Shown: positions 1-64,000 of the stretch, one piece after another
Layout: every line of letters starts with the position of its first letter
How positions within the stretch are numbered: the first letter of the stretch is position 1
NCBI RefSeq assembly: GCF_006345805.1
Contig: NC_043006.1
Span: 67,580,001 to 67,644,000 of the forward strand
From: Octopus sinensis
Lineage: Eukaryota
Length of the DNA stretch: 64,000 nucleotides
Direction of reading: 5' to 3'
Program-made: the position numbers and the translations under genes
The notes under the pieces: generated by a model
Told to the model about the DNA's origin: nothing
Seen by the model: only the letters and a program-made list of their open reading frames with translations
Databases searched by the model: none

Positions 1-505
1 CACCGGCACAGGTGCCAGTAAAGTGACGCTGGTAACGATCACACTCAAAAGGTGCCTTTTACATGCCACTGGCAAAGAAGCCATTTAGCCGCTCTGGCAA
101 TGATCACGCTCGGATGGTGCTCTTAGCACCCTACTAGCACAGGGCACAAGTGCCAGTAAGGTGACGCTGGTAACGATCACCCTCGAATGGTGCCTTTTAT
201 GTGCCCCTGGCATAGAAGCAGGTTAGCCATTCTGTCAACAATCACACTCGTATGGTGCTCTTTTCCACCCCACTATCACAGATGCTAGTCACCGAATTTG
301 ATTTTGATTTCACTTGCCTCAACAGGTTTAGTGTCCAAAGAAGGAAAAGGTACGCATAAGTGGGCTGGTTACGCCCCTGGCATAGGCCACAAGGTTATGG
401 TCTCATTTTGCTTGCCGGGTCTTCTCAAGCACAGCATATTTCCAAAAGTCACATTCACTAGTCATTTCCTTGGTGAGGCCTAAAGTTTGAAGGTCGTACT
501 TCAGC
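1..505 (-). mobile_element. RTE-clade LINE 3' fragment (end of RT ORF + repetitive 3' UTR)
   Basis: 466-505 matches the RT C-terminal DNA at about 7860-7905 (tcatttccttggtgaggcctaaagt). 1-330 matches the repetitive 3' UTR type seen at 6250-7750. Confidence 0.7.
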
Positions 506-954
506 ACTTGTTTCTGTCATTGAACTGTGGCTATGCTGGAGCATCACCTTGAAAGGTTTAGTTGAAGAAATCAACCCTAATATTATAAGACTAATACTTC
601 TTCTATTGGTCTCTTTTGCTAGACTAAGTTATGGGAATGTAGATAAACCAACACCCATTGTCAAGCAGTGCCACACAGTGAGACTGAACCCAGAACCATG
701 TGGTTGGGAAGCAAACTTCATATCAAACAGCCATGCCTCAATTTTGTATTCTTAATTCCAACTAATAAATGTGAGGGTAGGAACCCATGTATAAGGACCC
801 CTTTTTTGTCAAAAATTAGGTTTGAAAAAATGGGATTTTCTTATACATAGTATTATAATCCCTTACAAAACCTTTTTTCCAAATTTTAAACCCCAAAAAT
901 TAGGGGGTTCTTTATACACATTAAAATTTTAATAAGTAATAAAGTGACACAAAC

Positions 955-1055
955 CTCATTTTTTGGAATAATGGCCACCCAAGTTTCATGCACCATGTGG
1001 GTCCACTTGGCTTCCAATAAGACAGCAGCTTCAATGACAACAATATCTTTACCTT
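955..1055 (-). CDS. COASY: CoA synthase coding exon 7 (DPCK); gene continues beyond the left edge
   Basis: ttgttacag|AA (G+AA=Glu) [33 protein letters not shown]|gtttgt. Matches the DPCK motif vviDAavLlEagW...vheVW; phase 1-0. Confidence 0.94.
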
Positions 1056-1138
1056 CTGTAACAAAAATGAAAATGTTAAAATGTATCTATCTATGCAAGC
1101 ATATTGTAATAATAACAATAATAATAATAATAATATTA

Positions 1139-1174
<36 letters not shown>

Positions 1175-2935
1175 GGGTAGCATCATAACCATGTGTTGAG
1201 AGGGATTTTTTAGGGTTTGAATAATTCACCTCTGGAAACATGGGTGTTTTGTTCAACATCCTTAAACAACCCTTATTCAGGGACCTTTTGAGCGGGATGG
1301 GTTACTCGACAAGAAGAAAATTCTAACTGGGCCCCACCTGCAAGGTCATGTGCTGTTTATCTTGATATGAGATCACCATGTCGCGCACAAATGGTTGTGA
1401 TGCATGTGCCTGGTGTACCCTTATCAGATGGGTAGACATGATGGATATACTGAGCTTCATATATTTTACCCCAGTGTCACTTTGATGGCATGCACAGCTC
1501 TCTCACTCAATAATAATAATAATCCTTTCTACTGTAGGCACAAGACCTGAAATTAAGGGGAGGGGCTAGATGATTACATCGATCCAAGTACATAACTGGT
1601 ACTTATTTTATTGGTCCTGAAAGGATGGAAAATAGAGTCAACCTTGGTGGAATTTGAACTCAGAACTTAAAGAAGGACGAAATGCCGCTGTCATCCATAC
1701 ATACAGGTTTGTCCTTTACAGGTGCCAGTTCCACATAAAATGCACTCATGCCAGTGCTGCATAAATGTGCCCATGCTGGTGGCACGTAAAATGCACCCAG
1801 TACACTGTAAAGTGGTTGGTATTAGGAAGAGCATCCAGCCATAGAAACCATGCCAAACAAACAACTGGAATCTGGACAGCTCCTGCCAAACCATCCAACC
1901 CATGCCAGCATGGAAAACGGATGTTAAACGATAATGATTATGATTGCACCAAACAACATGCTTAGTGACATTTCTTCTGCTTTGTTTTTTTCGTTTACTT
2001 GTTTTAGTCATTTGACTGCGGTCAAACATACATACATATATTTTAATAATTATATACATAATTATAACAAGGGATAATGTCTCCATGTACTAGAAAAAAA
2101 TATTTGTGAAATTTACCTATAAGGTTTTTATTTCCGCACTGACCCCCTGGTAAAATCATTAATGATTTTACACTTTATTATAATACATATATATATATAT
2201 CACAGGCTTCTTTCAGTTTCCGTCAACCAAATCCACTCATAAGGCTTTGGTCGGTTCGAGGCTATAGAAGAAGACACTTTCCCAAGTTGCCATGCAGTGG
2301 GGCTGAACCTGGAACCATGTGGTTTGGAAGCAAGCTTCTTACCATATATATTCTTACCTATATATTCTGTATTTAATTCTGCCAAGGTCAACTTCACCCT
2401 TTTATCTTTCAAGGTCAATAAAATAAAGTACCAATCAAGTACTGCGGTGGATGTAACTATTTTCCAATTACAGATACGTTTAACGCCATCAATTCAGCAT
2501 GAAGAAAATTCAAAGACTCATTCAAGGTTACTATGAAGACAAATGCATCCGTGACTACATGCTTAGAATAGTGCATAACATCACTTATTAGAAATCTGGT
2601 TTACTTATTTGATTAAACTCATTAATCTTTCAAATCTTGTTGATTAAATTGATTGATTAAATCCATTTAGTTTTTGAATAATTTTTGGTAAGCATTTGTG
2701 CAGATGACATATATCAGCAAGTGAAAAACCAATGTGACCAATACCCAGGTTAGATATTCATACCAAATTACTTGTTCAGGATGTCTGGCATTGGTCCAGG
2801 AAAGTAACCTGAATACATAGATTTCTAACATAAACACAAACTTACAAATACATAGACTTGTAGCATAAAACACAATCACACAAATATAAAGGAAAATAAA
2901 CAGAAAGACGGGAAAGAAAAGTATGTGTCACCAAC

Positions 2936-3017
2936 CTTTTGCAAATTTGGCAATTTCCTCTTTGACAGCAGCTCCTATGGCAGGCCAAACCATACTGTTA
3001 AGTTGATGCAGTTTACT
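2936..3017 (-). CDS. COASY: CoA synthase coding exon 6, copy B (duplicate, 1631 bp from copy A)
   Basis: Same sequence and splice sites as 4567-4648, lying in the other unit of the tandem duplication. Confidence 0.88.
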
Positions 3018-4566
3018 CTGTTAGATGGATATACATGTATAAATAAATATATAAATGAACAAATACATCATCATCATCATTGTTTAACGTCTGTTTTCTA
3101 TGCTGACATGGGTTGGACGGTATAACTGAGGACTGGAGAGCCAGCAGCTGCACCAGGCTTCAATTTGATCCAGCAATGTTTCTACACCTGGATGTCCTTC
3201 CTAATGCCAACCACTCCGAGAGTGTAGTGGGTGCTTTCTACGCACCACCAGCACTGGAGCACAATGCAGTCCTTGAACCCATTGTATCTTTGTTAAACTG
3301 TCCGCCCCTTGGAACATGGATGTTAAATAATCATAATGATGATGATGATGATGGTGATGGTGATGATGATGATGATGATGATATATGCTGGTGCCACGTA
3401 AAAAGCAGTCAGTCCACTCTGATGGGTGGTTGGTGTAAGGAAGAGCATCCAGCCAGAAAAATCATGCCAAAACAGACACAGAAGTCTGGTGCAGTCTTAT
3501 GCCAGGCCAGCTCTTATCAAACCGTCCAACCCATGCCAGCATGGAAAACGGATGTTAAACGATAATGATTATGATTGCACCAAACAACATGCTTAGTGAC
3601 ATTTCTTCTGCTTTGTTTTTTTCGTTTACTTGTTTTAGTCATTTGACTGCGGTCAAACATACATACATATATTTTAATAATTATATACATAATTATAACA
3701 AGGGATAATGTCTCCATGTACTAGAAAAAAATATTTGTGAAATTTACCTATAAGGTTTTTATTTCCGCACTGACCCCCTGGTAAAATCATTAATGATTTT
3801 ACACTTTATTATAATACATATATATATATATCACAGGCTTCTTTCAGTTTCCGTCAACCAAATCCACTCATAAGGCTTTGGTCGGTTCGAGGCTATAGAA
3901 GAAGACACTTTCCCAAGTTGCCATGCAGTGGGGCTGAACCTGGAACCATGTGGTTTGGAAGCAAGCTTCTTACCATATATATTCTTACCTATATATTCTG
4001 TATTTAATTCTGCCAAGGTCAACTTCACCCTTTTATCTTTCAAGGTCAATAAAATAAAGTACCAATCAAGTACTGCGGTGGATGTAACTATTTTCCAATT
4101 ACAGATACGTTTAACGCCATCAATTCAGCATGAAGAAAATTCAAAGACTCATTCAAGGTTACTATGAAGACAAATGCATCCGTGACTACATGCTTAGAAT
4201 AGTGCATAACATCACTTATTAGAAATCTGGTTTACTTATTTGATTAAACTCATTAATCTTTCAAATCTTGTTGATTAAATTGATTGATTAAATCCATTTA
4301 GTTTTTGAATAATTTTTGGTAAGCATTTGTGCAGATGACATATATCAGCAAGTGAAAAACCAATGTGACCAATACCCAGGTTAGATATTCATACCAAATT
4401 ACTTGTTCAGGATGTCTGGCATTGGTCCAGGAAAGTAACCTGAATACATAGATTTCTAACATAAACACAAACTTACAAATACATAGACTTGTAGCATAAA
4501 ACACAATCACACAAATATAAAGGAAAATAAACAGAAAGACGGGAAAGAAAAGTATGTGTCACCAAC

Positions 4567-4648
4567 CTTTTGCAAATTTGGCAATTTCCTCTTTGACAGC
4601 AGCTCCTATGGCAGGCCAAACCATACTGTTAAGTTGATGCAGTTTACT
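4567..4648 (-). CDS. COASY: CoA synthase coding exon 6, copy A (first encountered in transcription)
   Basis: ctaacag|SKLHQLNSMVWPAIGAAVKEEIAKFAK-G|gttggt. Matches the DPCK segment L..L..I.WP.I; 82 nt, phase 0-1. Not in the ORF track. Confidence 0.88.
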
Positions 4649-6073
4649 CTGTTAGATGGATATACATGTATAAATAAATATATAAATGAACAAATACATC
4701 ATCATCATCATTGTTTAACGTCTGTTTTCTATGCTGACATGGGTTGGACGGTATAACTGAGGACTGGAGAGCCAGCAGCTGCACCAGGCTTCAATTTGAT
4801 CCAGCAATGTTTCTACACCTGGATGTCCTTCCTAATGCCAACCACTCCGAGAGTGTAGTGGGTGCTTTCTACGCACCACCAGCACTGGAGCACAATGCAG
4901 TCCTTGAACCCATTGTATCTTTGTTAAACTGTCCGCCCCTTGGAACATGGATGTTAAATAATCATAATGATGATGATGATGATGGTGATGGTGATGATGA
5001 TGATGATGATGATATATGCTGGTGCCACGTAAAAAGCAGTCAGTCCACTCTGATGGGTGGTTGGTGTAAGGAAGAGCATCCAGCCAGAAAAATCATGCCA
5101 AAACAGACACAGAAGTCTGGTGCAGTCTTATGCCAGGCCAGCTCTTATCAAACCGTCCAACCCATGCCAGCATGGAAGGCAGATGTATGATGATGATGAC
5201 AGACAATGTTGATGGTGACAACAGCAATGATATATATATAAGTGTGGTAACATAAACAGGGAAAACAGAACTCAAAACATGAGTATATAGGCACAGAAGT
5301 GGCTGTGTGGTAAGTAGCTTGCTTACCAACTAAATGATTCTGGGTTCAGCCCCACTGCATGGCACCTTGGGTAAGTGTCTTCTACTACTGAAACAAGTAA
5401 GAAGAAAAAAAAAAGAATATGTATATAATCATTTTATTATTCTAAGTCAACAGAAGTTACAAAGTGACTCAAGGACCAACAGTTTCATACATGGCAATTA
5501 TCAAATTGTGGTAAGTGCCATGCACAAAGCTCTCGGCCCTTTTGGTTACGTTTGAACTCAACAGCATATGATTGGTAATTCAGGACAATAGCGCCATTGA
5601 GGAAGCCTCAACACATTTGCTCAATATGCTGGATATAGCTGATAAATTCCCTCAAATTAAATCCTACCATCTTAAAAAGTGGATGGACACGTTGGATAAT
5701 AAGCACCTTCCTGGGTCATATAGATTCATAGGGCTGGTTCCTTGGATTCTATAAGATAAGATTCTATAGATAAGCATTACTTTCGACAGAGTAATCTAAA
5801 TGCTAAAGGATTAAAAATGCATCTTGCACAGTTAGGGAATATATGGAGCTGAACAACGGTGTACTGTTCTAAATACATTAATTCCTTCCTCTCTGTTAGG
5901 AACCAAAAGCACTTACACATACATATACACACACGACAGGAACTTCCGACTACCAAATTCAATCACAAGGCTTTAGTTGGTTCGAGGTTATAGCAGAAGA
6001 AACTTGAAGGCAAGTGTCTTCTACTATAGCCTTGGGTGGATTTGGTAGATGGAAACTGAAAGAAGCCCATCGT

Positions 6074-8350
6074 ATCATCATCATCATCATCATCATCATC
6101 ATTTAACGTCCGCTTTCCATGCTAGCATGGGTTGGACGGTTCAACTGGGGTCTGGGGAGCCCGAAAGCTGCACCAGTCCAGTCAGATCTGGCAGTGTTTC
6201 TACAGCTGGATGCCCTTCCTAACGCCAACCACTCCGAGAGTGTAGTGGGTGATTTTATGTGCCACCGACACAGGTGCCAGACGAGGCTGACAAACGGCCA
6301 CGCTCGGATGGTGTTTTTATGTGCCACCGACACAGGTGCCAGACGAGGCTGGCAGACGGCCACGCTCGGATGGTGTTTTTATGTGCCACCGACACAGGTG
6401 CCAGACGAGGCTGGCAGACGGCCACGCTCGGATGGTGTTTTTATGTGCCACCGACACAGGTGCCAGACGAGGCTGGCAGACGGCCACGCTCGGATGGTGT
6501 TTTTATGTGCCACCGACACAGGTGCCAGATGAGGCTGGCAAACGGCCACGATCGGATGGTGCTTGTTACGTGCCCACAGCACGGAGGCCAGTCGATGCGG
6601 TACTGGCTACGGCCACGTTCGGATGGTTTTCTTATGTGCCACGTGCCACCGGCACTGGTACCACAAAGATACAAATTCCATTGATGTTCATCTATTTTGA
6701 TTTGTTTTGATTTGATTTGATTTTCACTTGCCTCAACAGGTCTTCACAAGTGTCACAAGAAGGAAGGTATGCACAGGTGGACTGACTACGTCCCAGGTAG
6801 GGGCCATGGGCTATGGCCTGACTAGTCTTGCCGGGTCTTCGGATGGTGTTTTTATGTGCCACCGACACAGGTGCTAGATGAGGCTGGCGAACGGCCACGA
6901 TCGGATGGTGTTTGTCATGTGCCCACCGCACTGACTACGGCACTGATGGATTCTTGTGTGCCACAGGCACTGGTACCACAAGATACAAATTCCATTGATG
7001 TTCATCTATTTTGTCTATTTTGATTTGATTTGATTTGATTTTCACTTGCCTCAACCGGTCTTCACAAGTGTCACAAGAAGAAGGAAGGTATGCACAGGTG
7101 GACTGACTAGTCTTGCCGGGTCTTCGGAAGGTGTTTTTATGTGCCACCGACACAGGTGCCAGATGAGGCTGGCGAACGGCCATGATCGGATGGTGTTTGT
7201 TACGTGCCCACAGCACGGAGGCCGGTCGATGCGGAACTGGCTACGGCCACGTTCGGATGGTTCTCATGTGTGCCACCGGCACTGGTACCACAAAGTGTGT
7301 GCCACCGGCACTGGTACCACAAGCGGTACTGACTACGGCCACGTTCGGATGGATTCTTGTGTGCCACTGGCACTGGTACCACAAGGATACAAATTCCATT
7401 GATGTTCATCTATTTTGATTTGTTTTGATTTGATTTGATTTGATTTTCACTTGCCTCAGCAGGTCTCACAAGTCGGAAGGTATGTACAGGTGGACTGACT
7501 ACGTCCCAGGTAGGGCCCACGGGTTATGACCTGACTAGTCTTGCCGGGTCTTCGGATGGTGTTTTTATGTGCCACCATGTTCCCACAGCACGGAGGCCAG
7601 TCGGTGCGGTACTGGCTACGGCCACGTTCGGATGGTTTTCTTGTGTGCCACAGGCACTGGTACCACAAAGATACAAATTCCATTGATGTTCATCTATTTT
7701 GATTGATTTTCACTTGCCTCAGCAGGTCTTCACAAGTGTCACAAGAAGGAAGGTATGCACAGGTGGATCGACTACGTCCCAGGTAGGGGCCACGGGATAT
7801 GGCCTGACTAGTCCTGCCGGGTCCTCTCATGCACAGCACACTTCCATAGGACTCGGTCTTCAGTCATTTCCTTGGTGAGGCCTAAAGTTCGAAGGTCGTG
7901 CTTCACCACCTCGTCCCAGGTTTTCCTGGGTCTACCTCTTCCACAGGTTCCCTCAACTGCTAGGTTGTAGCACTTTTGCACACAACTATCTTCAGCCATT
8001 CTCGTCACATGACCATACCAGCGCAGCCGTCTCTCTTGCACACCACAACTGACACTTCTTAGGTTCAACTTTTCTCTCAAAGTACTTACACTCTGACGAT
8101 TATGAACACTGACATTACACATCCATCGGAGCATACTGGCTTCATTTCTTGCAAGCTTACGCATATCCTCAGCTGTCACGGCCCATGTTTCACTACCATG
8201 TAGCATGGCTGTACGTACACATGCATCATATAGTCTGCCTTTTACTCTTAGTGAGAGACCTTTTGTCACCAGCAGGGGTAAGAGCTCTCTAAACTTTGCC
8301 CAGGCTATTCTTACTCTAGCAGTTACACTTTCAGCACACCCACCCCCGCT
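6074..8350 (-). mobile_element. 5'-truncated RTE-clade LINE with tandem-repeat-expanded 3' UTR, inserted into a SINE
   Basis: ORF 7808-8350 contains ARVRIAWAKFRELLPLL...KGRLYDACVRTAMLHGSETW...RRLRWYGHV...GRGRPRKTW (RTE RT C-terminus). Ends in a (TGA)n tail at 6074-6101. SINE halves flank it at about 5990-6073 and 8351-8590. Confidence 0.9.
6259..6568. repeat. 62-bp minisatellite, about 5 copies, inside the RTE 3' UTR
   Basis: Unit gtgccaccgacacaggtgccagacgaggctggcagacggccacgctcggatggtgtttttat recurring at 6259, 6321, 6383, 6445, 6507. Confidence 0.92.
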
Positions 8351-8707
8351 ACATGTATATATATATGTATGTGTGTCTATATGTTTGTGTGTCTGTGTTT
8401 GACCCCCAACATCGCTTGACAACCAATGGTGGTGTGTGTTTACATCCCTGTAACTTAGCAGTTTGACAAAAGAAACCAATAGAATAAGTACTAGGCTTAC
8501 AAGGAGTAAGTCCTGGGGATCGATTTGCTCGACTAAAGGCAGTGCTCCAGCATAACCGCAGTCAAATGATTGAAACAAGTAAAAGAGTAAAAGGTACTAT
8601 GCAGTGGGACTGAACCCAAGACCATGTGGCTGGGAAGCAGGTTTCCTAACCACACAGCTATACCTGCGCCTATCTAGAAAAAAGTAATCAGTCACTATAA
8701 AACTGAC

Positions 8708-8835
8708 CTTATCTGAGAAGACAATCTTCCCCAATGAAGACCGCTGGATTTCTCCATTTGATGCCAGAATTTCCTTACCAAAATATTCCACAATTTGATG
8801 ATAGACAGGAGTATCTTTGATGTACACTTGGTGAC
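8708..8835 (-). CDS. COASY: CoA synthase coding exon 5 (DPCK)
   Basis: ccttcctag|(G)HQVYIKDTPVYHQIVEYFGKEILASNGEIQRSSLGKIVFSDK|gtcagt. 128 nt, phase 1-0. Confidence 0.95.
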
Positions 8836-9401
8836 CTAGGAAGGAGAAAGAGAAGGTTTTATAATGCGAGTGCTAGAGAGGGGGAAAGAGATAGAGGAGG
8901 GAAGAGAGAGAGGAAAGGCTGAGAGATTGCAGTACTTATGGTACTTCTGATCATTGATAAAAATGTTGTGCTTTAGAAGTCATAACTATATTTCTATTAT
9001 TGAAAACCAGTGGATGTATTCCACTGAATTTAGGTAAATAATCCTTTGAACGGACACTCAGTAGCGACACCAGCCTTGTTCGGCTGCTCTACATTGATAA
9101 GGGGCAAATACCCTGAAACTAGTCTGTAGATGCCAGACCAGCAAGGGGAAGCGGCTAACCTCCCCTGTTCAAAGGCTATAATGAACACAGGTTCATGTGT
9201 CAAATAGCTAGCTAGAGGTGATGGCCTCTTGGAGCTAATGAATGGCAGCATTCGTCCTATTTTTCTGTACTGCCATGTTAGCTTCGTGATAACTATTAAT
9301 ACATATATATATATATTACTCATAAAATACAGTGTACATTTATACACATAAGAGGAATCCACTTATGGGATTCAACACACTAGAAAGAACAGCTAGGTTC
9401 T

Positions 9402-10063
9402 AAAACCACAAAATTAGGGATAAAATTCCAAAAGGAACGAAATGAAAAGTTAAAACTTTTACTATCTAGTTTCCTGGACCAATTGGCTTCTGATTTTAGT
9501 TTAGCAAGTAAGATAATTTGCTAGGTGAAATTCTCCTCAACAGGTATACCTCAGATTAAATATATAAACACGAGGTAATCAATTATACGTCTCTTGTTTA
9601 TACATCCTAATCTTTTCAAATCTACTGTGCAGGCGCAGCTCCTCATCGGCAATAAGAAAATGCCAACTTTTAAAATTCGAAAATTATCCAAAAAGTTACA
9701 ATACTTAATTATATGAAGGGAATTGGAAATTAATAGAAATTTTCACTCCCAGTGGCCTAGCGTGTAAAAATTTAGTCCAAAGACTATGTATTACTCATAA
9801 AATACAGTGTAAATTTATACACATAAGAGGAATCCACTCATAGGATTCATCACACTAGAAAGAACAGCTAGGTTCTAAAACGTCTAAAGCCTCATGTTTA
9901 TATATTTAATCTGAGGTGTACCTGTTGAGGACGATTTCACCTAGCAAATTATCTTATTTGCTAAACTAAAATCAGAAACCAATTGGTCCAGGAAACTAGA
10001 TGGTAAAAGTTTTTATTTTTCATTTTGTCCCTTTCGGAATTTTATCCCTAATTTTGTGGTTTT
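9402..10063. mobile_element. Fold-back/MITE-like element with about 174-bp inverted arms
   Basis: 9402-9575 is the reverse complement of 9890-10063 with scattered mismatches. Confidence 0.8.
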
Positions 10064-10523
10064 TAAACCCTTCAATATGATTAAGTATCATATATACATA
10101 TATATATATATATATACGATGGGCTCCTTTCAGTTTCCATTTACCAAATCCACTCACAAGGTTTTGGTCAGCCCGTGACTATAGTAGAAGACACTTGCCC
10201 AAGGTGCCATGCAGTGGGGCTGAACCAAGAGCCATGTGGTTGGGAAGCAAGCTTCTTACCACACAGCCATGCCTATGCCTGACATTTAAAAAGTTTTTTT
10301 TTGGCAGGGTGTGAGTCCCTAAAAGAATCCAGGTTTTGGATCTGGCCTGGATTTTAGAAGCACCAGTCCAAATTGTCACAAGAAGGAGGGAGCAAGAGGA
10401 AGAGTGCTGGACATAGTTGGAACTCTGGCATCAGGTGATTCTTAAGTGAACAGGTTGGATGTAGAGAGAGATGTAGAGGAATACAGATGGACAGTTGAGC
10501 AAGAAAAAGAAAGAAGGAAATAC

Positions 10524-10653
10524 CTAATTTATCACAGTCCACAACAGCTGCACCAAGATTCTGCAGGTGCTTGCACACAGATGATTTGCCACTTGCAATG
10601 CCACCGGTCAAACCAATACAGTATGGCCAATTTGCAATTGGTTTTGTAGAAAA
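10524..10653 (-). CDS. COASY: CoA synthase coding exon 4 (dephospho-CoA kinase P-loop)
   Basis: ttgcag|FSTKPIANWPYCIGLTGGIASGKSSVCKHLQNLGAAVVDCDKL-G|gtattt. Classic DPCK GLTGGIASGKS motif; phase 0-1. Confidence 0.96.
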
Positions 10654-11384
10654 CTGCAATGATAAAATATTTAATATATATGAAGGAAATCTACATTAAG
10701 ATGGATAGATGGATGGATGGATGGACAAATAAACAGACAGGCAGGCAGGCAGGCAGGCAGACAGACAGACAGACAGACAGATAGACAGACAGACAGGCAG
10801 ACACATACATACATACATGCATAGAGAGACAGACAGATACATACATACATACACACATAAAGAGACAGACAGGCAGACAAACAGACAGATACACACATAC
10901 ATACATACATACACAAACACACACACATAAAGAGAGACAGAGACAGGCAGGCAGACAGACAGACAGAAGATGGTGGAGAAGGTATGAAGCAATGGAAATA
11001 CTAATAGCTCATTCCATGTAACTAGACTGGTCCATTTTTTATTCCGTATGATTTCATCAATCTAATTTCCATTCCATGCAACTGGACTAGTCACGTATTT
11101 GCCATTTTTAGTTCTACCTCTATTTCACATTTACTGGTTATTACCAATTCCCATTCAGATACTGATGGTTGTCAGTGTACCAGGTGCCATGTTAAAAACA
11201 CCCAGTACAGTCTGTAAAGTTGTTGGTGACGGGAAGAGTATCCAGTTGTACAAACCTAGCTAAAGTAGACACTGGAGACTAACACAGCCCTCGGGATAGT
11301 CAGATCCTGTTGAACCATCCAACCTGTGGACACTAAATGGTGACAATATTTAGGCAGAACCAGGGTAAAGCTACAACCCACTCC

Positions 11385-11436
<52 letters not shown>

Positions 11437-11454
11437 TCATGTATGTATTCTTTT

Positions 11455-11885
11455 ATTCGTTTCAGTCATTTGACTGCAGTCATGCTGGAGCACCGCCTTT
11501 AGTCAAAGAAATCGACCCCAGGACTTATTCTTTGTAAGCCATGTATTTATTCTATTGGTCTCTTTTGCCAAACCGCTAAGTTACGGGGACATAAACACAC
11601 CAACATTGGTTGTCAAATAACAGTGGATAGACAAACACAGACTCACAAACATACACACACACATAGTTTTTAAACATCGAATGGCTATGAGAGTCCACCA
11701 GAATAATATATGAAAGGGGTCCCCTCTCTCTCTTTCGGAGAGGCACTGAGCACCTACACACACATAAAGACAGCAGTAACTTCCACCTACTGAATTCAAT
11801 CACAAAGCTTCGGTCAACTCGGGGCTATAGTGGAAGACACCTGCCCAAAGTGCCACGCAGTGGGACTGAACCCGAAACCATGTAG
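11455..11885 (-). mobile_element. tRNA-derived SINE, family 1 (many further copies in window)
   Basis: Reverse complement of the family seen at 53035-53408. Other copies at about 2190-2345, 5295-5395, 10115-10275, 14645-15052, 32510-32805 and 59867-60110. Confidence 0.8.
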
Positions 11886-12253
11886 CTAGATGGATGAAAA
11901 ATGGTGGAGAACCCCTGGTTTAGAGTCTAAACCTTTCGAGGGGGTTTTGACACAAGCTTGACAATTTTGAGGAGTAAGAGCTAGTTGATTACATGGCTCC
12001 AGTACTTAACTGGTACTTATTTTATCAACCCTTGAAGGATGAAAAACAAAGTCGACCTTGATGGCATTTGAATTCAGAACATGAAGAAACAGAAAAAAAT
12101 GCCGCTAAGTATTTTGTCTGGATCGGTAACTGGTTCTGCCCTTTTTCTACCTTTCAATTACTTATAACATACACACACGCACAACTTATAACAGAGAAAG
12201 AAGTTTTGCTTGATTAGTAGGTATCTGAACATGAATCAAAGCTGACTTGGCTA

Positions 12254-13744
12254 CCCTTTTGTTACCGTATATATTTTGAGATGCTCTGTGTTTCTTTCAA
12301 TTGATTTTAAATATAACAAAGAATTTAGTAAAATAACTTAGTTATCATTAAGCTAGTGTTAGGAACATAAATTGTGAGTAAAGTTTGGTGGAAGATTTTA
12401 ATTCAAAATTCATGAAAACAAGACATTTGTAGTACAGAGCCAGAGGCGGTTTCAGCCAGGTTGGTATCAAAAGGGTTAAATTAGTCATTTGTTAACCCAT
12501 TTTTTGTTACCGTATTTATTTTGAGATGCTCTGTGTTTCTTTCAATTGATTTTAAATATAACAAAGAATTTAGTAAAATAACTTAGTTATCATTAAGCTA
12601 GTGTTAGGAACATAAATTGTGAGTAAAGTTTGGTGGAAGATTTTAATTCAAAATTCATGAAAACAAGACATTTGTAGTACAGAGCCAGAGGCGGTTTCAG
12701 CCAGGTTGGTATCAAAAGGGTTAAATTAGTCATTTGTTAACCCATTTTTTGTTACCGTATTTATTTTGAGATGCTGTGTTTCTTTCAATTGATTTTAAAT
12801 ATAACAAAGAATTTAGTAAAATAACTTAGTTATCATTAAGCTAGTGTTAGGAACATAAATTGTGAGTAAAGTTTGGTGGAAGATTTTAATTCAAAATTCA
12901 TGAAAACAAGACACTTGTAGTACAGAGTCAGGGGCGGTTTCAGCCAGGTTGGTATCAAAAGGGTTAAATTAGTCATTTGTTAAATTAATCATTTGTTAAC
13001 CCTTTGTTACTGCATTTATTTTGAGATGCTATGTGTTTCTTTCAATTGATTTTAAATTTAACAAAGAATTTAGTAAAATAACTTAGTTATCATTAAGCTA
13101 GTGTTAGGAACATAAATTGTGACTTAAAGTTTGGCGGAAAATTTTAATTCAAAACTTATGAAAACAAGACATCTGTGCCACAGAGCCAGAGGCGGTTTCA
13201 GCTAGGTTGGTATCAAAAGGGTTAAATTAGTGATTTGTTAAATTAATCATTTGTTAACCCTTTTTTTGTTACCGTATTTATTTTGAGATGCTCTGTGTTT
13301 CTTTCAATTGATTTTAAATATAACAAAGAATTTAGTAAAATAACTTAGTTATCATTAAGCTTAGTGTTAGAAATATAAATTGTGACTAAAGTTTGGTGGA
13401 AGATTTTAATTCAAAATTCATGAAAACAAGACATTTGTAGTACAGAGCCAGAGGCGGTTTCAGCCAGGTTGGTATCAAAAGGGTTAAATTAGTCATTTGT
13501 TAAATTAATCATTTGTTAACCCTTTGTTACCGCATTTATTTTGAGATGCTATGTGTTTCTTTCAATTGATTTTAAATTTAACAAAGAATTTAGTAAAATA
13601 ACTTAGTTATCATTAAGCTAGTGTTAGGAACATAAATTGTGACTAAAGTTTGGCGGAAAATTTTAATTCAAAATTTATGAAAACAAGACATCTGTGCTAC
13701 AGAGCCAGAGGTGGTTTCAGCTGGGTTGGTATCGAAAGGGTTAA
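12254..13744. mobile_element. Tandem array of six about 225-bp piggyBac-like MITEs
   Basis: Units run TTAA-CCC(T/A)TTT.GTTAC...GGTATCAAAAGGG-TTAA (unit 1 lacks the left TTAA). Starts at about 12254, 12496, 12741, 13000, 13258, 13520; short spacer ATTAGTCATTTG. Confidence 0.82.
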
Positions 13745-13995
13745 GCAACAACAAAATTAAGTCTAATTTGTGCAGGATACCGTTTTAAACCAAACGCAGT
13801 TATCTGCCCTTTATCTAACGATTTCTCAGATTAATTCATCTTGACATGAACATTCATTTCCATCCTCAAGTCATATAATACATAAATGTTATAATCTGAA
13901 CTGAGACCAGTTGTTTGCCTGTCTGTAACTTTATTCTATTACACATCTCTACACATATGTAAAAGTAAAGGAGGAAGAAGTATTCCAACACGAAT

Positions 13996-15124
13996 GTGCC
14001 CCTCTAACTTTGTTTCCTCATAACTTCAAGAAAAATAGATTTTTTTTTTTTAATGAAGTTTTCTACAGATATGCTTCAGATGGTGCAGATTAAGATTACA
14101 TCGGAATTTAATGTAAAAAAATTGTTTCCGAGGCTAGGATGAGGAGTTTCAGAAAATTCACATGAATCCACTTTGTTTTCTCATATCTTTCAGAAAAAAA
14201 AAGTATTTTTTAATGAAATTCTCTACAAATATCTTTTGATATTTCAGACAAATTTTCTACAAATATCTTTTGATATTTCAGACAACAATTATATCGGAAT
14301 TAAAATATGAAAAAAAGATTGACTTGTATGCATAAATACTGACACACATATCAATTTCTTTTCTCGAAATTTCAAGTTTCATTTTGTAGATATGTGATGT
14401 GTGTCAGTATGCATATGTACGAACCCAGCCCTTTTTTTTTTTTTCATATTAAATTCCCATATAATCATAATCTCCACACAAAAGTATTTCTAGAAAATTT
14501 CATTAAAAATTACCCATTTTTCTGAATGTTAAGAGAAAACAAAACTGATTCATGGGAATTTTCAGAAACTCCTCACTTCGTCCTCAGAGAAAAAGTTTCA
14601 TCATAAATTCTGATATAATCAAAATCTACACCATCCAAAGCTAATTTTATTCTTTTACTCTTTTACATGTTTCAGTAATTTGACTGTGGCCATGCTGGAT
14701 TACTGCCTTTAGTCAAAGAAATCTACTGCAGGACTTATTTTCTGTAAGCCTAGTATTTTTTCTATCAGTTTCTTTTACTGAACTGTTAAGTTTCAGGAAT
14801 ATAAGCACACCAACACCAGTTGTTAAGCAATGGTGGGGGACAAACACAGACACAAAAACACACACATATAAAAATATATATATATATATACATGACGGGC
14901 TTCTTTCAGTTTCCATCTACGAAATCCACTCACAAGGCTTTGGTTAGCCCAAGGCTACAGTAGAAGACACTTACCCAAGCTGTCACGCAGTAGGACTGAA
15001 CCCAGAACCATGTAGTAGGGAAGCAAGCTTCTTACTACACAGCCACGCCTGCACCTTGTAGAATATTTCATTAAAAAATATTAGTTCTTCTTGAAGTTAT
15101 AAGGAAACAAAGTTGGAGGGGCAC
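13996..15124. mobile_element. MITE-like element with about 37-bp TIRs and a nested SINE; a related copy follows at about 15210-15597
   Basis: gtgcccctctaactttgtttcctcataacttcaagaa at 13996 versus ttcttgaagttataaggaaacaaagttggaggggcac ending at 15124. Confidence 0.6.
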
Positions 15125-16587
15125 AATTGTGTAGGTATGCTGAAGAGGGAGTATTGTTGTTAATATGAACACCATTATACATTGATATTTTGGCATACTT
15201 ATTACAAGAGTGTCCCATCCCCGATTTTGTTTCCTCATAACTTTCAGAAAAAAATGGAGATCTGTTAAGGAAGTTTTGTACAAGTTCCTTTCAGGTGGTG
15301 CACATTCCAATTATATCAGAATTTAATTTTTAAAAAATGTGAACGCATATACATAACATACTGACACAAATCACTATATTTTTCAAAATTAATTTCACGT
15401 TTTATTTTGTAGATATTATGTGTTATGCGTTAGTATATATGTGAGCTCGCCCACTTTTTTCTTTTGTTTTCTTTTTTTTTAATATTAAATTCTGATTGTC
15501 ATAATCTACAGTACCTGAAAGGTATTTTAAAATTTTGTTTTAAAAATATCCATTTTTCCTGAAACTTATGAGGAAATAAAGTTAGGTGGGGCGCATTTAT
15601 GTAGGTATGTCGTATATTATCTAGCAGACAGAATCGTTAGCACGTCGTATAAATTGCTCAGCGGCATTTCTTCCGACTCGTTACGTTCTGAGTTCAAACT
15701 CCGCCGAAGTTGACTTTGCATTTCATCATTTCAGACTCGATAAAATTAATACCAGTAGAACACTGGGGTCGATGTAATCGACGAGTCACCTCTCTACCAA
15801 AATTTCAGGCCTTGTGCCAATAGCTGAATGGATTATTTCCGTGAAATATACCTTGGTTCATTTTTTTTATTGCCTTCGCTCTTGTTTTACAGGCAAGCGT
15901 TCAAGGGAGACAACTGTTACCTCAAGCAAACGGTGATGCTTGCACAGACAGAATGGTGTGAATGGCATTCTGTAAAATAGACACCCTATCATACATATTA
16001 GTGTCGTTACGTCTAATGTAAGAGAGTATATATAGTTCTAGAGGTGTACTTGCCAAGCAAGTGTTTTGATCGGAGACCGTGTGTTGAAACTAAAATGATT
16101 GCAGCATGAAAGACGCATGTCATGTTAGCCATTCAGAAACACACAAAGAGTGTTAACTTTGCTTAAACATCCATTATTTATAATATGGTGTCGAAATTTT
16201 TCGCCGTTCGAAACTGATTTATTCACTGACAAGGAGACACTGCATCTCAGAGATGCAGTAGACGGTTCTTATAGACGGACATGAGAGAGTAAAAGCGGGA
16301 GAGAAAAGGAGAGAGAGAGAGAGTACTAAAAGAGTTTGTTAGTCTTACAGACACAAAGAAGCGGGAACGTGGGTAGGAGAAAGAGAGAACGAAGCAGTGG
16401 AAAAAACATAGTGACCAGTAGAGACAGGCAGTGACAGACAGACTTAGTGACCAGTATACCAGCAGACACGCAGACAAGTAAACAGACAGATCTAGGAAAC
16501 AATAGACAAACAGTCACCGAGACAAGCAAATATTGCTCTAGAAAGAGGCACGAGAGGCGTTGAAGAATCGTATTTATTTAGACTTAC

Positions 16588-16728
16588 GTCAGGTTCCTTT
16601 ATCAATGTTCCCAGTAACAATTTACGTTCATTTGATGAACTGATCTTTGGTTCTAGAAGGCCTTGGTAGTCTGTGTTTGCTTCCTCGTCCAGTAAATCAA
16701 TGACGCGAACTTCCAAAGGAGGGAGACC
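16588..16728 (-). CDS. COASY: CoA synthase coding exon 3 (end of PPAT, KxSSS motif, linker)
   Basis: tttcccctgtag|GLPPLEVRVIDLL...EPKISSSNERKLLLGTLIKEPD|gtaagt. 141 nt, phase 0-0. Confidence 0.93.
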
Positions 16729-19298
16729 CTACAGGGGAAAATACGATGAAACAAACAATAAAATGGAGGGTATGTATTTGTTTGTGTAGTGTGCATGTGT
16801 GTTTGTGTATGCGTATTTGTGCATGTGTATCTGTATGTAGATTTGTGTTTGCGCGTGCACATTTATACGTATACACGTGTGTTTGTGTGGTGTAAGTCTT
16901 CATGTATCTGCATCTGTGGTATGTATGTATTTGTGTCGTGTTATGTTATGTTCGTGTGTATTTCCATTTATGTGAGCGTATTATTTATTTAGTCATTTTT
17001 AGTGAAGGAAGGGCAGCACCCTTGATCCTTTTAAAAAGTCTCCTCAACACTTTTAGGAGTTCAAGAGGGGAAGAAGTCACAACAGACACGTTTTAACAGA
17101 AAGAAGCAGCGCAACAAGATACCAAATTATCCTATGCATATACACTCTTGAGATATAATCTGAATGTAAACAACAGAGTAGGCTGTGCTAAGGACATCTA
17201 AAGACCAAGTTATGGATTAAGTCTAGCACACAAGTTGGGAGGTTACCACTGTGTGCGCATGTGCATGCCTGAGTATGTGTTTGAGTGAGTCTGTAATCAA
17301 GTTTGTGTATGTCTATATGTAAGTATGCTTGTGTACACTTATATAGGATGTGTGTGTGGTGTGTAAGCAATAGCAAAGTAGCCAAATAGGTAATGTATGT
17401 CAACGGGTGTTTGCCAATTTCAAGTGTCTATTCCAGTTGTTTGACCAATTGATTAACATTATAATTTTATATTCATGAAATGAGGAATGAGAACCGCATA
17501 CCCCCAGGAATCAAATAAAGGGTTAGGTTCGAAATTTCAAAACAACACGAGTTCAGCAGAAGACACCAGTAGGTTGGAGCATACAACAGCCAAAATGTAA
17601 TGAAATCAACAATCAAGATAACACCAAGTAATATAAACAGTATACAAAATGAGTGATATTATTCCAGAGATCCTTCAGAGGAATCCCATTTCAGATGCTT
17701 GTATTCACTCTCATATTCTTTTGGTCATTACCTCAACTTTTATGGCCAAAGGTGAGGATAGGCACAAAAACTGAACTAAACTTAGTGAGTTTGATAGAAT
17801 GCATGGCTCAGCGATCAGTGAGTCTCTCTAGGTTGAACCACTACTTCTTTGCATTGTAAGGTCACAGCACCAGTACTACAGATGTGCTTAGAATGTCACA
17901 GGAGAGAATCACAAGATGGATTCTCCAAGCCAAGTCAAGCCAGTTGGCAGCAAACATAGGGGCAAATGAAGAACAAGACAGTTGAAACAGTGACCTGGCA
18001 GAAACGTTAGCATGGTGGGTGAAATGCTTAGTGGTATTTCATCTGTCTTTACATTCTGAGTTCAAATTCCGCCAAGGTCAGCTTTGCCTTTCATCCTTTT
18101 GGGGTTGATAAATTAAGTACCAGTTGCACACTGGGATCAATCAAATCGTCTGGCCCCCTCCCACAAAATTTCAGGCCTTGTGCATAAAGCAGAAAAGAAT
18201 ATTGAGGTGGGTTAAAGTGACAAGCTGGCAGAAACATTAGCACACCAGGCAAAATGTTTATAGGTATTTCATCTATTTTTATGTTCTGAGTTCAAATTCT
18301 GCTGAGGTTGACTTATCCTTTCAGGATTGATAAATTAAGTACCAGTTGTATACCGGAGTTGATCAAATCGACTGGCCCCCTCCCCAAAAATTTCAGTCCT
18401 GTGCCTAGAGTACAAAAGATGGCTGAATATCCATAACTGGTCATGCTTGGGAATCTAGCCAGAAAGTGTAATAACAGTTGATAAGCTCCTTCCTGAATCA
18501 TACTGACCCATACGGCTGGTTTCCTGGTTTCTGTAACCTATGTATTTTACCCTGGATGAGACACTAGTCTGCCACACGATTACTCATTTTTGCAAGCTGT
18601 GTGGACTGGAGCAATGTGAAACAAAATGTTTTGCTCAAAAACACAATGCAGTGCCCGGTACAGGAATGGAAACCACAATCTTATGATCATGAGCCCAACA
18701 CCGTAACCACTAAGCCATGCACCTCCACTACTAATGACAGTTGCATCTGATAGGACTCTGTGGAGGAGGTGCCTGAGGACACTATGTCTGTGACACCCCC
18801 AGGAATGGTGAGTGGAGAAGATGAATGGATGGACAATCAAGAGAATTACTGACTTATTGAATTAGCATATAAATGGTTGAGTATTTCTCAGACATGTGTA
18901 CACATGCCTGTGTGTATGTGTGTGTGTGTGTGTGCAATGTTGTTTAACTCTCAGTCAGCCTAGATAGAATGGGCCTACATTCAAAGGTGCTTCAGTGAAA
19001 ACACCTATACACTACTTCAAAAAAATAAGCCTCTATGTGGCTGTTCAATCTGCTGGAAATAACAGCCAAATCTCTTCAAATCATAACCTACCATCTTAGC
19101 ATTAAACATGTTGGATCATGTGACACTCAGGTCAGTGTGTCTCAGTAAAAGATGGGATGGTCATAGCTAGAAAGCTTTTGATCATAGGCCTATTCAATCA
19201 GGATTGTCCTGAGGATTAAACAGCAACAGCATGAAATTTCTCTTGAAATAAAACAATGTAATTTAAAATATAAAGTATCAAAAAAAAAGACAAATTAC

Positions 19299-19513
19299 CC
19301 TTTTTGACCGTTCTGTGTTTATCATTGTAGCCCCTTTACTCGTCTCCTTGGTAACCACCAGACAGTCCATTGTTGCATCGGTGATAGTTGGTCCATACAT
19401 GTCTTGCAGGGGCACTAACTCCACTTTGATGCCAGGCTTGACATCCTCAATGAAATCCCGGACAGAGTTCATCCGCATTTCTAGTGGCTCAAGTAGTTCA
19501 CTGAGGACCTTCC
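19299..19513 (-). CDS. COASY: CoA synthase coding exon 2 (PPAT domain)
   Basis: ccaacag|GG completes A+GG=Arg, then KVLSELLEPLEMR...PLQDMYGPTITDATMDCLVVTKETSKGATMINTERSKR. Donor AGG|gtaatt, phase 0. Confidence 0.95.
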
Positions 19514-19797
19514 CTGTTGGACATTGGTTATTGAGTGGAGTAGGTGAAATATCATGTGACATCATATGGAAGTGGTGATGATTGGGGGGGGGGAGGGAAT
19601 AGAAGAAAAAAAACATAAATTAAAATATTTAACCACACTGTAATGCACTAACTGTGACACACAACCTCAGTGCTGTCACACTTCAGGTTTCAGCTAATCA
19701 ATATAACTGTTGACAACAAAAATAACAACATCAACACAGGTCTATGCACTTGTCTGTGTATATATACATAATTACATATGTATGTATGTGTGTGTGT

Positions 19798-19930
19798 GTT
19801 ACAGAAGCTCCCAGTGAGGATTGAACTCACGACTCCTGGTTTACAAGACCAGGGCTCTAGTTCAGTGGTGAGAGCACTGGTCTTGTAAACCAGGGATCAT
19901 GCATCTGATCCTCACTGGAGGCTTCTGTTA
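19798..19930. pseudogene. tRNA-Thr(TGT)-derived pseudogene arranged as an inverted repeat
   Basis: The + copy (about 19852-19924) has D-arm ttcagtggtgagagca and anticodon arm ctggt-cttgtaa-accag but a broken T-loop. The - copy (about 19806-19858) has the anticodon arm and an intact T-loop gagttcaatcc but no 5' end. Confidence 0.85.
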
Positions 19931-20292
19931 CACACATATATATTTACATACATACATACATTTTGTATATACACTCACACGAACACACATTGGATAGCTA
20001 GATAGATGTGTGTTTAATATGTGTATATATATGTGTGCATTCATTTCTGTCCACCCATGTATCACTGTGATGTGTTAGTGTGTGTATTACTATGAATGTT
20101 TGTGTGTGTGAATGCAAGTGTATACATACACATATACACACACACACACATATATATACTTATATGAATGTATGTAGGGGTGTCCTGAAGGACAACCTAG
20201 ATAGATAGAATGTATGTATTAGCATATATTAGACAGAATGAGATAACAAATCCAAGGTTGTGAGGAGTTTTCAAAACATTTATAAAGAAATA

Positions 20293-20340
20293 GCCTTACA
20301 GCTGTTTCTGGGATATTATGGATATCCCTTCATCAGAGAC
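20293..20340 (-). ncRNA. Minimal type I hammerhead ribozyme motif (Penelope-like retroelement type)
   Basis: GTCT-CTGATGA-A-GGGATAT(ccata)ATATCCC-A-GAA-ACAGCTGT-A-AGGC. Intact core, 7-bp stem II, palindromic loopless stem III, GUA triplet, 4-bp stem I. Confidence 0.7.
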
Positions 20341-20683
20341 GGTGTGAGAAAATATTTGAGTTCGAATTATATATAAGGTAAGTAGAGTTAGCAGTTGGAA
20401 TAACCATCTAAGGGATAAGAATATCCGTTATTACTACCGTTATGAATTACCTATATTAACCCTGGGCATGGATATGCAAGCATACTATGCTCATAGGATA
20501 CAGGCAATAACAAAATAAACAAAAGTTTATCAGGAATCAAATTTAAATGGAGAAAATAGAGAAAATTTTTTATCAACAAGCAAACTCACGAAAAAAAAAA
20601 AATAATAACCCATGGTAGTCAATTTGTTTGCTGAACAAAAATTTTTTCCATTTTGTGCTTAATTTATATATATTTAGATGAAA

Positions 20684-20871
20684 ATAGTTATGACCTGTTT
20701 ATGGGGTTACTCAGGGTATGATGTCCATAGAGCTCTTAGCTTTACATATGTCTCATCAGACCCTAATGGCTGGTGGCTTATAACCTCTCTTTCTGACAAG
20801 ATGTATATGTAAAGCTAAGTGTTTTATAGACATGATACCCTGGGTAACCCTATAGACAGGCCATAACTACC
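20684..20871. mobile_element. Degenerate MITE-like inverted repeat (about 70-bp arms)
   Basis: tagttatgacctgtttatggggttactcagggtatgatgtc... versus ...gacatgataccctgggtaaccctatagacaggccataactacc. Confidence 0.65.
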
Positions 20872-21309
20872 TTTATCTAAATACTCTACTATAACTTAGA
20901 GTGTGCTTCTCTTTCAGATTTGTGATTTACTGATGATATATAAATAAATTGACATAATATTATGTCTAAAAGTTGATGAATACCACCTACTGATCCCCTC
21001 CATTGTTATTGCTCTATAAATCTCTTATTATAAAAGGCAGATTTTATCTGCCTCCCTTTGTCAGTTATAGAAATCTACAATATAGGATTTCTTCAATTAC
21101 AATTTACCTAGCATTTTTAAGAGTAGAATGCATCAGGTTTTGCCAGGTCCGGTTTTTAAAATTTCAACCCCAATTAAGCAAAATTTAGAGAAAACTCACA
21201 TTCTGGTGTATATGTCAAATGCTTTTCTTAGTTTGGGTTACAGCACATGCAAACGCACACACACAGTGTGCAACGAATAAACTGAAACTAATTCACTGTG
21301 TGTTGACAG

Positions 21310-21426
21310 GAAAGTAATTCACTTTCTGTAGTGAGTGATTCTTTCACTCTGCCTCCCACTTCCTCTTTACACACATAGACACGCAAATATATAAATAAAA
21401 TTGTAAGCTAACGTGTGTGTGTGTGA

Positions 21427-21465
<39 letters not shown>

Positions 21466-22155
21466 CGCGTGTGTGTGTGCGCGTGTGTGTGTGTGTGTGT
21501 GCGTGAGTGTGTGACAGGAAAGTTTTTTACGACGAATATAAGACCTATATCCAAGTAGCAGAAAGATCGCCCAAAAGTGTATATAGATATTTAAATGTAT
21601 TTATATATTCATCTATACACAGATGTATGTATAATGTGTGTGTATATATTTCTATAGACGTAACCATTCACTCCACACAAAGCTTTTTAGGACGAAAATA
21701 AGATCTAAAGTTATCTCTAAGTAGCACAAAGATCGCCCAAAAGTGTATATAGATATATAAATGTATTATATATTCATCTATGCACACATGTATGTATAAC
21801 GTGTGTGTATATATTTCCATAGAGGTAACCATTCACTCCATACAAAGGTTTTTAGGACGAAAATAAGATCTAAAGTTATCTCTAAGAAACAGAAAGATCG
21901 CCCAAAAGTGTATATAGATATTTAAATGTATTATTATATTTCATCTACACACATGTATGTATAATGTGCGTGTATATATTTCCATAGAGGTAAAAGTGAA
22001 AGTAATTCACTTTCTGTAGTGAGTGACTCTTTCACTCTGCCTCCCACTTCTTCTTTACACACATAGACACGCAAATATATAAATAAAATTGTAAGCTAAC
22101 GTGCGTGTGGGTGTTTGTGTGTGTGTGTGTGCGTTGTGTGTGTGTGAGGGTGCGC

Positions 22156-22186
<31 letters not shown>

Positions 22187-24235
22187 AGTGTGTGACAGGA
22201 AAGTTTTTTAGGACGAATATAAGACCTATATCCAAGTAGCAGAAAGATCGCCAAAAGTGTATATAGATATTTAAATGTATTTATAAGTATATACAAGTAG
22301 CAGAAAGAAAGATCGCCCAAAAGTGTATATAGATATTTAAATGTATTTATATATTCATCTATACACAGATGTATGTATAATGTGTGTGTATATATTTCTA
22401 TAGACGTAACCATTCACTCCGCACAAAGGTTTTTAGGACGAAAATAAGATCTAAAGTTATCTCTAAGTAGCACAAAGATCGCCCAAAAGTGTATATAGAT
22501 ATATAAATGTATTTATATATTCATCTATGCACACATGTATGTATAACGTGTGTGTATATATTTCCATAGAGGTAACCATTCACTCCATACAAAGGTTTTT
22601 AGGACGAAAATAAGATCTAAAGTTATCTCTAAGAAACAGAAAGATCGCCCAAAAGTGTATATAGATATTTAAATGTATTTATATATTCATCTATACACAC
22701 ATGTATGTATAATGTGCGTGTATATATTTCCATAGAGGTAAAAGTGAAAGTAATTCACTTTCTGTAGTGAGTGACTCTTTCACTCTGCCTCCCACTTCTT
22801 CTTTACACACATAGACACGCAAATATATAAATAAAATTGTAAGCTAACGTGCGTGTGTGTGTGTGTGTGCGTCTGTGTGTGTGTGAGGGTGCGCGTGTGT
22901 GTGTGTGTGTGCGTGAGTGTGTGACAGGAAAGTTTTTTAGGACAAATATAAGACCTATATCCAAGTAGCAGAAAGATCGCCCAAAAGTGTATATAGATAT
23001 TTAAATGTATTTATAAGTATATACAAGTAGCAGAAAGATCGCCCAAAAGTGTATATAGATATTTAAATGTATTTATATATTCATCTATACACAGATGTAT
23101 GTATAATGTGTGTGTATATATTTCTATAGACGTAACCATTCACTCCGCACAAAGGTTTTTAGGACGAAAATAAGATCTAAAGTTATCTCTAAGTAGCACA
23201 AAGATCGCCCAAAAGTGTATATAGATATATAAATGTAGTTATATATTCATCTATGCACACATGTATGTATAACGTGTGTGTATATATTTCCATAGAGGTA
23301 ACCATTCACTCCATACAAAGGTTTTTAGGACGAAAATAAGATCTAAAGTTATCTCTAAGAAACAGAAAGATCGCCCAAAAGTGTATAGATATTAAATGTA
23401 TTTATATATTCATCTATACACACATGTATGTATAATGTGCGTGTATATATTTCCATAGAGGTAAAAGTGAAAGTAATTCACTTTCTGTAGTGAGTGACTC
23501 TTTCACTCTGCCTCCCACTTCCTCTTTACACACATAGACACGCAAATATATAAATAAAATTGTAAGCTAACTTGTGTGTGTGTGTGTGTGTGTGTGCGTC
23601 TGTGTGTGTGTGAGGGTGTGCATGTGTGTGTGTGTGTGTGTGCGTGAGTGTGTGACAGGAAAGTTTTTTACGACGAATATAAGACCTATATCCAAGTAGC
23701 AGAAAGATCGCCCAAAAGTGTATATAGATATTTAAATGTATTTATAAGTATATACAAGTAGCAGAAAGATCGCCCAAAAGTGTATATAGATATTTAAATG
23801 TATTTATATATTCATTTATACACAGATGTATGTATAATGTGTGTGTATATATTTCTATAGACGTAACCATTCACTCCGCACAAAGGTTTTTAGGACGAAA
23901 ATAAGATCTAAAGTTATCTCTAAGTAGCACAAAGATCACCCAAAAGTGTATATAGATATATAAATGTAGTTATATATTCATCTATGCACACATGTATGTA
24001 TAACGTGTGTGTATATATTTCCATAGAGGTAACCATTCACTGCATACAAAGGTTTTTAGGACGAAAATAAGATCTAAAGTTATCTCTAAGAAACAGAAAG
24101 ATCGCCCAAAAGTGTATATAGATATTTAAATGTATTTATATATTCATCTATACACACATGTATGTATAATGTGCGTGTATATATTTCCATAGAGGTAACC
24201 ATTCAATCCATACAAAGTTTTTTAGGACGAAAATA
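21310..24235. repeat. Higher-order tandem repeat: 4 units of about 690-750 bp, each a (TG)n-bearing head + three about 165-bp monomers
   Basis: Anchor actttctgtagtgagtga at 21321, 22009, 22757, 23480. Monomer anchor aagatcgcccaaaagtg spaced 165-166 bp. Confidence 0.9.
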
Positions 24236-24481
24236 TTTATATATAAAAGAAAGGTTGTGTGTCTGTCTACTCCGATTTAGATTCCTAACTACTCCCACAT
24301 TTTGCGATGCAGTTTAACCAAAACCGGGTATCTTATAGTCGTGATTCATATCGAGCCCTTCTGGGTATTAGCGCGCGTCTACAATGAGTCTATGATTTTA
24401 CAAATAATTTACCATCATTTTTTTCCATTTTAATGCATATTTTTTTAATAAAGGGAAGTAACTCTCAAACTTCACACCAAT

Positions 24482-25003
24482 ATGCGTGCTCATATGCGAC
24501 GTAATATCACATCAGCAGCATTTCCTCACACCCTCCTTGCACTTGGCGAAGGCAAAATACCAGGGGATGAAAATGGTAATATTGCCATCGATTCCATTTG
24601 TACCATTGTTAAGACGCCTTCTGATCTCAGAGATGCAGTGTTCCCAGATCTACAAGCTAATTATCAGAATATGGATTGGATTGGCAAAAAGGCTATACTG
24701 GCCCCGAGGAATAAAACTGTTCACCATATTAATGATGAAATGCTAAAACTCATTCCTGGGGAAGTCTATGTATATCAGTCTATCGATACAACTCCTGACC
24801 CAGAGGACGTCATCAACTATCCAATAGAGGTACTCAATTCCTTTGAGTACCCCGGACTACCACCACACTTTCTCAAACTTAAAGTTGGTGCCCCTATAAT
24901 GCTCATCAGAAATTTGGTTCCCCCAAAACAATGCAATGGCACACGTTTGATCGTTAAGTCCTTATCTCCCACCGTAAGCTTATATCAATATTTGTCTGAA
25001 TAA
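24482..25003 (+). pseudogene. Helitron RepHel Pif1-family helicase C-terminal fragment
   Basis: Conserved motifs ILAPRN, PPH.L.LKVGAPIML.RNL, CNGTRL.V; truncated at both ends. Confidence 0.9.
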
Positions 25004-25246
25004 TCATCATAATTCAGTGCAATCATTAATAGTACTTTCAAGCAATTCAGCCCCGAGCAACACCGGGCAATTCTGCTAGTTAATGATAAAATAACTCTTT
25101 ACCATCACCCATTTAGTACACTTGGTAATGTAATTGCAATGAAATAAAAAATACTTGTGTGTTAATAATTGGGTATTCTACCAGCAGTATATTGGATAGA
25201 TATTATCCCTTAGTTGTTTGGCTTCACAACCTCTAACTTTCTTGGA

Positions 25247-25279
<33 letters not shown>

Positions 25280-25280
<1 letters not shown>

Positions 25281-26303
25281 CTCTTATGATAAAAGCAGAT
25301 TTTCTCTGCCTGTTCCCATGTTCCTTTTTAATACAATTCTACAATATAGAATTTCTTCAATTAGAATTTACCTATGATTTTTCGAAGTAGATTCGATTGG
25401 GTCATGGCATATAAAGTTTTTTCAATTTGACCCCCAATTAAGCAAAAATTCGAGAAAAGTAATATTTTACGATTTGCCTCTCTAATTTCAACTGCTTCAC
25501 TCCTGCTATTACCATACTTTCTCCTACTTTCTCTTTGCAAGTGTACCTTAAACCACTACTCAAAAAAAATACAGAGCAAACAAACAATAAATACATAATG
25601 ATTTACTCCTCACAGAATTTCTTCAATTGGAATTTACCTATGATTTTTCGAATACATTCCATTCGGTCATGGCATATAAATTTCTTTCAATTTGACCCCC
25701 AATTAAGCAAAAATTTGAAAAAACTCAATATTTTACGATTTCCCTCTCTCACTTCAAAGGCTTACTCCGCCTATTAGCACACTTTCTCTTTACACACATA
25801 GACATGCAAACATATACATATATGACAGTGTCAATTGTTGAAAGAAAATTGTAAGCTAAGAAGGTGTGTGTGTGTGTGTGCGTGTGTGTGTGTCTGTGTG
25901 TGTGTATGTATGTGTATTAATGTGTGTGTGTTATCTCTCTACATATAAAGCTGAAGTTGTCTGTGTGCGCCAGGTTTGGTAGCCTTCAACTAACACTATC
26001 TCCTCCGAGACCCTGCGGCACAAGTTGACCAAAATTGAGAGTATGATAGAAGGGTTGCTCTTCCTTCCGTAGAAGATAAAATTCAAATCGGACCATGTTA
26101 ACAGCAAAAATTATTTACATCAAAAAGGTGCTTTTTTCTATGAAAATCCCTATTTTTTACGATTTTTTCACTGCTGACACGCAACCAGAAAAATGTTCAC
26201 TTGAAGAGAATAACAAGCTACATAATGCAAAATTTTTACTTTTCAAAAATTCCAATTCCAGCAGGTCGAAACAAACCCGAGCAACGCCGGGCGATACTGC
26301 TAG
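25280..26303 (+). mobile_element. Non-autonomous Helitron, copy 1
   Basis: A|TCTCTTATGATAAAAG start, second TC-type start at 25934, 3' hairpin cccgagcaacgccggg + CTAG|T. Confidence 0.78.
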
Positions 26304-26344
26304 TATATATATATATATATAATATATATATATATGTATATATA

Positions 26345-27385
26345 TCTCTTATGATAAAAGCAGATTTTCTCTGCCTGTTCCCATGTTCCTTTTTAATACA
26401 ATTCTACAATATAGAATTTCTTCAATTAGAATTTACCTATGATTTTTCGAAGTAGATTCGATTGGGTCATGGCATATAAAGTTTTTTCAATTTGACCCCC
26501 AATTAAGCAAAAATTCGAGAAAAGTAAATATTTTACGATTTGCCTCTCTAATTTCAACTGCTTCACTCCTGCTATTACCATACTTTCTCCTACTTTCTCT
26601 TTGCAAGTGTACCTTAAACCACTACTCAAAAAAAATACAGAGCAAACAAACAAATAAATACATAATGATTTACTCCTCACAGAATTTCTTCAATTGGAAT
26701 TTACCTATGATTTTTCGAATACATTCCATTCGGTCATGGCATATAAATTTCTTTCAATTTGACCCCCAATTAAGCAAAAATTTGAAAAAACTCAATATTT
26801 TACGATTTCCCTCTCTCACTTCAAAGGCTTACTCCGCCTATTAGCACACTTTCTCTTTACACACATAGACATGCAAACATATACATATATGACAGTGTCA
26901 ATTGTTGAAAGAAAATTGTAAGCTAAGAAGGTGTGTGTGTGTGTGTGTGCGTGTGTGTGTGTCTGTGTGTGTGAGAGAGTGTGTGTGTATGTATGTGTAT
27001 TAATGTGTGTGTGTTATCTCTCTACATATAAAGCTGAAGTTGTCTGTGTGCGCCAGGTTTGGTAGCCTTCAACTAACACTATCTCCTCCGAGACCCTGCG
27101 GCACAAGTTGACCAAAATTGAGAGTATGATAGAAGGGTTGCTCTTCCTTCCGTAGAAGATAAAATTCAAATCGGACCATGTTAACAGCAAAAATTATTTA
27201 CATCAAAAAGGTGCTTTTTTCTATGAAAATCCCTATTTTTTACGATTTTTTCACTGCTGACACGCAACCAGAAAAATGTTCACTTGAAGAGAATAACAAG
27301 CTACATAATGCAAAATTTTTACTTTTCAAAAATTCCAATTCCAGCAGGTCGAAACAAACCCGAGCAACGCCGGGCGATACTGCTA

Positions 27386-27386
<1 letters not shown>
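26345..27386 (+). mobile_element. Non-autonomous Helitron, copy 2 (near-identical, head-to-tail)
   Basis: ORF pairs 26095/27178 and 26201/27284 offset by 1083; same termini. Confidence 0.78.
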
Positions 27387-27419
<33 letters not shown>

Positions 27420-28596
27420 TGAATATACTGAACTCCAGAACAGATTTTCAAGCTTTGTTTCCATTTCAGGAGATTCCTATTAGCATTTTGGAAACCACAT
27501 AACGATAATAGCGGTATTAATGATAACATTTACACCATGGCTGGAAATTGATTGCTGATGAGAGTGGGAGATAACCCCCTGCTTTCTACCCTCACAGCTG
27601 ACAGGTGGCATAGCTGAAGGAGGACGACATAGCCAGAAACTGATAACCACCAGAAGAGGGAGACAACACTCATTGTTTATATCCAGTTCATTTTCCCCTC
27701 CATACTTTAAAGAGGCCATAGGACAACAAGTCTTAGGGTCTGATGACACATCATAAAGATACTCTTTATGGCAAGAAACCCAAGGGTAACCCTGTAAACA
27801 GGCCTTCACCAGTAAAAACATATATATATATATAAAACAAGAAACTGGAAAATTTTCGGTATAATTTATTAATCATTACACTTATTTCATTTGCTAATAG
27901 GAGTTATGAAACTGTACATGTAGGGGAAACAGGTAAGATATATCTCCTCTTTGAAATTCTTCAGACAGATTAATCAAATGAAACATGTGCAATGATGAAT
28001 ATAACCAAAAATTTTTCCAATCTTCTGTTTTAATAAGTAGCCACTCTGCAAAAAACATTAGCAGTATTTTTCAACTCTTATGCACACCTCTTGTGTACAA
28101 TTTTGAAGTATTGGAATAAGCAAAAGTGCTTCAAGAGGACACAGCTTGGATTATAAACCTTCCAACATACTATCATCATCATCATCATTTGACATCTGCT
28201 TTCCATGCTGCCATGGGTTGAATGGTTTGACTGAAAACTGATGAGCCAGGGAGCTGCACCAGGTTCCAACCTGATTTGGTATGGTTTCTACGATAAATCT
28301 ATTTATCTATCTATATATAGATACAGTAATCCCTTGACTATTGCAGATGTTACACTCCAAAACCTTGTGATAGGTGAAAATCCACAAAGTAGAAACAGTA
28401 GTGTATATTTTGTATTATTATTTATATAATTTGTATAAATTTATTTTATTATAAATGCAAAACAACACCACGGAGGAATCGACATAAGCTTAAATAATAA
28501 ACCATGATATGCAAAGGATTACTGTATATATATATATATATTATGGAGATGTACTTGCATAGCAAGTGACCTGATCTGAGATCATGTGCTGGAACG

Positions 28597-28859
28597 AAAA
28601 CAATTGCAGCATGGAAGGTGTTTATAAGCCATTTAAGAAACACACAAAAACCGTTAGACTCACTTCAACATTTAAATTTAATTTGTCAAAATATTTTCGT
28701 CGCTTTGAGACCGCGACCTGTTCACTGACAAAACTTCCTGCTGCATCTCAAAGCGACGAAAATATTTTGACAAATTAAGTTTAAATGTTGAAGTGAATCT
28801 AACGGTTTTTGTGTGTTTCTTAAATGGCTTATAAACACCTTCCATGCTGCAATTGTTTT
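28597..28859. repeat. Near-perfect inverted repeat, 114-bp arms, 35-nt loop
   Basis: 28597-28710 versus 28746-28859; I see 2 mismatches. Confidence 0.92.
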
Positions 28860-28985
28860 ATATATATATATATATGTATGTAGAAAGATAGACAGATATA
28901 TAGTATGTAGGTAGATTTATAATCCAAGCTGTATGCATATGTATATATGTGTGTGTATATATGTGTGTGTGTGTGTGTGTGTAGA

Positions 28986-29225
28986 GGTGCGTGGCTTAGT
29001 GGTTAGGGTGTTGAACTCATGATCGTAAGGTTGTGGTTTCGATTCCTGGACCGGGTGATGCATTGTGTTCTTGAGCAAAACACTTCATTTCACGTTGCTC
29101 CAGTCCACTCAGCTGGCAAAAATGAGTAACCCTGCAACGGACCGGCATCCTGTCCAGGTAGGAAATTTCTACGCCACTGAAACCAGGAAACCAGCCCTTA
29201 TGAGCCTGGCATGGCTCGAGAAGGA
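28986..29225 (+). mobile_element. tRNA-derived SINE, family 3 (Met-like head)
   Basis: Box A gtggcttagtggtt, loop ctcatga, box B-like gtttcgattcc, then ttcttgagcaaaacactt. Other copies at about 18580-18720 (-), 59620-59740 (-) and 61511-61720 (+). Confidence 0.72.
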
Positions 29226-29397
29226 ACATTTATTTTATGTATGTATGAATGTTCATGTTTATCGCTGTGATGTGCATGCACAAATATATTTTTGAAACTC
29301 TCTTTCTCTCTCTCTCTCTGTATATATATATATACTCCATATATAAGTGTGCATGTGTTTAGTGGTGAGTGGAGTCACAAAAAAATACTAAAATTAC

Positions 29398-30103
29398 TTG
29401 CAGCAAAGTTGTCATCTGTTACTCCAATCATGACAGCACGGGACGAGAGGAGACACGCCTGGGTGAGCAACACTTTGTGTCCTGCATGCAACCGGTCGAA
29501 GGTTCCACCCAGCACGACATGGTCATATGTGGTCATTACCACTGAGGCTACTCCTGAAGTGTCTTCAGTTGTTCTCGGTGAGGCATCATCGTTCAATGGC
29601 GTTTGGGGTAAGGGAAGAGGCACAATGTTCTCAAAATTTTGACCCAGATCACACTTGGGAAAACAATGTGCAACATCATGCAAGAATCTGTTTTTGTGGT
29701 TGGCGTCAGACGTAATAAAATCATGCAGTATGATGTCAAAGTTCCTCAAAGACTGGTAAGTTTGGTCTTGCCCAGATGATGAAGTTGTAGTTTTTGTAAC
29801 CACAGGATCAGGTACGGGGGCAGCACCAAAAGAATCTAAGATGATCCGAAGATCTATTTGTTTGAATAAAGCAGCATTGGTCTGATAGAATTGTTGCATC
29901 AGGTGGAAGGCATCTTCTGTTGGTGCGACATGCTGCAGCTTAAACACTGCAGCAGAACTGGGTGTTGAAGGCTTTTGCATTGGCTGAAGTTGGATATAGA
30001 GCGAGTTCTTTGCATATTGTTTAGTTGCCTGCAAGATTGCATGTACCTTTGATTTCAACTTTGGAATCGGTGAAGTAAGTAACAACAACACAGAACGAGA
30101 CAT
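29398..30103 (-). CDS. COASY: CoA synthase coding exon 1 (N-terminal region + start of PPAT domain)
   Basis: ATG at 30103 gives MSRSVLLLLTSP...LYIQLQP, resembling the metazoan COASY N-terminus. Contains VLGGTFDRLHAGHK (HxGH nucleotidyltransferase motif). Donor GCAA|gtaatt at 29397, phase 1. Upstream acceptor with a long pyrimidine tract at 30174. Confidence 0.95.
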
Positions 30104-31794
30104 GATGCTTGAAGAATTTGTTCCTGTTGATACCAAATTTACCAAAATCTAATAGAATGAAAGATTAGAATACCTGTTGGAAAAAAAAAAGAAAAGAAAA
30201 AAGAAATCAAAGAGAGAAAAACACACAAATAAAATATTTAACATTTATGTGAAGCATGGGTAGATCACTTTTGCAGCTACAGGATTAATGATAATTCCTA
30301 TCTTTGAATGCTATGAAACAGGGGGAAGACCTGTAATCAATCAAAGTGAACACCAAAATATAGCTGGTACTTCTTTCATTAACTAATACTTTATTTCATT
30401 AGATGAACAAAATGCCAAGTCAACACCTGCAGGATTTGAAATCAGTATGTAAAGAGTACATAACTAAAATGCTACAATGAATTTTCTCCAATACTTTACC
30501 AACTCTGCTAGCCACTGCCCTTGTAATAATAATCCTTTCTTCTATAGGCACAAAGCCTGAAATTTTGTAGAAAAGGGGTTCATTAATTACATCAATGCCA
30601 GTGTTTGTCTGGTACTTATTTTTATTAACCCCAAGAGAATGAAACGCAAAGTTGACATTGGTGGAATTTGAACTCAAGATGAAAAGATGGACAAAGTGTC
30701 ACTAAGCACTTTGTCTGGTGTGCTAATGATTCTGTCTGCTCACCACATCCTCATCATCATCATCGTTTAAACGTCCATTTTCCATGCTGGCATGGGTCGG
30801 ACAGTTTGACTGAGGTCTGGAGAGCCAGCAGCTGCACCAGGCTCCAGTCTTGATCTGGCAATGTTTCTACAGCTGGATGCCCTTCCTAATGCCAACCACT
30901 CTGAGAGTGTAGTGGGTGCTTTTTACTTGCCACCAGCACAGAAGCCAATCAGGCGGGCCTGGCATCAATTATGTTTGGATAGTACATTTTACATGCCATA
31001 ATAATGACAATAATAATAATTCTCTCTACTGAAGGGACAAGTCCTGAAATTTGAGGGGAGGGAGCTAGTCAATTATATCAACTCCAGTGCATAACTGGTA
31101 CTTAATTTATCGACCCTGAAATGATGAAAGGCAAAGTCAAGCTTGGCGGATTTTGAACTCAGAATGTAGTGACAGGTGAAATACCGCTAAGCATTTCCTT
31201 CAGCGTGCTAACAACTCTGCCAGTTCACCGCCTTTAACAATAATAATAATAATAATAATAATAAATGCCTTGATGCAGTACCAGGCAGTGGCTCTCATGG
31301 CTTCTGATCTTAACAGATTGGAAGTGTTATCATGTACATTGTTTTGCCTTGGTATAAAAGATGGGCTACAGCAAATATTCTGCTCAATGCCACAGATTTG
31401 CTTGTCAGTTGTTTGACCTTAACCAGTTGAGCATGTCCCTTAGTGGCATCCCTAATCACAACAAGTAGTGGGGAGCATCATAGCCATGTGTTGAGAGGAA
31501 TTCTTTGGGAACATGGGTGGTTCATTCAACATCCTTAAACAATCCTTATTCAGGGACCTTTTGAGTGGGATGGACTACTTGACTAGAAAAAAAGAAAGAA
31601 CTGGAAGCACATTGTGACCAGTAGCATATAATTACAGTCAATATCTGGCCAATGTGTGTGTGTGTGTGTACGCACGTGTTTCTCCTTGTATGTGTGTGTG
31701 TATCAGAGTGTGTTTGTGTATGTGTGTCTGAATAGATATGTGTGAACAAGAAGCATCAGATGAGGTGAGCAAGAGAGACAACTGCACTGATATG

Positions 31795-32509
31795 GTCATG
31801 TGTTGCGTATGGATGAGGACAGCTGTGTGAAAAAGTGTCACACCCTAGCAGTTGAGGGAACCTGTGGAAGAAGTAGACCCAGGAAGACCTGGGATGAGGT
31901 GGTGAAGCATGACCTTCGAACGTTGGGCCTCACAGAGGCAATGACAAGTAACCAAGACCTTTGGAGATATGCTGTATTAGAGAAGACCTGGCAAGCCAAG
32001 TGAGACTGTAACCGTGGCCTATGCACCAGTGCAGCATAACTGGCCCATTTAAGTGTACCCTTCAATCTTTGGGCAATAAACTGTGCTTGTGAAAACCTGT
32101 TGAGTCAAGTGAAGTCATTGACATGGCCGATGCCTGTGCTGCCTGACTGGTCCTGTGCTGGTGGCATGTAAAAAAAAGCACTATTTGAGCTTAGCCATCG
32201 CCAGTGCTGCTTGACTGGCTCCAGTGCTGGTGGTACATAAAAAGTACTATTCGAGCATGATCATTGCCGGTTCCACCTGACTGGCACATAAAAAGCACCA
32301 TTCAAGCGTGGTCAATGCCAGTACTGCCTGACTGGCTCCTGTGCCAGTGGCATGTAAAAAGCACCCACTACACTCTCAGAATGGTTGGCATTAGGAAGGG
32401 CATCTAGCTGTAGAAACCTTGCCAGATCAGACTGGAGCCTGGTACAGCCATCTGGCATGCCAGTCCTCAGTCAAACCGTCCAACCATTCAGCATGGAAAG
32501 CGGATGTTA
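31795..32509 (+). mobile_element. RTE-clade LINE 3' fragment
   Basis: ORF 31800-32003 DSCVKKCHTLAVEGTCGRSRPRKTWDEVVKHDL is homologous to 7808-8350. It is followed by a repetitive 3' UTR and the family end aaaccgtccaacc...atggaaagcggatgtta. Confidence 0.85.
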
Positions 32510-33012
32510 CTCTTTTACTTGTTTCAGGCATTTGACTGCGGCCATGCTGGAGCACCGCCTTTAATCGAGCAACTCAACCCTGGGACTTATTCTTTGTAAG
32601 CCCAGTACTTATTCTATCGGTCTCTTTTTGCCGAACCGCTAAGTGACGGAGACATAAACACCCCAGCATCGGTTGTCAAGCAATGCTAAGGGGACAAACA
32701 CAGACACACAAACATACACGCACACATATATATATACATATATACGACGGGCTTCTTTCAGTTTCCATCTACCAAATCCACTCACAAGGCTTTGGTCGGC
32801 CCGAGGTGTAACCCAAAAACTTACATTTGTAGTGACACCACTACTTGAACAAAACTGGATACAACTCACCCAACAAGAACTCACTACTTGAACAAAACTT
32901 GACTTAAACAGGATTCGAATAATCCTATCAGGTGGTGCTATTAAGTTAGACATGGCCTGGACCAATCTTTGGTCGAAACATATCTAAGTTTATCTAAGTT
33001 TATACCGATACA

Positions 33013-33089
<77 letters not shown>

Positions 33090-36000
33090 TTGGTTAATAC
33101 ATGGCCCACAGATCAAGAAAACTATGGTTGCATATAAGAAAAACATGGTGTAACCCAAAGATTTATATTTGCAGTGACACCATACCAATACACCTGTGTG
33201 TGTGTGTGTGTAATTGGTCACTGCATGAACTATGGTAGCATGTAAAAACAACAAGTTGTAACCCAGGGGTCTGTATTTCCAGTGATACCATGCCTAAACA
33301 CCAGGATCAGACACATAAAGTGATGAATCATGGGGTGCATATTTTCATTGAAGGGGCATTCTGTACTCTTTCCACCAATGTGATGGTGGTAATGGCTGTA
33401 GTGGTGGTGGCAGTGGTTTGGTGCCAAATCAGCCCTCACTGAGAAAAATCTACAATCCAAAAATGTTCCAGCCACGACCATCCAGCCTTCTGTTGTGTTT
33501 TTGTTTATTCAAACTGCCTTATTGACTCGACTCAATCCTCTCCCTTTTCTAAGATGGTGGGATTTAATTTGAGGGAGACCTTGTTGTTGTTTCTAGCAAC
33601 AGATGAGGTGAGCAAGAGAGTAGTTGTAGTCGTGACCCGATTTTTTGTCCAATGATTTTTTTGTGTCCAATTTTAAATAAATTCTTTAGAAAACAAGGTG
33701 AACATCAAAATCAAATAATCGTTGAGAATTTTATTGATAGGATTTGTGGTTGAACAAAAAAAATCATCGGACAAAAAGACATCAGACCAAAAGACATGGA
33801 TGAAAAGACGTTTGATGAAGTGACATCAGACGAAAAGACAGCACCAGTTGTAGTATAGAACAGTGAAGTATAGTAGCATTAGTACATTATGGTATAGTAT
33901 AGTATAGTTTAGTATAGTGTACCATATAGAATATTATAGTGTAACAGTGTAGTATAGTAGAGGCTAATGTAGAACAGTATATTATGGTATTGTGTTGTAT
34001 AGTATAGAACAATATCATTATCATCATCATTTAATGTCCATTTTCGATGCTGGTAGGGGTTGAATGGTTTGACAGAGAGCTGCAAGGCAAAGTTGACCTC
34101 AGCTGAATTTGAACTCAGAACATAAAGACAGACGAATTGAGAAGACTATACTCTTTTCTACACTAAGCACAAGGTCTGAAATTTGGGGCGAGGGGACCAG
34201 TCGATTAGATCAACCCCAGTATGCAACTGGTACTTAATTTATCGACCTTGAAAGGATGAAAGGCAAAGTTGACCTCAGCTGAATTTGAACTCAGAACATA
34301 AAGACAGACAAATTGAGAAGACTATATTACCATAAACATAATATTAGGGTTTTTAAATTTATTTCTAGTGTGGCTACTTGCATTTACATTACAGTACTAC
34401 AGACATACTTTTTTTTTTTCAAATACACCAATACTTCAATTAACGAAATAAGTATGTTCCACATTCCTACTTCGCTAACACAAACCTCCTTATCAGAAGA
34501 AGGTAACCCAGATAAATTTATTTAATCATTGTAAGAAAAACACACGTTTGATATATAGTAGGCCAACAGTGCACCTATATGAACAGAAAAACTCCAGAGA
34601 ACAAAATTATGTGTAATTCAATGAGGAGGGAAGGGCAAGCTGGTTTTTGTAGAGGAATTACATGGTTACTCACCTTCAGGAAAGCAAGAGTGAGAATGAT
34701 TAATAGGAAATGCAAGTTCAGGTGGCTTCTCAATGTACTATAATGGTACTAAAACATAAATATAATACTAAAAAACTAAGTTAAGATTTTTTGTTAGTAC
34801 AGATTGCAAAAGCATCTCTTCCTTGCCCTCTGAACTACATACACATGATTCTTTTAAGTCCCTGAGGCACTAGCATAGCTAGAATGTGTGCCGCCTGGGG
34901 TGGCCCTTCTGTTTGCCACCCCTGGACCCCCACAGGAAACACATATTGCCTACAGCAGAGCCAAAAGTACTACCTGGAGCAGACTGCCCCTAGTGCCACC
35001 CCCACTAGCTTTGCTAGTGCCCTGAGGTCTTTATAGATAAGAGTCTCACGATAAGCATGTATGAACTTCAAATCCTAAATCTTGTACCATAGGTACTACA
35101 AAGTTGTTGCTAATTAAGACTGTTTCATCTCTCATCACATGATCCTCTTCAACTACATTTGAAGAAAATTTTGTCCAAGTGCAATGAGACATGAATGCTT
35201 AACTTTATATTTTCCTTTCTGCTCCCATAATGTTTGAATTATTCCAGAAGTCTTTGAAGGTTTGATATTTATCATCAGTCACTGTAAATCAAGTTTTACA
35301 CTCCTTTTAGAAGTACAAGGTAACATGCCCTCGTCATCATGTAATGACCATGTTCAATAATGGCATGGGTTGGATGGTTTGGCAGGACCTGATGGATTCA
35401 AAGAATACAGCATGCTCCAAGAGTCTACTTTGGCATGGTTTCTATGGCTGGATGCCGTTTCCTAACACAAAATCACTTTACAGGGTGTACTGGATGTTTT
35501 TTGTTTTGTTTTTTTTTTTTTTTTTTTTTTTTTTTTCCACTGGTACTAGTGAGGTCACCATGCAACTTGCAAGACTATGAAACCCAAGTGTGGGGGCAGC
35601 TTTATGCTAGGAAATGAGGATATAAGAAGGGTGTGGGACAGAGCAAGTTCTGGTAAAGACAACTCACATTTAGTGGTGGGGAAAGTGAGAATGAATCAGT
35701 TGTAGTGCTGTAAAGAAATAAATAGTGGTTATAAATAGGTGAGTGACCTAATGGTTAAATGTTGCTCTCACAATCACAAGATTGTGGTTTCAATCCCTGA
35801 GGACTTGAGACAGTATTATAGAGATTGATGATGTACTTTAACAAAATTAAAGTCACCCTCGTACAAAAAGGACTCCCCGACAGAAATATCATTCCAAGTG
35901 TGACAAGTGCTTTGAAGCGATAAGCTGGTTCATAAAAGGATATTCAAATTAAAGCGGGAATTTCTGAGAAAATCAAACAATGAGTTCCTTTTTTTTTTAT

Positions 36001-38364
36001 ATGTGATTTTGGTTGTTAAATTGCCGCAGTATTAAGCTTCATTATAACAAAGTTTCACTCGCAGAAGAAACGGGAAACGATGTTTGAATACAGATGTGTG
36101 ATACGTACTGGAAAGTTAGATATATTTACTTAGATGTGTAGGGAATATGTTTGCAAATAAAAGTGTGTGTATTAGATAGATGTATTCGTATATACGTAAT
36201 GGATAGATATATTTGTATATACATGAACGAGCAAGCAATAGAAACATATATTTCTGTACATGTGCATCGGGGCAGATAAGTTTGCGAGAGTTGAATATAT
36301 ATTAGCATATACATTATGTACGTGGGATGGGACGAGAGCAACAAAAAGTTGAAGAATGAAAGAAAAAAAGAGGAATTAGAAATGAGAGGTTATGTAATGA
36401 GATACGATCAATACCCTTATTTATATAATGCCTTTTCATTTCGTTCTATCTATTAGAAATAGTAACCAAATCCCTTTCACAGTGCACCCTATGCCAGTGT
36501 TTCTCAACCGAGGTTTATATGGCCCTTAGGGGTTCATATAAGATTTTGTTGTTAAAATTTATGCGCGATAAATTGGTTACACTTCTTCAACACATAAAAT
36601 AGTCTAACATTTTTTAACACAATTCCTATTGATATTGAATTATGAAAATATAATAGGATTTTCTAAACCTCAAATAGCTATAGGGGTCAAGTAGAGTAAA
36701 ACAGTAATCAAAAGGGTCCATATGTAAAAACTGGTTGATGACCACTGCCTTACGCTCTTAAAAAAAAAAAAGTGGGGCGAGCATATCATACGATGTAGTT
36801 TGATATAACTATGATAACGTAACATAATGGGTGGAATGGGTTTGATATGAGTACAAAGGTTGTAGAAGGAAAGGAAGTTATAGTCAAAGACCGGCATGAT
36901 CGACTAAAGCCCTTCAAGAGAACCAAATATAAGTGGGGTACTTGTTTTGTCGATACCTCTTTGTTGAACCGCACAATTACAGGGCATAAAGGGACACAAC
37001 CAAAGAACATCAATCTCAAAACCGGTATAAATACAAACACAAATACATACATATGCAACAGATGTCCACAGTTTTCGTCTACCGAAGCGATGATAAAAGA
37101 GATATGCTCAGTGTGCCACGCACTGAGATCAAACCTGAAACTACGTAGTTGCGAAGTGAACTTTTTAACATATGGTTTCGTCTGGCAGAAAGGACTGTCC
37201 ACAGCTTTCACAGAGAGTGAGAGAGAGAGAGGGGGGAGAGAAAGAGAGAGAGAGAGAGGCAGACATAGGAGGGGATAGAATGAAAGTTATAAAAGCGATA
37301 GACGAAGGGACATGAGAAAGAAAGCGAGATGGAAACACAGAAACAGAAATAAAAAGGGAAAGAGAAAAAGAGAGGCAAAAGAAAGTGTGATAGATTGGGG
37401 TCCTGGGTCACAAATTGATTTTTACAGTTATCAGAAACTAACTCGTGAGATGCGAACCAGCCACCTACCTCAGTTATACCGGGTGAAGTTGTTACTGAAG
37501 TTAGAGGTGGTAACAGTCGAGATCGTGGTGTTGTTATTTTTGGTGGCAGTGGTCCCGTCTCCCTATAACAGCAACGGTAACATGTAATTCCATTATGTAA
37601 CACGTACACACACGCGCTTACGTGTGTATATCTATAGACACATACACAGGGTCGTCACAACAATAACAACCACAACAGTAAGAAGCAGACTTCTTTAGAA
37701 GACGACAGACACACCAGCTTCTACGGTCACCGTGATACTAAAATTTTCGTGATGTAACCGGAAATCAACGAACATTTCCGAACTTTACCACAAAAATCAT
37801 ATCAATAACAAAAAATATATATTCAAACTATATTCAAAATGTATTTTTGCTTCCTATTATTATGACATGGATCATTATTAAAATTATTATTGATATTTAT
37901 TGATACTACTACTATTATTGTTACTGTTGCTGCTGCTGCTAGTAATAGTAAGGCTCAGCAGGGGAGGCTTGCCGATTGCTGGTAATTGTTTGTGACCTTT
38001 TGTTGGTTCCTAGTTATGACACAAATCGACTTACGACATTGAGCGATGTCCCAGTTTTATGTCACCAATACCGTCTGTAGTCCGTACGTGTACGTAAATG
38101 CGTGCGCACGTTCATGTGTGCGCGTGAAATTACACTACAGGCTGTACGATAAGAAGCTTGCTTCTGAATGACTAATTCCTGGTTCAGTCCCTCTTCTTGG
38201 CACCTTGGATCTGTGTATTCTGTAATAGTTCTAGGCCGACCAGTGCATTGTGAGCGGATTTGGCAGACGGAAACTGAAAGAAGCCTGTCATGTATATGTC
38301 TTTGTGTTTGTCCCCGCCACTGCTTTGCAACCCGTGTAGCGCTTCGGCAAAAGAGCCGGTAGAA

Positions 38365-38640
38365 GGTAGATATTTCGTAAAGGACCAGTTCGTACCTCGG
38401 TGTGGAATAATTTTTTTCCACAGGGTTTTTTTTTTTGGGTTTTTTTTTTTCGAGTGCATTCAATGTATTTGACCACCAAACCCTTTTTTTTTCCGGAAAA
38501 GAAAGGAGTGGGGAGGGGATCAAAAAAGTAGCTTGCGGTAAGTTTGGAGGTCAAATACGTTGAATGCACTCGAAAGAAAAACCGTGGAAAAAAGTTAATT
38601 CACACCTAGGTAGGAACGGGTCCTTTACGAAATATTTACC
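38365..38640. mobile_element. MITE with GGTA...TACC termini and a perfect 8-bp TSD (Merlin-type), inserted in a SINE
   Basis: GGTAGATATTTCGTAAAGGACC / GGTCCTTTACGAAATATTTACC; TSD cggtagaa at 38357-38364 and 38641-38648. Confidence 0.85.
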
Positions 38641-39527
38641 CGGTAGAATAAGTACCTCATTTTTAAAGAAGTACTGAAGTTGATTTGTTTGACAAAAACC
38701 TTCAATCGATGCCCCAGCAAGGTTGTTGGCTAATAACTGAAACACACACGCACACGTCAAGGGAGACAATTTAGCATTTTTAAGGAACTAAATTTATTTT
38801 GTAATTACCATCTATAATCGCTCTTATAAATAGGACATAAGAACAATTTAATAACCCCTACCGATTATATCTTCCGTAACATTTTAATAAGTCCTTTCTT
38901 TTTTCTTTTCTTTTCAGAGACACGCTTTCAAAAGTGTAGTGGATCTTGTCTAGAGAAAATATGCGTAGTTTCCTTCATTAGCATGCAAAACTACGTCAGA
39001 ACTACCCTTGGTGAATATTCAAAAACTTGAAGTCTTAGATAATTCTTGACCCGATCCAGTGTAGATTACGATTAAGCTGATGATATTTTTTTAATAATTT
39101 TCATTTTTTTTTTTTAGTCAGAAAGAAACGAAAGTTATATCTTTTTAACTATTCAGTAACATTGCTCATGGTTTTTGCACAATATAACAAATTATGTCAA
39201 TTAAAAAGAACAGGACACATTACTGCATATCATCTAGAATACTTTCGAACTGCGTTAAAGTAGGCTAAACCTAAAGAAGTACCATACACATGTAAATATG
39301 CCCATTTAACCACACTATACGCATATATTTCTTTACTGCCCACAGGGGGCTAAACATAGAGGGTACAAACAAGGATAGACAAGGAGATTAAGTCGATTAC
39401 ATCGACCCCAGTGCGTAATTGGTACTTATTTTATCGACCCCGAAAGGATGAAAGGCAAAGTCGTCCTCGGCGGAATTTGAACTCAGAACAAAACGGCAGA
39501 CGAAATACCAATAAGCATATCGCAAAT

Positions 39528-41845
39528 TTTTTTTTCTTTCTCACACGGAGACAACAAAGAGGGGACGTTACAATCTGATATGGGGTCAGATTTCTCGTAT
39601 GAGTTAACAAAAAGATGAATTTTAAAATTTTACATAAATATGAATAGTTCGAATAATAACATATACTAGACAACAATACAGAATGGAGTGAGGGGGGCGG
39701 GATATGCTCTGACCCTATGAGCCCCGTCTCAAATCTGATGCTTTGGTTCGTCCTGTGTTGTATTTATGTGGTTCCATCCATACGCAACATTCGTGCAACA
39801 TTCTTCCATCGATCTTGGAACATTTTCGCGGACAGGCATTTTTTCTCTGACCCTATTTTCCTTCTTAGGTGGAAGGTAAAGAAATTCACCAACCCAGGGC
39901 CAGAGATAAAAATGCCTGTTATTAACCCTTTCATTCGCGTCTTCCTAATCACCTCTCTCGCAATTGCTACTACGATGAGAAAGCAATTCTTACCTTCTTT
40001 CGATAGGAAATCCGGTGGGTCAATTTTTCCTATTAACTCAGTCGATAGCTGTACTCTTCCTGTACTTGACAACAGTTGTTCGGCATAAACCCACACATCT
40101 GACACCCCCGAACACTGAACAATAGCGTGCGGGACGGTTTCCCTGTCCCGCCCACATCTTGGACAGGTCGGTGAGCCAGGATCACCATGCCTTGCGAGCT
40201 TGTTTCGGACAAGTAAGTCTCCTCAGTACCATTGCCATGCCAAAGACTTCTGGCAGTTATCCAGTGTCTTCGGCCCGAATGTACATTGGAACAGACTGGC
40301 CAGCTGATTATCGTCGAGACCTAGGGCTTCCCCCAAAGTATCATCACAGTTCGCTTCAACCAACCCTCTATAGAAGAATGTGGTAGAACCACTACTGCAG
40401 GCGTTGCCCGAGAGATGGAATATCTGGAGAGCCTTACGACACTCCGTAAACCATGTATCCAACTTCGATCTACGATAGAACCAGGTATCCAGTCCACCGA
40501 AACAAGTAAACTTGGGAAACATCTGTTTCGCCAGCGGAGACCACACCCGGTCACCATCCAGATGGAGCCACAGATGCCTCAACCACAGCGCGTGCCTGCG
40601 CATCATCAGCCAAGGCATCCCTGGTTGTTGGCAGCAAATAGAGCGTCTCACAAGCGGATTCGAACCCTTCCACAAGAAGCAGAAGAGCTGTCTTTCTAAC
40701 TTGCTCAACCACGAATCAGGGCAGGGAACGACGGTTAGGCGGTAGGTGATGACCGATGTGATGAACACATTGACTACCTCCGCCCTCCCTTTCAGGGATA
40801 GCCACTGCCAAGACCAGGTCTTGGCTATGTGGGGCACCCTGCTCGCTACCTCGGCCCAGTTCTTCTCTATTTGGAGGCCTGGTCCAAACCAGACGCCTAG
40901 CAACTTAATTGGACTCTCCGTCCAACGTTCCATGACGCTGTCAGGAGGCATCGACTTGCCTCTCCAGGTGCCGAGCTGCAAGCCGACTGACTTTTCACGA
41001 TTAACCTTTGCTCCTGCTACCGTATCGTATTCCTCAATGGCTCTGCCTACTCTCTGTAGGTGATCCATTTCAGTTATGATGATGGTGATGTTGTCCGCGT
41101 ACGCTGAAATCGACTCTCCACAACTTAGCTGTCTTGTGATGTTGCTCAATTTTCGCAGCAATGGCTCAAGAGCCATTACGTACAAAAGCGGAGAGAGCGG
41201 ACACTCTTGACGAACCGAGCGTTTGATGCTGAACGGCTTAGATGGAAACCCGTTCACCCGTCCTACCAAGTCGATGTTGTGATAAATTTCAATGATCCAC
41301 CTGAGGAAGCCAAGGCCCAGACCGGACACCAGATAATGATGGTCGACTCTATCAAAAGCCTTTGCTTGGTCTAAATGGACCACTGCCCCTCCCTTACCAG
41401 AACTGTTATTAAACCCCACTACAGTGTACCATATAAGATGGAGATTATCCTGGATGGATCTACCGGGAACGGCACATATCTATCATTCCCGATCAAGCCA
41501 TCTGCGATGCGCGCCAACCTTTTCGATAACACTTTGGCCAAAATCTTCAACTCTGTGTTTAGCAGAGTGATGGACTGAAAATTATCAATGCAATCCCCCT
41601 TGTGCGGATCCTTTCTGACAAGCGTCACCACTCTCCGGCGCACAGATCTAGGAATGAACCCATTCTGCTGCAAGATCGTGTAGACATTCACCAGCAGGTG
41701 ACCGAACAAGTCCTGCATACTTTTATACAGTTCATAGGGTAGACCATCCAGTCCCGGCGCCTTACGCGTGCCGCAGTCCGCCATAGCCTCAATTACATCC
41801 TCAGGTGTGATCGGCCCTTCACAACGCTCCGCGTCCTGCCCCGAT
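39528..41845 (-). mobile_element. 5'-truncated L1/Tx1-type LINE, frameshifted RT
   Basis: KAPGLDGLPYELY, ITLLNTELKILAKVLSKRL, HLDQAKAFDRVDH, VRQECPLSPLLY, YADN, KLLGVWFG. C-terminal piece at 39764-40105; A-rich tail near 39528. Confidence 0.88.
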
Positions 41846-43124
41846 AGAAACAGCGAGCATTAAAATCGGTTTTGGCAAATCCGTTTCGGTTTTACTGATC
41901 ATAATATAAAACCGGTTTCGAGGCCTATTCTGGAGCCTACTATTTGCTATAAAAGCCTCAGCGATTCACCCTAACTCGTCTTTGGTTCTCACCACTGACC
42001 ACAGAGCACAGCCAGTTACAGCGACAGCCGACACCAGCAGTATTTCAGGACCTCCACCTTCGTCGCCTCCACCACCGTCGCCTTCATCTTAACGACGCCA
42101 ACAGCGACTTCGCCAAGGTTTAACTTCACGCTATTTGTGAATATTTCACCATGGTTAACAGCAAGCTCTACTTGAAAGATTTTCCTGCATCAAGTAAACC
42201 GGCACAGCATAGAAGCCACAACCGCTACACGACATGTGTTCAACCGGCCTCTGCTTTGTGACCTCAACTTCTTGTACAGAATTCCAACTATTGTGTATCT
42301 TACTACGAACTGATATCTATTTTCATTTTGTGTCTGAACATTCATGTAGCGTCCTATTGTAACCACTTTCTATGTTCTGTATTTTATCTCACACGCATAC
42401 ACACTTGTTAGTACACACATACATTATGTACGCTTGACGACCAGTTTATTATTATTGTTCTTATGCGATTATGGCGAACACACAGACACACTCAGCTAAG
42501 ACATATATACATTATTGTATGCTTGACAGCCTGTCTTATTGTTCTTATTATATATGTACTTATGACGCACACACGTACACACGCTCTGCTACCCACGTGT
42601 CAACGCCTAAATAAAACCTTTCTCTTAACATTTATGGTTGTGTCTTCTTATTCTTTCATAGCACTCTTATTCATTTATCCATGTGTTGGCTTTTATTGTA
42701 AGGCGACCGTGCGGTGTTTAAAGGAGTCATTCATTCGTCACGTCTCCTTTTCGCACGATCGTTCTACAAACGGTATCCTGTCGGAATGTATGCGTGCGCA
42801 CGCATATTCCAGTACATATTTACAAGTGGTAATAATGATATTAATCCTTTTTTATTATTCTGGCTCAAGGCCAGCAATTTCGGTGCAATGTAGTGGGAAG
42901 AGGGATAAGTCGATTAGATCGATCCCAGGCTTCGACTGATATCTATTTAATCGGCCCCCAAAAGATGAATGGCAAAATGAGCCTCGGCGAATTTGAGCTC
43001 AGAATGTAAAGACGAACGAAATGTTGCTCAGCATTTTGCCCGTTGCGCGCCGCCTTCATAATAATAATCCTTTCTATTTATAAGCACAAGGCCTGAAATT
43101 TGGGGGAGGGTATAGTCAATTACA

Positions 43125-43830
43125 TCGACCCCAGCGCGTAACTGGTACTTATATCATCGATCCCGAAAGGATGAATGGCAAAGTCGACATCGGTGGAATA
43201 AGAACTCGGAACGTAGCAGCGGACGAAATATCTATTTCTTTACTACCCACAAGGGGCTAAACACAGAGAGGACAAACAAGGACAGAGAAACGGATTAAGT
43301 CGATTAGATCGACCCCAGTGCGTAACTGGTACTTATTTAATCGATCCCGAAAGGACGAATGGCAAAGTCGACATCGGTGGAATAAGAACTCGGAACGTAG
43401 CAGCGGACGAAATATCTATTTCTTTACTACCCACAAGGGGCTAAACACAGAGAGGACAAACAAGGACAGAGAAACGGATTAAGTCGATTAGATCGACCCC
43501 AGTGCGTAACTGGTACTTATTTAATCGATTCCGAAAGGACGAATGGCAAAGTCGACATCGGTGGAATGAGAACTCGGAATGTAGCAGCGGACGAAATACC
43601 TATTTCTTTACTACCCACAAGGGACTAAACACAGAGAGGACAAACAAGGACAGACAAACGGATTAAGTCAATTATATCGACCCCAGTGCGTAACTGGTAC
43701 TTATTTAATCGACCCCGAAAGGATGAATTGCAAAGTCGACATCGGTGGAATGAGAACTCAGAACGTAGCGGCGGACGAAATACCGCTAAGCATTTCACCC
43801 GGCGTGCTAACAATTCTGCTAGCTCGCCAC
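43125..43830 (-). repeat. 184-bp tandem amplification of the internal module of SINE family 2
   Basis: gtcgacatcggtggaa at 43183, 43367, 43551, 43735; SINE head at about 43770-43830. Confidence 0.88.
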
Positions 43831-44078
43831 CTTCATAATAATAATAATAATAATGCTTTACAATGTTACCACAAGGAGAGCTTGGGGGTGGGAAGGGTTA
43901 AGTCAATTACATCGACCCCAGGACGTAACTAGTACTTATTTCATCGATCCCGAAAGGATGAAAGGCAAAGTCGACCTCGACGGAATTTGATCTCAGAACA
44001 TGAAGACAGACGAAGTACAGCTAAGCATTTCACTCGGGGTCCTAACGATTCTGCCAGTGTGCCGCCTTATATGTAGTA

Positions 44079-44127
<49 letters not shown>

Positions 44128-44129
<2 letters not shown>

Positions 44130-44683
44130 GCCCTGATGCAGTACCAGGCAGTGGCTCTCATGGCTTCTGATCTTAACTGATTGGAAGTGTTATCATGTAC
44201 ATTGTTTTGTCTTGGTATAAAAGATGGGCTACAGCAAATATTCTGCTCAATACCACAGATTTGCTTGTCAGTTGTTTGACCGTAACCAGTTGAGCATGTC
44301 CCTTAGTGGCTGGCGATATGTGCATCTCTGATCACGAGCAGAAGTAGTGGGGGAGCATCATAGCCATGTGTTGAGAGGGATTCTTTGGGGTTTGAATAGT
44401 TCACCTCTGGAAACATGGGTGGTTCTTTCAACATCCTTAAACACCCCTTATTCAGGGACCGTTTGAGCAGGATGGGGTACTCAACCTGAAGAAAATTCTA
44501 ACTGGGCCCCACCTGCAAGGTCATGTGCTGTTTATCTTGATATGAGATCACCATGTCGCGCACATATGGTTGTGATGCATGTGCCTAGTGTACCCTTATC
44601 AGACGGGTAGTCATGATGGGTATATTGGGCTTCGTATATTTTACCCCAGTGTCACTTTGATGGCATGAACTGCTCTCTCACTC
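44128..44683. mobile_element. About 555-bp interspersed element flanked by (AAT)n; partial copies at 1174-1508 and about 31263-31582
   Basis: Three homologous copies in the window, each abutting an (AAT)n tract. Confidence 0.75.
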
Positions 44684-44729
<46 letters not shown>

Positions 44730-44758
44730 TAATAATAATAATGATAATGATAATAATG

Positions 44759-44800
<42 letters not shown>

Positions 44801-44920
44801 TAATAATAATAATAATAATAATAAGAAGAAGAGAAGAAGAAGAAGAAGAAGAAGAAGAAGAAGAAGAAGAAGAAGAATAATGATAATGATAATAAATTTA
44901 ATAATAATAATAATAATAAT
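44684..44920. repeat. Compound (AAT)n/(GAA)n/(GAT) microsatellite
   Basis: Direct reading; it produces the spurious poly-I/L/F/Y ORFs. Confidence 0.95.
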
Positions 44921-45100
44921 AAGCACAGAAATCTCAGTTCTGCATGGATTGATTGTAAAAAGGCCTTCGACGGCATACCGCATTCATAGATCTTGAAATC
45001 GCTGGATATCTTCAAAATTTCTCCTGTGATTCCAAGTTTCCTAAAGCACAACATGCCGATGTGGAATACGAATCTCCCATTATACCACTCTAATGGAGTA
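44921..45100 (+). mobile_element. R4/Dong-type (RLE) non-LTR RT fragment
   Basis: KHRNLSSAWIDCKKAFDGIPHS*ILKSLDIFKISP...WNTNL resembles the AWIDYRKA(F/Y)D.VPH.W RT motif also seen near 57760. Confidence 0.75.
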
Positions 45101-45444
45101 CTGATAGAGAAAGAACCGGTTTCTAACCTAGATCCAAAGCTCCTTCATTGGAATTTCAACATCAACAACAGGGTATTTTCGTTTGTTTGCATGTACTCTT
45201 TTACTCTTTTACTTGTTTCAGTCATTTGACTGCGGCCATGCTGGAGTACCGCCTTTAGTTGAGCAAATCGACTCCAGGACTTATTCTTTGTAAGTTAAAA
45301 AATAGCGATTTATGACATAAAATGTCCTCTAGAATTAGCCAGAGCTAATAATGACAAACTTTAACTACTAAATATTGTTAAACACAACTCTGCAAATGCA
45401 TTGTACATAAGCAATTCACTTTACATGCAACGGACTACCTATTT

Positions 45445-45670
45445 CTTTATTACCCACAAGGGGCTAAACACAGAGGGGACAAACAAGGACAGACATAGGT
45501 ATTAAGTCGATTGCTTCGACCCCAGTGCGTAACTGGTACTTAATTTATCGACCCCGAAAGGATGAAAGGCAAAGTCGACCTCGGCGGAATTTGAACTCAC
45601 AACGTAACGCAGACGAAATACCGCTAAGCATTTCGCCCGGCGTGCTAACGTTTCTGCCAGCTCGCCACCT
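45445..45670 (-). mobile_element. tRNA-derived SINE family 2, CpG-intact copy
   Basis: Reverse complement of the family at 49871-50268 (tggcagaaacgttagc ... gagttcaaattcc). Confidence 0.82.
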
Positions 45671-46250
45671 TAATGCAACGGACAACCGGCAGTGAGACTG
45701 TTTTCAGTAGATTCCGAAATTATGCGAATGGCAGGCAATGGGTTAATACTATTAAGGTGACGAGCTGATAGAATCGTTACCCCGCTAGGAGGAAAATGAT
45801 TAATGGCATTTCTTCCGCCTTTTTACGTTATATGTTCAAATATTGCCAACGTCGAATTTTGGGTACTTTTTGGTTATTTCACCCCCATTAAAAATTGCCA
45901 TTAAAAAAAAGGGTTATCTCCTCATTAAAAAATTGGGGTTATCTCCCATATATATATAAAAAAAAAAGAACCATCACTTTTTTCAAGTGAATTTATATAT
46001 GTATTATCTTATTAATTTTTCTTGAGATTAATTTACGTTTAGGATATTTTAAGAACTAATATAAATACTATCTTCTTAATATAAAACAAACATCGCACTT
46101 TTTAAGATTTGTTGTAGAGTTAAATCTTAATAGATATTTTCCTTTTGAAAAAGCTTTTTCGAAGATAGCTCAGTTGGGAAGAGTCCAGTTGCAAACACAC
46201 ACACATACACACACACACACACACACATACACACACACACATACACACAC

Positions 46251-46282
<32 letters not shown>

Positions 46283-46649
46283 TACACACACACACACACA
46301 TACATACATTGATTCGCTAGCCTCTGCACGCATTTTTTTTCTCTCCTTCTTTCTGTGTTTTTTCTCTGTGTATCTTTCTGTTGAAGAGCGTAGGCTCGAA
46401 ACATTAAAGACTTGTTTTATTTATATTCCTGAGCGCCATACTAATACAATTGTTTGTTTGTATTCCACCTGCCTTCGTCTTTTGTCTATTTTCATAAAGC
46501 TTCCCGTTATATATATATATATATACACTTTCTTACATTTTCTTAATTTAATTAACTTATTATCAGAAACGAACTCGTTTTTAATCAAAAATTTATTAAA
46601 ACATATCCCAGCACACCACATAATTGTTATTAATCGTAAAATATAGTCA

Positions 46650-47041
46650 ATGTCAATGACAGCTGCTACGTGGGTCGGCATGCTGTCTATGAGTGCCTGC
46701 AGGTACTGTGCAGGGATGCCCCCCCCCCATGCAGCAAGAAGTGCCCCAAACAGCTCGTGTCGGTTCCTGTATTGCTGCACATTCAAATCCCTACCCAATC
46801 GACTCCAGAGGTTCTCAATAGGGTTCAGGTCAGGTGACTGGCCAGGCCAGTCCATGACCGTCACCCCATGGTCCTTGAAGAAACCAGTCTCAAACTGCTC
46901 TGCAAACAAAGTTACATCATCGTTCTGCGCAACAGTGAACTCGCAACAAAGCAATAGTTCGAGATATGGCCACTAGGTGACAGCAAATACCTTGAGTGAA
47001 GAGCAAATCAAGGGTGCTAATTAATTTCTGACGGTAGTGTA
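46650..47041 (-). mobile_element. Internally deleted Tc1-family fragment nested in the Merlin element
   Basis: TA + CACTACCGTCAGAAATTAATTAGCACCC end at 47012-47041, joined to the C-terminal transposase segment MDWPGQSPDLNPIENLWSRL. Confidence 0.82.
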
Positions 47042-47379
47042 TATATAGACACCGAGAAGAGGTGGGGGTCAACCAGGGCCGGCGGCCCAAAGCCCATGAG
47101 TTTAAGTGCACAGCGAACCGTACGAGGAAAAAATACGTGGGTGTACCATAAATAAATTTAAAAGAAACGAGGAAAGTAAATGAAAGAAGCATGTCAGCGA
47201 ATTCTCTAGGGTGATAAAAGAAAAACGAAGGAAATCAAAGAAAATGAAAATAAGAACAACGTCAACTATGACAACAGTTACAAGAACAACTTCAACAGAA
47301 ACGACAAGGAAAAGAAGCAATGGTGATGAAAGGTGTGGGTGTATACTTATACATGTATACGTACAAGCATATACACACA

Positions 47380-47512
47380 TCCATCCATCCATCCATCCAT
47401 CCAGCCATACATACATCCATCCATCCATCCATCAATCCATACATACATACATACATACATACATCCATACATACATACATACATACATACATACATACAT
47501 ACATACATACAT
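47380..47512. repeat. (CATC)n/(CATA)n tetranucleotide microsatellite
   Basis: Direct reading. Confidence 0.95.
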
Positions 47513-48090
47513 AAATTTACACACAGGCCGGCATTCGTGATTGACGAAGAGTTAAAAAGCTGGTCAGTTTTTAATCACCCTAGGCAATAAAACCTGGAGA
47601 CAGAATTCTCTCTTTACCATACATAAATCATGTCAACATTCCTATAGGCATATATACACACTCATAAATAAAAATGTATGTATACAAATATATAAATGTA
47701 TAGCTATATACATACGTAAATGTATGTATATATGTAGATTTATATACAGTTATATATATATATATATATATATATAACTGTATATAAATCTACATATTAC
47801 ATACATTTACGTATGTATATAGCTATACATTTATATATTTAGGACATATAAAACTTAGATAAAACTTAGATATGTTTCGACCAGAGATTGGTCCAGGCCA
47901 TGTCTAACTTAATAGCACCACCTGATAGGATTATTCGAATCCTGTTTAAGTCAAGTTTTGTTCAAGTAGTGAGTTCTTGTTGGGGGAGTTGTATCCAGTT
48001 TTGTTCAAGTAGTGAGTTCTTGTTGGGTGAGTTGTATCCAATTATGGGTGGCTTATCTGGTATTCTTTTATATATTTGTATACATGCATT

Positions 48091-48159
<69 letters not shown>

Positions 48160-48429
48160 GTATATAATTTAGAGAAAAACCTCTATTAATTCAATAAAGA
48201 AAGATGTTATACACACCATATAGAAAACATATACTATAAAAAAAAACCTTATTCTAAAAATCAATAAAGTACGATAAATAGTAAATAGTAGTAGTAAATT
48301 GTGTGAATAACATCTTTCTTTATTGAATTATTTAATAGAGGTTTTTCTTTAAATTATATACATATATTATATGTGAAATTTGATTTAAAATTGTTAAATT
48401 GACTTTTTCCCCGTAAGTTTTGGAATTAT

Positions 48430-48790
<361 letters not shown>

Positions 48791-49870
48791 TACATACGCG
48801 CGCGCACGCACGCACAATAAACAGGAAAAGCGAAAAGATTAAACATCGTATTGAATTTGATAATATTTTTATAACAAATCATGTGAAAAGAAAGATTAAA
48901 TATCTTATTGAATGCCTGTTGAGGAGGCCAAAAGTCAACAATATTTTGAAGTATTGAATCAAAAGGATTTAACCCTTTTAATCTAATCTCTTGTCGCCAC
49001 ATAAACTCGCACGTATGAGTCCAGTAAACCTATGTGAGAGCCATTTTGTCTTTTCTTTTTTTTCTTTTGCACTCTTCTAAAGTCTTTCAATATTTTGGGT
49101 GTGAGCTCCATTAGTAGGATTGACAAAGTGTAGACAATGATTCACAGTGAGATGTTGAAAATAATCAATCTTAATTATATATTTATATGCTGACCATTCG
49201 TCACTTATGATGGTAGTACCTGGTCTTATATTATCTTTTATTATTGGAAGAAGTGTAGTCGCAGACCTGTCAGGGACAATAAACATCAAAACACTCTTTT
49301 GTTTCTCCACAAATACCTCAAAAACCCCATTGTTGAAGTAGTTGATGTCCGACGGAATTTTTTCTTTTAGTGAACACAGCTTCGTCGATTTCAATAGTCA
49401 TGTTGGGTCCTCCGATCACTCTTGGATTAGCCAAAATGTGTGCAACACAAACATCTCTCAGTTATTCCAGTCAACAACGCAATTGGCTTTCCATTTCAAA
49501 CTCACGTTTGCAAAATTTGATACTTGTCATGTTGTGTACCCAGCAATATATGAAAAGTGCTGCTTTACGAAAAGATAAACGTGAATTAGCAAACCAATTT
49601 TCAGTTCTTACTTCTTGTTCTTGTCTGCATCTACGAATTCTACACCGCCGTCTATTTTAACTTCCAACTGGGAAATTCATAAAATGACTGTTGTCATTTG
49701 AAAAAGTGATGCTTTTCTTTATATATGGGAGATAACCCCATTTTTTAATGACGATTTTTTAATGGGGGTGAGATAACCAAAAAGTACCCAAATTTGCTTT
49801 TCAACTTGCTACGACCTATGAATTAAGTACCAGTTCAGCACTTGAGTTGATGTAATCATATTTATTGCCC

Positions 49871-50268
49871 AAGGCGGCGAGCTGGCAGAAACGTTAGCAC
49901 GCCGGGCGAAATGCGTAGCCGTATTTCGTCTGCCGCTATGTCCTGAGTTCAAATTCCGCCGAGGTCGACTTTGCCTTTCATCCTTTCGGGGTCGATAAAT
50001 CAAGAACCAGTTACGAACTGGGGTGGTTATAATCGACTTAATCCGTTTGTCTGTCCTTGTTTGTCCTCTCTGTGTTTAGCCCCTTGTGGGTAGTAAAGAA
50101 ATAGTTATTTCGTCTGTCTTTACGTTCTGAGTTCAAATTCCGCCGAGGTTGACTTTGCCCTTCATACTTTCGGGGTCGATAAATTAAGTACCAGTTGCGT
50201 ACTGGAGTCAATCTAATCGACTGGCCCCCTCCCCCAAAATTTCAGGCCTTGTGCCTAGAGTAGAAAAG
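49871..50268 (+). mobile_element. tRNA-derived SINE family 2 with duplicated core module
   Basis: Head aaggcggcgagctggcagaaacgttagc, box B gagttcaaattcc present twice. Many copies in the window (e.g. about 15620, 17990, 18230, 31020, 39330, 43880). Confidence 0.82.
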
Positions 50269-50706
50269 AATCGAATTTATTTCCCCAAAATTGCTGGCTG
50301 TATACCAAAATTAGAAAGAAAAAAAGCATTTCTTCCCGTTACTGTCTCCTCCTCAAAAATTAAGGCAAATATTTGAAAAGAAATGTCCAGTTCTCAGTAG
50401 AAACACTTAACCAAGAATTGCACGGTGAAGAACTGGGTGATCAGAAGTATTCACAGCTTTTATGTAGAATGCAAAGATTATCATTTATCTTGTTTCAGTC
50501 ACTGGACTGCGACCATGCTGGGGTACTGTCTTGAAGGGTTTAGTCGAACAAATCGACCCCAGTAGTTTTAAGTTTGGCATTTCTTTTCTATTAGTCTCTT
50601 TTACGGGGACGTAAACAAACCAGCACTAGTTGTTAGGCAGTGAGGCAAGAACAAACATTTGTTCTCATTTTATTTGTTACCTAACTTACAAGTTATTCCG
50701 ACCTCT

Positions 50707-50735
50707 TACATACATACATACATACATACATACAC

Positions 50736-50793
<58 letters not shown>

Positions 50794-50794
50794 G

Positions 50795-50866
<72 letters not shown>
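50707..50866. repeat. (TACA)n/(GATA)n microsatellite
   Basis: Direct reading. Confidence 0.95.
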
Positions 50867-52617
50867 GCGGATTAAAGTTGCAAGCAAGCTCCAGGGGAGA
50901 TAACTGTAGGCTGCTTGTCATGTTAACAGTGGCTTTTTTTCTGCTTATTCTTCTTCTTCTCTATATTATAAATCTGAAATGCGAAACGTTTGTTTGTTTG
51001 TTTGTCTGGTTTTGGCATTAAAGGCCACTAGATCGTGGTCGGTTGTGCTGAAAATATGCACACTTATGTTAAAAGTGCTGGTGAGTTTGTATGGGAAGTA
51101 TTTTTTTCCTCAAATGAAAGGCGTGACCTCTAGGACAAAATTCCTCATCTTATAAAATGTGACCCGAGTAGACCCGAATGATATCGGGTTATATTAACCA
51201 AAATGTGAAAAGAGATCTAAACGGGGCTTGAAGGGGATTAAAATTTACAGGAGCAGGTGTTTAGGAATTCTCTGTTACATGAAGCTAAAAAATTTGCGCC
51301 AGCCTTTAAATCGTCAATGTGTTGCCGTCCATGATGAATGCTTGCCATGGTGAGTCTACTTTCGTGAGAAAGAATCACTTCAAAACTTGGTGTTTAGGAA
51401 TTTTCTTTTACATCAAGTTCAAAATTTTACGCCAGCCGTTAAACTGTCAATACGTTGCTGTCCGTCGTTAAGAAATGCCAGCGATGGTGACTCTACTATC
51501 CTCAGATTCTATCCCTTCAAACTTTGGTTTCCAATATTTTATTATTTTTATTCAGCTCGCAAGTTCGTCTGTCCCTTTTAAATGTTGGTGTCTTGCTGTC
51601 TGCCTTGAAGCAGACCTTTCCGTTGTCAATGCCTGATATTCATGATTGATCTTTCAAAATATTTTATTTCTCAACTTACTCAAGATCTTTTGTTGTTTAT
51701 AAACGGGAGAGAGATAGATAAGATAGAGAGTAAAAGAAAGCGAGGGCGAGTCCGAGAGAAAAGAAAAGTAAGAGAGTGGGAAATTGAGAAAGAAAGGAGA
51801 GAGCAACAAAGAGGGAGAATCATCATCATCATCATCATCGTTTAACGTCCGTTTTCCGTGCTAGCACGGGTTGGACAGTTTGATCGGGGTCTGGGAAGCC
51901 AGGAGGCTGCACCAGGCTCCAGTCTGATCTGGCAGTGTTTCTACTGCTGGATGCCTTTCCTAACGCCAACCACTCTGTGAGTGTAGTGGGTGCTTTTTTC
52001 GTGCCGCCAGCACAGGTGCCAGGGGGGCTGGCAGCGGCCACGATCGGTTTTTCCCTTTTACGTGCCACCGGCACAGAAGCCAGTCAAGGCGGCGCTGCCA
52101 TCGGCCACGTTCGGATGGTGCTTTTTACGTGCCGAAAGGAAGCAACAGAAAGTAACAACCACACTCTTACCCGCGCGTAGAGCGGGTCACCTTAAGCTAG
52201 TCTCTAATAATAAAAATATCAATGAATGGTTAAAGAGAAATCATTATTAAATTATTCTTGCTACGTTTGCTTCACTAGAAAGCCAAACATCCGTTTCAGG
52301 AATATATTTGCCGGCTTTCTGTATGCAAGGTCCAACTTTATCGCGCAACAAAACATAAAACACCAATGATGGAAAGAGGGGGAGAGGGGTCGTAGGCATC
52401 AGTGGTCCCCAACTTTCAGCTCATAACGTTGTCTTTAACGTCTTGTCCTACCTTTCCAGCATATGCCCTCCACACCTTAGCGCGCCCCTATTTCCTGAAA
52501 CTCATTCCATCAGTGTAAGAGATACGGACACACCTTGTTTCTATCTCACCTATCTCTCTCTCTCTCTCTCTCACACACACATACACACACACTGTCTGTC
52601 CGTCTGTTCATCTTTCT

Positions 52618-52655
<38 letters not shown>

Positions 52656-53034
52656 TCTCTGTCACACGCACATACACACACTCTCTCTCTCACACACATA
52701 TACACACTCTCTCTCACATACATATTCACACACTCCCTCTCTCTCACACACACACTCTCTCTCACTCTCCTTCTTTCTCTCTCCCTCCAAAATATAACAC
52801 CACCGATTACATGACAAACACGAACCAACAAGGAAACAGCGAGGCCCCTACAAAAGCTTTGGTTATACGATCCATCTCAAACACAATCATTTCGCAATTT
52901 CTCAATAAAATCAGTGACCAAAATCATACAGGTTTTTTTTCTTCGTATCGCCGAACATTTATTTTTTGACTGAAAAATCTACTTCCACTTATATGCCAAA
53001 ATATACGATATTTATGATTATATATTATACAGTA

Positions 53035-53408
53035 GAGTGGCTGTGTGGTAAGTAGCTTGCTTACCTACCACATGGTCCTGGGTTCAGTCCCACTGCATGG
53101 CAACTTGGGCAAGTGTCTTCTACTATAGCCTCAGGCAGACCAAAGCCTTGTGAGTGGATTTGGTAGACGGAAACTGAAAGAAGCCCGTCGTATATATGTA
53201 TGTGTGTATCTGTGTTTGCCCCCCCCCCCCCGCCCCAACATCGCTTCACAACCGATGCTAGTGTGTTTACGTCCCCGTAACTTAGCGTTTCGGCAAAAGA
53301 GAATAGGTACTAGGCTTACAAGGAATATGTCCTGGAGTCGATTTGCTCGACTAAAGGCGGTGCTCCAGCATGGCCACAGTCAAATGACTGAAACAAGTAA
53401 AAGAGTAC
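53035..53408 (+). mobile_element. tRNA-derived SINE family 1, near full length
   Basis: Box A tggctgtgtgg, box B ggttcagtccc, CORE-like ttgggcaagtg, tail gaaacaagtaaaagagta. Confidence 0.82.
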
Positions 53409-53472
53409 ATCTTTTCCTTATAAAACAGGATGGGATCACCACGGTTATATCGCTTCTAATTATTGAGCATGC

Positions 53473-53735
53473 TATGAGGTCATCCCAAAAATAATGTCCG
53501 TATTTTAAATAAAGAAAACAAGTGATCAAATTTTACATTTTATTGAAACTTAATCGTCAATATAGTTTCCATTATTATCTATGACATCTTTCCATCAACT
53601 CGTAAGCTTTTTAATCCCATTAGTGAAAAACTCTTTCGGTTTCGAAGAGAAGAACTCTGAAAGGTCAGTTTCAACTTCATCGGTTGTTTCGAGACTCAAT
53701 CCATTAAAAAAATTATGTAAACTACGAAGCAATAG
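53473..53735 (-). mobile_element. mariner transposase C-terminal fragment with its terminal repeat
   Basis: LLRSLHNFFNGLSLETTDEVETDLSEFFSSKPKEFFTNGIKKLTS*WKDVIDNNGNYIDD*. End TA-TGAGGTCATCCCAAAAATAATGTCCG at 53473-53500. Confidence 0.82.
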
Positions 53736-54018
53736 ATCAAGGTTGATCTGGGGTTAAACAGCAATAAAAATAATAACAAAAGACGCCACATCATTATCAT
53801 CATTACTACCATCTACGCCAATGCCTCCAACACCATCATTATTTTTGATACCCTCATCATTAGCAAAACTATCACCGATACCTCTACCACTACCGCCAGC
53901 AACAACAGCATTACCAATAGAGGAGTCTGTATCTGCTTATTTGACTACTAGAAACAGCGGTCAAATTTTCTTCCAACTACACCCTTCAAGTTTTCAATAC
54001 ATACACGCACTCACACAC

Positions 54019-54075
<57 letters not shown>

Positions 54076-54318
54076 TATCAAACCTTTTTTACTTAAGCGG
54101 TTACCAGGTTCATGGGCACTTCGTCACTTTCGGCTAATACCCCCCCCACACACACACACACACACTGCTGTGTTGACATACAACATATGTAGCTACAGGC
54201 ATTTGGGTGCTTAACTATTTCGGACATTATTTCTCTTGGCCATTTTGGATACCACTACTTATCTACCTCTCTAATGTATTAAAAGCAAGAGTATTTAAAG
54301 GGAGACAGGTGGATAGGG

Positions 54319-54380
<62 letters not shown>

Positions 54381-54727
54381 GTAACAAAAAAAAAACAATG
54401 ATTTTCTGTAGGAGAACTACCGAACTTTCTATTCCAATCTCCTTCATCCATTTGTCTATATCTTTGCTTACTTATAGGGCCGACCTTTATTGTTCTCAAG
54501 CTCCAAATTCTTCCTATTTCAAATTTTAAGGGAGTGGCTTTTGTTTGTTTGTTTGTTTTTTGCATTTCCTGTAGAAAATTTGTCTCTTAGGACCAGAAAG
54601 CATTAATAGGAGGGTTCTAAGCACTAAAAAACTGCCGAAAACTTGTGGATACCTAAGGTTACAGGTAGTAACCCGCTACCTACATAAATCCTACCTGAAA
54701 TAAGACTGAACCTGAGCCAAACGAAAA

Positions 54728-54794
<67 letters not shown>

Positions 54795-54802
54795 CGACAA
54801 CG

Positions 54803-56125
54803 AAGGCATCAAGGCATCCAGGTATCAGATGGCCAGACATTGAAAGAAAGAGAGAATTATAAGAATCTAGAAGTATTAGAATCTGACAGAGTAGTAACTA
54901 TAGAAATGAAAACGAAAATTGAGAAGGAGTACATCAGAAGGGTAATGAAGATAAAAGCTAAATGCTCCGAATCTAGTGAAGGCTGTAAATATTTGGGTAA
55001 TGTCATTACTTAGATACTCAGCAGCTTTTGTAGATTGGACAAAAACCGAATTAGCAAAGCTAGACAGAAGAAACAGGAAGGAATTCAATGTGAATGGAAG
55101 ACTCCGCCCAAGGGCAGGAGCAGTAAGATTATACCTACCAAGAAAGGAAGATGAAAGAGGGTTAATATTAGTGGAAGACTGCGTGGAGTTAGCTAGAGTA
55201 GATATAAATTCCAATGTAGGTAATAGAGAAGAAAATTTATTAACAGGTGCTAGAGTGACAGCAAGACAGAGGCAAACCAAAAACCCAAACAAACATAAAA
55301 ACCAGAAAAAAGAACAGAAATTATCTGACTGGCAGGAGAAGGCGTTGCATGGTAGATTTCCAATGATAGTTGCAACAAATAGTAGTAGTGAGACATGGTT
55401 ATGGCTGCAGAAAGGAAAGCTGAAGAAGGAGACAGAAAGCTGGTTAATAGCTGCACAAGATCAAGCTTTAAGGAGTAATTGGATAAAAGCCAAGATAAAC
55501 CAAAACCAAGTCGATTCCCATTGTAGATTATGCAAATCAAAAGAGCAAAGCGTTATTTGCATAGTAAGTGAAGGTAGCATGCTGGCACAGAAAGAATACA
55601 AGAAAATACATGACAATCTAGGGAGAGTAATCCACTGGGAGCTATGTAGAAAGCTATGAATTGAACATATTGATAAAATGTATGAACATGAACCTAGTAA
55701 AGTACAAGGAAGTAAGAAAATAAGACTGAAGGCCTAGTTTGGTAGTAGAAGATAAAGAGAATAGAAAGTGCCAGATAATTGACTTTGCAGTCACAAATAA
55801 TGAAAACCTTTATATGAGAAGCATAAAAAAATTGCAAAGTACCAGGACCTAGCTATTGAATTACAGAGACTACGGAAAGTGCGGGTAAGATGTATCCCAG
55901 TAATTATAGGTGCATGAGGAACTATCCCTAAAGATCTGAACAGATGGACAGAAGAAATAGGCATAAAACCCAGTTTAGTACAGCTGCAGAAAACAGTGTT
56001 ATTAGGGAGAGCTAGGATACTTAGGAGGATTCTGGGCATCTAAGGTTACTTGTTGTAACCTGATGTTAGGATTTTTTTCTTTTCTGACAGTCTAAGCTGT
56101 TGAGTATATATGAAAATAAAGATAA
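54803..56125 (+). mobile_element. R4/Dong-clade RLE retrotransposon, 3' portion
   Basis: LYLPRKE..RGL, LHGRF, AAQDQAL, CRLC knuckle remnant, IIDFAV, KIAKYQDLAIEL, IPVIIGA, LQKTVLLG. Stop at about 56043, then a short 3' UTR. Confidence 0.85.
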
Positions 56126-56289
56126 TCACCAGCACAAAAGTGCAGCAAGTGATTGAAACTATCAGATGTCGAAAAATAATAGTGGTGATGGCGTTGGTGA
56201 CGAACGTTACCTTACTTCAGTTTGTGAGAGACAAGAAATTCTGATAGTAACAGCAAAAATGAGGTCGGACCGTTAAGAGAAAGCCTCTC

Positions 56290-58800
56290 GCTCGGCACTG
56301 GTTTAGTAAAAATGCAGACTGGCCACAGCTGTTATCCTAAGACAGCATCAGCATATAACAGAGTAAAGAGGAGGAAGTGACCAGCGAAGAAAACAGGATA
56401 GTGATGCAGTGCTACTTAGAAAGTAAACCGAAAACAAGGAATTATAGAAAACGGATGTTGACACTTTGGGTAGAGAAGGGTATATTTAAAGTGACAGAGC
56501 AGAGACTAGTAGATCAAGTTAATGCTATTAGAAGAAAGTGGATGACAGAATTAGAGATGGAAGAGATTACAAGAGATCTGGAAAAGAAAGACCAGGCAGT
56601 AGGAAAGACAAACAACAACATAAGAGATACAGCTCCAACCAAAGAGGAATCTGAAGGAAAAAATAATAATAGCACTATCAATAAGGAAGAGACAACTAAC
56701 ACAGGGATTTAAGTGATTTAAGTGAGAAAGATCAGATTTTAGATGAGTTGCCGGAAATAATGAGTAAAGAAGTAAGAAAAAGATTGCCAACATTAAAAGG
56801 TACCAATAGAAGGAAGCTGCTAGATACGACTAGGAAAGTAGATTCTGTTATCAGTAGAATTGATACTAAAAATATAGGAGACACTAACATATCGATCTAT
56901 GCAGGAGGTGTAGTTACTAGAAGATTAGATATTCCACAAGGAAAGATTAGAAAAGAGCAAATATGGAAAAGGGGATTACAAAATAAAGTAAAGACTTTAA
57001 GACAAGATCTCAGTAGAATAGAAGCCTGGAAACTGGACAAGTTAGAAAACACAAGATTTAAATCTTCTCTTGAAAAAATATATTTAGTCAAAAAGAAAGG
57101 ATTTGGGACTGTCAGAGAAAAGTTGAAACAGCGTATCTTAGCAGTAACAGGGAAGCTTTCCAGATATCAGAAAAGAATAGATCAGTATCAACAGAATAGA
57201 TTATTTGAGACTGACCAGAGGAGATTTTTATAACCAAATAAATAGGAAAGAAGGAAGTACTGAAGATGAGATACCTAATGCAGAAGAAGCTAGAAAGTTC
57301 TGAAGTAACATTTGGGGTAAGCCAGTCAATCATAATGGAGATGCAGTATGGCTAAAGAAAGTTAGGGAAGAAGTAGTGTGAGAGGCAGCCAGATCTAAGA
57401 CTAACTAGTGCATTAAGTAACGTGTTAAGAAAAATACCGAATTGGAAGGGACCAGAACCAGATTTATTTCAAGGGTACTGGCTAAAGAAATTCAGTTTAC
57501 ATGGGAGGCTGAAGGAACGCCTTGTGTAAGATAAAAGCAAAGGTAATACAGCTAGCAATTATAGACCAATCACTTGCTTACCATTAGTATGGAAGCTATT
57601 AACAGGGATGCTTTCAGAAAGCATTTACGAGCATCTTGACACCCAGAATTTAGTGCAACAAAGAGGTTGCGGGAAGAAGGCTGGAAGGAACGCCTGATGT
57701 ATTATACCAAGAGAAATCAGTTCTAAATGAAGTAAAAGCTAGAAAAATCTAACAATAGCATGGATAGATTATAGGAAAGCTTATGACATGATCCCACTTT
57801 CATGGATAAGTGAATATTTGAGTAGGTTCTGTATAGCAGACAACATAAGAGAATTAATTAGCTTTAGCATGAAGAAATGGAAAATAGATATCTACTCAGG
57901 TGACACAGTCTTAAGGAAAGTTAATGTTCATATAGGAATTTTCCAAGGGGATTCGTTGTTCCCTTTAATATTTGTTATATGTTTGATTAAGGAAGGCAAA
58001 GGCAGGGTATCAGTACAGAAATAGTAAAGGAAAAGTTAAACATTTGCTCCACATGGATGATCTCAAGCTTTTTATTAACAATGAAAAAGAGATAGATTCT
58101 TTAATACAGACTGTAAAACTCTTCAGCAAAGATATAAGCATGGAATTTGGCATTGATAAGTGTGTAATATTAGTCATGAGAATAGCACAGGTAGTCAATA
58201 GTGAAGGCATCCAATTACCAGGTGGTCAGACATTAAAATCAGTAAAAGAAGGAGAGAACCATAAGTATCTAGGAGGATTAGAATCTGGCAGAATACTAAC
58301 TATAGAAATGAAAACGAAACTTGAGGAGTACATCAGAAGGGTAATGAAGATAAAAGCTAAATGGTCCGAATCTAGTGAAGGCTGTAAATACTTGGGCAGT
58401 ATCTTTACTTAGATACTCAGTAGCTTTTATAGATTGGACAAAAACTGAATTAGAAAAGCGAGACAGAAGAAATAGGAAGGAATTCAATATGAATGGAGGA
58501 CTCCAGCTAAGGACAGGAGCAGCAAGATTATACTTACCTAGAAAGGAAGGTGGAAGAGGGTTAATATCAGTTGAAGACTGCGTGGAGTTAGCTAGAGTAG
58601 ATATAGATTCCTATGTAGGGGATAGTGAAGAAAGTTTATTAACAGCTGCTAGAGTGAGGGAAGGCAGAGGGAAACCAAAAACCAAAACGAACTTAAAAAC
58701 CAGAAAAAAGAACAAAAGTTATCTGACTAGCAGGAGAAGGCTGTCCATTGTAGGTTCCCAAAGACTGTTGCAGCAAATAGTAACAGTGAGACATGGTTAT
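56290..58800 (+). mobile_element. R4/Dong-clade RLE retrotransposon, 5' and RT portion, 3'-truncated and multiply disrupted
   Basis: N-terminal EENRIVMQCYLES...YRKRMLTLW...EQRLVDQ; RT motifs NYRPITCL, AWIDYRKAYDMIP, GIFQGDSL, HMDDLKL, YKYLG-like. Confidence 0.85.
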
Positions 58801-60286
58801 TAAAATAGATTAGTTGATTACATCGACGAAAGTGCTCGACTGGTACTTATTTTATCGATCCTGAAAAGATAAAAGGCAAAGTTAGCCTCGGTGAAGTTTG
58901 AACTCGGAGCGTAAAGAGCCCGAAGAAATACGATGTTCTAACGATCCTGCCAATCCACCGTCTGTCGAAATAATTCCTGATTTAGGTACAAGGCCATATT
59001 GAGGAGATGGAGTTACTCAATTACACCGTCCCCAATATTTGACTCGTGTTTTATTTCATCTAACTCTGAAGAGTGAAAAGCAATGTTAGCCGGCGGGATT
59101 TGAACTCAGATTGCAAAGAATAGTAACTAAATACCGTAAGGCATTCTACCCAACTCTCTAAATACTCTGCCAATCTACCATCATAACAAGGACAACAATA
59201 ATAATAACAACTACAATAACAGTTTCTTTATTTTCCTCAGCGGCTCGAACACAATGTGAACTATACAAGGGACAAGATACAACAAAATTGCGAAAACAAA
59301 TGATTAAAATCAAAATAGTAAAGCAAAGAACCCTAGCAATTGAAAAAAGAAACGTTAAAGCATAAGTCCTTACTCAGGGCTAAAGAACCCAATGTATCTT
59401 GCAATATCCTGACCCCGAGAACAATGCCCTCTCTCGGCTTATAACGATGTATTAGTACTTGGTTATAACGATACCGAGTGTTCCAGCTGATCCGATCAAC
59501 GGAACAGCCTGCTCGTGAAATTAACGTACAAGTTGCTGAGTATTCCACAGACACACTCAGGTTAGATTCAGTGTGACACAGAATGTCACAAAGTTGGCCC
59601 TTTGAAAGACAAGTACAATTCATTTTTGCCAGCTGAGTGGACTGGAGCATTGTGAAATATAGTGTCTTGCTCGTGAACACAACGCGCCGCCAGGAATCGA
59701 ACTCATGACCTTACGATCGTGAGCCAAACGCCCTAACCAGCCTTCACATGTATTAAGACGATAACAACACATCGGAAGCAGGTATATCAAGTAAAGAAAA
59801 GATGAAATCTAGAATTACAATAGGTAACCTTAAAGGAAAAAATACACACACAGGCGCAGGAGTGGCTGTGTGGTAAGAAGCTTGCCTACCAACCACATGA
59901 TTCCGGGTTCAGTCCCACTGCGTGCCACCTTGGGCAAGTGTCTTCTACTATAGCCTCGGGCCGACTAAAGCCTTGCAAGTAGGTTTGGTAGAAGGAAACT
60001 GTATGCATATATTTGTGTATCTGAGTTTTACCCCCACCGTCGCTCGACAACCGATGCTGGTGTGCTTACGTACCTGTGACTTAGCAGTTCGGCAAAAGGG
60101 ACTGATAGAATAATTACTAGGTTTTTCACAAGCCCACAAATCAGCAATGTACAAGAATTGAACGTATGCGTGTAGGATGGTTTTATCGCTTCGTGCGCAC
60201 CTCGGACAGGTTCGGCTGCTGGTCCTTCAGAATCCGTTAGAACCTGTGTTGAACAGATAGTGCCTTCCCAAAGCACTGTAGTAGTA

Positions 60287-60328
<42 letters not shown>

Positions 60329-63300
60329 AGCCAAGAACTCCAGAGAATTATCTATATTCTCCGACAAAAAGAGACTGTTCAGAATGTCCAAGTCAATAAC
60401 CAGAATCATTCTCAGGCCATCACCACTCATACTCTCCATTGATCTTCGATAAAATACAGAAGTCGATTTGCCACTGACAGCATTCTCCAGCTGGCAGAAT
60501 GCAGTGACTCTCGAAACACCATTCGGTTGCGAAGCATTCGATATGTATCAGGACTTGACCCAGGACCACTGTTTAGTCAAAGAAACGAGCTGCGGAAAGA
60601 CGGTGCACAAAGAACGACCTTTTTTTTTCACTGTCTTCTTTGTCACAACAATCTGACACTCTGTAGGTGATTTAGACAAAGTGCATGATAAGGAACGACA
60701 TTTTGAGACTCAGGGAGTGGGAGTTAAAAGCAAATGGATCTAGTCTCCAGCGGTGCAGTCTCTTCTACAAGTATCGAAAAAGCAAGCGTCCAGTTTAGCC
60801 AGGCGTTATCTGGGACAAGATACGACGGTCAACCGACAGTATACCAATGAAGCCATATAGGCGATGGCCACTTCCGCTACCCTTTCTGGAATAGTTTCCT
60901 CTTAGACAATTTCTGAATGAAACTGGCCACTTAGCATGCAACCCGTCCCAGTTTTTTCGCCACTCGGAAGTTTGGTTTAAGTCAGACTCCAAGCATTTTA
61001 ACCGAACTCATGGTCTAACAGCAGAAGCCGCCACTGAACCGACATGGACTTGCCTCTCTAGGTTCCGAGCTGCAAACTCGCCGACTTGTTCTGATTAATG
61101 CGTACACTCGCAATCCCCTGCTACTCTCCCGGTGTAGTGGTGATCGACTCGATTTCCACTGTGCTCAAAGTCATGATGGTGATATAATCGGCATTTGCAG
61201 ATATAGCTCTCCTGAGTTCTACTTCGAGCGGGATGCCATCCAATGTCTCTAACCTCTATAGAATTGGCTCTGACACCAAAACATAGAGGACAAATGGAAA
61301 GGTACATCCTTGACTAACTGAGTGCGATGAGAAACGGGTCCAAGAGGTGGCCGTTTAGTTTGACCATCAAACAGATGCCGCGGTACATTGTACTTATCCA
61401 GTCTTTAAAAACGACCGGAGTAATCTTTTATTTATTATTGCCTCAAAGGTAAAGGATCAGAAAAATATGTGGGAGCTTGCTGTTGCATTTTTTCAATTGG
61501 TTTAAATGCCAGGCGTGTGGCTTAGTGGTTAGGGTGTTCGGATCATGATCGTAAAGTCGTGAGTTCGACTCCTGGTGGCACGTTGTGCTCTTGAGCAAGA
61601 TATTTTACTTCATGTTGCTCCAGTTCACTCAGCTGACAAAAAGGAGTGGTACTTGTAATTCAAACGGTCAAGCTTGTCGCATTCTTTCATGGTGAATCTT
61701 CCTGAGAACCACGTTAAGGGTACGCGTGTCCGTGGAATACTCAACCACTTGCACGATAGTTTCACAAATAGGCTGTTCCATTGAATAGATCAACTAAAAC
61801 ACTTATTGTTGTAACCGACGGGGTGCCATTTCAGTGCTAGGATTGCGTACTTGAACTTCAACGCAACTCTTGTTTTTCCTTAATCACGCTTCAAAATGGC
61901 TCCTACGGTTAGCTCCAAGCAACTTTCATACTGTTTCTCTGCTGGAGAGCTGCCAAAATAGCCGGGCAATTAACACTTGAGTAGTTTAACCTACTTCCAC
62001 GTTCTTATCGGCGCAACACTTACATATTAATCGAATGAATTGAAATTTTAAAAAAGTCAAACTGCGAACATAGCTGGCACAAGGCAAAAAAGTTTTCGGA
62101 GATTTAAACCAGGAATTTTGTCAGACTCAATCGAATCAGTAATGATAATATTAAGTTCCAATAATGTCATACATTTTCGAGAAGAGCACAGTTGAATAAC
62201 CGCCCCCCACCTCAGTACTTGACTGGTACTCTTTCTTTTATCGACCTTGATAGGATGAAAGGCAAAGTCAACCTCGGCGATTTGAACTCCGAACGTAAAA
62301 GAAATTTTGTCTGGTAATTTATGATGTAAAATTTTCGAGGGGTTCTGAGACAACAATCGATTAAATCAAATCGATACAGTATTGGTATTATTTTTATCAT
62401 AGAATTCGAAAATTTCTAGATATCAAAGGGAAGTAACTTAAATATCACGCTACAGCTGCTCTATCGATTCCGCCAAATCTACCCTCCATTGTCATTAGAT
62501 TGCTGTGTAACGGACACAATATGAAATTGTGAGAAGAGAAAGGGACCAGTGGACGAAATCGAACCAAATACATGACGTCAGTATTTTTATCGATCTATCC
62601 CTGGCGAAGAATGACAGTCGAAGTCATGGTCGTTGTTTAGCTGCAGGTCAGCTTTGATCAATCAGTTCTATGTTCGAAAGAGATTTTTCAGTCGCGACCA
62701 GCGTGTCATTTAATCTGTTTTTGACATACATCATATCTATGATCACATTACGCAATATATCCTTTGTTTTATATTTTTAAAGAGACGTTAGTATGTTCTT
62801 TCGGAAGAGATTCAGTTGATAATTTTAACAGGTCAAGCGATTACGTGGAGACTCTCTCGTTATCTCGTCAAAGACGTGGTAATAACTGTGTTGAATTTCA
62901 GACAAAATGCCTTAGATATTTGGTTGTGTCCCTTTACGTTCCGAGTTCAAATCTCGTTGAGATCGACTTTTCTTTTCATGCTTCCGAAAAGAGCTTCTTC
63001 TTCAGAAGAAGAATAGAATAAAATAAAGTAACCAGTGCCAGCAAAACACGGGAGCAGAATAAATAAAATCGATAGTTTCCTTGGCTTCCGGATTGTAATT
63101 CCTCAAATGTTGAGGGAGAGATAATCGACTATTCCCCCACACCCCTACTTCGTCCCTGAAATATAAGGACTTGGTGCCAATCTAAGAGATCGATAATTAT
63201 GTTGCAGGCTAGAAGAAAGGAGGAAGTGGGGGAGAGAAGGCAAATGAAACTACAATAAATAAATAAAATCTCTGCTGACCTAAACAAGGGAGACAATTCC

Positions 63301-64000
63301 ATTGTTTGTCGTTTTTTTGGTTGTTTCCATGAGAGAAGAGTGAACAAGATGGAGAAAGTATGAGGAGTGTTATCAGAATTTAAAAACGGGAAAGGCTGTC
63401 GCTTGTAATATCATAAAGAGGAAAACCAAGAACAAAAAGAGAAAAAAAAAAAAAAGGAGAGAAGAGACAAGCGACAGGGAAAGATAGATTTAAAAAAGAG
63501 AGACGTTAAAAGACAAAAGAAATAGCAGGAAAGGCACTAATTTTTTTTTATATATATTTTGTTGAAGAATTAATGTTGCAACAACGGATTGAAAATACAG
63601 AAAAAGGGAAAAAAAGCCTTGCTTCTCTCTGTCTCTCTGGCATATATGTGTATATTTATATTATATATTGTGTATTATGATCATTGACAAACTATAATGT
63701 CAAATTAACACCATATTTACGACGGAAGCCTTGCACACAACGCTGACATCTGTAAAGAATATATATATAATTTAAAAAACGTTTTGATCATCAACAATGG
63801 AAATTAGAAGACAACTATTATAAAGAAACAAGAAAAAGGAATATATATATATATATATATATATTTTATATGTGTGTGTCTATATCTTCTACCGTCTTGA
63901 GTCAAGTATTTGCATTTCTAGTTATTTTACTTAGCTAGCAAGCTATATGTCTATGTAAGAACCCAGATATTATCTATCAGTGATATATTTATTTATTTAG

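What the first reader, a model, noticed from the sequence alone, without database searches (positions are those of the whole stretch)
1895..5176. A frame-breaking COASY coding exon is present twice in an apparently identical 1631-bp tandem duplication
Seen in sequence: exon 6 (82 nt, phase 0-1) occurs at 4567-4648 and 2936-3017 with the same splice sites. Joining both copies reads G|AG TAA, i.e. Glu then stop, which truncates the dephospho-CoA kinase domain. The junction at about 3526 is chimeric: its left side matches the LINE-tail copy at about 5157 and its right side matches the copy at about 1895, the signature of unequal crossing-over between two repeat ends. Known: COASY performs the last two steps of CoA synthesis. 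Inference: if the duplication is real, transcripts must use exactly one copy (mutually exclusive splicing) or be degraded by NMD, which would make it a newborn exon duplication or a segregating low-function allele. An assembly artefact is a serious alternative because I see no differences between the copies.
Basis: partly seen in the sequence, partly recalled or inferred. Interest (0 to 1): 0.78.

Follow-up and report, generated by a model that had tools for sequence, protein, structure and literature searches.

The report
Perfect tandem duplication of octopus COASY exon
A 1.6-kb piece of an octopus coenzyme-A synthase gene, carrying one 82-base coding exon, is present twice back to back without a single difference; it is either a very young repeat-mediated duplication that would break the gene if both copies are spliced in, or an assembly error, and the sequence alone cannot tell which.

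Summary
Window 1894-3546 is identical to 3525-5177, a 1653-nt run at offset 1631. Each unit carries the 82-nt COASY exon 6 (4648-4567 and 3017-2936, minus strand) with identical AG/GT sites. Splicing both in gives G|AG TAA, a stop after residue 468. The junction repeat is a chimera of the two flanking SINE-like copies. The breakpoint lies in their longest shared block, 22 nt.

The gene belongs to the Octopus vulgaris group. The window differs by about 0.7% from the public reference chromosome OX597822.1. I could not read the exon-6 region of that reference.

My best reading (about 0.55) is a real, very young, SINE-mediated tandem duplication of the Alu/Alu-rearrangement kind. It is probably heterozygous or rare, and mainly a loss-of-function (NMD) allele.

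The rival (about 0.35) is an assembly artefact. A graph loop through the 22-mer, traversed twice, gives exactly the same sequence, so the chimeric junction does not discriminate. Against an artefact, the usual hallmarks of false duplications (a gap, or haplotype or error differences between copies) are absent, and the window is gap-free.

Functional mutually exclusive splicing is unsupported. Spanning long reads would decide.

The parts
1894..3524 (.). Duplication unit A (1631 bp)
   Evidence: Exact identity with 3525-5155
3525..5155 (.). Duplication unit B (1631 bp)
   Evidence: Exact identity with 1894-3524
1894..1915 (.). 22-nt shared block S in the left (L-type) SINE-like copy. This is the left breakpoint microhomology.
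   Evidence: (D11). It is the longest exact block shared by the L and R copies.
3525..3546 (.). 22-nt block S at the duplication junction
   Evidence: It has R-type sequence on its left (3505-3524 = 5136-5155) and L-type on its right (3547-3568 = 1916-1937).
5156..5177 (.). 22-nt block S in the right (R-type) SINE-like copy. The perfect match ends here.
1773..1938 (-). Left flanking SINE-like copy (L type)
   Evidence: Alignments. About 75% identical to the R copy.
3385..3569 (-). Chimeric SINE-like copy at the junction: R-type body, L-type (CAT)n-proximal end
5016..5197 (-). Right flanking SINE-like copy (R type)
4567..4648 (-). COASY exon 6, upstream copy (6a). 82 nt, phase 0 to 1. Encodes SKLHQLNSMVWPAIGAAVKEEIAKFAK of the dephospho-CoA kinase domain.
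2936..3017 (-). COASY exon 6, downstream copy (6b), identical to 6a
3013..3015 (-). TAA stop created if 6a is spliced to 6b (G|AG TAA). It lies 77 nt upstream of the 6b-7 exon junction.
8708..8835 (-). COASY exon 5 (ends in phase 0)
955..1055 (-). COASY exon 7 (starts in phase 1). The rest of the gene lies beyond the window start.
3066..3300 (+). Internal, oppositely oriented SINE-like copy just upstream (in the gene's sense) of exon 6b. With 3385-3569 it forms a long inverted repeat.
   Evidence: Fold of 3040-3580: -218.8 kcal/mol, z = -12.
4697..4931 (+). The same internal SINE-like copy in unit B, upstream of exon 6a. It pairs with 5016-5197.
   Evidence: (D9, D10)

Best explanation
This is most likely a real, very recent tandem duplication of 1631 bp inside the COASY gene of an Octopus vulgaris-group animal.

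Inferred origin: the ancestral allele had exon 6 flanked by two same-orientation SINE-like copies, about 75% identical. Strand exchange or a template switch within their longest identical stretch (22 nt, 55% G+C) joined the right copy to the left copy. That left a chimeric SINE at the junction and two identical copies of exon 6 with identical introns.

Predicted consequence: both copies have the same splice sites and are separated by a normal-sized 1549-nt intron, so the default outcome is inclusion of both. That shifts the frame and stops translation at once (…FAKE*, residue 468). The C-terminal third of the dephospho-CoA kinase domain is lost and the mRNA becomes an NMD target. Only transcripts that happen to skip exactly one copy encode normal enzyme.

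The allele would therefore be a loss-of-function or strongly hypomorphic variant of an essential gene. I expect it to be heterozygous in the sequenced animal and rare in the population.

Shown here: the sequence anatomy, the reading frames and the domain loss. Inferred: that the duplication exists in DNA, the formation mechanism, the splicing outcome, NMD and zygosity.
For: 1. The duplication has the anatomy of a repeat-mediated rearrangement. It is head-to-tail with no filler bases. There are direct-orientation homologous repeats at both ends. The chimeric repeat is in register, and the breakpoint lies in the longest identity block of the pair. Song et al. (PMC6071635) describe the same picture for Alu/Alu-mediated rearrangements: a chimeric element at the junction, microhomologies mostly under 25 bp and G+C-richer than the element.

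2. The substrate is abundant. The SINE core occurs 10 times in 64 kb, and SINEs make up 11.6% of the O. vulgaris genome (PMC13282606).

3. The hallmarks of false duplications listed by Ko et al. (PMC9516828) are absent where they can be tested. There is no gap between the copies and no N in the window. There are no haplotype-type or error-type differences between the copies.

4. The 64 kb are gap-free and resolve several tandem arrays whose copies differ. This points to a long-read assembly, in which a 3.3-kb structure lies inside single reads. That it is a long-read assembly is my inference.

5. Kb-scale tandem copy-number differences between haplotypes occur in this same gene. Against the public reference (L001), the window has 2 versus 1 copies of a 1.08-kb unit, about 3.6 versus about 2 copies of a 742-bp unit, and 6 versus 5 copies of a 245-bp unit.

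6. One exon-6 copy gives a colinear DPCK domain whose invariant L, V, W and P residues lie in exon 6. Two copies give a stop.
Against: - No read, depth or second-assembly evidence for the junction could be obtained.
- There are zero differences in 1631 bp, including four microsatellite tracts per unit. The other young tandem duplication in this window already differs at microsatellites and short A-runs. Perfect identity is exactly what an artefact gives.
- A duplication that breaks an essential single-exon frame is selected against. Artefacts are blind to function, so the frame-breaking content raises the relative odds of an artefact.
- The public annotation's 319-aa product fits a CDS with one exon 6. 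That is also expected if an annotator simply skipped a copy.
Confidence: 0.55

Rival explanations
1. Assembly artefact. The true allele has one unit (L-S-I-S-R). The assembler, a contig-merging or gap-closing step, or a polisher went round the S-I loop twice, or joined two overlapping contigs through the 22-nt SINE match instead of through the full 1653-nt overlap.
For: The two copies are identical at all 1631 aligned positions, microsatellites included. A loop through the shared 22-mer reproduces the observed sequence exactly, chimeric junction included (logic). The junction lies in about 500 bp of pure repeat (SINE, (ATG)n, SINE; 3066-3569), the kind of place where assemblies go wrong. The content is functionally implausible as a fixed state, because a frameshift in COASY is a recessive disease gene in humans (PMC11187879, PMC10054636). 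The reference annotation's 319-aa product fits a single exon 6.
Against: A 22-nt overlap can only mislead a de Bruijn or overlap step working at k of 22 or less, which is unusual. The window has no N, and it resolves arrays with 2-7% inter-copy differences, which argues for long reads that span the whole structure. There is no gap, no haplotype k-mer differences and no error-type differences between the copies, all typical of false duplications (PMC9516828).
Confidence: 0.35
2. Newborn functional exon duplication. The duplication is real and tolerated, even when homozygous, because transcripts take exactly one copy. Competing pairings among the inverted SINE copies loop out one exon, and NMD removes the double-inclusion products.
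For: Exon length is not divisible by 3, as in 60% of human mutually exclusive clusters (PMC5740500). Three forward and two reverse SINE copies surround the two exons. All forward/reverse duplexes are about equally stable, -199 to -209 kcal/mol, including those that would loop out 6a or 6b. That geometry is the one Ivanov and Pervouchine propose to arise automatically from tandem duplication (PMC6071210). Exon 6 has a purine-rich acceptor region (11/20 pyrimidines) and a non-consensus GTTGGT donor.
Against: The copies encode the same peptide, so there is no isoform gain. The adjacent hairpins (f1-r1, f2-r2) are transcribed first and leave both exons exposed, so kinetics favour double inclusion. 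That kinetic argument is my inference. The 1549-nt intron rules out a steric block, and identical GT-AG sites rule out splice-site incompatibility. There are no RNA data.
Confidence: 0.07
3. The duplication is real but arose only in the DNA sample: somatic, mosaic, or created during library preparation by template switching between SINE copies. It is not a germline allele.
For: Perfect identity and the microhomology junction are compatible with a very late event. Polymerase template switching prefers just such short identical blocks. This is inference.
Against: A consensus assembly needs the majority of reads at a locus. Rare chimeric molecules would not win the consensus.
Confidence: 0.03

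Closest known systems
Alu/Alu-mediated (SINE-mediated) intragenic rearrangements in humans (AAMR; Song et al. 2018, PMC6071635)
   Same: Two same-orientation SINE copies flank the segment. A chimeric SINE sits at the junction. The breakpoint lies in a short (22 nt), relatively G+C-rich identity block. The event is kb-scale, and an intragenic exon duplication gives a frameshift.
   Different: The element is an unclassified octopus SINE-like repeat with a (CAT)n end, not Alu. The flanking copies are only about 75% identical. The event is a duplication, whereas the best-studied set is deletions. Existence in DNA is not verified.
Tandem exon duplication giving mutually exclusive exons (Hatje et al. 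2017, PMC5740500; Ivanov and Pervouchine 2018, PMC6071210)
   Same: Tandem exons of the same length and phase. Joint inclusion breaks the frame. The duplicated introns carry complementary segments that can form competing pairings.
   Different: The copies are identical, so no alternative protein arises. There is no evidence that exactly one copy is used. No enforcing mechanism exists other than the frameshift itself.
False duplications in genome assemblies (Ko et al. 2022, PMC9516828)
   Same: Adjacent duplicated genic sequence that would create a false exon gain.
   Different: There is no gap between the copies, and neither haplotype-specific nor error-type differences. The copies are tandem and in register at a repeat. 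Depth and read-pair criteria could not be tested.
Human COASY loss-of-function and hypomorphic alleles (CoPAN, PCH12; PMC11187879, PMC10054636)
   Same: A truncation within the DPCK domain of the bifunctional PPAT/DPCK enzyme. It would be expected to be recessive and deleterious.
   Different: The species is different and there is no phenotype or expression data. Here the lesion would be a splicing-dependent frameshift from an exon duplication.

Membership tests
SINE-mediated (AAMR-type) tandem duplication | Homologous repeats in direct orientation at both breakpoints of the inferred ancestral allele | tested here: met
   The L copy (1773-1938) and the R copy (5016-5197) are both on the minus strand and 75% identical.
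SINE-mediated (AAMR-type) tandem duplication | Chimeric repeat at the junction, in register, with microhomology at the switch point and no inserted bases | tested here: met
   3505-3524 is R type, 3525-3546 is the shared 22 nt, and 3547-3568 is L type. The exact period is 1631.
SINE-mediated (AAMR-type) tandem duplication | The junction exists in genomic DNA (spanning reads, PCR) | not testable with these tools
   No reads are available. The second assembly's locus ends at window 9238. The metagenome scan was empty.
Mutually exclusive exon cluster | Tandem homologous exons of equal length and phase | tested here: met
   The two 82-nt exons are identical, phase 0 to 1.
Mutually exclusive exon cluster | Copies diverged so that they encode alternative peptide versions | tested here: not met
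   0 differences.
Mutually exclusive exon cluster | A mechanism preventing joint inclusion: steric (short intron) or splice-site incompatibility | tested here: not met
   The intron between the copies is 1549 nt, and both copies have the same AG/GT sites.
Mutually exclusive exon cluster | Competing docking/selector RNA pairings | tested here: inconclusive
   Equally stable alternative SINE-SINE duplexes exist, -199 to -209 kcal/mol, along with local hairpins. Any effect on splicing is untested.
Mutually exclusive exon cluster | Transcripts contain exactly one copy | not testable with these tools
   No RNA data. The reference's 319-aa product is compatible with one copy in the CDS.
False duplication (assembly artefact) | Assembly gap or unsupported sequence between the copies | tested here: not met
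   There is no N in the window. The junction is a clean in-register SINE.
False duplication (assembly artefact) | Haplotype-specific (heterotype) or error-type (homotype) differences between the copies | tested here: not met
   The copies are identical.
False duplication (assembly artefact) | Half or low read depth and discordant read pairs | not testable with these tools
   No reads.
COASY (bifunctional PPAT/DPCK) | An N-terminal cytidylyltransferase-like domain with the HxGH motif followed by a CoaE domain with a P-loop, in one gene | tested here: met
   PF01467 on exon 1 (GGTFDRLHAGH) and PF01121 at 4.6e-38 on exons 4-7. The 501-aa open model has canonical splice sites. 100% match to an O. 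vulgaris protein named bifunctional coenzyme A synthase.

The most novel reading that the evidence does not exclude
This could be a tandem exon duplication caught at time zero, with no divergence at all, in which the duplicated inverted SINE copies already set up competing RNA pairings. Most transcripts would then take exactly one of the two identical exons, and NMD would clear the rest. That would be a natural snapshot of how mutually exclusive exon clusters are born, as proposed by Ivanov and Pervouchine, in an essential gene of a cephalopod.
Probability: 0.07. Interest if true: 0.65.

Novelty: new member of a known kind. Interest (0 to 1): 0.3.

Why it matters
If real, this is an ordinary kind of event (repeat-mediated intragenic duplication) seen unusually fresh. 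It would show that the very SINE-rich octopus genome produces Alu-like exon-level structural variants, and it would be a probable recessive loss-of-function allele of an essential CoA-synthesis gene carried by a reference animal.

It would also offer a clean test of what the spliceosome does with two identical exons, which bears on how mutually exclusive exons originate.

If it is an artefact, it matters only as a warning. It would produce a false truncated or oddly spliced COASY model, and it shows that a chimeric repeat junction is not proof of a biological crossover.

Tried and rejected
1. Looking for the same locus elsewhere.
- The DPCK query found no cephalopod protein; the best hit was Mytilus at 58%.
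- The N-terminal query found one O. vulgaris protein and hence locus L001. The 10-kb flank ends at window 9238, short of exon 5.
- A third protein search, with the start of the reference's 319-aa product, found nothing.
- An exact 37-mer of exon 6 is absent from the metagenome collection.

2. Naming the repeat.
- No paper contains the SINE strings.
- There was no Rfam hit and no tRNA in 1-9000.
- The family remains 'unclassified SINE-like'.

3. Explanations considered and rejected.
- Heterotype false duplication (two haplotypes laid in tandem): there are no differences and no gap.
- Unmerged contig overlap at arbitrary contig ends: the junction is in register inside homologous repeats. Such an overlap is possible only as the special 22-mer merge described under the artefact rival.
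- Steric or U2/U12 mutual exclusion: the intron is 1549 nt and the sites are identical.

4. A first gene-model script had two exon ends off by one. This was corrected.
Full report
**Observation**

A scan of offsets shows a single outstanding exact run: 1653 nt at offset 1631, starting at 1894. Neighbouring offsets give at most 19 nt. A direct comparison confirms that 1894-3546 equals 3525-5177.

The structure is two 1631-bp units, 1894-3524 and 3525-5155, followed by 22 nt (5156-5177) that repeat the first 22 nt of the unit. The window contains no N.

On the minus strand each unit holds the same 82-nt exon, at 4648-4567 and 3017-2936. It is preceded by ...tccatctaacag and followed by gttggtga.

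**The gene**

tblastn with PPAT/DPCK proteins from other animals, plus inspection of splice sites, gives eight in-window exons. All have AG/GT boundaries:

| Exon | Coordinates (minus strand) |
|---|---|
| E1 | 30103-29398 |
| E2 | 19513-19299 |
| E3 | 16728-16588 |
| E4 | 10653-10524 |
| E5 | 8835-8708 |
| E6a | 4648-4567 |
| E6b | 3017-2936 |
| E7 | 1055-955 |

- With one copy of exon 6 the reading frame is open for 501 aa and runs off the window.
- Exon 1 carries the cytidylyltransferase HxGH motif (PF01467). Exons 4-7 match CoaE (PF01121) at 4.6e-38 over profile positions 1-133 of 180.
- In an alignment with seven dephospho-CoA kinases the one-copy translation is colinear. Four invariant residues (L, V, W, P of LNSMVWP) lie in exon 6.
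- With both copies the junction reads AAG|AGTAAA, that is G|AG TAA. The product stops after residue 468 (…IAKFAKE*).
- With neither copy the frame is also lost.

**The boundaries**

The unit begins and ends inside copies of a dispersed, ORF-less repeat of about 170-250 bp that ends in a (CAT)n/(ATG)n tract. Its 22-nt core occurs 10 times in the window, against 0 expected. No Rfam family or tRNA matches it. I call it SINE-like; I saw nothing that makes it a LINE tail.

- The left copy (L, 1773-1938) and the right copy (R, 5016-5197) have the same orientation and are about 75% identical.
- Their longest identical block is TCCAACCCATGCCAGCATGGAA, 22 nt and 55% G+C. The next longest is 18 nt.
- The junction copy is R-type up to this block and L-type after it (family D11).
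- Deleting either unit restores a pure L copy and a pure R copy. That is the inferred ancestral allele.

**Source and an independent copy of part of the locus**

- The exon-1 peptide is 100% identical to a 244-aa protein named bifunctional coenzyme A synthase isoform X1 [Octopus vulgaris].
- That protein is encoded on OX597822.1 of GCA_951406725.2, at 42,757,826-42,786,837 with flanks (locus L001).
- L001 aligns colinearly to window 9238-38530, but with 201 mismatches in about 28.9 kb (0.7%) and 82 indels, mostly at microsatellites.
- The window is therefore another haplotype, individual or sister taxon, not that assembly. The reported heterozygosity of O. vulgaris is 1.22% (PMC10700109).
- L001 ends about 400 bp before exon 5, so the exon-6 region of the reference could not be read.
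- The reference carries a second ORF of 319 aa that starts at MRMNSV in E2. The window encodes 254 aa from that Met with one exon 6. The remaining ~65 aa are about what the homologues carry beyond the last in-window residue. So the reference CDS fits a single exon 6. This says nothing about genomic copy number there.

**Age, if the duplication is real**

- Zero differences in 1631 aligned positions gives an upper 95% bound of about 0.18% divergence.
- At the 0.7% seen between the two assemblies, about 11 differences would be expected (probability of none about 1e-5).
- Each unit also contains four microsatellite tracts, (TA)11, (ATAA)7, (CAT)5 and (ATG)16, with identical lengths in both units.
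- Microsatellites are the commonest differences between the window and L001.
- A real duplication would therefore be much younger than the haplotype split. It would be a recent, probably rare variant.

**Real or artefact**

The chimeric junction does not discriminate. If the true allele is L-S-I-S-R, an assembly graph in which the two S blocks are merged contains a loop. Traversing that loop twice yields exactly the observed sequence.

For an artefact:
- Perfect identity, microsatellites included.
- The junction lies in about 500 bp of pure repeat (3066-3569).
- A functionally implausible content. Artefacts are blind to function, whereas real frame-breaking duplications in an essential gene are selected against.

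Against an artefact:
- A 22-nt overlap only misleads a step working at k of 22 or less.
- The 64 kb are gap-free and resolve arrays whose copies differ by 2-7%. I take this to indicate long reads that span the whole 3.3-kb structure.
- The testable hallmarks of false duplications are absent: a gap between the copies, and haplotype-type or error-type differences (PMC9516828).

Further support for a real event:
- The anatomy is that of Alu/Alu-mediated rearrangements: a chimeric element and microhomology mostly under 25 bp and G+C-rich. The proposed mechanisms are template switching, SSA or MMEJ rather than classical NAHR, because the elements are shorter than the minimal processing segment (PMC6071635).
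- SINEs make up 11.6% of this genome (PMC13282606).
- Tandem copy-number differences between the window and the reference occur three more times within this same gene:

| Tandem unit | Copies in window | Copies in reference (L001) |
|---|---|---|
| 1.08 kb | 2 | 1 |
| 742 bp | ~3.6 | ~2 |
| 245 bp | 6 | 5 |

I put the real duplication at about 0.55-0.6 (all real variants together about 0.65) and the artefact at about 0.35.

**Consequence, if the duplication is real**

- The two exons and their splice sites are identical.
- Intron lengths are 4059 nt (E5-E6a), 1549 nt (E6a-E6b) and 1880 nt (E6b-E7).
- This excludes steric mutual exclusion and splice-site incompatibility, two of the mechanisms considered for human clusters (PMC5740500).
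- The expected default is inclusion of both copies. The stop lies 77 nt upstream of the next exon junction, so the mRNA should be an NMD substrate. This rests on the established 50-55-nt rule in vertebrates and is unverified in molluscs.
- Any protein made would lack CoaE profile positions from about 105 onward.
- COASY catalyses the last two steps of CoA synthesis. Biallelic variants cause severe human disease (PMC11187879, PMC10054636). A homozygous state is therefore unlikely to be tolerated unless single-copy skipping is frequent.

Some skipping is conceivable:
- Exon 6 has a purine-rich acceptor region (11 of 20 pyrimidines) and a GTTGGT donor.
- Each exon copy is preceded by an inverted SINE pair that folds into a long hairpin (-218.8 kcal/mol, z = -12).
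- The three forward and two reverse SINE copies can form alternative duplexes of similar stability, -199 to -209 kcal/mol. Some of these would loop out 6a or 6b.
- That is the geometry from which Ivanov and Pervouchine derive mutually exclusive splicing after tandem duplication (PMC6071210).
- However, the local hairpins are transcribed first and leave both exons exposed. The copies also encode the same peptide, so nothing is gained. I give the functional newborn-exon reading about 0.07.

**Comparison and novelty**

The closest known kind is a SINE-mediated intragenic tandem duplication that causes a frameshift, well known from human disease alleles. Membership is met on all sequence features and untested on the one that matters, existence in DNA.

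It is not a member of the mutually exclusive exon class as defined, because the copies have not diverged and no enforcing mechanism is present.

At best it is a new member of a known kind, in a new animal group. At worst it is not a real feature.

**Test design**

- Junction reads exon 5-6 and 6-7 cannot tell the two copies apart.
- Only the 6-6 junction is diagnostic, and a circular RNA of a single exon 6 would mimic it.
- Spanning long DNA reads and exon 5-7 cDNA sizing are therefore the decisive tests.

Noticed in passing
window 25247-27427 (L001 12737-13861): A second young tandem duplication lies in COASY intron 1: two copies of about 1.08 kb bounded by (TA)n tracts. They are 98% identical, with 1 substitution and 7 indels at microsatellites and short A-runs. 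The public O. vulgaris reference has only one copy.
   Followed up: partly
window 21546-24198 and 12257-13744 (L001 15786-17287 and 24747-25995): Intronic tandem arrays with periods of about 742 bp and about 245 bp differ in copy number from the public reference: about 3.6 versus about 2 copies, and 6 versus 5.
   Followed up: partly
L001 13885-14705, against window 25247-25276: The reference carries an insertion of about 830 bp, with about 290-bp direct terminal repeats, inside the (TA)n tract. The window lacks it. It is probably a mobile element.
   Followed up: no
window 3040-3580 and 4671-5211, minus strand: Inverted SINE pairs form hairpins with arms of about 190 bp (-218.8 kcal/mol, z = -12), ending about 45 nt upstream of each exon-6 acceptor. 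Long intronic dsRNA of this kind could be an ADAR substrate or could favour exon looping or circularisation.
   Followed up: partly
window 29398-29405 (end of exon 1) and 19513; L001 10001-19012 and 19015 onward: The public annotation splits COASY into a 244-aa ORF and a 319-aa ORF. The 244-aa product (P0121) uses a GC donor (GCT|GCAAGT) 4 nt upstream of the GT donor (GCAA|GTAATT). That shifts the frame to GRSSVNYLSH*. The GT donor gives the full in-frame enzyme. This is either a real alternative donor or an annotation problem.
   Followed up: partly
window 10568 (exon 4, codon 29): There is a non-synonymous difference between the window (His, CKHLQ) and the public reference (Arg, CKRLQ) just after the P-loop of the kinase domain. 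Arg is commoner among homologues, but the position is variable.
   Followed up: no
window 6248-6642: A 62-bp tandem array (6.3 copies, 91% matches) continues from the head of a SINE-like copy. Related 280-350-bp repeats extend to about 7830.
   Followed up: no
window 24452-25000 (+), 39767-41859 (-), 46424-46972 (-), 54955-58800 (+), 7811-8596 (-): Decayed mobile-element coding fragments: a Pif1-helicase 2B domain (Helitron-like), reverse transcriptase (RVT_1), a DDE_3 transposase, and two related LINE-like ORF runs. One LINE 3' fragment lies in the intron just downstream of exon 5.
   Followed up: partly
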